Shown here: positions 1 through 64,000 of the stretch, piece by piece
How the letters are laid out: every line of letters begins with the position of its first letter
Numbering within the stretch: position 1 is the stretch's first letter
DNA from: Mytilus trossulus
Taxonomy: Eukaryota
NCBI RefSeq assembly: GCF_036588685.1
Contig: NC_086376.1
Coordinates: 83,265,014-83,329,013, forward strand
DNA length: 64,000 nucleotides
Reading direction: 5' to 3'
The notes under the pieces: model-generated
Told to the model about the DNA's origin: nothing
Databases searched by the model: none
Seen by the model: the letters and a program-made list of their open reading frames with translations, nothing else
Translations under genes and position numbers: made by a program

Positions 1-1340
1 TTCCAAGGAATCTATAATTTGCTTAGAATCTTTGTATAAACACTAAGTTTGCTTTTTGCAATCATAACTAGAAATGTGATAAAGCAACTATCACAACAGA
101 ATTACAAATAAGTTTTATCATCTAAATAATTCTGAGCATCTCTTATGGGTTTAACCAGAAAACCATGGTAAAACAAACAAATATAATTTTACAATAAAAT
201 CCTTGTATTATCAAGATCCAATGGCTCATTCTTACAACAAGAAATAGCCAACTCAATAATAGGGGTGATGATCAACCCCTTAAAAAAGTATCTCTGGGTT
301 TCCTGCATCTTTGAAACCACAGAGTGGGCCTGTCTAGGCATTGCCATTTCGATTTTTTAATTATCCTAGACACACTAGGATTGTCACAGTTCTCTGAATG
401 TGATAGTATTTATTCTATGAACTTATATATTCCTGATTTTATCAAAATCATGATTAAGCTGTTCAACAAACAGGATGAGATAATGGACCATTAATCTCAC
501 TAAAAGAAGCCTTAAAGGCTTCTGAAAACCTTAATGCAGGATCAAAAGACGTATCAAATTCAACTCCGGCTGGACTATCATCAGCCATGGCACATACTCC
601 AAAAGGAGGTACATACACCGTATTAATTCAGTAGATAAGATCAAAATTTAGAACTAAATCTTCATTAAAGTAAGCCTCTAATGGCAAAAATTCAAATATA
701 GCAGCAGGTTTCTCTACAAACTCTGCTAGAGTTGAAGGCAGTGAAACTGTCTCAAACCTCATGATTCATACAGGTTCTTTAATACATTAATAATAAATAG
801 TAAATGTATCAATTTACATGCCTATCTAAATCTCAACAGCACTTTCGTTAGAAACAATCACAAATCAAGTAGATTTTGAAGTTATACAAGTAACACTAGA
901 TTTTGAAACTTACTTTTTACAGGTTCTGTTGCTTTGTCAATTATTTCCAATTGCCATGCCATTATGATCTATTATAAAACTACTAGGTTTTATAACTGTT
1001 TAAGAAGAGGATTTATTCAAAATACCTCTTGTATTCCTATTAAATTTATCATCTTTAATTTCTAAAACATTCCAGAGGTGATGAAAATCATAACCATCAC
1101 CCTTGTAAGTGTAAACATCATTCTAAACATCTTGCAAAAACAATACATTTGCATAAACAAATTCATCCATTGTAACACAAAAATGTGTACCTGTGCAGGT
1201 AAAACACGTGTAAATTGTGAAAAGTACTCACGACCTTCAGGTGAATAGAAATACTTTTAAAAATCTACCTGTTTAACAAACAGGTGTATGAATTAAGTAA
1301 CAAATGTGCTTTTAGGCAAAAACTTAATGAATATATAAAG

Positions 1341-1521
1341 TTGTCATACATCGTAGACAATAAAATATTTAATTAATTTCCATGAACACTTGTCATACAT
1401 CGTAGACAAGAAATTTTTAAATTCATTTCCATCAACAATTGTCATACATCGTAGACAATTGAGGAATTATTATTTGTAAATAACAAAATAACATTAGAAC
1501 TTGTCGTACATCGTAGACAAG
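1341..1521. repeat. Tandem array, 4 copies of a 48-60-bp unit with a 20-bp core TTGTCATACATCGTAGACAA (terminal TTGTC/GACAA inverted)
   Basis: Cores at 1341-1362, 1391-1412, 1438-1459 and 1500-1521. The inter-core segments are also mutually similar (aaaatatttaattaatttccatgaaca / aaatttttaaattcatttccatcaaca). Confidence 0.85.
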
Positions 1522-2339
1522 TTAATGTAACTTTAATAACTTTCTGCCAAATTTAAGATAAAAATAAAATAACTAAAAAGAACTTATGTGAAGTGTTCAC
1601 TTCAACCCTCTAGAAAAATAATGACAAGTTATTATGGAACAGGTGCTTATATACTAGGGTCAAGGTCACTGGCCAGCCTATAGGTGGTTATAGTTTGTTT
1701 CTTTAAACAGAGATATTATATGTAAGCTTCACCCCTCATAGAGAAGTAAAGCTAATTCATTACTTGAGACCGAAGGCGAAATATGAATAAGAATTACTAT
1801 TTATCTCATGACCACAAATGAATTGTCAATTTCTAATTTCCTTATCAGACAGTTTATAAAACTGTATCGTCTGGAGCAATGTCTACAGGTACAACAACAT
1901 ATTACCACTAGGAAGTGCAATAGAGCTGAGACGGATATCTAGCAACATGAACTTTAAACACCCATCTTAATTCCATTGAATTTATAAATGTAACAGCCCC
2001 TACCGTTATATTGATGATCTTTTTTGTTTAATAATCACGATTCTCTGAATACACTTCCAAATTACACCCTAAGGAACTTACTTTAAACCGATCAAATATA
2101 TCCCAGGTTAGGGGGAGAGTTGTTCGCCTACTTAACCCTACAAACTTGTAGATGTGCCTGTTCCATGTCAGGAACCTGTAATCGAGTGGGTTTTTTTTAT
2201 ATTGCTGTTGATCATTTGCGTTGTTTGTTAATTTATTTATTTGTTCAATTCATGTATTGTTCTGCTGGCTGCTCTGTCCCAAGATTCGAGAGAGGTTGGG
2301 CGTCCCTCTAACATATTTAACTCTGCCGCATTCTGTATG

Positions 2340-2580
2340 TGCCTGTCTCAAGTCCGGTGCATAATGCAGTAGTTGTGGTTTGCCGTGTTACATATTTGTT
2401 TTCCGTTTATCATTTTGTACATAAACTAGACAGTTAGTCTTCTTGTTTGATTTTTTTTAATTTGTCATTTCGAGGCCATTACAGCTAATATGCGTTAAAG
2501 GCTATGATAATTGTTGAAAGCTCTACTGTGACCTGTAGTTGTTTATTTCTGTGTCATTTTGTTTCTTGTAAAAAGTTCTT
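2340..2580 (+). mobile_element. SINE-like repeat, related subfamily (3'-truncated)
   Basis: cagtagttgtggtttgccgtgttacatatttgttttccgttt..ggctatgataattgttgaaagctctactgtgacctgtagttgtt matches the 49040 and 57060 copies. Confidence 0.6.
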
Positions 2581-3577
2581 TCCTAGAATTATTTATTTCA
2601 GTTTTGTTATTTTTTTTTTTTTTTTGCTTTGGTTTAATATAGTATATTTTGTATGGGTTAAAATAAAGGCAACAGTTGTATTCTGCTGTTCAAAGTCATA
2701 AATCGATTGAGAAAAAAAAATCCGGATGAGAATCTAAAATTAAGTAAAACAACGAAGCAAAAGAACACTAAAGTGCAACAACAAAAACACAATGCAACAT
2801 AATATATAGAATACTTTTATAAATGGGAAACTTTGACGTACACAAGTGCAATGCTTAAGTAGTATTTCTTTCATTTCAAGCTCATTTTAACATCAGTAGG
2901 CATTATGTTTGTCAACATCCTTTTATCGGTCGTTAACGAAGTCTCAAATGTTGACAAATCTAACGCCTACCCATGTTGAATTGAGCGTAGAGCACAGCAT
3001 GATAATTTCTTTTCTGATAGGCAAATTTTAAGCAATTTAAATTTTAACGTGGTCCTTTAAGACGCAGTCAAAATACTAACATACTGGTTATTATGCAGTC
3101 AAAACTTTATAGAAAACCATGCAGCGTTTCATGATAAGATAATGAACAGATAATGTAAACTTACTATAAGAATGATTTTATATTGTTGGGCGTGGTTTTT
3201 TTTTGTTTTTGTTTGGACTAATTCCAATTGTTACGTTATTCTAAAAATAGGTTGACAGTTATTCTCATAATTCAGACCTTAAGATAAACTACCTATAAAG
3301 GATTTTTGTCCTTTAACCCAACGATACAAACTGATATTGTTTTACGGCGTGGGAATTGTAGCCTATTGTTCATGTTCTTAATCCTTGTACATGTATCAGT
3401 AATTATACAAGTTTTTGTAAATTAGGATCAATCTAAAATTATTTTTTAGCGAATGAAGTTAATTAATTGCAATATTTTTCAGAATTTATTTTTATTACAC
3501 ATTCAAATATGAACATCAAACCGACTCCAGACCATAAAGATTGTCAGAATCTGTAGTCAGAAAATGAATTTTTTAAG

Positions 3578-4250
3578 CTAAGGTTGAAAGGAGTCGAAGA
3601 TAATTATGAAAGACAAAAAGAGAAGATGAGAAAAGAAAAAGATGCTCACATCATGTCACTAGAAGAAAGGAACGAAAAATTAGACGAAAAAATTGGCACG
3701 CAAACCGATAAAATTAGGCAGTTAGATGACGCCAACGAAGAAAAAGCGGATACACTGAAACAAATGAAACGACAAGAAGCCGATTTAATTGACGCCATAA
3801 TAACGCTCGAAGGAAAACTGAAAAAATCTGAAGACATTAATGTAGACCTAAAAGAACAAGTTAAAATTTTGCAGAAAGAACTAGACAAATTGAAAGAGAA
3901 AATTGAAATCATGCAGTTAGACGAACCTAACAATAAAGTTGAAAACAGATTACAGACTATTCAGGACCAACAGAGTTCAGTTGGAAGAAATGATAAATGG
4001 TTTTAAAGTAATGCAGAATCAGATTGCTGCTATGACAAACGATAAAAAGAAGTCTACACCGCGAACCGTAAATATCAAAGATAACCAGAATGTTCAACTA
4101 GCGGTAAACACGCAAACTGCATATGGTAGAACCACGTTTGTGCCTCCATTATCGCCTCAATTCAAAAATGAGAATCGACAACAGAATATTGGAAGCCGAT
4201 TTGGTTTTGGGAAACAAAAGATTAGAAAGACTAGTCCTAGAGAGAAATAA
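3578..4250 (+). CDS. Intronless coiled-coil protein ORF(s): 3584-4006 (heptad-rich, K/E-rich) continuing after a 1-nt frame change into 3939-4250; possible exon, retrocopy or pseudogene
   Basis: The two overlapping ORFs read as one continuous coiled-coil (..NRLQTIQDQQ | VQLEEMINGFKVMQNQIAAM..) if one base is added or removed near 3975-3985. The first ORF starts at a TTG just after a stop, preceded by an acceptor-like ttttttaag (3569-3577). I recognise no specific family. Confidence 0.3.
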
Positions 4251-5709
4251 TATATATTGTTGAATGAAATATATTTTTTGAAGTGCCTTTACTTTAACGT
4301 GTATTTTCATTGATTTCACGTGAGTTGTGCACTAATAAGAATAAAAGGCTTTACTACAAAAACCAGAACCTCTATTCAATTAGATAAAGTATTAAAAAAT
4401 CTCGGCTTCCCAATAGGGGACTAACACGAATTGCCAGCTGACTTTAAAGTGCAAACATTAGGGAAGACTCTTTGAAAGAAAATGCCTGTATAACCTAACA
4501 TGGACATTCCGCTTGTATGTGACGAGAAAAGGAATCTTTAAATTTTGAAATTAAAACAATTTTAACATTTAATTACGGTATTTTGAGAAGAATTATCTTA
4601 TAATTGTTTTTTAACCAGTATGATTAAATTTGCCGCGCTACCAATTTGGTTCTTTGAAAACCCTGCGCACCTCGTATAGTTTTCGGATCGAAACCACGCT
4701 TTACGTTTACATTCAACTTTCTGGTTGCGGGATGTTATACATATTTTTTGTCACCAATTGAAATAGGTTGGAAGGACTGTGACAATAAACAAATTTTTTC
4801 AGGTATAATCAGCTAAAATACAAGTGAATCAACGTTTACAGCTATGCCAATAGAAGAACAGTGTAAGACGTGCGTGTTTGTTTTGGTTTTTTTTTTGTAT
4901 TTTCAAGACCGAAAACATGCAAGTATCAAATACAATCCATCACTCTGTGATAAAAAAAAATATACTGGGATAAGCTGAATGGTGAAAGGTGGGAGATTTT
5001 TTTTAACGCCTTTGTTGAACTCAAGTAGTATTGTTATCATTATTTAATGCCGATATTTCATAATGGATACGTTTTATCAAAGAACTTAATGGCACCATCC
5101 AGTTTGTGGACTTGAAGGTAATCAAATCTTGAAAAATGGATAAACCTCTATCCGGAGACGCCGGTTGTAACAACAGTCATTTCTTTTATGGAACAAACAT
5201 TTAAACATCAAGGAGAAAGGAACTGTTTTTCATCGGTTCTTCGTTGGATACACTTTTTTGAAAACAAAACAGTTATCGTGTTAACCATCAATATGACGAA
5301 ACATGCATTCGGAAGAAATGATCTTCGAAATACAAGTGGTTAATGAGTTAATTAAGGGGCCTATTTTGATTATCCGCGATGTGCAATGATCTTCGATACT
5401 CAAGAAAGATGGTTGCGTGATTGTAAGAGTATGGTAACTTATAAAGTGAGCTCATTTATCAGTAAAATACAGTAATCGGATGGAATGTTATAGTCGATAT
5501 AGTTGAAATAGATGTAGAGCGATTAAAAAGAAAGATTTGCGCTCAAAATACATCTATACCATATCGTACATGCATGCAGACATATATTCAATTTTATAAG
5601 GAGTATGCGTTGGAGTCGGATCCATTTGATAAAAAACTTTATGTTGCTTATTCATGGGATAAATAGCTAAGTCTATACATATATATAATTCCATACGTTC
5701 CTACATAGA

Positions 5710-6035
5710 TAAAGGAAGATGTGGTGTGAGTGCCAATGAGACAACTCTCCATCAAAATAACAATTTAAAAAGTAAACCATTATAGGTTAAAGTACGGCCT
5801 TCAACACGGTGCCTTGGCTCACACCGAACAACAAGCTATAAAGGGCCCCAAAATTACTAGTATAAAACCATTCAAACGGGAAAACCAACGGTCTAATCTA
5901 TATAAACAAAACGAGAAACGAGAAACACGTATATATTACATAAACAAACGACAACTACTGTACATCAGATTCCTGACTTAGGACAGGTGCAAACATTTGC
6001 AGCGGGATTAAACGTTTTAATGGATCCAAACCTTC
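5710..6035 (-). mobile_element. SINE-like repeat, same family, inverted orientation relative to the 19790-20065 copy
   Basis: Reverse complement of the 19735-20065 sequence almost base-for-base (gaagatgtggtgtgagtgccaatgagacaactctccatc ... ccattaaaacgtttaatcccgctgc). Confidence 0.75.
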
Positions 6036-8099
6036 TCCTTTTTTCTGAAACAATAGCATAACATCACAACATAGAAAAATGTACATATTATTTATTTTCC
6101 TCACTATGCAGGAATAAGAAACACTTTTAAAACTGAAAATAACATTTGATATAGTTTATGCGTCCGAAGCGCTTTTCTAGATTGACTTTCATTCGGACCG
6201 CCAAAACCAAATTTATGAAAGTCACGGACATCTAAGAACCGAAACATGTGAAGGTTAGGATCAAATACAAACAATTTCATGGAGAAATGTATAAATTATA
6301 TGGAAGTAACAGTGGCTTTCAGGTAACAATAATAATAATAAAAAAAGTGACCACAAGTAATTGTGTAATGTTGACTGTAGATCATTAATGTCCATGTGCA
6401 AAAATGAAAATCATTTTATATTTAAGACAGATTTTTATAATGAGCAATAGCCATTAACATGTTTTGGAGTGTGTTACCATGACTGGCGAACTGTTGGTCA
6501 ATAGTGTGCACATTTGTCTGGTGTTATAACTGAATACAATAAAGCTGTGTTTATTCTTTTATAAGGCATAGCATTGGGGGACTGAAAAGAAATGTATCTT
6601 TCCAGTTGCAATACAGACAATTTCAAAATCATCGTTTTGGATCCATATTAGAATATCAGCCCTGTAAATTTCTAGGGATTCGGCACTGACCACATTTTAA
6701 TACATGAACCGAGAACTGATCTATCAGATTCTGTTTTACAAATATCAATACTTATGAAATTAGTAAAGCTTGATCTATGTTCCTTTTTGGATAATCAGAA
6801 GACACGCGTCTCCACAACAAACTGCTCAGGTAAATAAAAGAAAAACTTGATAGTAATCGTGTTTTCATGATCATAGCGAGAAAAATGTTATATACCGGGT
6901 TGTTCAAGTGTTGACCGAGTCTCATGCAAAATGTACTTAGGTCAACGCTTTTACACCCTAATGAATTTACATTTTGAACTAAAGTTTATACTGAACTGAA
7001 ATTCCAGTCAATTTTTTTTTTCAGTACCAGGATTACACGATTACACTATAATTATATTACAACCTAGTGTTTATAATTATAGAATAACTAATCGAAGAAT
7101 TCAAATAGAGAAAAATATTCAACGAGTGACCGAACGACACATTAATTCACGAATTCTCGTATTCTTTAATTAGTTATTCTTTTTATTGCATTGGCAAATT
7201 ATTTTTAAGGAAATTAATGTAAAACATGTAAGGAACTATATCTTTTTTCTACGCATTCACAATTTGATCCGCCGTTATCGACGTCTTGACAACGCCTATT
7301 GTTGTATGACGTCAGAGAGTAAAATAACCACGTTTTTAGTGAAATAACCACGTTTATTTCACATGTGAAATTATCGGTTTTATTTAACTGTGAAATCAAT
7401 GTAATTCATTGCAACCAATGTAATAATAATTATTAACTCAGTGGAAATATGGTGTTTAATATAACACCTCGCATTCACAAGAAAAAAAGATATATTTATA
7501 AAAATATTAACCAACGTAGTTATAATTTTTCTTACTTTAGACTTGCATGGCAATTCTCCTTTATAGAATCTAAATGACTGTGGGTAAATTCACTGTTGAA
7601 ATTAACGTTACGTCATTGAATGAATTTACTTTGTTTAGAACGATTTAAACCAATCACAACGTTTTGGTGTACGCTTTTTATTAGATTCTGAATGGCGAAT
7701 TCACTTGATATTTCAAATGTAACACTTTCATAGTCTTTAATCGCCAAAGTATGATAGGAATATTTATCATAAGTGCGGGCATTATTGACATGGTAATACA
7801 TTGTTTTATCAAAAATAAAAGAATGTAGGGTAAACGTGATAATGAAAACAACAATTCATTATTATTATTTGGGAAGTTAACTACATATTGATGGAACATA
7901 TTTCACTTTATTTGGATGACATATATCTTCTTTAATGCTTCATTCATTGACTAATGCTTCATAATTTTGCAAGGTAGTTAACATGTGCAAACAGACGAAC
8001 AATGTATTCTCTTTTGAAATACAAATCAGAAATATCTAACACGGCAATCTACTTGCCATATAAGCAAGCCAGGTTCAACCCATCATTTTTTTCTTGAAA

Positions 8100-8350
8100 T
8101 GTCCTCTTCTAAGTCAGTCAATTTGTAGTTGTTATCATTTTCCATTTCGATGTATTTTGGTGTTTACTTTTATTGTTGTTCAGTGTTACTGTTATCCGTT
8201 GTTCCGTCTTATAGTTAATTTGTGTCCCTCAGTATTAGTTTGTTACTCGGATTTGTTTCCTATCGATTAATGAACAGCGGTATAATACTGTTACCTTTAT
8301 TGCTTGGTTCCTGCATTGGCAATCATACCACTTATTCAAATAAAGACATA
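8100..8350 (+). mobile_element. SINE-like repeat, related subfamily
   Basis: ttgtagttgttatcatttt..aacagcggtataatactgttacctttattgc..gcattggcaatcataccac; the central aacagcggtata.tactgttgcctttatt block also occurs at 17790-17830. Confidence 0.55.
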
Positions 8351-11079
8351 CCCATTGGAAATGTGTTGATATGATTAAAGTTATTCTCCAAGACATTATA
8401 TAGATATGTTTTGGCAATACATTTTATTGCCAGGTTATACTTACGGTATAAATGGATAAAAAAAAATAGCTGTGCTCCTTCAATAGCAATCTGTTCCGGT
8501 TTTATTGTGAATTATAGTTAATGATCAAACTCAGTCAAGACTGGAGACTCGAAGAAAGCAAGTTCACAATCAAGGTCAGCGAACGTTCTATGCATAAATC
8601 AAATGTAAATCAAATATTTCTAGTGAACGATTGACAATTTTTCTTATAAAATTTTGTTTTGCCTGTTATAGGTAAGTGTTTTAAAACCTGTTTGTAAATA
8701 TTCAACCACTAAGCTGTAAAAGTAAGAGGAATGGTCAAATATAACATAAGAAGCTTTTATCTAATAACAGATAACAGTCTCTCCTGTTTTTTTGAACATC
8801 TGGATCCACCAATCACTTCTCGTGCCACTTTTCACAATTGTTCATACATAATATAAATTTACGCAGTGTATTAGATTTTTCAACTAGTCATTCGAAACTC
8901 TGCTTAACTCTTCTGCAACTTTACTTAAAGAGATTAATTGAGTTAAGTCCCTTATGCATTGAAATGATTGCAATCCTACAAAATGGAGGTTCGTTCTTTT
9001 CCACAAAACATATTTTTTTATTTGCATATTTCATGTTTTTTAAATTCTAAATATGCTTGCTGAACTTTGGAGTAGATCATAAGAACCCAACGTGTTGATT
9101 TTGGCGACGGTGCAAATATCTAATAGGAACGTTTATTATATCTTAGTTATCATTTTCTGTATAAAAAAAAGAACACAATATTTTCAAGTGTTCAACTATT
9201 TGACTGGTCAATAGTTTCCAACTTTTTGCCCTCGATGAAACAGTTTTAAATCAGATGTCATTATGTTTCATGGAATTTCAACTGCAGCAACGTACGGAAT
9301 TGAAATATGTTCAAATTAACGCGGGTGTTACGACGTCATGCTATTGACTGTATAACTGTATTGGTGGATTTTTTTATTTATAGCATTTTAAGCCAAAGTA
9401 TTTATTTATTTTAATTATGTGATATGAGAATGGAGATGCGTACTGTATTTTAGGCTTGTCTCTGTAAAACTTGATTTTACTGTCACAAATATCCATTTAC
9501 CTAGCTCCGCTACACGTCGCTAGGAAAGCTCATTTTGCGACAGTAAAATCTACGTTTTATGGAATCCGAACTTAAAATACAATACAGCAGCTATTTTCAC
9601 ACAAAAACAATCATGTGATTTAAATTGAGCGTAAGCTATACTGAAAGTTGAATGACTTACGAGTAATTTTACTCTAAAGATTTCTTGTAAAAGAGTCGCA
9701 GTATCTCCTAATTTTACAGTGAAATTTAAGGTTATACAAATTTACCAGTATTCATCTTAATGGATTGGTAATCTTAGCTGGTTAAAGGCATATTTACCTA
9801 AATATAACGAAATACACCCAATTAAACAGCCTTTTTAAATGTATTTGTTCCACTTGTTTAAATATCAATCTTTTGAAACCTATTTCATTTGAAAATATCT
9901 TTTCACTGTTCAGTATCTAGGAAGGATTGAAGGATGAGAACAAACAAACATGTGCTTAGTCAATGAATGATGACGATGTACGCCAATGTTTGGGTTTTTT
10001 TTATAAATAATGAAACGTTGATTTTAAAATCTAAACGTCTTGTACGAAATTTAAGAAACTCCCAAAAAACATTTCAGAGTATTTCGTTTACATTCAGCAC
10101 AGATCAATAATTTGAATGTGCGTACATCGTCATATTAACTGTGACGACTGTTAATGTCCTTGGAACAGCTGCTGAATGACGTGGGTGTTTACTGTTGAGT
10201 GATTGACATGATATTTAACAAACAAACAGTTTATGTATCAACTAAATGTGATATGCGTATGATGGTTACAAATAGTACTTATCATGCTTATTGCGTTCTC
10301 CAGTACTGGAATAGTACCATTTTAAACCATAGGGAAACATATTACATAAATTGGACACAAATTTAATGTGAAGGGTGATTTGACTTTCAGATTAAATGAT
10401 AGTTGTCAAAAGTACCAGGATTATAATTTAGTACGCCAGACGCGCGTTTCGTCTACATATGACTCACCAGTGACGCTCATATCAAAATATTTGTAAAGCC
10501 AATGATAATTAATAAAAGTTCTAAAAAATATTTTGTGGTTTCTATATATAAAAGATTACATTGCATGTATGTTTTATTAGAATCTGTTATTTTGACTGTC
10601 TGTCTGGCAACAATTACGAGGCACTCTAGATTTGACTGTGCTTTCCCTTACAATTTTGAAACAAGGCATAGATAACAAAAGAATTGAAGCATACAAATGT
10701 AATAGGACTTTTAAAAAGCGTCTTAAAGAGCATTCGATTTTGTAAATAATATACAACTTCTATGGCTACAGTGATATTCGTCACCTTTTTTTTAATGGTG
10801 TTAAAAAAATAACAGCTAATATAACTTTTCACTTCATACTTAGATCTAATTACAAAAATTGAATGCCTATCTTTATAAATTTATAGGGTCGTTAAAGCGT
10901 TGATCGTGTACACATAGATAAATATGAGTCGCTTCCACATCATTCTAAATGTGCTTCGGTCAAGGCTTTTACATCACGATAAAATTATAAATAAGCATTT
11001 AATCTTAAATAAGGAAATGAGTTTATTAAGGTTCTTCTGTTATGCTTAAAAATATCCAAAAATAACTTATCAGATTAAT

Positions 11080-12790
11080 TATAAATGTTATGAATAGACC
11101 TTTGTTTGGATATTATTGGTTCTTATATTTTGGGAGGGTGTGAGTAAGAAACTCAACTCGCCCTACTTATGTTTCATTTATCTACAGTTTACTCTGGTTG
11201 TGGTTGAACCGTATCGTGTTTTCTATACTGTCCATGGGTTCGCTGTGTGCAGTTAACTTTGAATTAATGTGACGGTAATAGAATATGTATGTAAGGAGGC
11301 ATGACTTCTATACTGGAAGGTGGCTTTCTTTCAATAACTACCATCGTTTATGTACAGTATTAAATTCATTTGGCATAGTTTTACTTGTACTTTTAATTGA
11401 GTGTTTTGATCATTTTTAATACTGATTCTATAAACTATCTGTATTTGTGTTATGCCATTATGTCTGTTTTAAGTCAGAAACTTTGTTAGTTGATGTCTGC
11501 CTTAATCTTAATATTGTTCAACGTTTAACGCACTTTCTGTTGATTGCTTTGGTAGTTTCTCTTGAATTGTCTCAAAATCCCCGAGCGTTTTAAAGATTGG
11601 CACATGTAAAAGACATTTATCTATTATTGAAGACGTTGACCTTGAGATGCTTTTCTTCAGTTTTTATTGTTGTCGGATAAACTGACGTAAATCAACATCT
11701 TCTATTCTTTATATATGTCTTGTCTGGTTTTAATAAAGCCTTACTGACGTATGGACAATTAACACCTCATTATATTCATACGTATATAGGTATTTTCCTG
11801 AAACTGCTTGACTAGTGTTTTGTTTAGGAGTTCTGTAATAAATATTATGTTACCCAAAAGAGTACCAGTAGAAAAAAAAATAGTCATACTTACAAATCAT
11901 TATTTTCTTGACATTTAAAAAAAAAATTTAAGAAAATTCTGTTATCCTTAAGTGACTTATCAAATTAGTGATAAATGTTATAGATCTACGGTTCTTTTGA
12001 TGTTATTGCGTTCTTTTGTTTTAGGGGTGTGGGCTTGAAACAGTACTCATGTTTCATGTATTTACACGTTCCTCCTGGTGTCGTTTCACCGTATCGTTTT
12101 TTCTATTTTGGTCTTGACATTGCTGTGTGAAACTTAGATTGAATTAAAGAGACTGATATGAAAATATGTATATAAGAAGGCATGATTTCTATGTTAGCAG
12201 AGTAAGTACGCTGTGAGCTTTCTTCCAATCATTACGACCATTCTTTAATACAGTTTTATGCAGCAAAGTATTGCTGGTATCTTGACCTGTTTGTTGGTTG
12301 TTTGTTGTTGTTGGGGTTGGGTTTATTTTGTCTCTAAAACTATGTCTTTTTCCATCCCAAATGCTAGTAAAATGCATTCACTATAACGTCTTGTCGATGT
12401 TTACGTTTCAAGTCTCTAGAGTTGCCGTGTTTTAGAATCTAAGTGTTTCTTTTGTTTCAACACTTAGGTGTGGATGGCTTTTGATAATTCTCATAAATGG
12501 GGTTATAATTCCGAGCAATCTAGAGCTTGACACAAGAAATACAAACGTATCATTCTTGAAGACGTTGACCTCTAGAATAAGATTTTTTTTTCTCGTTTTA
12601 TCGTAGTCCTAGCTGACGTAGATCAACATCTTCTTTTCTCTTAATATGTCGTTTTTTTCTATGGTCGGGTTGTTGTCTCTTTGACACATTCCCCATTTCC
12701 ATTCTCAATTTTACTTTTCTGAATTTAATGTGGCTTTACTGACGTATACTCAATTGACATCTCACATTATACATGCATTATATACACCGA
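11080..12790. repeat. Tandem duplication of a roughly 880-bp segment (copy 1 about 11080-11790, copy 2 about 11960-12790, about 75-80% identity), with a third partial copy at 13830-13930
   Basis: Collinear blocks: ttgtttggatattattggttcttatattttgggagggtgtg.. / ttcttttgatgttattgcgttcttttgttttaggggtgtgg..; gtaaggaggcatgacttctatactgg / ataagaaggcatgatttctatgttag; gacgttgaccttgagatg../gacgttgacctctagaat..; ..ctttactgacgtat..acacctcat in all three. Confidence 0.7.
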
Positions 12791-14892
12791 TGAGAACATA
12801 AGTCTGATTCGGTGTAACTTTTTTACGCCAAGATATTATTGTCAATGCAGAAGGAGGCTTATCCATAATTTAAGAAAAGGGTCTTTCAGCGATTAGACCA
12901 TATGTTATTAAAAAGCATGATAAATGCAGGGTATCAATTTTCTTTCATTTACATCTTGGGGTAAATATATGTGCATTTCTATTAAACTGTTAAACGGGTA
13001 TTAAGTCTGAGAGTTTAGTGACAGGCTTTTAATGAAATGAATAGCAGTAGATAAAAGCTATGAAATATTCATTTTGTTAATGAATTATTATTTATCTATT
13101 TCAAAGAGTACTATACAACATAAATCATCATTCAGAAATATCCAAAGAACCATAGACTAATAAAAGAGTGAACATTTTTTTTCCACAGAAACATGTATTT
13201 GGACGCATTTGCACTTCTTGACTGTGATGCAAATCTTATGCACGAGAATGACGTTATTTTTTAACCAAATACAGTAGCATTGTTTGTTTTAAACGCCATA
13301 GGACATGTGATTGACATGTTATGCTAATATGCAGGTAAAGTGCAACTGAGTCTTTTAAGTGCATCATCGTGTAACAGCTTATTAATAATTGATAATCTTC
13401 AACACGTTCAAGTGAAGAAGGTCAGTAAGTCCCTCTTGTCGTAGAAGTTTTTTCTTCAAATCGTTTACTGTCATATAAACTACATACCATGACAAGTACA
13501 GGTGTAGAATAAGAATTATCAATTGTCTTTGGAATAAGGATAGTAACTCGTATTAAGAATATTGAATAGTGTTGTATTAGGAACTATTGATTTTGTTTTT
13601 GATAAATATAAAGCATAACTTAATATGTATTGCTACAAAGTTATGATAGTTACGCAGGTAATTATATTTTACATTGCACAAAGTTGTTGCGGTTTAGCAT
13701 GTTTATGACGTATCATACTAAATCCTTTCGATTTGAATTGATTGGAACGTGAGAGAATGTTTTATGCATTAGTTGTAATTGGCTTTGCATTAGCTTTTTA
13801 TAACAACGAAAAATCTAAGACCGGTAGTTTGTGTCTTTATGTTAGATGTTCTGTTCTCTTTATATGTCTTTTCTGAATTTAATGTGGCTTTACTGACGTA
13901 TACTCAATTAACACCTCATTTTATACATGCACTATTCAGTGGCCTCCGTTGGTTATTGACGGTCATATCTATTTTCGTTTGTTGCTTTGTCTTAAAAGAG
14001 AGACGAAAGATACCAGAGGGATAGTCAAACTCATAAACAAAAATAAACTGACAACGCTATGGCTAAATATGACTTGATCTTATAGTGTATTGTTTCATAA
14101 TCGGGGATTGAGCTGACTATTGCTCATTTGTGACCAATAGCTGCTCGTATCCTCATCCTTTCTGAGTCTGGTGAATTATAATACCATAGCACCTTTCTTT
14201 TTCTTCTTCTTTTGCCACATTTCAACTGTTTATCCAATTGATATACATATTGAAATGATAATTTAATTAATAGATAAAATGAAAATTACAGACACATACG
14301 CAACAAAGAACACCACATAGCCCAAATAGGCTGATTTGCTCCATTCTCAAAATATGATGTCTTTTACATGCTCCCTATTTTGTTTATTTACACCATATGC
14401 CATAAAACTAAAACACGCAAAAAAAAAACTTCGTAGTGCGTCTTACTCTGACCCTCAATTATGTTTCTGTAGATTGGATATGAATAACTACTGATGGGAT
14501 AAAAGTCAGCGAGAAAGCACAAAATGTTTTTCATATAACATTATTTGAAAACCGAATCTAGTGTCGAACAATAAACATGGAATTTTTATCGGGAATTATC
14601 AGCTAGATAATGGCTGAACAAAGTGTAATATGCGGTAAATCATAATCAAATATATTGTTAAATAACTCATCAAAGATAACAGGATTATGATTTGTACGAC
14701 AGACGAACGCTTCGTCTACAAAATACTCTCATTAGTGCAGCTCGAACAAATAAAGGCCTTCCGAAATTATGGGATACCAGCAATTAATGCATTGTAGGTA
14801 CTCGAAGCAGAAACCACTTTTTGTTATAAAATCAGGAATTAGAAAAGATTCTCATATATCCTCCCCTTTTCAAGACAGCTGTCGATTGGGTA

Positions 14893-15360
14893 ATGCAATC
14901 AATCATACGCATCAACAACACAGGCATCATATTGACTCTCTTTAACTTTCTAGAAGATCTGGACTATGCAGATGATCTGGCTTTACTGACACATCTTGTA
15001 CACACATTCAAATCAAAACCACAAAGTTACAAAAAAATGCAAGTAAGATTGGACTTATCATCAACAAATCAGGTTATGCCCCGTTTAAAACATATCAAAG
15101 CCTCCTACAATAAATAAAAGCTTTTCAGGATATTCTGGTCGCGTAAGATCATAAACAAAGGTCTCAATGAAACAACAGGGCTTCAAGATGGAGACTCTAC
15201 TGTGGCAATAAATATGAAGATGGTACAAAGACCAGGTGAGGACAAGACCAGTGTTGCCCTCAGATGGAAACAAGAGGGGAAAGGAAAAAGACGCCCGACG
15301 ATATCTGCGCGCAGAACAGGTGATGCTGACATGAAAGACCAGTTGGAACGAAATCAAAAA
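14893..15360 (+). pseudogene. Degenerate non-LTR (LINE) ORF2 fragment: RT motif ..FLEDLDYADDLALL.. then a LINE-like C-terminal tail (..RWKQEGKGKRRPTISARRTGD..) in another frame
   Basis: YADD-type motif C with the LINE-typical flanks (L.YADDLAL, downstream ..L.LS..N..KT..M). It is frameshifted relative to the downstream basic tail; no intact ORF. Confidence 0.5.
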
Positions 15361-15639
15361 GACATCACATAAAAGAGATGAGTAGAAAAATCCAGATTTT
15401 TATGGCTAAACAAGAACTATATAGTTATTTCGAAAAAATCAAGGGTTTGCGATTAGTTATCTTATAAGTATGACCATATGTATAATAAAGTGCTAAGTTG
15501 AAGACCGCTGAGGGCCTATTTTCCGAAACGTTTTGCATATCCAGCTACGGTAATCCATTATTAAGGTACAATCCTTTGTAATTCGAATCATTCAATTTTG
15601 TGATAAGTTAATTTATAGGTAAAAACATATAAATAATAA

Positions 15640-15830
15640 TTCATGGCACCACAAGTGTGATAACTTCTGGGATGGTGAAACATTCGGGTACGAAACCTCC
15701 ACCAGCAGTGACATAGTCCCAGTGGTTGTATAACTAACTCATCAATATACAGGTTGAAAATTTTGTTCGCCAGATTTTGTCTACATTAGACTCACTATAG
15801 TGACGCTCAAATAAAGTAAAATAAGTAAAA
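15640..15830. mobile_element. Second SINE-like family (..aaactccaccagca..cccagtggttgta..caggattata..cgtttcgtctaca..actca..agtgacgctca); copies also at 10413-10480, 14667-14750, 16255-16320 and 16500-16640
   Basis: Five collinear partial or full copies within 6 kb share the cgtttcgtctaca..gtgacgctc tail and/or the ccaccagca..cccagtggttgta head. Confidence 0.6.
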
Positions 15831-17077
15831 AGGATTAATAAAGAAAAATTTCTTTTGAGAACTCGTTATTCCTAATATCTGATAAAATGAAGCCAAAGTA
15901 ATTTATTCCTGGGGTAGAAAAGTATAAGTAGTGTAAGGAGAACCGGGCAGTCGGGCATTAGTCTTAACTGTAAATGTGTATGTCTTAGTGCGTTGCTATA
16001 AGAATGTTTTTTGTTAGAATTTACGAGTATATAAGAAATAAAAGTTATTACTGGTGACCCTTCTCTGGTAGAGTGGTACTCTGGTTTATCCCCTCGGGTA
16101 AGGTTGGTTACTCTGGTAAGGTAATATAAAAGGGTAGATTGGAGTAAAGGTTTTGTATATATGGTAAAACTCAATATTTGTAAGAATAACAGACTCGTTA
16201 AATAAAAATCAACTTCTATTTAATTAGCTCATCATAGATACCATTATTATTATTTCATTATATACACAAGACGCGCATTTCGTCTGCAAGAGGCTTATAA
16301 GTGACGCTCGAATAAAAAAAACGTCAAAAAGGGGGGAAAATACGAAGTTTGAAAGCATTAAGGACCAAAATTCCTAAAAGTTTTGCCAAATACAGCTAGG
16401 GTAGTTTATTCCCGATGTAGAAAAGCCTCATTATTTAAAAAATTCAAAAGTTAAGTAAACAGTTCATTTAAAAATTTGACTATATCAATGATAATTATGT
16501 CAGCACCAAAGTGCTGACTACAGGGCTGTTGATACCTTCGGGGAGTTAAAACTCCACCAGCAAAGGCATCGACCCAGTGGTTGTAATAAATTCATCATAG
16601 ATACCAGGATTATACTTTAAGATGCATTAAATGTCAACAATACATACAAATATTGAATATCTTAACAGTATTCTAGTCTAAATATCGTCATCACACAATT
16701 TTAAGGGAACAAGTTACGTTTCCGGGGACCCACATTTCGTTACAGTATTAAGAACAATTCAAAGTTTCGTAAACAGTTAATTTAGAAATAAGACCATCCT
16801 CAAGTTAATTCGTGACAACATGCTGTTAACTACTGGTCTGTTGACGCCATTTGTAATATCAAAATTATAATATTGTGTTTTGTTTACTATTGTTTGACTG
16901 TTTGTCTGTTTCTTTTTCAACCATTGCGTTATCATTTTTTTTTCGATTTATCAATTTGGATGTTCATCTTGTATCTTTCACTCTTCTTTTATAGATATAC
17001 CTAGCCAATTGCAAGAAGAACTTCTATCAATGTATTGAATACCTAAGTACATAATTGACCTTACAAATTACGTTATT

Positions 17078-17449
17078 TTGCTGACTTTTCCAAGTTTTCC
17101 AAGAAACCTCTTTCTAAATAAACAACATCAATTTTATCAGCAATCAAACGGGCTTCATAGTTATTGTGACCTGTTTAGTTTTAATTTTCAACAAACAATT
17201 CGAGTTCCTAGGAGAACCAATTGTGCTCTTCTTTTTATCGACTTGTTCCTTTATTTAACTGAGGCTAACTTCATACAGGAAGGAAAGAAGTTTGCAGAAT
17301 CGTATAACTTTATGTTTCGCTTTTTAAATGATGTTCTCTCCTTTAATTATTCTGAATTTGGTGACTATATTGAACGCATCTACCTTTCAGAAAAGGATAC
17401 AACAGATACAGTTCTGCTTCATATCATGGCTTCCACTTTTAGAAATTGA
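17078..17449 (+). pseudogene. Decayed fragment of the same RT family as 63271-64000 (..FMFRFLNDVLSFNYSEFGDYIERIYLSEKDTTDTV..)
   Basis: Residues FRFLNDVLSFN..F..YI..IY..EL parallel FRYLDDILALNNDDFSMYISEIYPGEL in the 63271 ORF. It is short, bounded by SINE copies and not part of any extended ORF. Confidence 0.4.
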
Positions 17450-17479
17450 CATTGACGGTCGTTTGAAAACAATTATAGA

Positions 17480-17650
17480 AAATAAGATATGGTAAGAGTG
17501 CCAATGTGACAACTCTCAATCCAAGTCACAATGTATAAAACGTTTAAAGTACGGCCATCAACACGACGCCTTGGCTCATATCTAACAGAAAGCTATAAAG
17601 AGCCCCAAAATGACTAGTGTACAACATTTAAAACAGTAAAACAAACTGTG
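17480..17650 (-). mobile_element. SINE-like repeat, same family, partial, reverse orientation
   Basis: ggtaagagtgccaatgtgacaactctcaatcc..gccttggctcat..ctataaagagccccaaaatgactagtgta. Confidence 0.6.
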
Positions 17651-17954
17651 AATCTATATGAAAAATCCGTACGGGTTCCGCGAAACCCAGTGTATCGCAT
17701 ACTTATACTGTTATTCGCAGGCTTAATGAGTTTCCCTCAGTTTTAGTTTGGTACCCCGATTTTGTTTTTTGTCCATGGATTTATGAGTTTTGAACAGCGG
17801 TATACTACTGTTGCCTTTATTTAACAAAAATGAGGAAAAAATCAATAAAAATATACCTATGGGTACTATATTTTGATTGTAAGAAGCTTCTGTCCAAGTT
17901 TGGTAAAAATCCAGGATAGTTTATGAATCAAATGAATGTTTTAAAAACTTTAAC

Positions 17955-18350
17955 TGCAGACTGTATTAACTTGAAGAAAGACTAAGTCCATTTATAAGTA
18001 AAATACGGATAAACATGTACAATTTTTTTTTTAAATGTCCTTCTTGATAATAGGTTTGGATCATAAACAAGCTTCTGTCATTATTTGGTATAAATCCAGG
18101 ACAGTATAAGAAAGTTGTTAAAATTTTAAAAACTTTAACCACAGAGTGTACGTAATGTTTCCCTTGCAGAAAAACTAAGTCCATTTATAAGTAAAATACT
18201 GAAAAAATGGAATTTTATTCTTACAAAATTTATTTCTGGATACTATCTTTTGATCATGAACAAGCTTCTGTCCAAGTTTGGAAAAAAACCAGGACGATTT
18301 AAGAAAGTTATTAAATTTCAAAAACTTTAACCAGAGTGAATATCTGTGAA
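17955..18350. repeat. Tandem repeat, about 125-bp unit x 3 (..ctgtccaagtttggtaaaaatccaggata..aaaactttaac..actaagtccatttataagtaaaatac)
   Basis: Three collinear copies read directly. Confidence 0.8.
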
Positions 18351-18724
18351 CGTCGACGGAGACGACAACGACGATGGAATGTAGGAATGCTATGTCTCAC
18401 TTTTTCGACTAAGTGGAAGGCTCAGCAAAAATGAAAACATTTTACCACAAAACCGATTTCAGCTTCCCAATTGTAAACTTTCCATTTGTATGCAGCATCA
18501 TTCCGACAGGACATGTATATGTGGTATATATCTTCTATTTGATACAAAATTCCAGGACTTGTAATTCCTATTATAATTTGCTTGATATTTGATGTTGACA
18601 AGCAAATTATAAAACCAAGAGTTCCGAGTGATGTCTTCGTTAGTTTTACAGACGCCATCACGAGCTTGTCTGACAAAACAGCTGTTGGACATCCGAGTAA
18701 TCTCGTACTAGGAATTGGTATGAA

Positions 18725-18990
18725 AATCAAGGCTAACTGATGTTCAGTAGTTGCCGTTTGTTTCTAAAATTGAGAATGGAAATGTAATTTATACATGTTT
18801 CTAGTTTCTCGTTTTTTAATATAGATTAGACCGTTGGTTTTCCCGTTTGAATGGTTTTACACTAGTAATATTGGGGCCCTTTATTGCTTGTTGTTCGGTG
18901 TGAGCCAAGGCTCCGTGTTGACCTATAATGGTTTACTTTTTTTAAATTGTTATTTTCGATGGAGAGTTGTCTCATTGGCAATCACACCAC
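18725..18990 (+). mobile_element. SINE-like repeat, same family
   Basis: ..agtagttgccgtttgtttc..gggccctttattgcttgttgttcggtgtgagccaaggctccgtgttgacc..ggagagttgtctcattggcaatcacaccacatcc. Confidence 0.7.
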
Positions 18991-19789
18991 ATCCATCTGC
19001 CTATATCTAATACAACTGCATACCAACAAAGCATTGGCTTATTATTAGCAGCTTTGCTTATACTGACCTAATTACAACCTTGAACATGTAAACTATGTGA
19101 AAGTCTTTAGGTCAATGGATCATGACAAGGCAGGGGACAATTTGCTAAAAGGCTTCGAGACATGTGTCAATGCTAATACAGCTGCATACACAGTATTGAT
19201 GACCTAGTAGTTCACCTAAAACTGACCTAGTCAGTAACTTAACATAGGTTGACACTGCTGACATTGACAACAGCACGCCTAAGTCTCTGTTGGTGTTTTC
19301 TAGACTAGTTTTTTGGTTTTGTCTTCGAAATTATAAATTTTGATCGTCTCTTTGGTACCTTCTTCCTCTGTTTATCCCAATACTTCGTTGATAGGTTCAC
19401 AAATATAATTATAAAAGAGCTATTGCTTTGAAAATTTTTGAGATATCATAAATAAAGGCAACAGTAGTATACTGCTGTTCAAAACTCGATAGAAAGAAAC
19501 AAATCCAGGTGATAACTAAAACTGAGGGAAACACATTAAATATGAGAGGAGAACAACGACACAACATTAAAATGTTACACACACAAAAAGAACTAAGCAT
19601 TAGACAAAATCTAATGAGAATAACAAACATAATCATACGTTTTTTGATTGAGTTAAGTCTGCCAATTGATATTTTATTGTATGTTTTTCTGTGTTGTGAT
19701 GTTATGCTATTGTTTCAGAAAAAGGGAGAAGGTTTGGGCCCATTAAAACGTTTAATCCCGCTGCAAATGTTTGCACCTGTCCTAAGTCA

Positions 19790-20065
19790 GGAATCTGATG
19801 TACAGTAGTTGTCGTTTGTTTATGTAATATATACGTGTTTCTCGTTTCTCGTTTTGTTTATATAGATTAGACCGTTGGTTTTCCCGTTTGAATGGTTTTA
19901 CACTAGTAATTTTGGGGCCCTTTATAGCTTGTTGTTCGGTGTGAGCCAAGGCTCCGTGTTGAAGGCCTTACTTTAACCTATAATGGTTTAATTTTTAAAA
20001 TTGTTATTTGGATGGAGAGTTGTCTCATTGGCACTCACACCACATCTTCCTATATCTATATAATA
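19790..20065 (+). mobile_element. SINE-like interspersed repeat (superfamily: 5' cagtagttgtcgtttgtttatgt.. / middle gggccctttatagct..gttgaaggcc / 3' ..gagagttgtctcattggcaatcacaccacatcttc), full-length copy
   Basis: The same about 260-330-bp unit recurs at least 10 times in this window in both orientations (see the other copies listed). Confidence 0.75.
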
Positions 20066-21611
20066 TTGCCTCATGCACTTTTCTCGCTTTTCAATCTTAC
20101 TTCGCAAAAATAATATCATCAAAATCCATAAACCAAATTTGCCTTTAAAAACAATTTGACCACTTAATATTTGTTTTTATTTAACTTAAATACATTGGTT
20201 GCTATCTCATTGACATTTGTCCCATCTCTCCTTTAGTCATATTTAAAGTAATAGTCAACTGTTGATATATTTATTATACTTTATTTAATACTCAGAACAT
20301 TTTAATGTGACAATAAGTATGCTGCTATAGTCAGCACTGAGCAATCTAACACACCATCCATTAATTCTGATCTATATATAAGAAAGGACAATGTAATCCC
20401 TTTGTAGAAACTGGTACCCTTACTCCAAAACAGAGTAAACCATGCTGAGTTTTTTCTCTCAGGAAAATTCATTTTTTTAAAACTGTTTTTAAATGTAGAT
20501 ACAATGAAAAGACATTTTTGAATAATGACATTAATAAAATAATCTCAAAGATATCATCTGGAGTATAGGACATAAAAGATTACATTACCCTATCTACAAG
20601 AAAATAGAAAAGTTTTACAATACAACTCTGCCATTTCATAAAAAAATCTGTTAAAATCTTGTAAATATATTTCAATTCATCAAAAACTAACAAATAACTT
20701 TGCAATGACTTTTGTTTTGCTTGATTATCAGGTGATATTTCTGTGTATCTTACAACTTTCTCTATGTAAAGACATTTCTTGACATCAATTCATCATTTTA
20801 CTACATCAAATCAAATTTACTCTTCAATTCAAATCTAAACATTTCAGTTTATTATTTACTTTATTTCTGCCTCTAAGTAATATTCATCTTTCTTGGTGTT
20901 TGGCAAGTCTATTGATAACATTTTTGGACATATTAAATACATTAAATAAAACAAAAACATAATATCTTATGGGTGTTGAACCCCTTTTTGTACCACATGT
21001 TTCTTTTTCTATATTTTTCTTATTTTGTTAAAAACATATGTGTAACAGAGCAATATATCAATTCTAGAACAGTTAATGTTTGTGGTTGTGTTTTGAAATA
21101 AATATCAGATATTTTTCCTCTTAATTATTTTGAAAACATATAAATAAGGACTTCTCAAGGTCAAACTGCTTTTATGAGAGATACAATTTAAAATATCAAA
21201 TAAATATCAGAGAGGCATAGCCAAACAAAAGTATAGTACATTCTCAAGCAAAACAAATCCAAGGCAACATTTTGTCATGGTTGTTTTTTAATTCACATAT
21301 TGTTATCCACCAACTTTAGGGAAATAAAAACCTACTCCAGTTTGCATGGCATAATTTTCATCCCATGGACGGTTTTAAATTATTAGATTGCTGATAAATG
21401 AACATAAATTAAACAATTGATAACAACATTATAATATAATTACTGAATGAAAATCTCAAGATATAATAATCCCGTCAATGTCAACTTTAAATTAACGTAG
21501 TTTCAATTATTAAAGTAAAGGCTTGTTTTGTCTTCATTTATAATATGAAAAATATAAAAAAATATGACTGTTTTTATTTCAAAAATCAGAATCCAAAGTG
21601 ATCATGTAACT

Positions 21612-21740
21612 TTGTGCATTTATGTCCTGGTCTTTCAAGTGATGATGTGATTTTGCAATAATGCCCTGGTCTTTTAAGTGATTATGTGATTTTGCATTAA
21701 TATCCTGATCTTTTGAGTGATCATTAGATCACTTATAAAA
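21612..21740. repeat. Tandem repeat, about 42-bp unit x 3 (..tcctggtctttcaagtgatgatgtgattttgca..)
   Basis: Direct reading. Confidence 0.8.
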
Positions 21741-24700
21741 ACCAAGACATAAAGATGATAAATGAAAAATCAGTACTGTAACATACAACATGGGTGAACT
21801 TCAACTTGCCATTGATACGTAAATTTCAGATACAATTCAATTATTCTTCTTAAAATAAAATGTCTGTAAATGAACAAGAATCTAACATACAAGATATGTT
21901 TTACAAAGTTACATAATCATGCTAGTAACTAAGCTGACCATAGGCATCGTTTGGTCATCTTGACCTATTTTTCAGTAAGTTTGCCTCTTCAGCACCTTAT
22001 ACAACCACTTAGTGCTAATTTAGCTAAATATTTAAAGTATATATAAAAGAAAGAAGCCACAACATGATTTCCTAAGAACCAGTAGGAAGTTACAAGTCAG
22101 TGAAGGTGAAAAGAAGAAACCGTAAGAAGACAAAACAAGCCTTTGCAGTGTCATGACAAATGAGCTGACTTAACATTAATTTCAACATGTACACATTCAA
22201 ATTCTGATGTACAGTGTATAAATAAGATTAGCATTCATCACTTAATTTACTTAGAACATACATGTACAGATACATTCAAGATTGATACAGAATTAAAAAA
22301 TAAATCAATTGCACAATTTTAATATATTCACTTGGCATCAAACGTAATTTATCTGGATGACAAAAAAAGGGCCTTTCTAGAAACAGTTTTGGCTGCAAAA
22401 AAGACCATGCTGTCATTAAATTGTATTTGATGTTGATTTTCATGGTTTTTCTGAGCCGATGTCCTAACCAAACGTTTAAGGAGAAATTGTTTGCCTGTAA
22501 ATAATTATACTAAGAAATTTAGAATACTGATTTTCTAAAAGCAGGTAAATTGTCCCATTCAAATGAAATGACAACCCTTTTTGATTCTTTTCCCTTATCC
22601 CCAAGAAATTGAAATAATAGAAGTATTAATCTTACTTCAATATTATCAATTTCTTTATTTTCACCCTTGGTTTTATTTTCTAGAAAAGCCCTGTTAGAAA
22701 TAACCTACTATTCTACATACAAAACATCAGAGTTCACAAGTTTAAGCACCCACAACTTTTCCTGTGTGTGAACTGCTTTTAAATTTATATTATATTTAAC
22801 TTATCATAAGTCTTCTCATTTAAAATAAAAGTAGAACATTATTTTTTTTATTATTTCCAATTCATCTCTATAACTTTGTTAAAAGATTATATAGACATAT
22901 TTCCAAAAACTCTGATATTTTGGTTGCACAATCACTGATGATTAAAAATACAAGTTCCGAATATTACAAAATTCTAAATAACTACAATATATACCACTGA
23001 CTGACTAGGGAAAAAATGACATAAATAAATATGTGATGATATACTTAAATGAAACATACATTGCATTACATTTTTCCTTAATCTGACAAACTAAAACATT
23101 TTCATTCAACGTGGATTTAAAAACACCCATGACACGTTCTTCAATCAATCCAACTATCAGTGCATAAGAATAAAAAAAATACACCAAAGCAATCTATAAC
23201 AAACTTACATTCTAAATTCTAAATTCTTTCATGTTTCCCTATTTTTGGCAACTTATGCAATTTTACTTGTTTCACTGTTGGAAAAAATACAGTTTCATCA
23301 GAAAAAAGTTTTCTTCAAAAATCACTGCCTTCAGCTTATGTTCCTTCTGACAAGGATTTGAAAAAAGGGAGACAACAGCATTAAATAGTTTTGTGGAAGA
23401 TTTAATACCATCTTTATTATTTCCCAAGTTATGCTAGGAGAAAATACTAAGCCTCTGAAGCAAGGATAAGAAATTCATCTTTGGTCCATTTTCGTTGTAT
23501 AATATGTATTCTTAGAAAATCTGAATGAAATATTCAGCAAAATAAAATAATAACACTTTCTTTTTCTTGTAGGATTATGACAATGACACCATGGAACAGT
23601 GATCAAAACACTTTTTTTTGTAGTATACTGACTTCTCAAAAAGATGTTAGATTCACATAGACAATTGAACAAAACTTATGAGGTAGGACAAAGTAAATAA
23701 AAAACTCTGCAACAAGATTGAACAAACCACTTGCAAATATTCATTGCCAGTGTCTACAATTATAAATACCTGTCAATGACACCTTCAAATTCAAGACTTT
23801 CCATTCAAAGCTGTGTAAAATATTTGTTCTTGTGAAAAGAGAATTATCTCCCTTGTCCACAGACCAGTGAGCACCATTTTAAAATTTCTCAAAAGCCCAC
23901 AATAACAAAACAATATCTTTCATCTATCAGAAAAAAATCAACATTGGTTTAAATGATCATATGATAAATATATGTGGAGATATTTTAACAAAATGCATAA
24001 ACTGTGTTCAAACAGAATTAGCTATAAATTTAATAAATAACATTAACGAGTTGGTAGTTTGAGGTATTAAAAGACCCGCTCATAGGTGATAATACAATGC
24101 TATATAAATAATAATTGAAATAATTATACACAACGCCAACATGCTGATGTACCTTCGAATTATTCCTGAGGTTATTAGGTGATCAAAACAGCAAATTAGA
24201 ATTTTGTGTGTTAAATTTCCACTAAATTCATAGATGCTACTTATAATGTGAAATGTTCACTCCAAAATTCAACAACCTAGACCTTTGTCATAAAAATATT
24301 ATACAGCTAAAACTCAACAAGCTGGTTTGTGCCAAATTCATGTCAAAGGAGATACATTTATAAAAGCTGAACTTACTTTTAATAAAAGCAGGAACTTTTG
24401 TGAAAATAATATCAAAACATTAAAAAATAAAAGGTCCATGTATCAGCTTTTGAACTAATGTTCAATTGAGGTCTGCAAAACTTTCATGAAAAAGCCTGTT
24501 ATATTGATAAAAATACAAATGGAATAGGTCTAGGTACCTAAAATACCTCTTCAGGTGTGCTGACCTTCCTGAAAAATTTCGGACAATGTCTTGAACATTT
24601 ATATAGGCTTAATCATTTTTTTTTATAGTATCCCTAAACATTAATTAAAACAGCTCATATAACCCTTTGTACTATATATGAGTGAATAAATAAAATCAGA

Positions 24701-25479
24701 CTTTGCGTTAAATATATTCTAGAGGAGGACAAACCTTCCTAGAAATTATTATGCTCTTTTATAATCATTCGTTTCTTGTTGTTTTTTTCTTTTGGTAAAA
24801 ATAAAACAGTTTATAAAACGCCTTCTCATCAAGAAAAAATATATACTGAGGTCAAATTTTGTACTAAAAAATATTATACTGTCTCCTAGAAAAGCAGAGG
24901 TCAACAGAATACTATTAAAATTCCATTCTAGTCAATAAGCTTTATTTTTCATGGTAATACTAATTTCCTAAAAATGTTTTTATATTTAAAAGTGCAAATA
25001 GTAATACCAAAGTGTTGGCGATAAAAGAAAATGTAGTTTTATGGTTTCTTTTTTCAATTTTTCTTCAAAAGTGTTTCTTTTAAGTTTTCTTGTACATGTT
25101 GTATGTAATATAGATCAGCTACAGTCTATACTTTCACATAAAACATTTTCCAGATTAAACACGATTTATCAATTTAAAAAAAGTGAATTTCAAGCATATA
25201 ATTATATAAAATTTGCCATTTCCACTTGCTATTAAATATAGAGGTCATAGAAAACTTAGCTTTATGCAAATCAAACTCTAACAGTAAAATAAATTTACAA
25301 ATATTATAAAATGGGCATTAAAATATCATATGCAGTAAATTTCAGGGTATGGGTAAGTTAAGGGGAGATAATGCTATAAAATGAGAAAATAATATATATG
25401 ATCATTTGCACCATTCATAACTCTCACAAATTTGTGTCAATATGTTACAACATAAAATGAGACTACATGACAATTATCA

Positions 25480-25668
<189 letters not shown>

Positions 25669-27350
25669 TTAGGACTCTTTTAGTTCTGATGTTCATAATG
25701 TATTATTTAGTTTGCTTCCATCATTTTTTATCTTCAGCATTATTGATGAAAGTTATTTAAGACACATGTATCATACTTGTGCATTGCTTATCTGTAATGT
25801 ACAATATTGTAAGAATACTGGTAAACATGGAATGAATGAAAACGGCAAATAATCCTAGTATTTACATTTAAAATGAATTAAAACTTTTGATTCAGACTGT
25901 ATTCCATAAAGTTTTAAATAAACAATTGTAATGGTAATGAAATATTTTGAGGACTGTCCTGATTCATATTTTGTTGCATATTTCTATGGCCAGTTGGCAA
26001 TGTTTAAAATAGAAATGGTTAAGGGCTTTTCAACCTTGATTTGATTGTTATTAATTGTGCATGTGGGAAATAAATAACTGACAATCAATAAATTGATAAA
26101 ATTTATAAATAACAGATAAAACAGATTATATCATGTTGTTTATCTAAAATATTCTCATTTTTATTGTTATTGACATTTTTTTGTTGATAAATTTAAGTTG
26201 CAGTCATACACTACCATCTGGTGATGTTTATTTGAACTCTAAGCTTCATGTGATACAAATAAACCTATTCTCATCACAAGACAAAAAGATTTTGAGAACA
26301 TTTGTCAATATTTCCTATAAAACTTGCACTTTCTGTTTTTACTGGTGTTAAAGAAGCACTGATACCCCTAATTGTTTTTTTACTTTTAAAGCTTAAAGCA
26401 TGGCTTTCAGATACTGTGAACCAGTCTTTCATGTAAATGTGTAGGACATCTTTTATTGCTTCAAGTTGACCTTCATTCAACCTAAACCATATAAATGAAC
26501 TAACAGTATAAAAATCTGCTCATCAAAAGTTCAATGTCTTAAAATGTTAAAAAAAACCATCTCATTAAATTATATTCCCAAACTACTTTTATTTTAGCAG
26601 AACACTGAGAACAGATAATCTAAACGCAATCAAAAGAAAGTTCAAAGTATGTGCCTATATATCATGTAGTATTTCTTTTAATCAATATCATCCACCTAAA
26701 CAAAAACTTTATCAGACTTAAATAATATAACCTGGTCAATGTACATAAAAAATCTACAATGGATTATTCTTTTGAAAGTAGGTCAAGACATGAATTACAG
26801 GTAACTAAAGTAAATACTAATTTGTCAATATAAAGGTTTGTTTATGATATGTTGACAAGGAGTCAGTTGGTGCTCAGATAAATTTTCCCTTTGGATTCAG
26901 TTTTTACTAGTCTAAACCCATTTGATGATTACAACATTTGTGTTATGTCATAGGAATATATTTATAAGGCATTACTCAACTTATTAAATAAAGCTATACA
27001 AGTGGTCTAGGGCACCAGACACAGTCCCAGATTATGTTGCCAGGATGTCAAGGCAGCAAGGGTTCCAATGAGGGAAAACAAAACTTTTCTGATGCAAATT
27101 TGCAGATCTAACATTGTTTCTCTTCTTTATTTGCAGTCCAGACCAAACTTCCCAAGTTCCATTTCAGTAGACCTACATTTTTATACATTTTTGTTTGATA
27201 TTTTGTTTAATTATTCTCATGCAAGAGGCTCTGTGTTGAAGGCTGTACTTGGATGGAGAGTTATCTCAATGGCACTCATACCACATTCTATATACAACAA
27301 TCAATAGCTGATTAATGTTTCTCATGCAGTTTCATAATAATCTCCCTCAC

Positions 27351-27468
27351 CTTATCAGATTCTGATCCCATTAAGGGTTCTGACAGAGCATCTACGTCTA
27401 CGGCCTGAGCTCCTACTTTCAGGAAACTATATGATCCTCTAGTGTAAGGGTTATTTCCCCATCTGGTC
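27351..27468 (-). CDS. Polyamine oxidase (SMOX/PAOX-like), coding exon 4 (118 nt; RTRWGNNPYTRGSYSFLKVGAQAVDVDALSEPLMGSESDK)
   Basis: WG.NPY.RGSYS motif, the conserved C-terminal substrate/FAD region of the PAO family. Strong acceptor ctttctttttcag| (plus 27469-27471); donor AAG|GTGAGG (plus 27345-27350); phase-0 end. Confidence 0.8.
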
Positions 27469-28088
27469 CTGAAAAAGAAAGGTAAGAATATATACAAATG
27501 ACCATTTATATACAATAGTTTTTACTGTTTAAAAAATAATGTAGTCTCTCTCTGAAGTCAAGTGTTCAGGTAGGGATTTCGAATCTCCAGTCCTATTTCA
27601 GAGATATGTGATCAACCAAAATAAGAGTTATATTCTACATAAAAAATATGTATAACATCCACAGGCTTTTTCAATTAATCACATTCAAGGTCCAAAAAAC
27701 GAACTTATGAGAAATTTTGGAAATGCTTCAGAATATTCTTTTTATCTTTTTCATTAATTACCCTCATTTCACTAACCTACTTTATAGTCTATTTTTGTAA
27801 AGACAATAGCTATCATGTCAAAACCCATTATGCAACAGAAATCAATATATGGACCTGATTAATAAGTCATTTACTATGGTATATAATACATAAAGTCTGT
27901 TACTATTCCATGTAAATTAATTGGTCAGACACTGTCCAATAAATCAACTTTCTAAAGAGAAAATAAATCAGTCATAGATACAATGCACCATAGAAAATAA
28001 TAGCAAATGTCACAAATTCATTACCCTTACACATGCAGACACAAAAACCTCTTTTAATATGGCCCCTTCAATATTTTCTGGACTTTAA

Positions 28089-28338
28089 CCCGTTTCTCCA
28101 TGGAATTTTTTTGCTCACATGTATTAATGCATTGTGAAAATAAATATTTCATCAATGAAATTCCAGTCAGATGTTCTCATGAATATCCTTTTTATATGAT
28201 ATATAAACTTTATTAAGGCTGATACAGATTTTTCGTAGGTAAGACAAGATGTTTAAACTGAGGCACTACACAGGCAACAAAAGGCTTCATTATGAAATAA
28301 AGGGGTGGCCTCAAAAGGCATCATTATGGAGGCAAGGG
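28089..28338. mobile_element. Second copy of the piggyBac-like MITE (TTAA|CCCGTTTCTCCATGG ... ATGGAGGCAAGGG|TTAT)
   Basis: Collinear with the 47278-47575 copy over its whole length (ttcatcaa..ctttattaag..actgagg.actacacagg). The 5' TSD TTAA is intact; the 3' TSD has degraded to TTAT. Confidence 0.55.
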
Positions 28339-31300
28339 TTATTAACTTAAAAATATTTTGGTTTGCCCAAACCCTACCCAAAGGTTGAGACAGTGAGTAG
28401 GTAGGTAGGCATTTTTTATTTTTTTTTTCAAAAAAAGAAATTGAAGTATCAGAGGTTTCTTAGTCTTCATGCCTATTTGATTAAAAAAAACCTTCTTCAA
28501 ATCAGGACAATAAAAGAATTTGAGTAGCCAGCTTTTTTCTAGGTAGGTAGCATTTGGGCAAACAAACCTATTATTTATTTTGGCCTAATGAGAAACAGGA
28601 TTTTTTTTCTGTTCAAGCATATAATATTTGGCTGTGTTTCTAAATACAGTGTGCTTCAGACGAACTTGCTTGATTAGGAAGCAGCAAATGACAATAGTAA
28701 GGTCATTGGTTTATACATGATTCTAAACCTGGAACCCTTCACCATGCCATCTTCTGATGAAACACTTTACTTATAAGTCCTTTGTAGTATTTAGACTTGA
28801 TAGACTTGAAATGAATTAAGAGGATTGTTTCACAGTCCAATTAATAAAAAAGATCTTCTTCAATGCTAAAAGAAAATAACTTGTGTGAAAATCATCACTC
28901 AATAACGTTTTCAAGACTCGTAACAATCCCTCATAAATTGATAATACTTATTTCTTGACGTATTTCCTTTTCTGCTTAACTTCCTGTATTTGTTTGTGTG
29001 ACTTCTTTAAGATGTTTAATTCTCAGAATAAAATCTTCATTTGAAGCTAAAAGTCCTTCAAAAGACTTCAATCAAACCCTTTTTTTCTTCCTTCTTGCAT
29101 TTATTTGAATAAATTCAGAAGAAATTTGCAAATTTCACCCAAAAATTTTTATAATTTTTTTCTTTTGTATGTGAAGATCTGTCATATCAACAGACAAAAA
29201 CATCATAAGATATCTGTTATCATTTGAATACTATTAATTCAGAAATTATTGTGTGGTTTTTATTAATGCAAATAATGCTGGGTGTGTTTGCAACAAGAAC
29301 TCGCAATCAGATACATGTATATCATGATGCAGATTATCTTGCAATTGCAATAAAAAATGTTGCATTTTTGTCTTTTCTTCAAAAATCGCAACAATACCTG
29401 CACACAATATCTGTAATTACAGAAGCTCTAACCCAATAGCCCGCTGTTGCATCAATTACCTACTAATGAACTTAAGTAGTCATGTTTTACAGTAGATTTA
29501 ATTACCTGACCAGGTATCAATATAACAATTAAGAGATCATTTAATAGAATTCCTAACACTTGATAACATTTGGACAACTGCCAATATTAGTCAACTTTTA
29601 ACTTTCATTTATATACTTACTGGCCTTTGGTGAAAGAGATAATACAAATATAGTTTATTTACCAACATTCATGTGACAACTAAGGATACAATGGTTGAGA
29701 AATAAGGCTTTGAACTTATACAAAATTATTGTCTTTAATCTAGAACAGCTCTGACCGACCTTTACTCAACAGTCAAAACATCACATGGCAGAAACACTAA
29801 TCATTAGTGGAGGAAAAAAATAATATGCATACACACATCAGAAAAACCAATGTAGTGAAGAACTGATTGGAACAAACAATTGCATGATTAAATATTGTGC
29901 AATAACCATGATAAAGTAATTTTTAGATACCAGATAAAAATTAAAGATTGCATTTCAAGTTTGGTATCTCTACAAGCATGCTAATATCTTTCTTTCTTAT
30001 CCACGTAAAGTACTGGAGTACTTATAAAGACTAGGAAACATGAACTGCTCACTACACAAGGAAGGTCCTTTTTTTCTTTTTTGCACAACAAATCTTACAA
30101 TAAAAACACAATTGATAGTATTTTATGCTGAAATGTATATTTTTTCATCAGATTGTTTGTTAAAAAAAAGTTGTTGATTCATGAGGTGTTGTGCAGAATA
30201 GAATTATACTTTTTCTGCTTATGATCAAAACATGATGTGAAGGATAGAGAGGTGTATCATATCTCTGTTTGTACAAATAAAACATAATTTTTCCTATCAA
30301 GGTTCAAGCAATGGGATAAAATAACAAGGATATACATGTAACAGAGTTCAATGATTACTGCATATGATCAGAACAACAAATGGTCTAAGTCATTGCAACA
30401 GAATCTACCCCAAAAAATAAATTATCCGGTAAAACCATTATGAATACAGGACAAGGACTTCTGTTTTATAACATTTACAGTACAACAAATACATTTTCAT
30501 ATCAAACCTCAAAAGTAATTTGTTTATTCATAAGACAAATTTCTAAGGATTGTGTAATACAAAAACATTTCCCTGTACATTGTACCACAAAGTCAGGAAC
30601 CTTGTGGTTTCCATTTATTTATAAAATCCTTTAAATACAGCTTAATGTTCTGCATTTTAAGTTTTAGCCTAAATGGCAACTCTTTGGTAGCCACAAATTT
30701 TCTGAACACAAGACAAGTAAAACTTTAGACCATTAAAGTGTGGCATGTGGTACAGACTTGTCTATTGTTAAAGACTGGGAATTTTATTGGTGTTTTGTTG
30801 TTTTTCTATCTTAAAGGTTAACCTCATATACCATACAGCTATGCTGTTAATAAAAATACCCTTTTAAAATATAGACTTCTATAAACTTATAAAATAAAAA
30901 AAGATAATAAACAACAGTTCAATGACTTTGAATTTATATGTTTTGTGAAAAAAACTTTACCATGAAGTTAATTATAGTGAAATAAATTTGTATAATGTCT
31001 AGGGCCAGGCGGATCTGAAAATTTGTTTACACTTGAGGCAAAATTTTGTTTTGAATGACATAAGGTTAAATTTGCCTAATAGTGCATAACTACTGTCTAC
31101 CATGATCTACAGAAATTTAAACTGGAATTTAACATATGTAATACCTTTTCACTTAGCTTTGTTGATCAGATTATTTTTTACCAATTGCTAAAACCTGGAT
31201 TAAAATAGTTAATCTAATTACATGTACTTTAATTCAAATTCCAGAAATACCAAAAGTACAAAATCTCAATAGTTTTATCTAGGAAGGTGTATATGTTAAT

Positions 31301-31498
31301 TCAAGAAATCTCAATGTTTTACAATGAAAGTTGTAGATTTTTTCTAGTGTTACGTATATGAATCAAACATGGGTTTTGTTGGTTTTTATCTCTATTTAAT
31401 TAGATAGGCAAAATAATCATACACAACAGTCTAGAATTGACTCTTTAATTTGATAGATGTACAGAATTCTAATAACCAACATTTATGTACTGTACACA

Positions 31499-32015
31499 AG
31501 AATTTAAATTTGAATATCGTCGCTGTTATGCAAAAACCTCGTATCTCAATTTTTTGCGGAAATCTTTTTATCGATTATTTTGGATTAAGTATGTATGTTC
31601 CATTGTATGCGAAAATATCTGATCTTCTAACCAATCATTAATACGAATTCTGACATATGACGAAAAATTGTAGTCGGATTGGTGAGACATTATGTTGTGC
31701 GAAAATATCGTATTTCAAAAGAAAAACACTTTGCCCGGCAGCTGACATTATAACAGGAAGAGTTTAATCAATTTCGGGTTCGCAACGCTAATATATTAGC
31801 TTAAGAATAAGGAAAAGCTTTGAAAATACAATATAGTAGCAGAAAGTTTTGCTCGTCTTGGTAATTGATTGGTTAAAAGATCAGATATTTTGGCATACAA
31901 AGGAACATACATATTTAATTCTAAAAAAGCGATAAAAGATTTCAGTTTTTACTGCCTGGTGTAAAATTATCAAAACCTTAGATACGAGGTTTTTGCATAA
32001 CAGCGACGATATATT
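31499..32015. mobile_element. Foldback/MITE element with about 140-bp terminal inverted repeats (31499-31640 vs 31858-32015)
   Basis: aatatcgtcgctgttatgcaaaaacctcgtatctcaa ... ttagatacgaggtttttgcataacagcgacgatat, and tgcgaaaatatctgatcttctaaccaatca vs tgattggttaaaagatcagatattttggcata. Confidence 0.75.
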
Positions 32016-32359
32016 TCAAGTAGTGTAAAGGATTTCAATGAATTTTCTGTTCAGTACACTGGGTTATGACTGTGCAACAGGAAAAATAAAATCAAAATTA
32101 ATTCCAAGTCCATATCATAAGATTTTTTTTTTCAAAAAATGTCAAATCAGACAGTCTACAATATATATTACAATCAACTGATCATTTTATCAATTTTCCT
32201 TCAAGGTACATGCTGTAAACATGACTGTCTACATGTATGTTCACTTAACTGGAACATGCTTTGATTTTTAAATATCCCTATAAAAAGTAATGAAATAAAG
32301 TAGGCACTGTCAAAGTTCAGTACATAAAGGTTAATAAATCATTCTTCCCCGACGAGAAG

Positions 32360-32595
32360 AAATTCATGACTTCATGAACTATCATGAATGGTTCGTGAAT
32401 GTTCATGAATGGTACATGAAAATTCATAAATAATTCATAAATGAAGGTTCATGAATTTAATTCATGAACTGTTCATTAAAAGTATTTTATGAATGTTCAT
32501 GAAGTTTTGATGAATCACTAGCTGCTCATAAAAATTCATGAAATGTTCATTAACAGTATTTATGAATGTTCTTGAAGTTTTGATGAATCACTAGG
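32360..32595. repeat. Dense array of the palindromic motif (G)TTCATGAA(C), HSE-like nGAAnnTTCnnGAAn architecture, cluster 1
   Basis: About 20 occurrences of TTCATGAA/ATTCATGA in 235 bp, including a roughly 65-bp internal tandem duplication. Confidence 0.85.
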
Positions 32596-33433
32596 TGTAA
32601 CATTTATAACTTACATCACTCGTATAAATGAGTATCATAGGTACTGTTTCGACCGTTTAAAGTAGAACATTTTACCTAATTATTCGTGAAATATCATAAA
32701 TGTATGGTGTTTTTATTTTTTTATTCCTGCAAAATAAAAAAATAAAATAAGATGAAATAGAAGTTGTAGCTGTATTTTAAGATAGATATTATATACAAAA
32801 CTAAAATTTTAAAAGGAAAACGTATATTTTAATGAAAGTGAAATACATTTTCAAAATATTCTCAAACACCCATATTAAGGGGAAGTAACTCTTGTGATTT
32901 TAAATTTCTACAAACCGGCAAACCCCGCAAATCGGCTGTTTCCGTAGTCCAACGGTCGACCGATTTTGAGAAGTTCACTGAAATACCATAACAGGGACGA
33001 ATCAACTTCGGGCCGATATTATATGGGACGAGATTGACACCTTGACTTCAACGCACTTGCAAATATGACGTCATATGATTACGCTGGATAACAAAAATGG
33101 AGAATCCAAACGCAGATGTTTTCAGATAAGTATTTGATTTAACATATAATGATTATGAAATACAATTTGTTGAGGCAATATAAAACATTTAGGATTTTAA
33201 TCTGAGCAAAACATCAGAAAGTTTAGGCAGACAATAAATTAATGAAGAATGATAAATTGATATATTGTTGTCACATTCATAACAGACATATCGTAATCTG
33301 ACATGTAAATGGTACATGGGTATATATGATAATCTGATATGTAGAAATTAAATTGTGTGAATAATATTCATCGTAAATTAACTTGGTGAAACGTTAATAA
33401 TAATTTAAGTCGCCAGTTTCATCTTCAAGGGTT

Positions 33434-33438
<5 letters not shown>

Positions 33439-33468
<30 letters not shown>
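33439..33468. repeat. Homopolymer poly-G run (30 nt)
   Basis: Direct reading. It sits between the two TTCATGAA arrays. It could be genuine (G4-prone) or a two-colour-chemistry poly-G assembly artefact. Confidence 0.9.
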
Positions 33469-33469
<1 letters not shown>

Positions 33470-33811
33470 ACTAAATTTGAGTTTAACTTAAACTTCCAAT
33501 GCAATTTAAGATGCATAATGCTGTTTCTATTGAATGTATTGCTTCATACAATCATTACCTCTTGAACAATTGATTCTTTGTGGATATTTTTGTACTTTTA
33601 GGGGATTAAATATGAGCTGCCAGCAATGATATGAAACAGATTTTATGCAGACTCCATTTTAATACCTTTATTCAGCAATTATTGTTGGAAATACAGAGAC
33701 AGCAAGTTTTGAATTACAGAAAGGAAGAGAAGTTTATATATCACACATAATTTTTATATTAGTTAATCAGTTTGTGGATTTACCAGTGATAATTCCAGTG
33801 GAATCTACTGG

Positions 33812-34130
33812 AACAATTCATGAACAAGAAAGGTTCATGAACATTTAAGTGTTCATGAACTTCAATGTTCATGAACAATTTATGAACAAAGTTCAAGAAC
33901 AATTCATGAACAAGAAAGGGTTCATGATCATTGTTGTTCATGAACATTTAAATGCTCATGAACCTTTCTTGTTCATGAATTGTTCATGAACATTAAAGTT
34001 CATGAACATTACTGTCGATTTTCAGTTCATGAATTGCTCATCAAATGTTCATGAAGATATGATGAACTGTTCATGAAATATGTTCATGAACAGTTCATGA
34101 AATGTTCATGCATATTCATGAATTATTCAT
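33812..34130. repeat. Dense array of palindromic GTTCATGAAC motifs, cluster 2, containing a roughly 50-bp-arm perfect-ish hairpin (33811-33860 vs 33935-33984)
   Basis: gaacaattcatgaacaagaaaggttcatgaacatttaa.tg.tcatgaac and its reverse complement about 75 bp downstream; more than 20 TTCATGAA cores. Confidence 0.85.
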
Positions 34131-37100
34131 TATCATCTCACAGGGGTTCCATTCTGATGATTCTGAAAGTACCATCATATATCAATTAGGCAAGCTAAAT
34201 AAATAAAAGAATATAAGAGAATCCTCTACTTATTCAGATCTAAACTTTACAACCTGATATCCTTTTAATCCCAAACCAATTAATTCTGACTTATTTATTG
34301 AGTTACACCTCCATCATATAAGCTGTGAAAAATAAGGTCCTGAGAGGTCTGAATTCAGTACTAATTAACATAATGGTGTACTAATACCATAACTGTGACG
34401 CTTTGTTATAGAACTAGATGTACTGTAAAACACGAACAGTGTAAATTCTATTATAGACTTATACACCCAAAAATCTGCTTATAATCTAGACGGGGCCGTA
34501 TTATTTCATAGCAACAAAAAGATGGTCAATGATAACACTCTCTTCACAGCCATTCAGAGGATAGGACATAAAATAACTATATAAACACTTAAGAAGCAAT
34601 TTGATAAGTGACCATTAGACTGTAACATTATGTTTCATAAATGAACAAATATGCTAGAGTTGTCTTTCTTCTTAAAAAAAACTGCAGTGTCTTAGACTGG
34701 ATTCTGATTTCTAGACATGTAAAAATTGCTTTTTTAAACAAGATACAAAATAATTTCTTTAAAATGTTTGCAAAAATATACTTTTAGATAGTTTCCTGCA
34801 ACTGGATTTACCCAACTTGATAAATTCTCAACTTGTCAATCATTTTCATTGAGTATCAGAAATGTCTTCAACAAGTTCTCCTACTATGTATTTGTCTTAT
34901 ATAATTATGCTTGACTCGTATGGGTGACATATGCAGTAAATAAATAAAATATGTGCATTAAATTGTAACAAGGACATCATTTCTGGTTTACTATATCTCT
35001 GTTTGTCACTGAAGATGACAATTTTATGATAATTAAGTTTAAATTAGATTTAATGTACTTATCAAAGGAAGAATTTCAAAATACCACTTTGGATACATGA
35101 TGAAATGTTGTCTGTCCACAATATTTTCATATAAACCATACATGTAAATGACTCATGATAATTAGGCCTTATGAATAAACAATAGATTTCCTGAATTCTT
35201 AAATGCAAACAAATCTAGTTTAGTAAATTTAACAATTATCATACGCAGCAAAAAGTTGTCATTAAAGATAGATCATAATGTGTACAAGTAAACCACAAAA
35301 TTATAATCAACTGTAAAAAACAAATTAATAACAAAAGAGGACACACAGAAATGTCTTGCACAGGTAAATGAGATCTTGATTCTAACAAGTTCATGGTCAG
35401 TAATTAGAAAGTAACAGAATAAATAAGCAAAATCTTATTTACTGAATTATGAAAATGAGGTCAAGGTGAAGTTTAACCTGCTGGACAGACATTTAAACAT
35501 GTATTAAAAGGATGATTTGAAATAAATTTGATTTGTCCATGGTATGCTTTCAAAAGTAAAGGTTCACTAAAAAAATCATATCTAGTTGTGACTGATTGAG
35601 GAAAAGGAAGAGTTTTACTGTTTTATAATTTTAATAATATTCATTACACATATATGTACATGCACCAGCTCAAGTCACTTTTAAGTAGTATATCAAATTT
35701 AAAAATATCAAATTCCATTTGGCAACATATTGCACTATGCCAATATATTATATAATTAGATTAATAAGTTTTACTCATAATCAATACCACCATTTTTGAT
35801 GAAAATTCAAATTCTAGGAAAAATTACAATATAATTATCTTGAAACTAATAAACAATTGATGTACTCTTGAGCTTTATCATGCAGACAAAGGGAAGGGAG
35901 GCCGTTGTTTACAGGTTTATCCTGTTTATTCAGTCAGTCTCTTCCTGTTCAAAACATGACCATCAAGAGCATGTCTTCCTCTGATTTAAACATACTACAT
36001 ATTTAAAAACAACCAAAAAAAAATCAATCAACCAAAATTATCTAATTTCCAATACAGGTATAATTTTTTTCCAAGTAATCCACAATTTCCTTGTTTTCCT
36101 GTAATTCTCAGCCTGTTGCATTTCAATTAAGTCATGCCTGATTCTGGTTACTCATAATTACTGAACTCAAGTGTGTTTCCAAGGACTGATTTGAACCAAG
36201 CAACAATGATAAAATTGAATCATAAATTTATGAAACGCTTTGCTTTAAACATACTAGACAAAGGAATATTTAAATTCGTAAGAGACGCAAACATTAACCC
36301 CACACCTTGACAGATGCCACAAAAATGTGGCGCAATCTTTGTTATAGTAATTTACATTTTCACTGTTACTAATCTAGTGTAGGAGTAAAAATCGATAATC
36401 ACATAACATCCTGCCAACAGATGAATATTTCCCTTTAAATGTAATTTTTGTGTCATAATTTAATTTAGATTTTAAATTTTGGAATAAAAGAACAAGCATG
36501 AGGAAGTTTAAGCAAGGACAAATAAACATAAACTTGATTTAATACTTAGAAATGTACTTAGCCCACCCATTACATGTACGCAGAATTGTTTGTCTAGTAA
36601 CTGGGACTGTTGACTTCATGACAAACATTTAAATCTTCATATTTCACAACACATCATCAACAAGTCAAATAACTAGGTCAAAACTTCATAATCCAATATG
36701 TTATGAAATGATAGAAACGAAATTTTACTTTCAAATAAGTATTTCTAACTTTTAACATCACATATGTTGTGTCAGATACAATTTTGATATTATTGATTGG
36801 AACTATTGTTTTCGAATAATCTTTATCATTAGATCAGCTAGGTCAAGTGTTTGAATAAATATATATATTTCACATAATGTGTGAATGGCATATGTCTAAT
36901 CGCTGTTATTGTTTAGCTTCAAAAGAGAAATCAATTTCAAATATATAGATTTCTTTTCATAACATGTGTGTGGATATTTGTTGACATTGGCAAATATAAC
37001 TATGTACAGACTGAAACATATTTGTTTATCTTCAAGGTCAAGAAGAGGGATTTGCCAGCTTCATGTATATATACAATAGAATTCACTGTCTGACCAAAAA

Positions 37101-40100
37101 AACATAAAGGAAGTTGGGGACTTAATATTTTTTTCTTTCTACCACAAGTTTTAAGTCAGGATTTCCTGAAGATAACTTTGCTACCCACTATATCATGGAT
37201 TGGTTTTAGCCTTCATTTGTTTTAAAATTGTGACCAAAACATATTATTTGCATCAATTTTTGCACAGGGATTACTTGAAAGTCTTTTTAGAATCAACACC
37301 AATATAACATCAGCTATCAATATAACACTTTAGTTTGTCACAATATTCAAAGGTAATTGATGAAAGTTATATAGAGGAATGAAGGAATAATGAATTATAC
37401 TTGGTCTAAGTGAAAATTGTCAAAACTATAGTTTGTTGCTTATTAACAGTACAGGCCCTCATACAATTTGAACAATTGCTAGACTGGCACAAATTTTGCA
37501 GACTAAATCTTGTAACATGTTTTACTGTTGATCTACTGAGACATATGCTGTACATGTTCTAGCCACCTTTAGTAAACTGTTATATAAATAAATTCTTACA
37601 CCATATATAGATATAAATTGACCTAAAACTCATTAACTCACACCTGAGAAACAGAAGTCTTGACCTTAATATGTCAGTTGAAAGAAATGAACTACATATA
37701 TCTTCTAACCTAATAGGGTACAGGTGTCAGACCTTAACATTCTAACATCTGTCTTCTAGTTTTACTTACCTAAGCAAAACATTTTAAGACACTAGGTAAG
37801 AAATTTTGAGGGAGTCAAACTGAAGTGTTCAAACCTGATCATCTTTTATCAACTTCAAAGTAACAGGTAGCAAAAAGCCTATACTGTATACAGCCTTTTT
37901 GAGTTAGGGTGTGCTTTTGAAATTTATGTTTTGACAATGCAAGTTTAACTGCTGAGAGACATTGATATGAATACAAGGTAATGTGGGGTTATGTCAATGG
38001 GACAACGACCTGAATACTTCCAAAAAAAATCAATCGAAATATGGCTCTATACCCTAAAGTGGGTCTCATTCGGGGTCTAAGTCAGATTATTGTGTCGTGA
38101 AAACGGGAAATGTAGTCTGGCGGGACACAGGAAATGGAAAAAAATAGAAATTTGCTAATGTACATAGTGTAAGCAGGATATGGGAATCTGACAAAACAGT
38201 AAGCGGGATCCAGAATCAGAACCCCATTGAGACTGACCATAAAGGTTGCATGCAAATTATAATTTATAGTTTTAGGTCTATAGGTTATTAGATTACAACT
38301 ACCAGCCTTCTCGAGCTTCATTGTAAAATTTGTCAGTCTTATAAAACAAAGACTGGAAATAGAATATATGGAAAAAGAGAAAAAAATTCCAGCTGTTGAT
38401 ATCTTATTTTTTCACACATTGCCTATGACAAACATTGAACATGGTATAAAGTTACATTACATTTAACACCAGACAGTATTTACTAACTTCAGGTGTTTTT
38501 AACCCCCTTATATATACTTAATATCATCAATTATATGTATATAAATGGATCATCTATGCCTAAATTAAGCAACAAATCAAATATTCCAATATTCATTATC
38601 TAAAATTGCTAAATTATTAATTATTATACATAAACAATATTAGCCAATATGTTAAAAGTTTACTGACTGTGAATAATGGCTTAGGTCAATAATTGGTCAT
38701 ATCCTTGGGCTCAGACCTAAAATAACTCAGTATAAACAAAGATGAAATAAATAAATATACTTTGTATATATATAACTCATATCAAAGAAAGTACAGAGGT
38801 CTTTGTTTCATCTACCATTTAAAATATGACTTGTTTGATGGATTATAAAACATACAACAGAAATATTTAACACTAAATCATGTGACTAAAATAAAGATAT
38901 AAACATTCAGAAATGTTAGTTCACAAGTATGTTCATCATGCCAGTCAACATTACACAAATAAGTATAACTTTTCTTCCTCAAAATCAAAGTTATACAATC
39001 AACAGTGCTTAATTATTTGTTGTCTTATTTCAGTTCTGAAGAAAATCTCTTGCACTTAGTTATAATAACGGATTCAACAGTAATGCATGTTGTAATATTC
39101 TTGGAAGCATATATCATTTGACTTGTATATTGTCAGTGATTTGAGGCTAGTGATAAGGATTTGACATATAAAGCATGCACTTGTACCCATTTCTGAAATT
39201 AAAGACCCTATTATGTTGTTCTCTAGATTTCTATTTGGTTTCATTTAGTTGTTGGGCTGCTGTCTATTGGACTCTTTTCAGTACTGGAGTTTTTCTTTTA
39301 AAGTAGTCAAGGTAAATAGAACTTGGTTTTTCTTGGTTATGCATGAGAGAAGAACTTCTCCTAAATATAAGAAGGCTACAACTCCTAGTAGATGGTCCAC
39401 ATGTGGCTGGTTTTATGGACCCCCTTTTTTGGAAATGATCAATGCATTTGAATGGGAGCATATAGTTGGAACTCCCCCTTTACTCTGGGTTGGGAACCCC
39501 CCATTTTTAAAATGGCTGGATCCACCCCTGACCACTACCTTTATATTCTATTTAGGACAACAAATCTGTTCCTTAAATAGATGGTGTTATGAATTATTCA
39601 ATCCAGCTTTATTTTACTACCCATACATGTATTTGCAAAGTGCACCATAAAAAAAAATTACAACTTTGTGAGCCATTTACATCAAATGCATTGAACAAGG
39701 AAAAATCAATATAGTATTCCATGATGCCAGTAAATATTTCATATCTTAATAACAGCTTTCATTCTGGATAATCTCTCTCATGTCCAGAGAGATTCTAGAT
39801 TTACATTAATTCTCCCTGTGCAAGGATTGAATAACCTCTGGTGAAAGTCATAATGTTGAACAAATACATCACATCTGCTAAGACTAATGGATTTGTACTC
39901 TTTGTTCCAAGGTCAATATAATTCCATAAACGGAACTTCTAACTTTAAGACTTGGAAACCTTACTATTTGGCACCGGGACAGGGTGTATTTATAATTTAT
40001 ATATTTTTTATTGACAACTACAGAACAAGTATGTGTGCAAGAAGATTCTAATGTTTGTGTAGATATTTCCCTTTAATAGTAGACCATAAGAGCAAAATTG

Positions 40101-41265
40101 ATTTTAAATAATGTTGAGAGTTCTTGGAAGACGTGCCTCTCATCCCAAACTAAAACTGTCTACTTGTTTAGGTTCTACGAGAATTTGTGTACAAGTTTCA
40201 TAAAATTGGCATGAATCAAACCTAAATATGTATAAACAAATGGTCAAAAGGAAAACTTATAATTAATGCCCACTTTGCAGAGGAATGGAAATAGTGCTTC
40301 AGCATAAATAAAAAATGTTGGCATATCTGCATATAACTTAGTGAAAACAAGTATTTCAGGGCACAAGGTGATAAAAAGAATTGCAATCAAAAAGCACAAA
40401 AATTACCCTAAATTGTGTTCTACACTAAAAAACTGAATGCTTGCATCGTATAGTTAGTTTTAAAACTTGAGTTTTCCTAAATTTTTTAGGAATGGTCAGT
40501 ATCTGCCACATGAACTCCTCCCATTTGGAAATGTAGGTCAGTTTCTATAAATATAACAAGCGGATAAACATCTGCAACCTGAGGATTATCAACTTCAGAT
40601 ATATATCATTTTCATATTGATTCTCCTTAAGATAAAAGGAAATAAGTTGTCAATTAACATGAATGGACTAATATTCAACAGCTTGTTCAGTACACATAAA
40701 CAGTTGTAGGAAGCAAAGATTTGTTATCTGTTTTTCCATTGAATTAAATTTTCTCGCATAACTATATTATATGCAGTCACAAACTTATAATAAAACCTAA
40801 GATAGTTAAAGTGACTGAACTATTCTAATAGCGCTCAAGCTTTTAACAGTGTTGTTTATCCACAATTTGAATACTTTTCTATATTTGAATTCTTGGATAA
40901 CTTATTCTTTTTATCACATATTGACCATTGATTTTAATGGAAATAAAGTTAAAATCAAATGTATGTATGTTACACCATGAATGCATGGTTATATGTACTA
41001 GACAAAGACTGCAGAACTGGTTATTTCCAGCTAACAGAACTGGTTCTAGCTATTTATATCTCTTTAAAATTAAGAAATTTCTAAATATTGATTCATGAAA
41101 ATTATTGTATAATGAAAATTAATATTCTCTGATTTAATAATGATTACTATAATATATAGTTGTAATTTTTGTGTTTATAATGCCACTCTAAAGCACCACT
41201 ATTTGACTCTTTTGTGGCAGCCAGTTTTTATTGGTGGAGGTAGTCTGTCAAGTGCCAGAAGAAAA

Positions 41266-42982
41266 CCACCAACCTTCTACAGGTAAACTGACCAACCTAG
41301 TAAATTAAGATTGGAGATGGTTCAAACTCACCACCTTCTACAGGTAAACTGACCAACCTAGTAAATTAAGATTGGAGATGGTTCAAACTCACCACCTTCT
41401 ACAGGTAAACTGACCAACCTAGTAAATTAAGATTGGAGATGGTTCAAACTCACCACCTTCTACAGGTAAACTGACCAACCTAGTAAATTAAGATTGGAGA
41501 TGGTTCAAACTCACCACCTTCTACAGGTAAACTGACCAACCTAGTAAATTAAGATTGGAGATGGTTCAAACTCACCACCTTCTACAGGTAAACTGACCAA
41601 CCTAGTAAATTAAGATTGGAGATGGTTCAAACTCACCACCTTCTACAGGTAAACTGACCAACCTAGTAAATTAAGATTGGAGATGGTTCAAACTCACCAC
41701 CTTCTACAGGTAAACTGACCAACCTAGTAAATTAAGATTGGAGATGGTTCAAACTCACCACCTTCTACAGGTAAACTGACCAACCTAGTAAATTAAGATT
41801 GGAGATGGTTCAAACTCACCACCTTCTACAGGTAAACTGACCAACCTAGTAAATTAAGATTGGAGATGGTTCAAACTCACCACCTTCTACAGGTAAACTG
41901 ACCAACCTAGTAAATTAAGATTGGAGATGGTTCAAACTCACCACCTTCTACAGGTAAACTGACCAACCTAGTAAATTAAGATTGGAGATGGTTCAAACTC
42001 ACCACCTTCTACAGGTAAACTGACCAACCTAGTAAATTAAGATTGGAGATGGTTCAAACTCACCACCTTCTACAGGTAAACTGACCAACCTAGTAAATTA
42101 AGATTGGAGATGGTTCAAACTCACCACCTTCTACAGGTAAACTGACCAACCTAGTAAATTAAGATTGGAGATGGTTCAAACTCACCACCTTCTACAGGTA
42201 AACTGACCAACCTAGTAAATTAAGATTGGAGATGGTTCAAACTCACCACCTTCTACAGGTAAACTGACCAACCTAGTAAATTAAGATTGGAGATGGTTCA
42301 AACTCACCACCTTCTACAGGTAAACTGACCAACCTAGTAAATTAAGATTGGAGATGGTTCAAACTCACCACCTTCTACAGGTAAACTGACCAACCTAGTA
42401 AATTAAGATTGGAGATGGTTCAAACTCACCACCTTCTACAGGTAAACTGACCAACCTAGTAAATTAAGATTGGAGATGGTTCAAACTCACCACCTTCTAC
42501 AGGTAAACTGACCAACCTAGTAAATTAAGATTGGAGATGGTTCAAACTCACCACCTTCTACAGGTAAACTGACCAACCTAGTAAATTAAGATTGGAGATG
42601 GTTCAAACTCACCACCTTCTACAGGTAAACTGACCAACCTAGTAAATTAAGATTGGAGATGGTTCAAACTCACCACCTTCTACAGGTAAACTGACCAACC
42701 TAGTAAATTAAGATTGGAGATGGTTCAAACTCACCACCTTCTACAGGTAAACTGACCAACCTAGTAAATTAAGATTGGAGATGGTTCAAACTCACCACCT
42801 TCTACAGGTAAACTGACCAACCTAGTAAATTAAGATTGGAGATGGTTCAAACTCACCACCTTCTACAGGTAAACTGACCAACCTAGTAAATTAAGATTGG
42901 AGATGGTTCAAACTCACCACCTTCTACAGGTAAACTGACCAACCTAGTAAATTAAGATTGGAGATGGTTCAAACTCACCACC
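41266..42982. repeat. Tandem satellite/minisatellite: 61-bp unit (caccaccttctacaggtaaactgaccaacctagtaaattaagattggagatggttcaaact) x about 28, copies apparently 100% identical
   Basis: Period 61 verified by line-to-line phase shift across 1.7 kb. Unit length is not a multiple of 3. It sits in intron 3 of the polyamine oxidase gene. Confidence 0.95.
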
Positions 42983-43239
42983 TAGTGTATTGTTTAGAGA
43001 TGGGTGCTAAATGATTTACAGAAAAGGGCAGCAAGACTTAAATTTGCATCCAGAAAAGGCAACTGAGTGACAAAATGAGCAATAATTCTGCAGACATTGA
43101 AATGTCTTGCCTGTTATACTGATCCTGATAGATTTTGTCTTTTAGATATTATTATATAAAAATTTGTTTTCAGTTTTATATGAAATATAGTGAAAACTGC
43201 AAATAAACAATTAACTGATGATGGATTGATTGTTAGCGA

Positions 43240-43480
43240 TTTATCGCCACTTTGGCCTATGTGGAGGCCAGTTTTGATTGGTGGATGAAGACGGAGTACC
43301 CAGAGAAAACAACTGACCTTCGATTGGGAAACTTGAAGTGGAGTGAACACACAGGGGCTGGGTTTGAACGCAAAACCTCAATGTTGACTGGCTAGTGATT
43401 ACAGTAGTACCCAATAAACAAATAACCTTGCACTGTGTCTTAACATTTGATCCCCAAACTACAATTCCAGCATCTCCTAC
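43240..43480. repeat. Single-copy diverged paralog of the SINE-like sequence from which the 61-bp satellite unit and its 5' flank (41200-41265) derive
   Basis: gtggaggccagttttgattggtggatgaagacgg..gaaaacaactgacc..ggtttgaacgcaaaacc parallels ggcagccagtttttattggtggaggtagtc..gaaaaccaccaacc..ggttcaaactcacc. Confidence 0.5.
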
Positions 43481-45630
43481 CATCAAATGTGAAATACTTG
43501 GCAGATTCAGTTAGTTTGAATAGGACAGGTAATTTTCACTACTTCTAAAGTAAACAAAGATAAGCTTTACCACTAATATTTATGCACAATATACCTACAT
43601 TCCCTGAAGCAGTACATGTAAATACAGAATCGATTATATTGGCAAATATTATAAATTTCTTCTCCAGATATCATGTTGATTCAAGATTTTCTAAATTCAG
43701 ACTGATTAATTGGTTTAAACTCTGATAGCTGTAAAAAACCTGCAACTAATTAGAAATTATCAGATATGTATTCCATTTAAATGACAGTTTTTGTGCTATG
43801 GCATAATTACTACTATATATCCCATGGCCATTTACATACATTAGATTATAAATGAACAGCAACTAAAAGCCCTAACAGAAGGTTGTAAACGAAATTTAAA
43901 GCAGTCATATTAGATGTCATAGGACATTTGGCAATGACCAATATATATATATATGTGACTATATCAAATCAATAAGAGTACAGAAAAGAAATGGTAAATT
44001 GAACTTAAATTGGAGTGTTCATTGTTAAAGGATATACCATAATATGCAAGTCGAATCAACAAACTCTGTTGTTTGTTGATTTATACGTTGATTTATAATC
44101 TAAAGAAATGAACCACTTTGTTTGCAACCCTGTTTTTTTAATTCACCAAAACATATATCCATGCAGTCACATGTATGCATTTTATCTGCATATCCATTTC
44201 ATGACATTGAACTAATTTTACAGTGAACCAACTCATTGTAGTTCTTTTAAAACAACTAAATATTGTCAAATGAAAGCTTAAATCTGATGCTAGTACATTA
44301 TCAACAACTCTTAACACTACTGGCAAATAACTTAAAGCTAAATGTCTCATAAATTTATCATATTTACGCTATTTTTAGCAAATAAAACAAATTCACCAGA
44401 CTATATTATGAAACTGATGACATTTAAAAAGTTTTATTTTTTTACGGTAGTTGGTCACAAAAAACTTCAGGGAAATTCTTAACATGAAACTTTTTGATAG
44501 CTTATAAAAAGTGTTGTGAGCCTGAAGGTATAGGTCACTGTCATGAATAAATATTTTCCAGCTATTGCCGCCAGGAAATCTGTCTAGATGTTATATATCT
44601 AATAGGCAAATAAACATGTTACATTCTATTTAAATAATTTCAAGGTCTTCAAAAATGTAAAATTAAATAACACATTCTTTTAAAATGATGATTGTTTGCT
44701 AGACAATAAAATGAGATATATTAAATGTCTTAACAATTCAAAGTCAAACATCAAGGCACTGTATGCAAAATGCATTGAACATTGTACAACCATAATCAAA
44801 ATACACCTTTTTTTCTTAAAATTCATAGCACTTTTAAAACTGCCCTTATGGTCAAACACTTGCATTACATATAAACTTGTACAGCAATGGAAAATTCAAA
44901 ACTAGACATCAGATTTCAACTTCAATTTTTTTTTTAAAGTTAATTCCAAAAGATTCCAAAATGTACCTCTAATCCTTTATCACTGAACACCATATTGATT
45001 ATTCCAGCTCATTGTAGGCTACAGCTCTGATATATGTAAATACTAAATACTAAATATATATACAACTCAGCTTAAGCTCAGACTTTTACTGTGCTGCTAA
45101 TAGACTGTGTTGCTAATAGTCACTTAACGTATTGTTAAATTACCACAAAAATATGTAAGCTGCAACTACAGTATGTAACCTTGAAGATCTCATAGTAAAA
45201 ATATACATTTACTTCAGTACATACCAAACCTTCTATTCAATGTGGTTTATTATTTGTCATGTATGCCTTGAGAATCATACTCAATAAAAAAAAACATTTT
45301 AACCAGTACATACTATCCAGAATATACAAATTTATATGTTCTCCAAGCTGCAATTGGCAAATGTCTAGAAGGCCTTCCCCAGTTCTTAAGATGGGGACAT
45401 TAGAAGCCACTTAAATGTAACATTAGTTGTCACGAACTACAAAACATTACAAGTCTTCTGTCTTTTATCTAGATTGCCTTTATACATAGAAATATGCTCC
45501 CAGAGAGGTTCAATGTATGAAATATCTTATAATATGAATGAACTGAGATGTATGTAAAGTATGCCTAAATGACCATGCGATAAGACAGCTAATTCAAAAG
45601 GTCATTATACAATATTCAACAATAGACAAT

Positions 45631-45730
45631 AACATTAGTCCAGATAGGGCAGATTTTAAATGCTTTAGGTCCAGACATATAACATTAGTCCAGATAGGGC
45701 AGATTTTAAATGCTTTAGGTCCAGACTTAT
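45631..45730. repeat. Perfect 50-bp tandem duplication (aacattagtccagatagggcagattttaaatgctttaggtccagac(a/t)tat) with a diverged third copy following
   Basis: Direct reading. Confidence 0.85.
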
Positions 45731-46394
45731 AATGTGAGTCCATATGAATTGCTCCAGGTTCACACATTTAGATATTAACATTGATAACCATCATAGAGTT
45801 TTCTGACTTAGAACAGACAAATTAATGTATGGTAAGGTCTAACAGGTTTGGGAATACATGTACCATTACTACATGTGTGTTTAACGACCTTCACCACCCA
45901 TAAGGGTATTGCACTGTTTGTCCTGGCTTATAAGTCTTTTTCTGCTTTAATACATTATAATTTATCTTAACTATTCAAGCTTACAGTTTAAGTCAATTTG
46001 GTGGTAATAAATTTGACAGCTTATAATGCATTTAAAATGATGGATTATTGATCTTTAAAGCCAAATGATGCTTATAATGAATTATGTTTTCAATCATTAA
46101 GATAAAACAAAACTGCTGTAGTGTATAAAGTTAGATCTAAATATATATATATATATAGCTATCTTCTGTTTGGAATTATTTCATCTATTATAAAAAAAAA
46201 AAAAAAAAGTTCAAATATACATACAAATAGAAATGAAAAAGAATATGAATCTTGACTTTTATTTCTTTTCTGTATTTCGGTAAATTTCGTTTTGACAAAA
46301 ATATCAAAATATTATTCATTATCAATTATGGAACCATATAGATTTTGAGACTTTTGTCCAATTGACAAACATTAACCTTAATCTTTAAATGACA

Positions 46395-46965
46395 AAGGAG
46401 TATGTTCGATAAGGTCCTAAAATGGCCCCCTTTTTTAGCGTAAATTTCAAATTCAGATTTATCGACCAATATCACGATAAATTACAGCTAATACATTGAC
46501 TACCCAGGATATAAACCATTTTGTTGAAAATTTAACGTTTCTGCGTTTCATTATGACCTCACAAGTTGCACTCATATTGATTTTTCACCAAAAAATCAAT
46601 GAAAATGGGTAAATTTCCATAGATTATTGGACAGGAAACATAGAGCGCATACGTCGACAACAAAGATCTTTCAAAATAATGTTTGTGAAGACATTTCACA
46701 TGTCTTATTTAAATCTTAAGCTTGTCGACCTCTGCGCTCTATGTTTCCTTGTCCTTTATTTGGTTGAAATCTAGCTGATTTTGTCAAATTTCACCAAAAT
46801 CCCTTATTTTCACCTTTTTGGGATGTAAAAATCAACGTGTTAGAATTAAACTTTGACAAAAACAGTTCTGTTTAACTTTCTAACATGTATTTGAGGCAAC
46901 TTAAAACATTTATTGTCTTGTAACTATGAACTTTATAATTGGGGCCAAATATGGCCCTTACCGAA
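46395..46965. mobile_element. Long imperfect palindrome / foldback element: outer arms 46395-46435 vs 46925-46965, inner arms 46629-46659 vs 46723-46754
   Basis: aaggagtatgttcgataaggtcctaaaatggccccc vs reverse complement of ggggccaaatatggcccttaccgaacttactcctt; ggacaggaaacatagagcgcatacgtcgaca vs tgtcgacctctgcgctctatgtttccttgtcc. Confidence 0.65.
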
Positions 46966-47277
46966 CTTACTCCTTTTAAGTCTTACTTTTCTGGCTTTGT
47001 TTGTTTATTGTTTATTGTTGTTTTGTTTTTAAATCTTCCCTATAGAAGTAAGATGTAAATTGTTTTAAACCGAGTGCTTTAAGTCATTAAGTGAAACAAG
47101 TGCATTACGATGACTTTGACAAACCGTTAGAATTTTAATAATGTGTGGTTTCATATATATGCACTCTATCAAATATACTTAATATCTTATTTATACCATA
47201 ATACTTCTTTGTAAAGGTATTTACATCTATTTATCATTCACTAAGGCAAACAAGTCCACAGTTTATATTTTAATTAA

Positions 47278-47575
47278 CCCTTTCCTCCATTGAATTTTTT
47301 TTTTTGCATACTTGATTCGCATAGGATTTTTTTGATAAAATGCTGAACTTATGATTTGAAGTACTAAAGCATTGTGAAAAACAACTATTTCATCAAATAA
47401 ATTTAAGTCAGATATTCCTATGATATTCCTTTTCATATTGGATACAAACTTTATTAAGTCAACTGCAGACACTTTGTAGTCGAAGTGTTTCAACTGAGGT
47501 ACTACACAGGCGTCAAAAGGCGTCATTATGGAGTAAAGGGGGTGGCGTCAAAAGGCGTCATTATGGAGGAAAGGG
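47278..47575. mobile_element. piggyBac-like MITE (about 300 bp) with TIRs CCCTTTCCTCCAT / ATGGAGGAAAGGG and flanking TTAA target-site duplication (47274-47277, 47576-47579)
   Basis: CCC...GGG termini plus a TTAA TSD are the piggyBac superfamily hallmark. The internal tandem duplication ggcgtcaaaaggcgtcattatggag is present twice. Confidence 0.6.
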
Positions 47576-48722
47576 TTAAACTTTGACTATATATCTGGAA
47601 AACATTTAAACACAACCATGTATTCTTGTAAAGAGGTACATAATGCTTTTGGGTATAAACATTCTCTCATCAACACTTGAAGAAAGGATGAATCATACAA
47701 ATTCTAAAACCTGATCTGATTAAAATATACATGAATCACAAATCTATTACCCAATAATCATCAATTCCTAGTGATTCACTTGTTTAATCTTGTGTCATCT
47801 AATCTTTTTTTTGCAATTGAAAATGAAAAAAAAATCTTTACAACGATCAATACTAAGACCTGAGTAAAATATGCGAATATTTTGAGAGATGTGGATCTCA
47901 TTCAAGCTTGTCTTCTGATGATCAGCTGATTTTTAAGGCTTGTACAGGAAATACCTTTTGTAACTGTTGAATATCTCATTACAACATCAAAAGTCTGAGT
48001 ATTTTTACCTGTCTACAGGTTTAATACTTGTTACAGGTTATTCAATGTTATAAAAATTCATTGAAGGGGGTGTGGGAAAAGAGTGATAAAAAAAAGACAG
48101 GTAGAAAAACCCAACACACTGTATTATCTGACCTTTTAACCGTGATTAAAAGTATATGTTCCAAGTCACGTACAACCCTAGTGACAGGTAAAGGGAGGGA
48201 TTGTAGAATTTAAAATTCATACCAAATATACAAATTTTAAACCCTTTTAGAGATGACTATGCTGTATTGGTTTTGTTCATTATGGAGGACATATATGGTG
48301 ACCTATTGTTGTAAACTTCTGTCATTTGAAATTGGTATCTGGTAGAAAGATGTCTCACTATCAATTTACAATTATTCTAGGGGTGGATACAACCATTTTC
48401 AAAAGGGGCCTCTCAACCCAGCATAACCATGTGTCCCCATTCAAAATTGATAAACAACCATTGGAACCGCACACCAACTTCCCCCATATAAATTAAAGAA
48501 ATCAAACCTTATGACCATCCACATATAGACAATACAATCTCTGGTTGAGGGAGTATTTGTCATGTCAATCAAATGACATGTCAATCAGTGCTTTAATCAA
48601 TAATTTGAATACACATATAATATGCATGATTAAAAAAAAAACAGGGGTCACAGTAATATGGGATCATGTTAATGTATGTAAAGTGCAAGTTAACATGAAT
48701 ATTGTTTGAAACATATTGTTAC

Positions 48723-48852
48723 CTGATGACTTTTCTTGGCTGTGGAATGTCTTTTTTACTAAGGAATTTTTTCAGAGCCTCCACAATGTCTTGTCCTATC
48801 TGCTCTTCCGTCAATGACTCCATATACAGTGCTTCTTTACCACTTAACCATC
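48723..48852 (-). CDS. Polyamine oxidase (SMOX/PAOX-like), coding exon 3 (130 nt; GWLSGKEALYMESLTEEQIGQDIVEALKKFLSKKDIPQPRKVIR)
   Basis: Matches the SMOX segment SGWICGEEALVMEK...NIPKPRRILRS. Acceptor ttttttag| (plus 48853-48855 = cta); donor CAG|GTAACA (plus 48717-48722). Reading frame closes exactly with exon 2 (G+GA=Gly) and exon 4 (AG+G=Arg). Confidence 0.8.
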
Positions 48853-49039
48853 CTAAAAAATTATACCAGTTACTGAAACATGTGTAAATATCAGAAATCA
48901 CATTTATTGAGACTCCTTGCACATCTATATATTCTTCTTTATCATGTTTATACATACTTGTTTTTGTAATATGTTGGAGATGTTCTCAAAAGTTTCCCCT
49001 TTGAACAGGGGCTCTTTGCACAAAAAACATACAATTAAA

Positions 49040-49295
49040 ATCCAGTGTGAGTGGTTGTCGTTTGTTTATGTGTTACATATTTGTTTTTCGTTCATTTTTT
49101 TTTATATAAATAAGGCTGTTAGTTTTCTTGTTTGAATTGTTTTACATTATCTTATCTGGGCCTTTTATAGCTGACTATGCGGTATGGGTTTTGCTCATTG
49201 TTGAAGGCCATACGGTGACCTGTAGTTGTTAATGGCTGTGTCATTTTGGTCTCTTGTGGACAGTTGTCTCATTGGCAATAATACCACATCTTCTT
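49040..49295 (+). mobile_element. SINE-like repeat, related subfamily, full-length
   Basis: agtggttgtcgtttgtttatgtgttacatatttgtttttcgtt..gggccttttatagctgactatgcggtatggg..gttgaaggccatacggtgacctgtagttgtt..gacagttgtctcattggcaataataccacatcttc. Confidence 0.7.
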
Positions 49296-50658
49296 TTATA
49301 TATATTACAAGTTTTTTTCTTCATAAGATTTTTTGTTAAATGAGTGGCAGGTTATTTTTAATACTACATTTTGTACCTGCATAAATATGTTTTATACTAT
49401 TTTATACACAAAAGTTAATTCAGATTTATATTTTGAATGATTGTAGGTGATTAACTCTGTAATATTACTCTGCATTATGCATATATTGCTAAAGTATTAG
49501 ACTGATGTATGCCCTAGTCTTAAAGACAGGGTCATACAACAGTGCTATAACCTTGAATCCCCAGCCATCACTCTGTTACACATGAATCACTCATACAACA
49601 AGAGTGTTTTTAAATGTACATGCTACCTTAAATAACCTTGCATTCAAATCTTTAATGATCCTAGTATCCATATGTACATGTTTTGTTACTGTATACATGT
49701 ATAATACCACTACCAATGATTTAATAATTAAGAGGAGATTAAGCTTGCTGCAAGAAAATATATAAATGACCACAAACTCAAACCTAAGCTTGGAAGCATT
49801 ATCAATGTCCTCAATGTTTTAGTTGGGAATATTTATCATATCAGTAATTCTTAACAGAATTAAATATGTTTGGAAAATATCACCTTGCTCAATATCTCCT
49901 TTTATTTATACATTGTCATGATTGTAGTTATACATAAACATGCATATCTTGCACAAAATTCAAAAATCACAAGATTTATTTTATAGCATAAATATATGTA
50001 TATAAGTGTATTTGAAATGTACAGGTCTGTAATTTATATTTACAGTTTACCCTGATGTCTGAGGAAGTTGATAATTTACAAAATGTACATACAGAAGATC
50101 AAACAGAAATATGCATGTACTGGTGAGCAACTGCTGAATGTAAAACTTAGTTTAAAACCATTAAATATGTACTTTGTATTTCATTAAAAGAAGATGAATA
50201 CATCTATTAAATACAAATAAAGTGCATGTGTACTTTCAAATCTGTCTCCCATCACCTGACTGACATAAGTTCGCTATTTGAAATATAAGTCAGGCCAATG
50301 TCTATATATAATTTGGTCTTGTGCCAGTTGTGGGTGTCAATATAAGACTGACACTGTATGAAATTTGTCACCAAAGTACAATTCCATTTATAGGCAAATC
50401 TTATAATTTTGTAGTCACAAGCCTGCAAATGCAGAAATGTGTAGCCCTGCAATTATCCTAATTTAACTGTTTAGTCTGTACTGTATATATGATTATGGTG
50501 ACCCTATTGCTAATACAAATGTAGTACCTAAGAAACAGAATCACATTAAAAAACCTAACATACATATATAATCCATTGAATGAACCATGAAAATGAGGTC
50601 AAGTTCAAGACAGACATCTACCCCTTGCAATCATTCCATACTTATAATTATAATATAA

Positions 50659-50855
50659 TACTGTGGATTCCTTATTATTCGTTGGATACCAATTTTCGTG
50701 GGTTTCGTGGGTACAGGTGAACCACGAATTTAAATGTTCAACAAAAATATAAATTTATAATATGCTTTGTTTGCAGAGGTTGTAAAACCACGAAATCAAA
50801 TATCCACGAAAATGCAAGTTTTCCTCAATTCACGAAAAATAAATGAATCCACAGT
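50659..50855. mobile_element. Candidate small MITE with 12-bp TIRs TACTGTGGATTC / GAATCCACAGTA, possible TA target duplication, internal ttcgtgg/ccacgaa hairpin repeats
   Basis: TIRs read directly; flanks ata|ctgtgg ... ccacag|tac. Confidence 0.45.
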
Positions 50856-53800
50856 ACCCTATCCAAGCTATAGAAGTTTATATAGAACTATTGTTTATAG
50901 TATAATAATATTCTAGAAATACAGTTTTACTGCAATAAACTTAACATTGAGCACTGTATGTACATGAAAATGAGGTCAACTTAAAGTTAAATGAGACCTG
51001 CTAGGTGGACATGTACACATGCACCTTACAATCATTCCATACACAAATATAGTTGACCTATTGCTAATACATTGTACATGTACTAGACCCAAAATCATAA
51101 CCTTGATCACAGATCCATGAAATCAGGTTTGTGGTCAGGAGAATTGTAATTCAACACATTCTTTTAGTTGTAAACTGAAGATTGGGTATTCTATTTTGGA
51201 AATTACTTAAAAATCAATGGAAAACAAGTCATGTGATGATGTCCAAACTTGCATATAATCATATAAAGGGACACAACTAAAGATTGGTAAATCTACATTT
51301 TATAACTCTGACAATCCCAATCCAACTCTAACTGTGTTTTGTGGTAATATAAGCATTGACATTGTGTGCAGGTGTCATAACATCTGGTTGAAGCAATCTA
51401 AAGTTACTTAGAGAACAGAAACAAATTATGAGACATACATGTATGCATGATATGCAGGGAATCTTCACAGCAGCAGGGTCATAAAAAATTGATGCGATTT
51501 AAAAAAAAAATGAAAAAAATAATCTGTGCTGAATACATATATGCTACTAATGAACATGTAGTTGTGTAATGTTGACAAAAAAGGTACCAATGCACACCTT
51601 TTTGCCTTTAAAACTGAACTTGTAGATGCACATGTATACATGTATCATGTGTATATATGTATAGATTTTTATGACAGACAAGAGATACAGCACAACTGTT
51701 ATCCCAGTTTGTCGTATATCTAGATCTGCTTTAATTCGGTAACTTTGTCATGAATTTGATGCAAGGATGTCAGATGTCAAATGAATAAATTTTGTGTTCA
51801 AGGTACATGTATGACATCATGACCGTGACATGAAAAATGCATACATAGTTCTTTTGACACAACAAAAGTTGTAAACATTCTGCCATTTAATTGTGAAATT
51901 TCAAATCAAAATCAAACATATATATCAGAAATGTCAAAAGATTTATTTGGAAAAAGAATTTAAATTTACTTACAACCATGACAACATATACACCGGTACA
52001 GTATATTAGATTTATCATATTTGTATTTAAATGTATGTGACCATGCTTATAGCCACAAGCAAAGCTTTCAAAACTCTCTTCAATGTCTCATGATGAAGTT
52101 AATTAACAAATTCTAGTGGAAAAGTAATTTTCGCACATTGGGGTTAGAAAAAAATCATTAACTGCATTTGGGCAAGACAGAAAACAACTCTCTTCACAAA
52201 ATGATCAACATCACGTTTATATCACCCAAGGTTAGGATTGTGCAGAAAGTTTATTGACCGCTGCAATTGAAAGAAGGCAAATGCTACACTGAATCTTCAT
52301 TATAATCGATACAGAAGACATGAATTAACCCATTGACTGAAAACTGACCGGCCAATGAACTCTTTACCTTTTGTAATTCTACAGACTGGGGATGCCCTTA
52401 AAATTGTCATTTATACATGTAATCATCTATGCACACACACACAATTGTAAAGTCAAATGAAAATTTACCATTCTCAAACAATTAATTTATAATACTTCAA
52501 CAATATCAATTTCACAAAATATGGATAAGCTAAGATTTAAGACTTCAGCTACTGTCAGAGTTACATTCACATTGAACTTGAAGGTACATTAATTCACTGA
52601 GTGAGAGTATATACATGTATATATATAAGTTTTATCAATGCTACACTGCACAGCTTTCGTGTCAAACAAGGACAAATCACAGGTTACTGTCCTCAGAGAC
52701 AAATATGTTTTCTTTCCACATGTATTGCTTTACATTTACATTTCTAACCATCCCTTCACCTTAAAAGTTTTAATCGTTTTCACTGCATGCTCTCTGAGAG
52801 GATCAACATAATCTGTTGAGTCATTGCTTCACACATTTTCTGCAATCAACCTTTCCTTTTTTTTTTCTCTTTTATATAATTTGAAAGCCAGCTTTGAAAT
52901 TGTCAGAAACCTGGTGGAGATGGGCTTGTCCTTTGTAATCTAAATCATTGATGGATGTACAAAAATGTATACAATGAATGAAATGAATATAGTACCAGTT
53001 GAACCTGGACTGTAATAAATCATTCAATACAAGGATGAAGAACAGCACTAGTTTAAAAAAAAAAAAAAAAGTAAAAAAAAAAAAGAACAGTGCTACACCT
53101 AATGATGTACAATTGCAAAAGTTACATGTAACAGAAAAACACATACATTAAGTTGCAGTGCCGTACATGGACATTGACATTTACACGGAAAAAAGTTGAA
53201 CATATAATTTTCTTATCGTATTCCTTACTTCGGAAACAAACTTTTCTTTTCAAAATCAGATCTGACACATAATTTATATTTTTAAAGTTAAGGTGGTACC
53301 TAACACTACAGGGAGATAAGTCTATAAAGTCATCTATAAGTTTTAATTATATTGTGTTGTAAAAGGAATATTAAGCTTATCAATGATCAAAATTGGTGTT
53401 GGTCAAACTGCTATATATATATATATAACCAGTGTATTTTTTCTGACAAAACGGTTGGTTAAAAACTTTTAATAAATGTGTGTCAAAAATCCACAAAAAA
53501 TAGGGCCAGTTGGATTGGTTGTAATCAAAATTTATACTTAATTATGATATTGTAAATTGTTATATTCCAATGATCTCCGACTTATCTCTTGATTGCTATG
53601 TAATTATAGACTATAGGTCCCTTCAGGGCTCCAGAATTCTTGAGTTAGGTTGGTAAAATCACAAGTATTTTTTGTATACCTATATATATATATTAAGTTT
53701 CATGTACTAATACGTTTGTAGCACCTGGTAACTATTGATTTTGTTCTATAACAAATGTACCATGGTAACAAATAAATAATAATCATGATAATAATAGTAC

Positions 53801-54157
53801 TTAATAAATATTATCTGAAAAAGAAATATTTACACATAAATCTCTCTACAAAGAAAAATCGTTCAACACACTTCATTTTCTCAGATACATGTACATGCAT
53901 GTGCATGAGCATTAAAGGTAAATACAACTGACCAAAACAAATTGACCTTGGCCTCCTAATTTTACGTTGTCTAATATAATGGCCTGAGACAAGTGCTCCC
54001 AACAAATATTTCCACACCCCTGGTACTATACACTTTCATGGTGAGAACCCTGTAAACCTAAAAAAATTCATTACTCAATTGTTGATAAGATCTGAGTAAA
54101 GAAAAGACAGTCAAGATACAAATGTAGCACCAATGCCACTTAAACTATCATACTCAC

Positions 54158-55072
54158 CAACTAAAACATTGTCATGTACCACTTCAAAGGAGTATATTTT
54201 ACGATACCACGTGTGTCGCAGATCATTCATTTCAATCAGATCATTGTCCCACACAAGTTCTACACGGAACAATTCGGGCTCTGTCACTGGTTCATCAAAC
54301 TGAACAATAACTTTGTCTACAATGCCAAATCCAACTGCATCTATTGCATCTAATTTCATTTTAGGCAATGGTGGGTTAAACATCCTATCACATGCAGCTT
54401 TTAAAACACCTAGTGAAACAGTACATATTACGTGATTTGCATAGAATTTTTCACCGTTTTCACATTCAACACAACATTCATAAACATTTTTTTCTGGATC
54501 TGGAAATTGTCTATTCCATCGTATACATTTGACTGGATGATTGAGTAAAATATTTTCCTTTGGGATACTACTTTTTAGGATTTCTAAAACTGCAGTAAAA
54601 CCGGGTGGGATTGTATAATGAACACCTGGTAGTTCTTCATAACTTCCAAACTCACTCAAAGAAACCTCTGACAATGAATCACAGCCAGATATACAACACT
54701 CTAGCCTTTTTCGCTGATCAAATAACAATTCTCTAATATGACGGTCACTATTTGTATATCGTTCCAAAGTGTCTTCATATTCACGTTCCAGAAATGCCCC
54801 AACACTATCATTTTCTTCCATTGTGGGTATACCACTTTGATAAAAATCCTCTGCTTGCATAATTAGTTGCCCATAGTTCAAATTAACTTGATTGACTATT
54901 TTTTCAGTTACTTCCTCTCCGTTTTCCATTTTAAAGGAAGTTTTATTACGAAGACCTTTATTGCCATGTCTCAATTCTAGCAAATTATTGTCATCAGCAA
55001 TTTTAAAAATTGGGTTTCTTTCTATGCCATGTATCCAATTGGCCCCCATTTCTGCTTTATGGCCTTCGGCAT
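54158..55072 (-). CDS. Polyamine oxidase (SMOX/PAOX-like), coding exon 2 (915 nt; ..DAEGHKAEMGANWIHGIERNPIFK ... HVICTVSLGVLK ... WYRKIYSFEVVHDNVLV)
   Basis: ORF 54111..55049 (minus) carries PAO/SMOX hallmarks: GANWIHG, SEVSLSEFG..ELPG.HY.IP.GF, H-V-I-x-T-V-S-L-G-V-L-K and WYRKI. Acceptor tttttcag| at plus 55073-55075; donor G|GTGAGT at plus 54152-54157. Phase is consistent with exon 1 (1+2) and exon 3 (1+2). Collinear with human SMOX as I recall it. Confidence 0.85.
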
Positions 55073-56639
55073 CTGAAAAATATCATTTTTTTTAAATATT
55101 TACATTTTTAATTTCTTCAAAATCATTTCAACTGGTAGTGGGTCCAGGTTTCTTGGCTTTAATATATATACATGTACACATACAGGATTTGTATTTAAGT
55201 TTTAAAACTTTATAAGTTCAGTTTTTAATGTGCCATTTTTAGAAAGTGTGTGAAAATAGTCATAATAATCATTCAACCAGATGGGAGGTTTTTACTTTAA
55301 TGTATAAGCTAAGTAACAGCTAGTTTAATAAAGGGAGACTTAATGGATACTACATGTATGTACAATAATATAATCTGTAAATAAAACGAGATTAACGATA
55401 ATGGTCACTTTCAAAAACTTGTGTGCAAAAAAACATGCATGTTTATGAACATGACGACAGGGACAAATACATGTAGTCTATACTACAATGTACCTAAAGC
55501 AGTGACATGCAGTTTAAGTTACCAAAGAGGATTTTGTATATAATACAAGTTTATCGTGTGCATACCACATAAATCCAGTCAATCTAGCATAAATTTGGCC
55601 CTAACCCGAAAGAAATTGCAACAGAAATTTTTTAAGTTTTAATCTTTAGCATTATACCCCAAATATACACAGGAAAAAAGTCCCATAAAATCTAACTTGA
55701 GGAAGATTAAAAAAAATCACCATTTCAAAATTCCTAAAGAGATTTGCATTGGAAAGGGAGATAACTCTTGCAAAAAAGGCAAAAAAAGAAATATCAATAA
55801 AAATTGATACAAAATTATTACTTTACCTCTTCTATTCATCAGAATGTAGTGATTCTTGATTTCTTAGTTGTGTTTTTAGAGTATAACAAACAACTCTAAA
55901 GGTGTTTTCATATATTTTATCAAGCTATAATCTAGATTCTGTAGTTCAGACGACCATTTATTTATTTTTTCAACATGTCATGGTAAAGAATCTCAAATTT
56001 AATAAAAAAAAAAATGCATGTATTCTTTTTTTGTGGTTTAAAGTTCCTTTAGATAAGTAAGTTGCTGAAACAATATAATATACAGATATAAACAATACCA
56101 AATTTTCACACTATTTTTTCAAAATGGTTACAAAGCTTTAAATTTGCAATTTCTTTAATGAAAAGTAAATGGAAAAAATAAAACTACCCATAACATTTTG
56201 GTTTTGGACATTTCATGAGCAGAAGATTATATAATTAAGTCAAATACAAACTTATAACCCCATCTGATCAAAGTATCATACTTTACATAAATTTCAAGAA
56301 AAACAACCAAAAACTGACCAAAAAAGACTTATTTTTGCAAGAGTTATCTTCCCTTCCAATGTTAATTTCCATAGGAAATTAAAAAGGCTGATTTTGAGTT
56401 TGCCTCAAGTTAGACTTGATGGGACTTTTTTCTGTGTATATTTAGGGTTTAATTCTATAGATTAGAACTAATACATTGTCTGTTGCAATTAGTTTGAGGT
56501 TAAATCTTAGTCTGACTGGACTTATAGTTATGATAGTAAGCTACATTTATAAAGCGTGTTATATTTATTTTTTTCATGCAACTTTATGCACTAACTATAA
56601 CTTATATTATATCTTATTATTCTAGCAGACTTTTTTGTC

Positions 56640-56815
56640 ATGTTGGGGCCTTTTACAGACATGACAGTCAACTACATATATATACATGTATAAAAGTATG
56701 GGTTTACTAATTTTTGTAACATGACACAAGGCTATATGTTGACCTATAACTTTTCCATTTCATTTGGACTCTGTCAGATAGACAATTGGCAATCATACCA
56801 CATGCATTTCCTTGA
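56640..56815 (+). mobile_element. SINE-like repeat, related subfamily, partial
   Basis: ggggccttttacagacatgac..ctatatgttgacctataac..gacaattggcaatcataccacatgc. Confidence 0.5.
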
Positions 56816-57059
56816 TTATACATGTAACATTGAGTTGGTCACATTTTTTAATGATAGGTACAATTTTCTATTGTACTAATAGATACTGCATTGTGCAAAG
56901 TAGTGACATCTCATCATGATGTCTTGTGGTATACTACTGACATGTGTATGGTACAATGCATAGCTTGTACTAGTTTGTTTCTGGTTCAATAGGTTCAAAA
57001 ACAACGAAAAGACATAGGTTACCATTTACAAATGCAATACTCAGTAGACCTGGCTTAAA

Positions 57060-57290
57060 AAATAAGTGTTACATATTTGTTTTTCGTTTATTTTTTGTAC
57101 AATTAATGCCGTTAGTTTTCTCATTTGAATTGTTTTACATTGCGTTTCGGGGCCTTCTATAGCTGACTATGCGGTATGGGCTTTGCTCATTGTTGAAGGC
57201 CATACAGTGACTTACAGTTGTTAATTTCTCTTAGTGAGAGTTGCCTTATTAGCAATCTTACCACATCTTCTTTTTTAATTATACTTAACT
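57060..57290 (+). mobile_element. SINE-like repeat, related subfamily
   Basis: Near-identical to the 49040 copy (gttacatatttgtttttcgttt..ctatagctgactatgcggtatgggctttgctcattgttgaaggccatacagtgac..ccacatcttc). Confidence 0.7.
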
Positions 57291-58360
57291 AGTAATATAT
57301 TTATTAAATTTTGTAAAATGAACAGGGGCGGATCCAGCTGGCGATGATTTAGAGACCGTTTAACTTAAGCGTCAAACTACTTTTAACGCCGTTTCCATTC
57401 ACATTGTTAACGTCATCATATCTTCTGTTAACGTTGTGCTTTTTTTATGTACATGTATCATGTTACTATATTGAGTTGAGATTATACGATCAAACAAACC
57501 AGACTTTGTTTTACTGCCTGTCCAGACTTTTAGTTAACCCATCCGTCATACCAGCCATTTTAAAAAGGGGGGTTCCTAACCAAGGACAAATTGGGGGTTC
57601 CAATTACATGTCCCCATTCAAATGCAGTGATCGTCCAAAAAATGGGGGGTTCCCACCCCTGGAACCCCCCTCTGGATCCGCGCCTGATGAAACAAGAGTT
57701 TTGTACACGTCAGAACCTGAAGAGAAGAAATCCAATTCCATGCAATTAGGCCCATTAAGCATTATATTATCATACATTGCAAAGCAAAGGGTGTACATGT
57801 ATGTAGTTTTGTTAATTATGCTAATTATTGATCCACAAAAAGGCCCAATGGTTCAACCTCTATTTCTTCAAATAATACCCAAATCATACAGAGAATGAAT
57901 ATAATTTTGACATAGTTTGAAAAAATTATAAAGTTGAGAAAGAGGTCCACATTCACATTTTGAAATTAAAAAATACATGTGTCCCCCAAACATTTTCTTG
58001 ATAACAAATGATTTCCTTGTGAAGCAGTATTTCCCTGTAGTAAAACTGGTTCTATTTATATATAGAAATTTGATTGGTTTGTTGCCAGACGTTCTGTACA
58101 TATGTCCTATTTTGACCTTCACACAATCATTCACAAAAATCTAAAAATGTGTCATCGAGTTCAGGCAATGTAATTTCATAAAATACAAAGACATGACCAA
58201 TCGCTAATAATAATGACAATTGAATACACTTTTAAATTATTATATTGTATTTTTACTATGATACTGGGTTACTTTCTTTTTGCTAAGGTGGCAATGTATC
58301 CAAACGAGAACTATCACGAAATGAAACCATGGCATACATTTGTACACTGGGATAACTTAC

Positions 58361-58511
58361 CAAGATTGACGGTGTATATTCTACCGCCTGTTCTATTTGA
58401 TGCTTCAAGTATAACGTAATCTTTAAATCCATTGTTAGCGAGATAATCTCCTAAGGCTATCCCAGAGATCCCTCCACCGATGATCACAATTTTGGGCTTT
58501 GTTTCACCCAT
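58361..58511 (-). CDS. Polyamine oxidase (SMOX/PAOX-like flavin amine oxidase), coding exon 1 with start codon; encodes MGETKPKIVIIGGGISGIALGDYLANNGFKDYVILEASNRTGGRIYTVNL + split codon
   Basis: ATG at 58509-58511 on the minus strand. GxGxxG dinucleotide-binding (FAD Rossmann) motif IVIIGGGISG ... ILEA..R.GGRI typical of the amine oxidase N-terminus. Exon ends with a consensus donor G|GTAAGT (minus strand; plus-strand ACTTAC at 58355-58360). 151 nt, phase-1 end, joins exon 2 in frame. The ORF track's M at 58520 is a TTG, not an ATG. Confidence 0.75.
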
Positions 58512-58737
58512 ATCCTTCAAAAGTCAACAGCTGACATACGTCACGTACTTCTAATAAAAAATCACAATAGTTGAATTAAAAATGTTGTTTCATCCACATC
58601 TAAAACAATAAAATTACACAGTTTTATAAACACTTTCAATGATTTGTCTCTAACTGTGTTGGTCCTTGTTTTCATAACATGATTTTGATTATGAATGTAT
58701 CGTCGCAAACGGAGCGGTTACTCCACACATATTTCAA

Positions 58738-58745
58738 TGACGTCA
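58738..58745. promoter_or_regulatory. CRE-like palindrome TGACGTCA about 230 bp upstream (in gene orientation) of the polyamine oxidase start codon
   Basis: Sequence motif only; no TATA box or initiator could be assigned, and an upstream non-coding exon is not excluded (acceptor-like tgctttcag on the minus strand near plus 58811-58819). Confidence 0.15.
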
Positions 58746-59285
58746 GAGATTTTACCGTATGCAGGTGAAAGTTCAAAGTTGACAGTACTTTTGTCCGTAG
58801 AGTTTTTGCTGATTTGTTTCTGAAAGCACCAGAAAATATTGGTAAGGAAGTTTCAATCTGAGATAATTTGGCTTATAGTAATTTAAAAAATTATTGTTTA
58901 AATAATGAACGCATTTTCAACAAAATGTAAGGATGCCGTCTGCTCTCACAAAAGGAGTGGCAGATATCAAATGGATGGAGCCAGAAAAGGGGTGTTAAGA
59001 TTTTACAAACCAACACAAAATAAAAACAATACAAACAATACAAATTAAAAGAAATGAAAAAATAATTAAAAAAATGTATAAATTCAAAATTTACCGACGA
59101 AAATATGCGAAATTAATCAACAGAAAAATATTCATATTGTGGGTTTCTTTTTGTAGATCTACTTATCTGTTTTCCGATGTATGTTTGTGAGTCCATTCTT
59201 TATCATCCAATTTTTAAATGCGGAGGATTGCAATCGGAAAATGGAATATTAAGGGTGGGGAACTGAGATTTAGATCATGAGATCA

Positions 59286-59475
59286 GTGAGGGGGATAGGA
59301 CCTTTATCGGGACTCTGTGATCGGGTGTTTTTAACTTGCTCGGGATTTCGGGATTGATCCTTTTTTTTTCTCGGATTTCGGGACGTCGGGATTTACTTTA
59401 TTTAAATTCGGGACCTCGGGATTTCGTGTTTGTAAGCCCGGGATTTCGGGATCAGGACCACTCCTATCCCACTCA
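59286..59475. mobile_element. Candidate MITE-like element: imperfect TIRs (agtgagggggatagg / cctatcccactca) enclosing 6 degenerate tandem copies of CGGGATTTCGGGA
   Basis: Repeated (c)gggatttcggga(c/t) at 59341-59455; terminal inverted similarity about 13/15. Confidence 0.4.
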
Positions 59476-62400
59476 TAAGTCTTAAACCAAGGATTTGTAT
59501 AGTAATATCCTTGCTTAAACTTTATAGCACTACCATATTATATACATGTTTTCTTCTGACATTTTATTTCTCTCGCTGTGTTGAAGACCCATTGGTGGTC
59601 TAGTGCTGTGTTCTGCTTTTTGGTCTGATTGTTGTCTCTTTGTCACTTTCCACATTGTCACACTCAATTTTATGTCACTGTTCTATTTATTGTTCAGTAT
59701 ATGAGGCAGGCGTTACGTTACCTGCATGTGAAGGGGGCGACGTCCATAAGAATACTTATATTAACCAGAGACATATAATACAATTGTATTATATGTCTCT
59801 GTATTAACTAATTTCATATTGCCAATTGCTTACAAAATGTTGGTCTGTAAGATGACGAATGGTTTAACTTTTTCAACGGAATTTTCGAGGTTGGATCTGC
59901 GTTAAATTACTGCTGCCTTAAAAATTTAATTATCTCCAGACTTTTAGACGGGACATGTTAGGTAGTAGACTATACTTGATGCGCATTATAGATCATTAGA
60001 AGTCTTAGGTGGTACTGGACAGGGCGTATACTAATCGTCTTCCCCCAAACTACAATATATTGGCTAAGTCAGACAAAATATTTGACAGACAAAGACTGAG
60101 TCTGTCAAATATCCTCGGCGACTAAATATGCATAGGTCAAGCATTATGTCACCCAATGCAAGAATATATATATAAAAGTGCGAAACTTGGCCATTTGAGT
60201 AATAGGACGGTGATCACTGGACATAACATTTATCAGATTCTGTGTATATCTCACTCTCTGGACTAATAAAGTATATAGCGTAATATTTAGTCCCAATAAA
60301 GTTATTTTTATAGTAAATAATAGAGACGCCAGTGTTTAAATTCGCATATAAATGATGTCATTATTTTAAAATCTATCTATGAGTGTGGAATAACCATACA
60401 TCGTCTCGGAAGAAACAAATATTTGAAATAAAAACAAGTTCGTTTATGAGACACATCATTTTGTTTCATCTTTCTTGTGACCAACTGAAAACAATCACTA
60501 CGTCAGCACTTCAAGCGCTAATGATGAGTTGTATGTGGGAGAAAAAAAGGGGGAGGGGTAGTGGACCAAAGTGGTTGCATGGGCCGTGTCGAATTTAGAG
60601 AGATGACTGACACAAAATATTTGTGAAGTTCGAACGCATTTCTCAAAACTGTTATTTTTACTACTTGATTATAAACATTATCGAAAAAAAACCTCACTAT
60701 ATTAGATTATATTAAACGCTATATTACCGGCTTGCACACGGTCAGTATAGTTGCGTGTAATTACATTTTGATTATTGTGTTTATCGTATTTTGACTGGAT
60801 TAAGTCGGTATTTTCATGTTGTGTATAGTTAAGAAGATATTTTGGATGTTAAATGAGGATGGAATATACGGCGAGTCGCCGCCAGATGATATTTCAGATG
60901 TTAATAACCAGACACGGGTAGAGTGACTTTTCTCTAATCTTCCTTCCATCGGTGTTTTAAATGCTTTTATATACCAGTAATAAACAAATTAAATTCGAAA
61001 TTGAAGCAGAATATAATACGAGTAAACAACCCATATATGGTGAATGTCGCATTTGAAAAGAAACTAATATATGTATATTTGTGATGGTATAAAGTGATGA
61101 CGACATTTAATATGAAAAATTATGACGAACATCAACATATGGCAAATTTATAGTTGCGTGTGAAATTCAAATTTAAAAATTAGAAACTTGTCCAACTGTT
61201 GCATCCGATTCGATCAATACGGAAAGAATTATATTCACATAATAACAGCAGTACAGTACAGACATTTATATTTCCAGGAAAAAATGTCAAATAACAAAAA
61301 TATTTGTAATCTGAGCATGTCATCTTTTTTCCTAGTCCAAGCATGACAAAAAGCCGATAAAGTGACAAATTAATACAATACAATTATACTATTTAACATT
61401 CATAAACCGAACAAAACAAATTATAAAACAAGTATCATGATTACAGAAAGTCCGTATTAAGAGCCTATACCAATGCATGGTAACCGAATTTACACCTTGA
61501 AACAGAGACTTAATTATAAATATGTTTATATATGACTCTGATTCAAGGCATGTTCGCTACACTAAAAGATTTTATTAATTCCCCTATAATTTAAAACTAT
61601 ATATATATATATATACGTCACCATGTAAAATGCTATTTCTTAGGCAATCCTGGACTTCTCGTATGACAGCGAGCTAAATTTTTCGAAAGTCCAATTTTCG
61701 TGTACCTATGTTGTAAAATTTAAATGAATACTGACTTTTAACAATTCATTTTCATTACTTTCCGGTATTATAGTGTTTTGTGGTATAGGTTGTTTATTTC
61801 CTTTTTAACCATGTTGTTGTTTCTATACGTGCATCTGCGACTAATTTATTTTTGATTGCGCCTTTGATATCTTATTTTAAACGGTAAGAGTTTTCTCAAA
61901 GAAATCAGATACAATTGAGAATGGAAATGGGGGATGTTTCAAAGAGACAACAACCCGAACAAAGGGCAGAAAATGTTCACACAGCAAGAAAATCGTTTAA
62001 CCGTATACAAAATGTACGAAATAATTTTATTCAGCTGACCCTTAAACTCAATTTGTTTAGATGCGTTTGTTTTAATTCGAAATTTAAAAGATGCACATTT
62101 TCAAAAATGTACGATATAAATTTACTTATTCCTATATCCATACCCTGAGAGGAAGGGATCCTAGTACCTAAGAAAATGTGGAACCCGTGTACATATAAAT
62201 ACTTCCGCAAATTTTCAGATCTAACATTGTTGGGCTGATATTAAGACGAATGTTATATACAGGATGTGACTTCAGCCTAGTATCACCATCACTGGTGATC
62301 CGATAGATAAAATCCCACATAGAGTTGCAACTGGTTGAGACTTACTTATATATATATGTGTGTGTGTGTTAGGGAACGCAAACTTAAATTTTCGCCGAGC

Positions 62401-62607
62401 TGAACGAGGCGATCTTTTGTTTAGGTAAAATTATTGAAATATCTTGTATTAAGCTTAGAAAACCCCATGCTTTCAAGTTGTAGGGATAAGTGCACGCCCG
62501 CCATGCCACGGCCTGTACCAGCCCATGACTGAGACGTTACTGATACCGGAAAATTGATTTATGTGAAATGATAATAAATATTCAATTTGAAGTTGCAACG
62601 TAAGGGA

Positions 62608-62608
62608 T

Positions 62609-62634
<26 letters not shown>
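62608..62634. repeat. (TA)n microsatellite, about 13 units; a compound (TA)n(TG)n is also present at 62345-62370
   Basis: Direct reading. Confidence 0.9.
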
Positions 62635-62639
<5 letters not shown>

Positions 62640-63270
62640 GAGAATGGAAATGGGAAATGTGTCAAAGAGACAACAACCCGACCAAATAAAAAAACAACAG
62701 CAGAAGGTCACCAACAGGTCTACAATGTAGCGAGAAATTCCCGCACCCGGAGGCGTCCTTCAGCTGGCCCCTAAACAAATATATACTAGTTCAGTGATAA
62801 TGAACGCCATACTAATTTCCAAATTGTACACAAGAAACTAAAATTTAAATAATACAAGACTAACAAAGGCCAGAGGCTCCTGACTTGTGACATGCGCAAA
62901 AATGCGGCGGGGTTAAACATGTTTGTGAGATCTCAACCCTCCCCCTATACCTCTAACCAATGTAGAAAAGTAAAAGCATAACAATACGCACATTAAAATT
63001 CAGTTCAAGAGAAGTCCGTGTCTGATGTCAGAAGATGTAACCAAAGAAAATAAACAAAATGACAATAATACATAAATAACAACAGACTACTAGCAGTTAA
63101 CTGACATGCCAGCTCCAGACTTCAATTAAACTGACTGAAAGATTATGATTTCATCATATGAACATCAGGCACAATCCTTCCCGTTAGGGGTTTAGTATCA
63201 TACCATCATAACATATATGAGAAGAACATAACTTGTGTCATGCCAACAACTGTTTTTAGAATAAATGTGT

Positions 63271-64000
63271 TTAGTTCCGACGCAAAGACCTTATCAGTGA
63301 CTCAATATTAACGCCAAAATATGCAATCTTTAATGACTTGACAACAGTATCGTAATTATATCCCTTCTTAATAAGTCTATTCAAAGGTTTTGTAAGTTTA
63401 TGAGGTGAATACTGACACCTTTGTGCTTTATAAAGAACATTTCCATAAAAAATTGGATGTGAAATACCGGAACGTATAAGAAGTCTGCATGTTGAGCTAT
63501 ATTTACGAATGATGTCTTTATACCGATGATAAAATTTAGTAAATGTTTTGACTAGTTTGTGATATCGAAAACCCTGGTGTAATAATTTTTCAGTAATACA
63601 TACATTTCTGTCGTTAAAATCTAAAACATTGTTACATACACGAGCGAATCGTACAAGTTGAGATATATAAACACCGTAAGATGGTGACAAGGGAACGTCA
63701 CCATCTAAAAACGGATAATTAACGATAGGAAATGAAAAATCATCCCTTTTAACATAAATTTTAGTATTCAGCCTTCCGTTAGTGATATAAATATCAAGAT
63801 CGAGGAAAGGGCAGTGGTCATTGTTAGTATTAGCTTTATTTAAAGTAAGTTCACCAGGATAAATTTCACTAATATACATACTGAAGTCGTCATTATTGAG
63901 AGCCAAAATATCATCCAAATATCTAAAAGTATTATTAAATTTGTTTATCAGATGTTGTTTTGATGGGTCTTTGCTTATTTTTGTCATAAATTGTAACTCA
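63271..64000 (-). CDS. Retroelement reverse-transcriptase-like ORF (C-terminal part: motif-C FRYLDDILAL plus thumb-like FLDLDIYITNGRLNTKIYVKRDDFSFPIVNYPF..SQLVRFARVC), truncated by the window end
   Basis: ORF 63271..63987 has no stop upstream before the window edge. It has a YLDD-type RT motif C followed by a conserved thumb signature. I recall this signature from an abundant invertebrate retroelement RT family, possibly Penelope-like; the family assignment is from memory and unverified. No GIY-YIG motif is seen in the tail. Confidence 0.55.
   Translation of the reverse strand, partial: ELQFMTKISKDPSKQHLINKFNNTFRYLDDILALNNDDFSMYISEIYPGELTLNKANTNNDHCPFLDLDIYITNGRLNTKIYVKRDDFSFPIVNYPFLDGDVPLSPSYGVYISQLVRFARVCNNVLDFNDRNVCITEKLLHQGFRYHKLVKTFTKFYHRYKDIIRKYSSTCRLLIRSGISHPIFYGNVLYKAQRCQYSPHKLTKPLNRLIKKGYNYDTVVKSLKIAYFGVNIESLIRSLRRN

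Follow-up and report, generated by a model that had tools for sequence, protein, structure and literature searches.

The question raised by this locus is what two clusters of the palindromic motif TTCATGAA, set on either side of a unique stretch of DNA, represent. The window, meaning the whole 64-kb stretch that was analysed, is approximately 31% GC and contains few long open reading frames (ORFs). An earlier note on this DNA had likened the clusters to heat-shock elements (HSEs), the sites bound by trimers of heat-shock factor (HSF), and had proposed a satellite, a foldback transposon or a stress-responsive regulatory module as possible readings. Positions 32347-34146 are best read, with a probability of roughly 0.8, as a single copy of a foldback-type, non-autonomous class II transposon (cut-and-paste, with terminal inverted repeats, TIRs) from the genome of a bivalve mollusc. 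The element is an ordinary sort of genomic parasite, from an unclassified family that is assigned to no superfamily. Its eye-catching, regulatory-looking architecture is transposon anatomy, and annotation as a stress enhancer would call for binding data. The features of the element are as follows, with the strand given where one applies.

32347-34146, + strand: whole element, approximately 1.8 kb, without a long ORF; matched by a second copy (L022) whose flanks diverge past the right terminus
32347-32359, + strand: left terminus CCCCGACGAGAAG; 10 of 14 positions agree with the right terminus in reverse complement; the ends of the related loci L006, L011, L016, L023 and L034 align with it
32363-32587: left subterminal array; 19 TTCATGAA-like sites with at most one mismatch, 6 of them exact; period of 10-11 bp in the outer part
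32459-32597, + strand: two tandem 73-bp units within the left array (direct repeats D1 and D6); 32486-32524 and 32559-32597 are 95% identical
32598-33800: internal non-repetitive, non-coding region; no other copy in the window; conserved in L022
32880-33125: CpG-rich, promoter-like segment; 42.7% GC, 15 CpG in 246 bp; holds ATATGACGTCATAT (33063-33076)
33439-33468, + strand: poly-G tract whose length varies, with 30 G in the window and 6 G in the second copy (L022 1189-1194)
33802-33994: inner right array as a hairpin (inverted repeat I1); 80-nt arms, 86% complementary; motif period of 16-18 bp
34010-34033, + strand: internal terminus-like motif TACTGTCGATTTTCAGTTCATGAA, resembling the left end and aligned with the termini
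34025-34122: outer right array; 8 sites, period of 10-13 or 22 bp
34134-34146, + strand: right terminus CATCTCACAGGGG (reverse complement CCCCTGTGAGATG); similarity to L022 stops here or at most one base beyond (T at 34147)

A palindromic unit in two arrays

Across the 64-kb window there are 23 exact copies of the motif TTCATGAA, where shuffled sequences lead one to expect 4.2 +/- 2.1, and none of 100 shuffles reaches 23. Of these copies, 21 lie within 32371-32542 and 33817-34122, so the enrichment in two clusters described in the earlier note is real. The further statement that each cluster carries at least 20 copies holds only loosely, when one mismatch is allowed (19 sites in the left array and 20-21 in the right, 33817-34122); exact copies number just 6 and 15. 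The central dinucleotide of TTCnnGAA is AT at 21 of 25 sites in the element and at 296 of 310 in related loci, as opposed to only 2 of the 20 sites that the window has outside the element, and the positions flanking the motif are enriched in G and C. The AT-centre bias and the flanking enrichment show that the selected unit is a specific palindrome, GTTCATGAAC (GTTCTAGAAC is its centre-mutated form). This conserved unit is 10 bp long and is spaced mainly at 11-13 or 16-18 bp. A literature search for GTTCATGAAC returned primers only.

The second cluster folds into a hairpin larger than the arms of about 50 bp that had been proposed for it. Its arms (33802-33881 and 33915-33994) enclose a 33-nt loop, and when this inner part of the cluster is folded as DNA, the minimum free energy is -64.8 kcal/mol (z = -13.3). 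An ordinary satellite fits poorly. In place of long, homogeneous head-to-tail repetition there are arrays of 225-330 bp, with irregular spacing and mixed periods of 8-28 bp, and transposon termini stand at their edges.

The HSE-like phasing that had been claimed for both clusters is only partial. Five overlapping positions in the whole window (32392, 32397, 32443, 32491 and 32564) fit the canonical pattern of three units, GAAnnTTCnnGAA or its complement; all lie within the left array and none within the better-conserved right array. Counted as at least three contiguous inverted nGAAn units in 5-bp phase, this amounts to four sites on the left and zero on the right. It has to be considered whether the locus is an HSF-responsive module, perhaps borne by a transposon, in which HSF trimers on the nGAAn arrays would drive stress transcription from the CRE-bearing centre or from nearby genes. 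TTCATGAA is a TTCnnGAA dimer, 2-nt spacers give four canonical HSEs of three to four units in the left array (which include all five pattern matches), and clusters of HSEs bound by HSF-1 are found on Helitrons in Caenorhabditis (PMC6927752). Such a module is nevertheless very improbable, as the 15 exact motifs of the right array form zero three-unit HSEs, and the invariant AT centre with its flanking G/C is not required by an HSE. Only 2-nt spacers, and hence a period of 10, keep the HSE phase; of the 37 spacings here 6 have this period, as do 19 of the 345 in related loci (mode 11-13).

The fixed AT centre, the dominant spacings of 11-13 and 16-18 bp and the lack of HSEs in the right array thus argue against HSE architecture, or a stress-responsive module, as the organising principle of the locus. 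The HSE-like strings are better viewed as a by-product, because the selected unit is the palindrome GTTCATGAAC. A secondary role for HSF is conceivable, since transposon-borne HSE clusters exist in the Caenorhabditis Helitrons (PMC6927752).

Boundaries, copies and relatives of the element

Metagenome contigs were scanned for three closely spaced copies of GTTCATGAAC, which returned 33 loci. Among them is L022, a contig of 2,166 bp that aligns on the opposite strand to window positions 32466-34147 with 97.8% identity. Outside the poly-G tract, identity is 99.2% over 1,658 bp, with 12 substitutions and one 1-nt indel. The similarity ends at CTCACAGGGG(T), after which the window continues as TTCCATTCTG and L022 as TAAATTACTG, leading into a different repeat. 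As the flank of L022 is unrelated past the right terminus, the unit occupies at least two loci. This exact family was seen in only two copies, and their shared edge at a terminus concerns the right boundary only, as L022 ends inside the left array. The left boundary is set by the terminal consensus alone, since the left terminus departs from the right one at 4 positions out of 14 and L022 stops short of the left end. Self-comparison of the window revealed neither a second copy nor an empty-site paralogue.

Inverted repeats, imperfect at 4 of 14 positions, stand at the very tips of the element, as in a class II TIR transposon of the foldback type. The ends are capable of folding and are built from short internal repeats (19 and approximately 21 motif copies; hairpin z = -13.3; arms of 183 nt and 47 nt in relatives). 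The longest stop-to-stop ORF within the element is 61 amino acids, and the element is therefore non-autonomous. No transposase encoded by the element or by its family was found. The ORFs of the element, concatenated and used as a protein query, gave no match, so other copies are unreachable through called proteins.

One point against a transposon comes from the target site. The flanks of the element share only TT, and there is no clean target-site duplication (TSD), which is odd at just 0.8% divergence from the sister copy. An 8-bp reading of the flanks as ATCATTCT and TCCATTCT matches at 6 of 8 positions and requires one extra T at each end. A hAT element has an 8-bp TSD and 5′-YARNG termini; the termini here start with CCC(C), and an 8-bp TSD is imperfect at best. 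A Mutator-like (MULE) element has a TSD of 8-10 bp; flanks of 9 bp match here at 4 of 9 positions, with no transposase to hand.

The relatives of the element were recognised among the same 33 loci. Twelve of the 33 are rich in AT (29-37% GC), with 11-50 exact copies in dense arrays, and their internal sequences are unrelated to that of the window element. The loci L006, L011, L016, L023 and L034 share a terminal consensus, CCC(C)TGTSGAGAAT, with the first motif copy directly after it. L011 begins CCCCTGTGAAAAT, and the terminus is CCCTGTTGAGAAT in L006, CCCTGTCGAGAAT in L016 and L023, and CTCCTGCCAAAAT in L034. L016 and L023, both copies of one further family, diverge directly past CTCGACAGGG. 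The motif moves with transposon termini across unrelated internal sequences, a further point against an HSF-responsive module. In L025, arms at 1-183 and 1412-1594 are 183 nt long and 95% complementary, and in L013 arms of 47 nt (91% complementary) lie either side of an ORF. The arrays of these relatives act as genuine long inverted repeats, which is foldback-type class II anatomy. The foldback transposon named in the earlier note is thus upheld by the terminal inverted repeats, by the 99.2% copy with a different flank and by relatives that share both termini and arrays.

A separate observation concerns L023, in which positions 541-1156 hold three tandem modules of approximately 200 bp, as L016 does also. 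Each module is a motif array that ends in the terminus-like CTCACTGGGG or CTCGACAGGG. These repeats suggest that the ends of transposons are being amplified into an array that resembles a satellite.

A different arrangement would be two independent small foldback or MITE-like elements, or minisatellites, that flank unrelated single-copy DNA. This is unlikely. The second cluster is self-complementary by itself, the left-terminus-like motif at 34010-34033 could bound a 137-bp mini-element together with the right terminus, and the tandem terminal modules of L023 indicate that arrays can grow in satellite fashion. Set against these points, a single collinear block of L022, at 99.2% identity, spans the right array, the entire centre and a portion of the left array, and outward-facing termini stand at the outer edges of both clusters. 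The arrays, at no more than 330 bp and with irregular spacers, are also unlike a homogenised satellite.

Many piggyBac-like TIRs begin with CCC, and the start of the termini recalls them. TTAA, however, is present in none of the six flanks examined (window, L022, L016, L023 and L006), and piggyBac was rejected. A Helitron or Helentron, i.e., a rolling-circle element with internal tandem repeats, was rejected likewise. Such elements have 5′-TC...CTRR-3′ ends, a 3′ subterminal hairpin and TIR-less insertion at A|T or T|T, whereas the ends here are inverted repeats (CCCC.../...GGGG) at the very tips, no 5′-TC and 3′-CTRR pair with a subterminal 3′ hairpin is present, and the flanks are not A|T. 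Helentron-derived elements with satellite-like arrays are abundant in bivalve genomes (PMC7492417). As an account of this locus, either a rolling-circle or a piggyBac-like element is extremely improbable.

Other returns of the scans were set aside. The viral scan gave only L001, a viral contig of 63% GC that is unrelated by composition; its positions 1-150 hold 8 copies of GTTCATGAAC at the contig start, probably an independent protein-binding repeat array. The scan of prokaryotic genomes gave six loci with a single triple match each, which are irrelevant. BEN domains bind palindromes, and L011 contains a BEN-domain exon at 1014-1559 on the - strand (Pfam E = 1.4e-07), 580 bp from the terminal GTTCATGAAC array. 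It was set aside as the palindrome binder; it resembles the last exon of a spliced gene and could be either part of a neighbouring host gene or cargo of the element.

The surroundings of both copies contain further repeats. A hairpin or MITE-like element of approximately 500 bp lies at 31514-32012 of the window, 335 bp to the left of the transposon, with nested inverted repeats whose arms are 41 nt (93% complementary) and 72 nt (89%). In the flank of the second copy, L022 96-305 is a 71%-identical relative of window 33524-33731 in the opposite orientation, and L022 376-484 is a piece of a repeat that is also found at window 39422-39530. Judging by this flank, related elements seem to cluster. 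Elsewhere in the window, 54111-55049 (- strand) is an open exon of 312 amino acids for a flavin amine oxidase that resembles spermine oxidase (Pfam Amino_oxidase, E = 1.7e-22); its best named relatives are from the bivalves Mizuhopecten and Tegillarca (72% identity), with unnamed Logan/ENA proteins at 88-89%. These relatives mark the window as nuclear DNA from a bivalve. An ORF of 238 amino acids at 63271-63987 (- strand) contains RYLDDIL, which by eye resembles motif C of reverse transcriptases; it has no Pfam match and is probably a decayed retroelement.

The internal region and a candidate binding protein

The three features that had been described between the clusters are all present, and one of them differs between copies. 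The middle is GC-richer, with 42.7% GC and 15 CpG in 246 bp as compared with approximately 31% GC and 13 CpG per kb in the window. The CRE-type palindrome ATATGACGTCATAT lies at 33063-33076 and is unchanged in L022. This CpG-rich, CRE-bearing centre may be a relic promoter. The 30-nt G homopolymer occupies 33439-33468, but the sister copy has only 6 G. Such a difference between copies that are otherwise 99.2% identical points to a hypervariable tract or to an artefact of assembly or base-calling, and on the comparison of these two copies the G run is not a conserved feature. The internal region matched no Rfam family above threshold, its best hit being a generic miRNA hairpin (40.9 bits, where the gathering score is 67), and no tRNA was found with ARAGORN. 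BLAST detects no similarity between the internal region of the element and that of L006, where TGACGTCA and a G run are likewise present.

A lead to a binding protein comes from the ORF between the inverted arrays of L013, which encodes a protein referred to as P0120. In the word-index protein search this ORF matched only itself. PDB sequence and profile searches were negative. An exhaustive HMMER search with P0120 gave 85 other matches at E <= 0.001 (86 listed including P0120). The shared portion is a CCHH domain of approximately 120 amino acids with invariant W, C, C, W, H and H. The 86 representatives (P0120-P0205) make up an orphan CCHH family, with the pattern NTPTKR..S.VW..VKRL...THVC...CN..LKL...W.TT.A..H....H and no Pfam model. 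The AlphaFold2 model of P0120 has a pLDDT above 90 for residues 90-205, and the best structural matches of the modelled domain are BED fingers, a weak indication that it is BED-like. The mobilising partner could accordingly be sought in a BED-finger, hAT-like enzyme, which is a weak lead. The link between the window element and L013/P0120 is likewise a lead and not a demonstration, drawn from the identity of the motif and a partly similar terminal TGTGAG.

Among the longer relatives of P0120, the C-terminus of, for example, P0170 (838 amino acids) looks hAT-like by eye; neither Pfam nor sequence searches of the PDB identify these relatives as hAT, and the AlphaFold2 model of P0170 is poor (pLDDT 40.6). 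No TTCATGAA arrays occur on the contigs that code for P0120 relatives (L041-L045), and no TIRs surround the gene for the P0120 relative in L042, a 21.6-kb stretch of a 2.29-Mb chromosome record (GCA_041296205.1). Upstream of the 838-amino acid P0170 gene, L041 140-190 holds four copies of GACGTGACTT; this may be the subterminal repeat of that element itself and is unlike GTTCATGAAC. The P0120 family is a candidate orphan zinc-finger binding partner to test.

A bolder proposal is that GTTCATGAAC arrays mark an undescribed, widely distributed foldback lineage whose transposase is a divergent BED-finger (hAT-like) enzyme missed by Pfam, and that the lineage would also spread HSF platforms. Insertions could serve as such platforms because the binding sites are palindromic TTCnnGAA. 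If this were true, heat-responsive enhancers would be spread through bivalve genomes as they are by Helitrons in Caenorhabditis. The proposal as a whole is very improbable.

A putative docking array and its counterparts in known systems

The mechanism proposed for the element assigns two parts to each end. The first would be the terminal sequence of approximately 13 bp (CCC(C)TGTSGAGAAT), as the place of cleavage. The second would be the subterminal region of 240-330 bp, with approximately 20 copies of the 10-bp palindrome GTTCATGAAC, each of which would accommodate two sequence-specific DNA-binding domains from a transposase. This transposase would come in trans from an autonomous relative. 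Many sites would lead to higher local affinity and specificity, and the arrays could nucleate a multimeric synaptic complex that joins both ends; at a spacing of approximately 11 bp, adjacent sites would point to roughly one side of the helix. The unique middle, with its CpG-rich CRE stretch and variable G run, would be passenger or remnant sequence. By analogy with known elements, the repeated palindrome is most likely a putative docking site of the mobilising enzyme and not a heat-shock switch.

For transposon specialists, the locus provides a family definition made up of the terminal consensus, the 10-bp palindrome of the subterminal arrays and a set of example loci. A perfectly palindromic site present approximately 20 times per end would suit the study of how ends are read by multimeric transposases. 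For the annotation of bivalve genomes, it draws attention to a family of repeats that may escape generic libraries. Of modest interest to transposon biology are the perfect palindrome of the subterminal site and the orphan family of BED-like proteins.

Four groups of known elements bear comparison. The Helitrons of Caenorhabditis likewise carry dense clusters that match the HSF consensus within a transposon (PMC6927752). Their HSEs are contiguous and overlapping and have HSF-1 ChIP support, whereas the present element is of the TIR type and only a minority of its sites are HSE-phased.

Galileo (P superfamily) and the Drosophila elements Foldback and Tetris share with the present element long, internally repetitive ends and a majority of non-coding copies (PMC3688188, PMC4079207). 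In these elements, transposase sites are repeated within the ends and terminal modules tend to amplify in tandem, which may be compared with L023. The THAP domain of Galileo binds repeats inside its long TIRs (PMC3688188). The sequences are unrelated, however, the repeat units there measure tens to hundreds of bp, and TSDs of 7-10 bp are documented there.

A similar layout is that of Muta1 and other type 2 foldback MULEs (Aedes aegypti), in which a short terminal motif is followed by an array of 10-12-bp repeats with short linkers (PMC5499845). In Muta1, a "type 2 foldback" in its authors' classification, the terminal motif measures 10 bp and is joined by nine 12-bp subterminal repeats that raise transposase binding and excision and are needed for cleavage (PMC5499845). 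Its group includes non-autonomous derivatives with unequal numbers of repeats at the two ends, as is the case here (PMC5499845). The terminal motifs differ (GGGTCTACCC as against CCC(C)TGTSGAGAAT in the window element), and unlike in Muta1 the repeat unit of the present element is a perfect palindrome and no MULE transposase was found. A TSD of 8-9 bp is a feature of the Muta1 system, while the flanks here share TT.

Hermes, of the hAT superfamily, also has many short sites at both ends (PMC10368747; PDB 8EB5), 17 and 14 there as compared with 19 and approximately 21 here. Its BED domains bind these subterminal sites, which are asymmetric between the ends, and do so cooperatively on a quasi-palindrome (PMC10368747). 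The site there is a 4-bp AAGT in an AT-rich context and that of the present element is a 10-bp palindrome. Asymmetric ends and palindromic pairs of half-sites are nonetheless common to both, such pairs being bound cooperatively by two zinc-finger domains in Hermes. As an indirect and statistically weak parallel, L013, with the same GTTCATGAAC arrays, encodes a CCHH domain that is structurally nearest to BED fingers. It is by the same logic as in Muta1, Galileo and Hermes that we infer binding of GTTCATGAAC by a transposase.

What the first reader, a model, noticed from the sequence alone, without database searches (positions are those of the whole stretch)
41266..42982. Perfectly homogeneous 61-bp x about 28 satellite inside intron 3, derived from a SINE-like sequence whose unexpanded paralog lies 300 bp downstream
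All of the roughly 28 copies appear base-identical over 1.7 kb, which implies very recent expansion, strong homogenization, or assembly collapse. The 5' flank of the array (41200-41265) and the unit itself are homologous to a single-copy diverged sequence at 43240-43480. So the satellite arose by tandem amplification of an internal segment of an interspersed element. A 61-nt unit cannot be coding. It sits in the longest intron of the PAO gene.
Basis: seen in the sequence. Interest (0 to 1): 0.6.

Follow-up and report, generated by a model that had tools for sequence, protein, structure and literature searches.

The report
Young SINE-derived intronic minisatellite in mussel
A 61-bp piece of an old jumping-gene copy (a SINE) sitting in an intron of a mussel spermine-oxidase gene has recently been copied head-to-tail 28 times without a single error; it is a clean but ordinary example of how tandem repeats are born from mobile elements.

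Summary
Window 41272-42983 is perfectly periodic with period 61: 1712 bp, 28.07 units, no mismatch. The window is Mytilus trossulus or something very close to it, because its spliced CDS is 475/475 identical to XP_063435007.1, spermine oxidase-like. The array lies in intron 3 of that minus-strand gene. That intron is 21.3 kb, the longest.

Orthologous loci from other mussels settle the origin:
- M. edulis (two assemblies) and M. californianus have an empty site.
- M. galloprovincialis has the same insertion unexpanded. It is one 209-bp, 5'-truncated SINE with an A-rich tail and a 16-17-bp target-site duplication.

So the array is a lineage- or haplotype-private amplification of about 29% of one SINE copy. 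It was seeded between imperfect AGGT(T)GGTG direct repeats. It is very young: at most about 5% of the trossulus-edulis divergence time. The "paralog" at 43230-43419 is an older copy of the same SINE family, shared with M. edulis.

The array is non-coding, has no special fold, and was found nowhere else that I could search. It is best called a single-locus minisatellite (VNTR), not a satellite family. SINE- and TE-derived tandem arrays in bivalve introns are already described. Copy number and perfect identity cannot be verified without reads.

The parts
41272..42983 (-). Perfect 61-bp tandem array, 28.07 units with zero mismatches. The unit on the gene-sense (minus) strand is GAACCATCTCCAATCTTAATTTACTAGGTTGGTCAGTTTACCTGTAGAAGGTGGTGAGTTT in the TRF phase.
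   Evidence: Periodicity test; TRF 41263-42983, score 3426. Every unit maps to positions 42-120 of the 210-position SINE family HMM.
41263..41271 (-). Ancestral, non-homogenised edge of the founder unit (plus strand AAACCACCA; sense strand ...GGTTGGTGGTTT). It carries the downstream copy of the AGGT(T)GGTG microhomology.
   Evidence: alignment with L005.
41165..41262 (-). Unrepeated 3' body and shortened A-rich tail of the array-bearing SINE copy (sense strand ...TTTTCTTCTGGCACTTGACAGACTACCTCCACCAATAAAAACTGGCTGCCAC...GTGGCATTATAAACACAAAAAT).
   Evidence: Alignment with the M. galloprovincialis, M. edulis and window paralog copies; nhmmer hit 41336-41166, E 1.5e-38.
41159..41164 (-). Remnant (TACAAC) of the 3' target-site duplication. 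About 22 bp of tail plus TSD are deleted here relative to the M. galloprovincialis allele.
42985..43000 (-). 5' target-site duplication copy (sense strand TCTCTAAACAATACAC). The SINE starts at 42984 (TAG...). About 14 bp (CCAGTAAACACTGA) present in the M. galloprovincialis allele are missing, so the array abuts the SINE's 5' end.
   Evidence: Empty-site alignment; L005 sequence; coordinates.
43230..43419 (-). It is orthologous to M. edulis L002 25684-25911.
   Evidence: nhmmer E 1.6e-51; synteny blast; alignments.
27469..48722 (-). Intron 3 (21,254 bp, GT-AG) of the spermine oxidase-like gene, which hosts both SINE copies and the array.
   Evidence: tblastn. Splice reconstruction gives a 475-aa product identical to XP_063435007.1.
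25480..58511 (-). Coding span of the spermine oxidase-like (SMOX/PAO) gene, five coding exons: 58511-58361, 55072-54158, 48852-48723, 27468-27351, 25593-25480.

Best explanation
This is a single-locus intronic minisatellite (VNTR) born from one SINE insertion. There are four steps; 1 and 2 are shown, 3 and 4 are inferred.

1. Insertion (shown). A 5'-truncated, roughly 210-bp copy of a short A-tailed retroposon (tRNA-head-type SINE) inserted into intron 3 of the spermine-oxidase gene, in sense orientation. It duplicated the target TCTCTAAACAATACAAC. The insertion landed about 250 bp from an older copy of the same family.

2. Later amplification (shown). In the lineage or haplotype of this window (M. 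trossulus-like), a 61-bp internal segment was amplified to 28 head-to-tail copies. The segment runs from the degenerate box-B region to the first part of the body, about 29% of the element. The orthologous M. galloprovincialis allele keeps a single copy.

3. Seeding of the first duplication (inferred). It was seeded by slipped-strand mispairing or microhomology-mediated repair between two imperfect direct repeats that bracket the segment. These are AGGTGGTG / AGGTTGGTG in the window and AGGTTGTG / AGGTTGGTG in the unexpanded allele. All repeat junctions carry the hybrid form.

4. Growth and age (inferred). Further growth came through replication slippage and/or unequal sister-chromatid exchange. 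Zero substitutions in 1712 bp, against 7% substitution divergence from M. edulis and M. galloprovincialis at the same locus, puts the last expansion or homogenisation at no more than about 5% of that divergence time. The 95% bound comes from exp(-1712 x 0.035 x t/T). Taking about 3.5 My for the split (from memory), that is roughly 0.2 My or less.

No function is indicated. The array is most likely a neutral, probably copy-number-polymorphic by-product of SINE sequence architecture.
For: Array anatomy.

Species and gene: (475/475 identity to M. trossulus XP_063435007.1).

Empty site: CTCTAAACAATAC|AACAGTAATC in M. edulis L001 and L002 and in M. californianus L004.

Same insertion, unexpanded:
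- M. galloprovincialis L005 24966-25174 is flanked by TCTCTAAACAATAAAC and TCTCTAAACAATACAAC.
- TRF finds no tandem repeat in it.
- It shares the target site, orientation and 5' start (TAG...) with the window copy.

SINE nature:
- The M. edulis ortholog of the older copy begins GGGCCTCGGTGGCAGAGTGGTC.
- Its box A is TGGCAGAGTGG, an exact TRGCNNAGTGG.
- It has a box-B-like AGTTTAAACCC about 45 nt downstream, is about 229 bp long, and ends in an A-rich tail.
- A five-sequence family HMM hits all copies, and each array unit maps to HMM positions 42-120.

Junction microhomology.

Non-coding, with no unusual fold (DNA fold z = +0.5).

Divergence calibration.

Precedent: tandem-like SINE arrays of the form TSD1-(SINE)n-TSD1 in bivalve introns (PMC11481361), and TE-to-tandem-repeat mechanisms (PMC9659126).
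Against: - Copy number and perfect identity rest on one assembly. No reads were available.
- Rfam's tRNA model and ARAGORN do not recognise the SINE head. The 'tRNA-derived' label therefore rests on box motifs and architecture only, and the superfamily could not be assigned.
- The window and M. galloprovincialis copies of the SINE are more diverged (about 77-80% identity over aligned columns) than the flanking intron (about 93% counting substitutions only). This is not fully explained; possible causes are indels, alignment problems in the tail, or gene conversion.
- The insertion is present in the M. trossulus-like window and in M. galloprovincialis, but absent from M. edulis. This conflicts with the locus tree and needs incomplete lineage sorting, introgression or precise loss.
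- Contraction to exactly one unit in the M. galloprovincialis allele cannot be formally excluded.
Confidence: 0.78

Rival explanations
1. Assembly or polishing artefact. The locus holds a repeat, but the number of units (28) and/or their perfect identity were produced by mis-assembly (collapse or over-extension) or by consensus polishing that homogenised the units.
For: Perfect identity over 1.7 kb is an outlier in this window. Nothing in the tools can check reads. Only one assembly of this haplotype was seen: exact-product look-ups of flanking ORFs found no other contig.
Against: - The window has no N and is contiguous.
- The array edges are biologically sensible: an ancestral variant edge is retained at 41263-41271, and the SINE and TSD context matches an independent species' assembly.
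- A 1.7-kb array is shorter than typical long reads. The assembly named in the literature for M. trossulus is a haplotype-resolved, 45x, 1,371-contig assembly (PMC11304980). That it is HiFi-based is from my memory only.
Confidence: 0.12
2. The array was generated at the moment of retrotransposition, by reverse-transcriptase template switching or jumping during target-primed reverse transcription, rather than by later slippage or unequal exchange.
For: Martelossi et al. describe TSD1-(SINE)n-TSD1 structures inside a single pair of TSDs in bivalves. Here too the array lies inside one TSD pair.
Against: - The orthologous insertion in M. galloprovincialis has the same target, the same 5' truncation and the same TSD, but only one unit.
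- The units are identical, whereas the unrepeated part of the same SINE has diverged about 20% between the two alleles. Units that old would have accumulated differences.
Confidence: 0.04
3. The 61-bp repeat belongs to a dispersed satellite family, or to the internal tandem-repeat cargo of a mobile element (Helentron- or MITE-like, as in oysters). This locus would then be just one of many arrays.
For: Bivalve genomes are rich in short satDNA-like arrays carried by Helentrons and MITEs (PMC7492417, PMC8268682). The whole genome could not be searched.
Against: - The unit-junction 25-mer and the full 61-mer are absent from 342 kb of other Mytilus loci.
- Both are also absent from the JGI metagenome contigs, a collection that does hold some Mytilus contigs.
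- The window has no other copy.
- The array flanks are ordinary SINE sequence with the SINE's own TSD.
Confidence: 0.07
4. The array is a functional intronic element. It could be a block of 28 decoy 5' splice sites / U1-binding sites (sense strand GTG|GTGAGT), or of degenerate box-B/TFIIIC sites, that modulates splicing, transcription elongation or chromatin at the SMOX gene.
For: Each sense-strand unit holds GTGAGT preceded by G, and a YAG acceptor 6 nt upstream. The plus strand holds CTTCTACAG|GTAAAC. The authentic intron-3 donor, CAG|GTAACA, is weaker at positions +4 to +6.
Against: - There is no conservation. The array is absent from four other Mytilus assemblies whose gene is intact.
- The implied 6-nt 'exon' is too short for exon definition.
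- The box-B-like motif lacks the invariant C (AGTTTGAACCA against GGTTCGANNCC, read from the sequence).
- No expression data could be examined for this species.
Confidence: 0.04

Closest known systems
Tandem-like SINE structures TSD1-(SINE)n-TSD1 in bivalve introns (Martelossi et al. 2024, Mob DNA 15:22, PMC11481361)
   Same: Both are bivalve tRNA-head-type SINEs. In both, an array of SINE-derived units lies inside a single pair of TSDs, within an intron, as direct head-to-tail repeats.
   Different: The described arrays have 2-15 units, each a nearly whole SINE truncated at head and tail, and are found mostly in Scapharca broughtonii. Here the unit is only 61 bp (about 29% of the element), there are 28 copies, and the copies are perfectly identical. 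An unexpanded ortholog also shows that amplification came after insertion.
TE-derived satellite DNAs of molluscs, e.g. PcH-sat of Patella caerulea from a Nin-SINE (PMC11121367), and Helentron/pearl-associated satDNA-like arrays of oysters (PMC7492417, PMC8268682)
   Same: In both cases a tandem repeat's monomer is a segment of a mobile element. Short arrays scattered in euchromatin and introns are typical of bivalves.
   Different: Those are multi-locus, often abundant families (PcH-sat makes up about 10% of the genome and is pericentromeric), with 91-99% identity between monomers. This array is known from one locus only, is 1.7 kb long, and has 100% identity.
Alu/SVA-derived minisatellites and VNTRs of primates, and satellites from the tRNA-related region of SINE-like elements (Xenopus satellite 1, Hydromantes Hy/Pol III), as tabulated in PMC9659126
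   Same: The mechanism has the same logic: internal direct repeats or microhomology in a SINE seed a duplication that then expands. In both cases the amplified segment includes the Pol III promoter region.
   Different: The element family and host are different. No evidence was sought or found here for Pol III transcription of the units.

Membership tests
Minisatellite / VNTR | Head-to-tail direct repeats with a unit of about 10-100 bp and an array of about 0.5-30 kb at a single locus | tested here: met
   Unit 61 bp, 28.07 copies, 1712 bp. There is no other copy in the window.
Minisatellite / VNTR | Copy number varies between alleles or individuals | tested here: inconclusive
   The count is 28 units here and 1 unit at the orthologous insertion in M. 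galloprovincialis. That comparison is between species. Within-population variation cannot be tested without reads or more haplotypes.
Satellite DNA family (sensu stricto) | Many or long arrays at multiple loci, at high genomic abundance | tested here: not met
   The junction 25-mer is absent from 342 kb of other Mytilus loci and from the metagenome contigs. No whole-genome search was possible, so this is provisional.
tRNA-derived SINE | Internal Pol III promoter: box A (TRGCNNAGTGG) and box B (GGTTCGANNCC) about 30-60 nt apart in a tRNA-related head | tested here: inconclusive
   The best-preserved family member (M. edulis L002 25684-25911) has an exact box A, TGGCAGAGTGG. It has a degenerate box B, AGTTTAAACCC, matching 6 of the 9 specified positions, about 45 nt downstream. 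Rfam's tRNA model and ARAGORN give no hit (for the window).
tRNA-derived SINE | Short (100-600 bp), non-coding, A-rich or simple-repeat 3' tail, flanked by target-site duplications | tested here: met
   The full-length copy is about 229 bp. The L005 copy is 209 bp, has the tail ...ACACTAAAAAATCAAAATTCAAA, and has a 16-17-bp TSD. This falls within the 6-18 bp range reported for bivalve SINEs.
tRNA-derived SINE | Presence/absence of the insertion at orthologous sites, with a clean empty site | tested here: met
   M. edulis (two assemblies) and M. californianus carry one copy of the target and no element.
tRNA-derived SINE | Multi-copy dispersed family | tested here: inconclusive
   Only two insertion events were seen (old and new copy, each with orthologs) in about 400 kb of Mytilus DNA. 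The whole genome was not available.
HCD SINE superfamily (Meta, V, Deu, MD, Core) | Homology of the central body to a named highly conserved domain | not testable with these tools
Rfam has no SINE models that matched.
TSD1-(SINE)n-TSD1 tandem-like SINE (Martelossi et al. 2024) | First unit with a complete tRNA head, internal units truncated at both ends, last unit with a complete tail, all inside one TSD pair | tested here: not met
   One TSD pair and a complete-tail last unit are present. However, the element is 5'-truncated with no complete head, and the unit is a 61-bp sub-segment rather than a near-complete SINE. It resembles this class in mechanism but is not a strict member.

The most novel reading that the evidence does not exclude
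The array could be an actively expanding, hypermutable intronic VNTR whose 28 sense-strand copies of a strong 5' splice-site motif (G|GTGAGT) act as U1 snRNP decoys. These would alter processing of the 21-kb intron 3 of spermine oxidase in carriers. That would make it a segregating cis-regulatory variant created in one step from a SINE.
Probability: 0.04. Interest if true: 0.55.

Novelty: new member of a known kind. Interest (0 to 1): 0.27.

Why it matters
The locus is a tidy 'before, during and after' series for the birth of a tandem repeat from a retroposon. The empty site is in M. edulis and M. californianus. The single unexpanded insertion is in M. galloprovincialis. The 28-copy perfect array is in the M. 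trossulus-like window. The microhomology that seeded the duplication is still readable at both edges. Such a series can be used to teach or test models of minisatellite origin. If the array is polymorphic, it would also serve as a hypervariable marker for the Mytilus species complex, including hybrid zones. It does not change what is known about how such arrays arise.

Tried and rejected
- Rfam and ARAGORN. I ran them on the array region, the whole window and the best-preserved M. edulis SINE copy. There was no tRNA or other RNA-family hit.
- Public metagenome contigs. I searched for the exact 61-mer and for the unit-junction 25-mer. Neither was found.
- SINE consensus or domain sequences in the literature. 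I used text searches for sequence strings and looked for supplements of Matetovici 2016, Nishihara 2016, Martelossi 2024 and Petraccioli 2024. Nothing usable is held, so the superfamily is unassigned.
- Other assemblies of the same haplotype or species. I tried exact products of ORFs flanking the array and of exon 2; none is on record. The M. trossulus RefSeq protein itself is also not in the contig index.
- M. coruscus locus (L008). It is uninformative, because the site is disrupted by about 6 kb of other DNA.
- M. galloprovincialis 'Lola' contig (L007). It ends before the array region.
- Hairpin or cruciform idea. It is rejected: DNA fold z-score +0.5.
- Coding idea. It is rejected: stops in all six frames.
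- My first guess that window 42986-43110 was the tRNA-like head of the array-bearing SINE. It is rejected, because that stretch is conserved flanking intron in all Mytilus species.
- An early inference that the host was a non-Mytilus mytilid, based on 88% identity to the cluster representative. Searches corrected it.

Full report
**Observation**

Tandem Repeats Finder reports one outstanding array in the window: 41263-42983, period 61, 28.2 copies, 99% matches, score 3426. A direct periodicity test shows that 41272-42983 is perfectly periodic. That is 1712 bp, or 28.07 units, without a single mismatch.

Twenty-seven full phases are identical. Only the first nine bases of the TRF interval (41263-41271) deviate, reading AAACCACCAACC instead of AAACTCACCACC. 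All other tandem repeats in the window are short (1.9-9.5 copies) and 65-96% identical, so the array is a clear outlier.

The unit is 39% G+C and has no CpG. It has stop codons in all six frames, with a longest stop-free run of 21-22 codons. No ORF of 25 aa or more lies in the array. Three units folded as single-stranded DNA are no more stable than shuffles, z = +0.5. Rfam and ARAGORN find nothing.

**Host and gene**

The 312-aa ORF at 54111-55049 (minus strand) is an amine-oxidase exon of a molluscan spermine oxidase. Its nearest cluster holds the Mytilus SMOX proteins.

Reconstructing the splice sites gives five coding exons with canonical GT-AG introns. The 475-aa product is identical, 475/475, to XP_063435007.1, 'spermine oxidase-like [Mytilus trossulus]'.

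Over about 25 kb of aligned non-coding DNA, counting substitutions only:
- the window is 93% identical to M. edulis and to M. galloprovincialis;
- it is 90% identical to M. californianus;

So the window comes from M. trossulus or a very close relative.

The gene is on the minus strand. Intron 3 is 48722-27469, 21,254 bp. It is the longest of the four coding-region introns, the others being 3.3, 5.3 and 1.8 kb, and it contains the array.

**What the repeat is made of**

The unrepeated sequence just below the array on the plus strand, together with the unit itself, is homologous to a single-copy sequence at 43230-43419:
- local alignment score 103, against 33 +/- 5.7 for shuffles;
- blastn E 4e-6;
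- a shared 21-mer core found at exactly these two places, with 0 expected by chance.

I fetched orthologous loci from four other Mytilus species through their SMOX proteins. These make the picture much sharper.

In M. edulis, the ortholog of the 43230-43419 copy is well preserved (L002 25684-25911). Read on the gene-sense strand:
- it begins GGGCCTCGGTGGCAGAGTGGTC, with an exact box A (TGGCAGAGTGG = TRGCNNAGTGG);
- it has a degenerate box B (AGTTTAAACCC) about 45 nt downstream;
- it has a conserved body (...GAAGGTCAGTGGTTTTCTCTGGGCACTCCGGCTTCCTCCACCAA...);
- it ends in an A-rich tail, about 229 bp in all.

This is the architecture of a tRNA-head SINE. The tRNA covariance model and ARAGORN do not score the head, however, so that part of the label rests on motifs alone. 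The element lies on the window's minus strand, sense to the gene.

A family HMM built from five copies hits all of them. It places every array unit at HMM positions 42-120 of 210. That interval runs from the box-B region into the first part of the body.

**Insertion history**

Synteny blast across intron 3 shows that M. edulis (two independent assemblies) and M. californianus run straight from window 42986 to about 41148.

The base-level alignment shows a clean empty site, CTCTAAACAATAC|AACAGTAATC, with a single copy of the target.

M. galloprovincialis (L005, GCA_965363235.1) has an insertion at exactly this site. It is a 209-bp element (24966-25174) that starts at TAGCCAGTAAACACTGAGGTTGTGAGTTTAAACC..., so it is 5'-truncated inside the tRNA-like head. 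It ends in ...ACACTAAAAAATCAAAATTCAAA. It is flanked by TCTCTAAACAATAAAC and TCTCTAAACAATACAAC. TRF finds no tandem repeat in it.

The window carries the same insertion, with the same target, orientation and first bases (TAG). It differs in three ways:
- it has lost about 14 bp right after the 5' end;
- it has lost about 22 bp of the tail plus most of the 3' TSD;
- it has 28 copies of the 61-bp segment where M. galloprovincialis has one.

The order of events is therefore SINE insertion first and amplification later, in the window's lineage or haplotype only.

**How the array arose (inferred)**

In the unexpanded allele, the segment is bracketed by AGGTTGTG (just upstream of box B) and AGGTTGGTG (start of the downstream body). 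In the window the two edges read AGGTGGTG and AGGTTGGTG. Every internal junction is ...GTAGAAGGT|GGTGAGTTT..., the hybrid expected from mispairing of these two motifs.

An initial slippage or microhomology-mediated duplication, followed by replication slippage or unequal sister-chromatid exchange, is the standard route. It is the one reviewed for TE-derived repeats (PMC9659126).

For age, the locus has diverged 7% by substitution from M. edulis and M. galloprovincialis. That corresponds to about 0.035 substitutions per site per lineage. The probability of seeing no substitution in 1712 bp after a fraction f of that time is exp(-60f). This gives f <= 0.05 at the 95% level. The present homogeneous array is thus very young relative to the species split, about 0.2 My or less if the split is about 3.5 My (a date from memory). 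Continuous homogenisation would give the same picture.

**What it is not**

- It is not coding.
- It is not a known RNA.
- It is not a hairpin-forming repeat.
- As far as could be searched, it is not a dispersed satellite. The 61-mer and the junction 25-mer are absent from 342 kb of other Mytilus loci and from the JGI metagenome contigs. The window has no other copy.

'Minisatellite' or 'VNTR' is therefore the better term. A whole-genome search was not possible.

**Artefact question**

I could not examine reads, and exact-product look-ups found no second assembly of this haplotype.

The array has biologically coherent edges. It retains the ancestral variant at one end, and its SINE and TSD context matches another species' assembly. 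At 1.7 kb it is also short relative to long reads. The published table for the M. trossulus assembly lists a haplotype-resolved, 45x assembly of 1,371 contigs (PMC11304980). I put about 0.12 on the copy number or the perfect identity being wrong, and much less on the array not existing.

**Comparison with what is known**

Bivalve SINEs forming tandem-like arrays inside one TSD pair, often in introns, were described by Martelossi et al. 2024. Mollusc satellites derived from SINEs or other TEs are also on record (PMC11121367, PMC7492417, PMC8268682). So are Alu-derived minisatellites and satellites from tRNA-related SINE regions.

This case differs in degree, not in kind:
- the unit is a small sub-segment rather than a near-whole SINE;
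- there are 28 copies;
- identity is 100%;
- the unexpanded and empty orthologous states are both available.

It is a new member of a known kind.

**Speculative readings**

On the gene-sense strand each unit carries G|GTGAGT, a strong 5' splice-site match, six bases after a YAG. The plus strand carries CTTCTACAG|GTAAAC. The authentic intron-3 donor is CAG|GTAACA. A decoy-splice-site or U1-binding effect is conceivable. There is no support for it, and the array is absent from congeners that have an intact gene. I give it about 4%.

**Unresolved points**

- The SINE insertion is shared by the M. trossulus-like window and M. galloprovincialis, but absent from M. edulis, against the locus tree. 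This could be incomplete lineage sorting, introgression in the M. edulis complex, or precise TSD-mediated loss.
- The two alleles of the SINE are more diverged than their flanks.
- The SINE superfamily (Meta, V, Deu, Core or MD) could not be assigned, because no reference consensus is reachable with these tools.

Noticed in passing
window 32349-34146: About 1.8 kb is absent from the orthologous intron of M. edulis and M. galloprovincialis, and almost absent from M. californianus. Both ends are packed with the palindromic motif TTCATGAAC (TRF rows 32382-32588 and 33817-34130), and the middle holds a G30 homopolymer (33439-33468). It looks like a lineage-specific non-autonomous DNA transposon with subterminal repeats. 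I did not classify it. The G30 run could also be a sequencing or assembly oddity.
   Followed up: partly
window 41151-42984 vs L001/L002/L004/L005: The SINE insertion is present in this M. trossulus-like window and in M. galloprovincialis. It is absent from two M. edulis assemblies and from M. californianus. [quoted passage not shown] This implies incomplete lineage sorting, introgression or precise loss.
   Followed up: partly
window 43230-43419; L005 24419-24700; L004 30427-32153: The older SINE copy is shared with M. edulis. It is missing from the M. galloprovincialis allele, and in M. californianus about 1.7 kb of unrelated DNA takes its place. This small stretch of intron 3 is therefore structurally very unstable across Mytilus.
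   Followed up: partly
window 63271-63987 (-): A 238-aa ORF contains ...FRYLDDILALNN...FLDLDI.... From memory this resembles a retroelement reverse-transcriptase remnant common in mollusc genomes. It has no Pfam hit at E <= 0.01.
   Followed up: partly
window 47268-47579; L005 25361-25670: A repeat of about 310 bp contains the 35-bp x 1.9 tandem GGCGTCAAAAGGCGTCATTATGGAGGAAAGGGGGT. It also occurs in M. galloprovincialis immediately next to the SINE site, at a non-orthologous position. It is therefore another interspersed element active in the complex.
   Followed up: no
window 3584-4250 (+): Two overlapping ORFs (140 aa at 3584-4006 and 103 aa at 3939-4250) lie upstream. The 140-aa one has only sub-threshold coiled-coil Pfam matches (CCDC144C, E 1.5e-7, below the cutoff); the 103-aa one has none. 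They may be an exon of a neighbouring gene.
   Followed up: no
window 41272-42983, both strands: Each unit holds a sense-strand G|GTGAGT six nt after a YAG. It also holds a plus-strand CTTCTACAG|GTAAAC, which resembles a recursive splice site but is antisense to the gene. That makes 28 tandem copies of splice-site-like motifs inside a 21-kb intron.
   Followed up: partly

Follow-up and report, generated by a model that had tools for sequence, protein, structure and literature searches.

Two TTAA-targeted MITE insertions, probably piggyBac-type, within a single intron of a spermine-oxidase-like gene of Mytilus trossulus

The 64-kb window considered here (the whole 64,000-nucleotide stretch of Mytilus trossulus DNA that was analysed) contains two copies of a short repeat, which are most probably (at a rough probability of 0.88) insertions of a non-autonomous, TTAA-targeted MITE of the piggyBac superfamily that was moved in trans. 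The mussel element is an ordinary member of a well-known class. Both copies lie inside one intron of a polyamine/spermine-oxidase-like gene encoded on the minus strand, both are antisense to that gene, and both are missing from the orthologous locus in the other Mytilus species compared. The evidence comes from the structure of the two copies, from orthologous empty sites, from further copies of the family in unrelated contigs, and from the sequence of the element ends.

The two copies and their host intron

The larger of the two, hereafter the 47-kb copy, is bounded by perfect 13-bp TIRs (CCCTTTCCTCCAT on the left and ATGGAGGAAAGGG on the right). A sequence-only reading of this DNA had described a TTAA-flanked element with 13-bp TIRs and CCC/GGG termini at 47274-47579, and this span was found to correspond to the element itself plus both TTAA duplications. 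A repeat finder returned an inverted repeat that, counting the TTAA, is complementary at 17/17 positions, with 272 nt between the arms; the TIR is 13 bp long, and complementarity ends after position 13. The features of the 47-kb copy are the following:

47274-47277, no strand: left TTAA target-site duplication (empty sites with one TTAA)
47278-47575, plus strand: the 298-bp MITE, antisense to the host gene
47278-47290, plus strand: left 13-bp TIR, a 100% complementary inverted repeat
47509-47540, plus strand: inner 32-nt end module, composed of GGCGTC-AAAA-GGCGTC, ATT and the TIR-like ATGGAGTAAAGGG
47544-47575, plus strand: outer 32-nt end module, in direct repeat with the inner one and holding the right TIR
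47563-47575, plus strand: right TIR, part of the outer end module
47576-47579, no strand: right TTAA target-site duplication (empty sites)

The two end modules form a direct repeat with units 97% identical and a period of 35, and the four occurrences of GGCGTCA in the window are all found inside them. When the 17-mer made up of TTAA and the TIR was searched with up to three mismatches, four matches were obtained in the window, which are exactly the four ends of the two copies; 0.13 would be expected by chance, and a count of four was reached in 0/100 shuffles. No other copies or fragments of the MITE were detected in the 64-kb window. A 13-nt TIR match at 48277-48289, with no GGG-TTAA after it, was attributed to chance.

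The two copies measure 250 and 298 bp and have no transposase coding capacity. The only ORF of the 47-kb copy, of 87 aa on its minus strand, had no Pfam family match, and an Rfam scan of positions 27000-49000 gave no match either. When folded as single-stranded DNA the tips pair and otherwise only small local stems form (z = -2.96), which ruled out a long-hairpin or palindromic MITE. All four GGCGTC CpGs are intact in this copy, and because these are largely lost in decayed copies, the 47-kb copy looks young and intact.

The second copy, hereafter the 28-kb copy, had been described from the sequence as collinear with the first, with TTAA as its left and TTAT as its right flank. This was borne out, and in the alignment 78% of positions are identical over 220 bp (E = 2e-44); the copy has CCCGTTTCTCCAT and ATGGAGGCAAGGG as termini. 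This copy is degenerate, with two mismatches per TIR, a 49-bp deletion, and the loss of all four GGCGTC CpGs. The difference in length between the copies corresponds to the 49-bp gap, which is located near the 5' end of the 28-kb copy and is regarded as a deletion private to it because every other full copy has the segment. The same early reading held that a 25-bp block was duplicated in the 47-kb copy only; this had to be corrected, since both copies carry the duplication and its unit is 32 nt. The features at this site are the following:

28085-28088, no strand: left TTAA of the 28-kb copy (empty sites in five other assemblies)
28089-28338, plus strand: the 28-kb copy, 250 bp, antisense to the host gene
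28273-28304 and 28307-28338, plus strand: its two 32-nt end modules, a direct repeat with 78% identity and a period of 34
28339-28346, no strand: junction TTATTAAC, made of the degenerate right duplication TTAT and 4 further bp
28347-28585, plus strand: neighbouring MITE, unrelated to the first, which has a GGCC terminus, precedes TAA-TGAG and is missing from the other species along with the 28-kb copy

The host gene was reconstructed by splicing five minus-strand exons (58511-58361, 55072-54158, 48852-48723, 27468-27351 and 25593-25480), which gave a 475-aa protein identical at 475/475 positions to XP_063435007.1, annotated as spermine oxidase-like of Mytilus trossulus, which identifies the window as M. 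trossulus. Identity to the other species was lower, at 472/475 positions in M. galloprovincialis, 468/475 in M. edulis, 464/475 in M. californianus and 463/475 in M. coruscus. An exon-like ORF at 54111-55049 (minus strand) encodes an amine oxidase whose closest named relatives are Mytilus SMOX/PAO proteins. Comparison of the spliced coding sequence with XP_063435007.1 placed intron 3 at 27469-48722 on the minus strand, so the earlier placement of both copies within introns of the PAO gene holds, with a single intron containing the two. A distance of ~1.15 kb separates the 47-kb copy from exon 3, and one of 621 bp separates the 28-kb copy from exon 4; both copies are most likely neutral intronic passengers.

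Orthologous sites in other Mytilus species

The orthologous gene with 10-kb flanks was compared in five assemblies of four other species, namely M. galloprovincialis (locus L001), M. californianus (L003), M. edulis (L004 and L005) and M. coruscus (L007). Collinearity between the window and these loci extends through the introns; M. edulis and M. galloprovincialis are ~85-86% identical to it, M. coruscus and M. californianus ~80%. Both copies are missing from all five assemblies. At the 47-kb site, the two M. edulis assemblies, M. coruscus and M. californianus read TATATTTTAA-TTAA-ACTTTGA (TTTTAA-TTAA-ACTTTGA), which in these four assemblies is the window sequence minus the element and minus one TTAA; M. 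galloprovincialis reads TTAATAA, with a 1-bp deletion. At the 28-kb site the sequence is GGACT-TTAA-TGAG in 5/5 assemblies. The presence of a single TTAA at the exact insertion points of the orthologues shows insertion with TTAA duplication. Relative to these assemblies, the alignments show both copies as discrete insertions into TTAA in the M. trossulus lineage, which are probably fairly recent.

The block absent from the other species at the 28-kb site spans 28089-28585 and is larger than the 250-bp copy. It includes the adjacent MITE, whose end reads ...TTTTGGCC and directly precedes the original flank. This GGCC MITE has another copy in M. edulis (L005, ~33551-33797), with GGCC...GGCC ends and a 3-bp duplication, CAA, at a site that is empty in M. 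galloprovincialis. Such ends together with a 3-bp duplication point to a Tourist/PIF-Harbinger-like element at 28347-28585. Either order of insertion of the two neighbours predicts the junction GGG-TTAA-GGCCACAA-TTAAAAATA, but the observed sequence is GGG-TTAT-TAAC-TTAAAAATA, a departure from both predictions which indicates that the junction was altered and that TTAT is not a cleanly readable duplication, the neighbouring MITE accounting for this flank. The empty sites show TTAA to have been the target. The 28-kb copy is ~20% diverged from the other copies though specific to the M. trossulus lineage, which requires either a divergent source copy or fast decay; judging from its sequence, it is probably decayed or derived from a divergent subfamily.

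A further copy, specific to M. galloprovincialis and missing from the other species, was found at 25365-25660 of L001 with TTAA on both sides. Its site is not clean: the window has a larger deletion there, which takes in ~130 bp of flank beyond the element, and the sequence at the insertion site differs among species. This larger deletion shows that deletions do occur in the region, and would suit an explanation without mobile elements, in which the two window copies are a local duplication, or ancestral sequence that was deleted in the other species; their location in the same intron in the same orientation would suit it as well. However, the flanks of the two copies are unrelated, further copies with TTAA flanks are found in unrelated contigs, and the absences are base-precise and leave exactly one TTAA both in two outgroup species and in two ingroup ones, so that deletion would need to have happened several times in identical form. 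Of the explanations considered, this is the one to which we give the least credence, and transposition into TTAA is preferred.

Family copies, superfamily assignment and related tips

In total, nine copies of the family were seen: the two in the window, the one in M. galloprovincialis, and six in ENA metagenome-assembly contigs (L011, L012, L013, L014, L016 and L132); the copies lie in unrelated flanks. The 87-aa minus-strand ORF of the 47-kb copy served as a protein-search probe, chosen to catch spurious ORFs called in other copies. Five proteins were recovered in this way, each of them from an ENA metagenome assembly, and their contigs carry further copies; the database relatives of the ORF are solely ORFs from other copies of the same element. 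The copy in L016 was met in a metagenome scan with the TTAA and TIR string TTAACCCTTTCCTCCAT, being the sole family member among the 117 contigs recovered. A metagenome scan with an internal 24-nt pattern (TCATTATGRARTAAAGGGGN{0,1}TGGC) gave 0 matches. The other metagenome copies are the following:

L011: complete copy that shares 98% identity with the 47-kb copy
L012: complete copy in which the 32-nt end module is present once
L013: 5'-truncated copy, with the right end mutated to GGT
L014: full copy
L132: copy cut by the contig end

Pairwise identities among the copies range from 77% to 98%, suggesting that the family has several subfamilies. Conservation peaks in the left 20 bp (mean pairwise identity of 0.88) and in the right-hand region, where the inner end module and the stretch immediately preceding it reach 0.84-0.93; element positions 40-80 and 190-205 are the least conserved. 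In the 28-kb copy and in L132, the GGCGTC motifs have largely lost their CpGs. Extrapolation from three copies in ~360 kb of Mytilus sequence would give, very roughly, ~10^4 copies per genome.

Among the copies that were not chosen for TTAA, 12/14 flanks are TTAA and the other two TTAT, against a background of 1.16% of window tetramers, and the left TIR is identical in 5/6 full copies. All 6/6 full copies start with CCC on the left (CCCTTT in five of them and CCCGTT in the 28-kb copy), and 7/8 right ends finish in GGG, the exception being L013. The copies compared show a family that is dispersed and diverged, with conserved ends and TTAA flanks.

Filled sites of the form xTTAA[CCC..GGG]TTAAy and empty sites of the form xTTAAy can be parsed as a duplication of either TTAA or TA. 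Read in the second way, the element would belong to Tc1/mariner (Stowaway-like), with termini A-CCC...GGG-T, and the outer T and A would be coincidental. TA targeting predicts that the outer bases vary, but T was observed at 6/6 left flanks and A at 6/8 right flanks (the full tetramer TTAA occupying the same 6/6 and 6/8 positions and TTAT the remaining two), and a full TTAA is also present at 10/15 far-end flanks of related TIR families, described below. ACCC termini are not known to be typical of Tc1/mariner, which also counts against this reading. We find the Tc1/mariner alternative scarcely credible, and a TTAA duplication is the reading followed here.

Among eukaryotic superfamilies, TTAA specificity is documented for piggyBac and Kolobok (PMC2872659, PMC9587614, PMC6004289). 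Sola3 was also considered and was dropped, as the literature held no paper linking it to TTAA. The hallmarks of piggyBac are a CC[C/T]T terminal motif, TIRs of 12-19 bp and TTAA duplications (PMC2872659), and its commonest 5' motif is CCCTT (PMC10813416). The mussel family fits these on every count: it duplicates TTAA, its termini read CCCTTT...AAAGGG and its TIR is 13 bp long. A MITE of the Kolobok superfamily, such as the T2-MITEs of Xenopus, would also account for the TTAA duplication seen at both orthologous empty sites, and within molluscs Kolobok is almost exclusively bivalve (PMC10294476), the KolobokP lineage being especially rich in these animals (PMC9587614). Kolobok termini are, however, 5'-RR...YY-3', with AGGRR in T2-MITEs (PMC9587614, PMC6004289), whereas the mussel copies start with CCC and end with GGG, save L013 (GGT), and all full copies are CC...GG. 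Because of this difference in termini Kolobok is excluded, and we consider a Kolobok MITE very unlikely overall. The piggyBac-type assignment first made from the sequence is the one retained, on the grounds of empty sites with one TTAA, the TTAA flanks (12/14), the CCCTT...AAGGG ends and the 13-bp TIR.

Apart from L016, the 117 contigs recovered with TTAACCCTTTCCTCCAT owe their match to chance or to MITEs of other families. The same 13-bp tip is carried by at least 15 further elements, 184-237 bp long, at one end with an inverted copy of it, having two mismatches or fewer, at the other. These elements form at least four groups, unrelated to one another in internal sequence, and are distributed in the contig sets JACCDL/JACCDO/JACCEC, MOXH01, Ga0210350, Ga0209567 and Ga0065183; no similarity was found between these contigs and Mytilus sequence. 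Their far end, which was not specified by the search pattern, is TTAA-flanked in 10/15 cases, against a background of 1.0% in the same contigs. One group, represented by L042, L037 and L080, also has the subterminal motif, in the form CCCTTTCCTCCAT-ACA-AGCGCC-TTTG-GACGCC, and in L042 14/19 positions beyond the TIR match the mussel right end, compared with 4-6 for random ends.

It is conceivable, though on the present evidence doubtful, that the CCCTTTCCTCCAT tip and the subterminal RRCGCC-TTTK-GACGCC mark one piggyBac lineage, active or recently active in Mytilus, which mobilises unrelated MITE families in other eukaryotes represented in metagenome contigs. If this were true, it would imply either horizontal spread among marine invertebrates or a long-kept end-recognition code. 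For transgenesis in bivalves, its transposase would then offer a candidate tool of native origin, and the duplicated end module would illustrate in nature the stimulation of activity by extra sites at one end that was reported for engineered T. ni piggyBac ends (PMC7351741).

No piggyBac transposase was found in the 117 TIR-matching contigs, and a tblastn search with T. ni piggyBac over ~360 kb of Mytilus sequence, comprising the fetched loci, gave no match. In a protein search with the T. ni transposase (an approximate query, 99% identical to a database entry), the best 120 matches listed were all insect relatives.

The main value of these results is for annotation, as they provide a curated TTAA-specific MITE family of Mytilus with exact boundaries and a consensus end structure. 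Three dated insertions, each specific to one lineage (M. trossulus having two of them and M. galloprovincialis one), are a further result, and within the M. edulis species complex their presence or absence can be used as a marker. They suggest that, once the species had diverged, a transposase of piggyBac type was at work in these mussels. In bivalves, the piggyBac tried so far has only been heterologous (PMC6054966); if the autonomous partner of the mussel element is still intact, it could be a possible host-adapted vector for these animals. Nothing in the element should surprise a transposon specialist; the end code found across unrelated hosts and the duplicated end module are only mildly unusual.

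End architecture and comparison with known systems

Read inward, the right end of the mussel element is composed of CCCTTTCCTCCAT (bp 1-13), AAT (14-16), GACGCCTTTTGACGCC (17-32) and ACC (33-35), and is followed at bp 36-67 by a second, near-identical module, CCCTTTACTCCAT-AAT-GACGCCTTTTGACGCC. The subterminal motif GACGCC-TTTT-GACGCC begins 3 bp inside the right tip and is absent from the left end. In the proposed mechanism, a piggyBac (DDE_Tnp_1_7) transposase whose gene lies elsewhere in the genome would have mobilised the copies in trans, through cut-and-paste movement via TTAA hairpin intermediates. A catalytic dimer of the transposase would engage the 13-bp tips, and its DNA-binding domain probably recognises the subterminal motif. 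The tandem duplication of the 32-bp end module would give one end a second, inner binding site.

The left end of T. ni piggyBac is CCCTAGAAAGATA-GTC-TGCGTAAAATTGACGCATG, with a 13-bp TIR, a 3-bp spacer and a 19-bp site at bp 17-35; TGCGTAAAATTGACGCATG is bound by the cysteine-rich domain at the transposase's C terminus, the right end holds an inner near-copy of left-end bp 7-35 that represents an extra site, and added transposase-binding sites were reported to stimulate activity in engineered T. ni piggyBac ends (PMC7351741). The mussel MITE shares with this element the TTAA target, the CCC...GGG tips, the 13-bp TIRs, a GACGC-containing subterminal motif that has a central A/T tract and starts 3 bp in from the tip, and the presence at one end of a further, inner copy of end sequence. 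By a partial analogy, the motif being absent from the mussel left end, the common 13-bp tip, 3-bp spacer, GACGC motif and inner second site suggest that the mussel element may be recognised in the same way as the T. ni ends. The two differ in that T. ni piggyBac is autonomous, whereas the mussel MITE has no transposase gene, and in that the mussel motif is a direct repeat, GACGCC-TTTT-GACGCC, at one end, whereas that of T. ni is palindrome-like (TGCGT...ACGCA); they have no further sequence in common.

The Kolobok T2-MITEs of Xenopus share TTAA-specific insertion and MITE size with the mussel family (PMC6004289), but have AGGRR (RR...YY) instead of CCC...GGG termini and belong to a different transposase superfamily. 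They reach high copy number and have persisted for long, with recent activity (PMC6004289). The mPok MITEs of Daphnia, derived from Pokey, are likened to the mussel family by description only, as invertebrate, TTAA-inserting, non-autonomous derivatives of the piggyBac superfamily (PMC4912750, PMC3849761). Pokey differs in having a specific rDNA target and known autonomous copies (PMC4912750, PMC3849761).

When the TIR strings were searched in the literature, the only relevant match was the paper on the coral CMITEs (PMC2872659). In this system a partner of CMITE I, AmiPB1, has been cloned and has identical TIRs (PMC2872659), whereas the partner of the mussel MITE was not found in the sequences searched. 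The CMITEs are also smaller (~100 bp), their internal core is conserved, and whole elements are arrayed in tandem (PMC2872659), unlike the mussel family, which is 250-300 bp long with a tandemly duplicated 32-bp end module. The piggyBac-derived CMITE families I-VI share with the mussel MITE the TTAA duplication and the CCCTTT... termini, and the tips of CMITE V (CCCTTTCCACCCTA) and CMITE I (CCCTTTCCC...) are very similar to the mussel tip CCCTTTCCTCCAT (PMC2872659). Both the CMITEs and the mussel MITE are short, non-coding and intronic, and both present pairs of filled and empty sites that record past mobility (PMC2872659).

Insertion and empty sites in M. galloprovincialis

The orthologous locus of M. 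galloprovincialis (L001) carries its own copy of the piggyBac-type MITE, which is flanked by TTAA on both sides and was not present in M. edulis, M. coruscus or M. californianus. In the window, a deletion at about 41040-41060 spans the site of this copy together with ~130 bp of flank.

L001 25365-25660: piggyBac-type MITE, TTAA/TTAA flanks, site near window 41040-41060

At L001 ~21182-21186, the ortholog of window 47274-47579, M. galloprovincialis has an empty site with the sequence TTAATAA, against TTAATTAA in the four other assemblies. The missing base falls exactly at the target TTAA of the 47-kb site; this 1-bp deletion may have arisen by ordinary mutation or as an excision footprint, or it may be an assembly error.

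The terminal inverted repeat outside Mytilus

The identical 13-bp tip was found in at least 15 short elements of 184-237 bp in metagenome contigs that are not from Mytilus (L033, L036, L037, L041-L043, L056, L066, L068, L071, L073, L097, L100, L109 and L118); these elements fall into four or more families unrelated to one another. The far end is flanked by TTAA in 10 of the 15, and in one of the families the similarity extends to the subterminal motif, here AGCGCC-TTTG-GACGCC. Separately, the C-terminus of an annotated gastropod polyamine-oxidase isoform (P0031, PAO-like isoform X1 of Babylonia areolata) contains a PF13843 (piggyBac transposase) segment, which probably reflects a chimeric gene model that took in a piggyBac copy located within or close to that PAO gene.

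Other repeats and open reading frames

At least five copies of a different interspersed repeat, ~260-400 bp long and present in both orientations, lie in the window, and the orthologous loci of the other Mytilus species contain many more.

2274-2577: interspersed repeat
5702-6073: interspersed repeat
19649-20062: interspersed repeat
49050-49306: interspersed repeat
57063-57322: interspersed repeat

The short segment at window 50885-51143 has about 12 matching places in the M. californianus locus (L003), and since most of them are crowded into ~3 kb (L003 18009-21061), their sequence arrangement suggests a tandem, satellite-like expansion in the intron of this species. Another repeat, at window 62765-62966, is 85% identical to positions 1-220 of an ENA metagenome contig (L016), which also carries a partial copy of the piggyBac-type MITE.

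Two further open reading frames lie outside the polyamine-oxidase gene. When compared with Pfam, the longer one had no match, and the shorter one had a weak match to CCDC144C, under the family cut-off.

63271-63987, minus strand: 238-aa ORF
3584-4006, plus strand: 140-aa coiled-coil-like ORF

A second MITE adjoining the 28-kb copy

An unrelated MITE with GGCC termini directly adjoins the 28-kb copy, and the two are jointly missing from the orthologous loci of the other species. M. edulis (L005) has a further copy, which is flanked by a 3-bp duplication (CAA) and corresponds to an empty site in M. galloprovincialis; the 5' end of the window element is unlike that of the M. edulis copy.

28347-28585: second MITE, M. 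trossulus window
L005 33551-33797: second MITE, M. edulis

The element at 28347-28585 looks Tourist/PIF-Harbinger-like.
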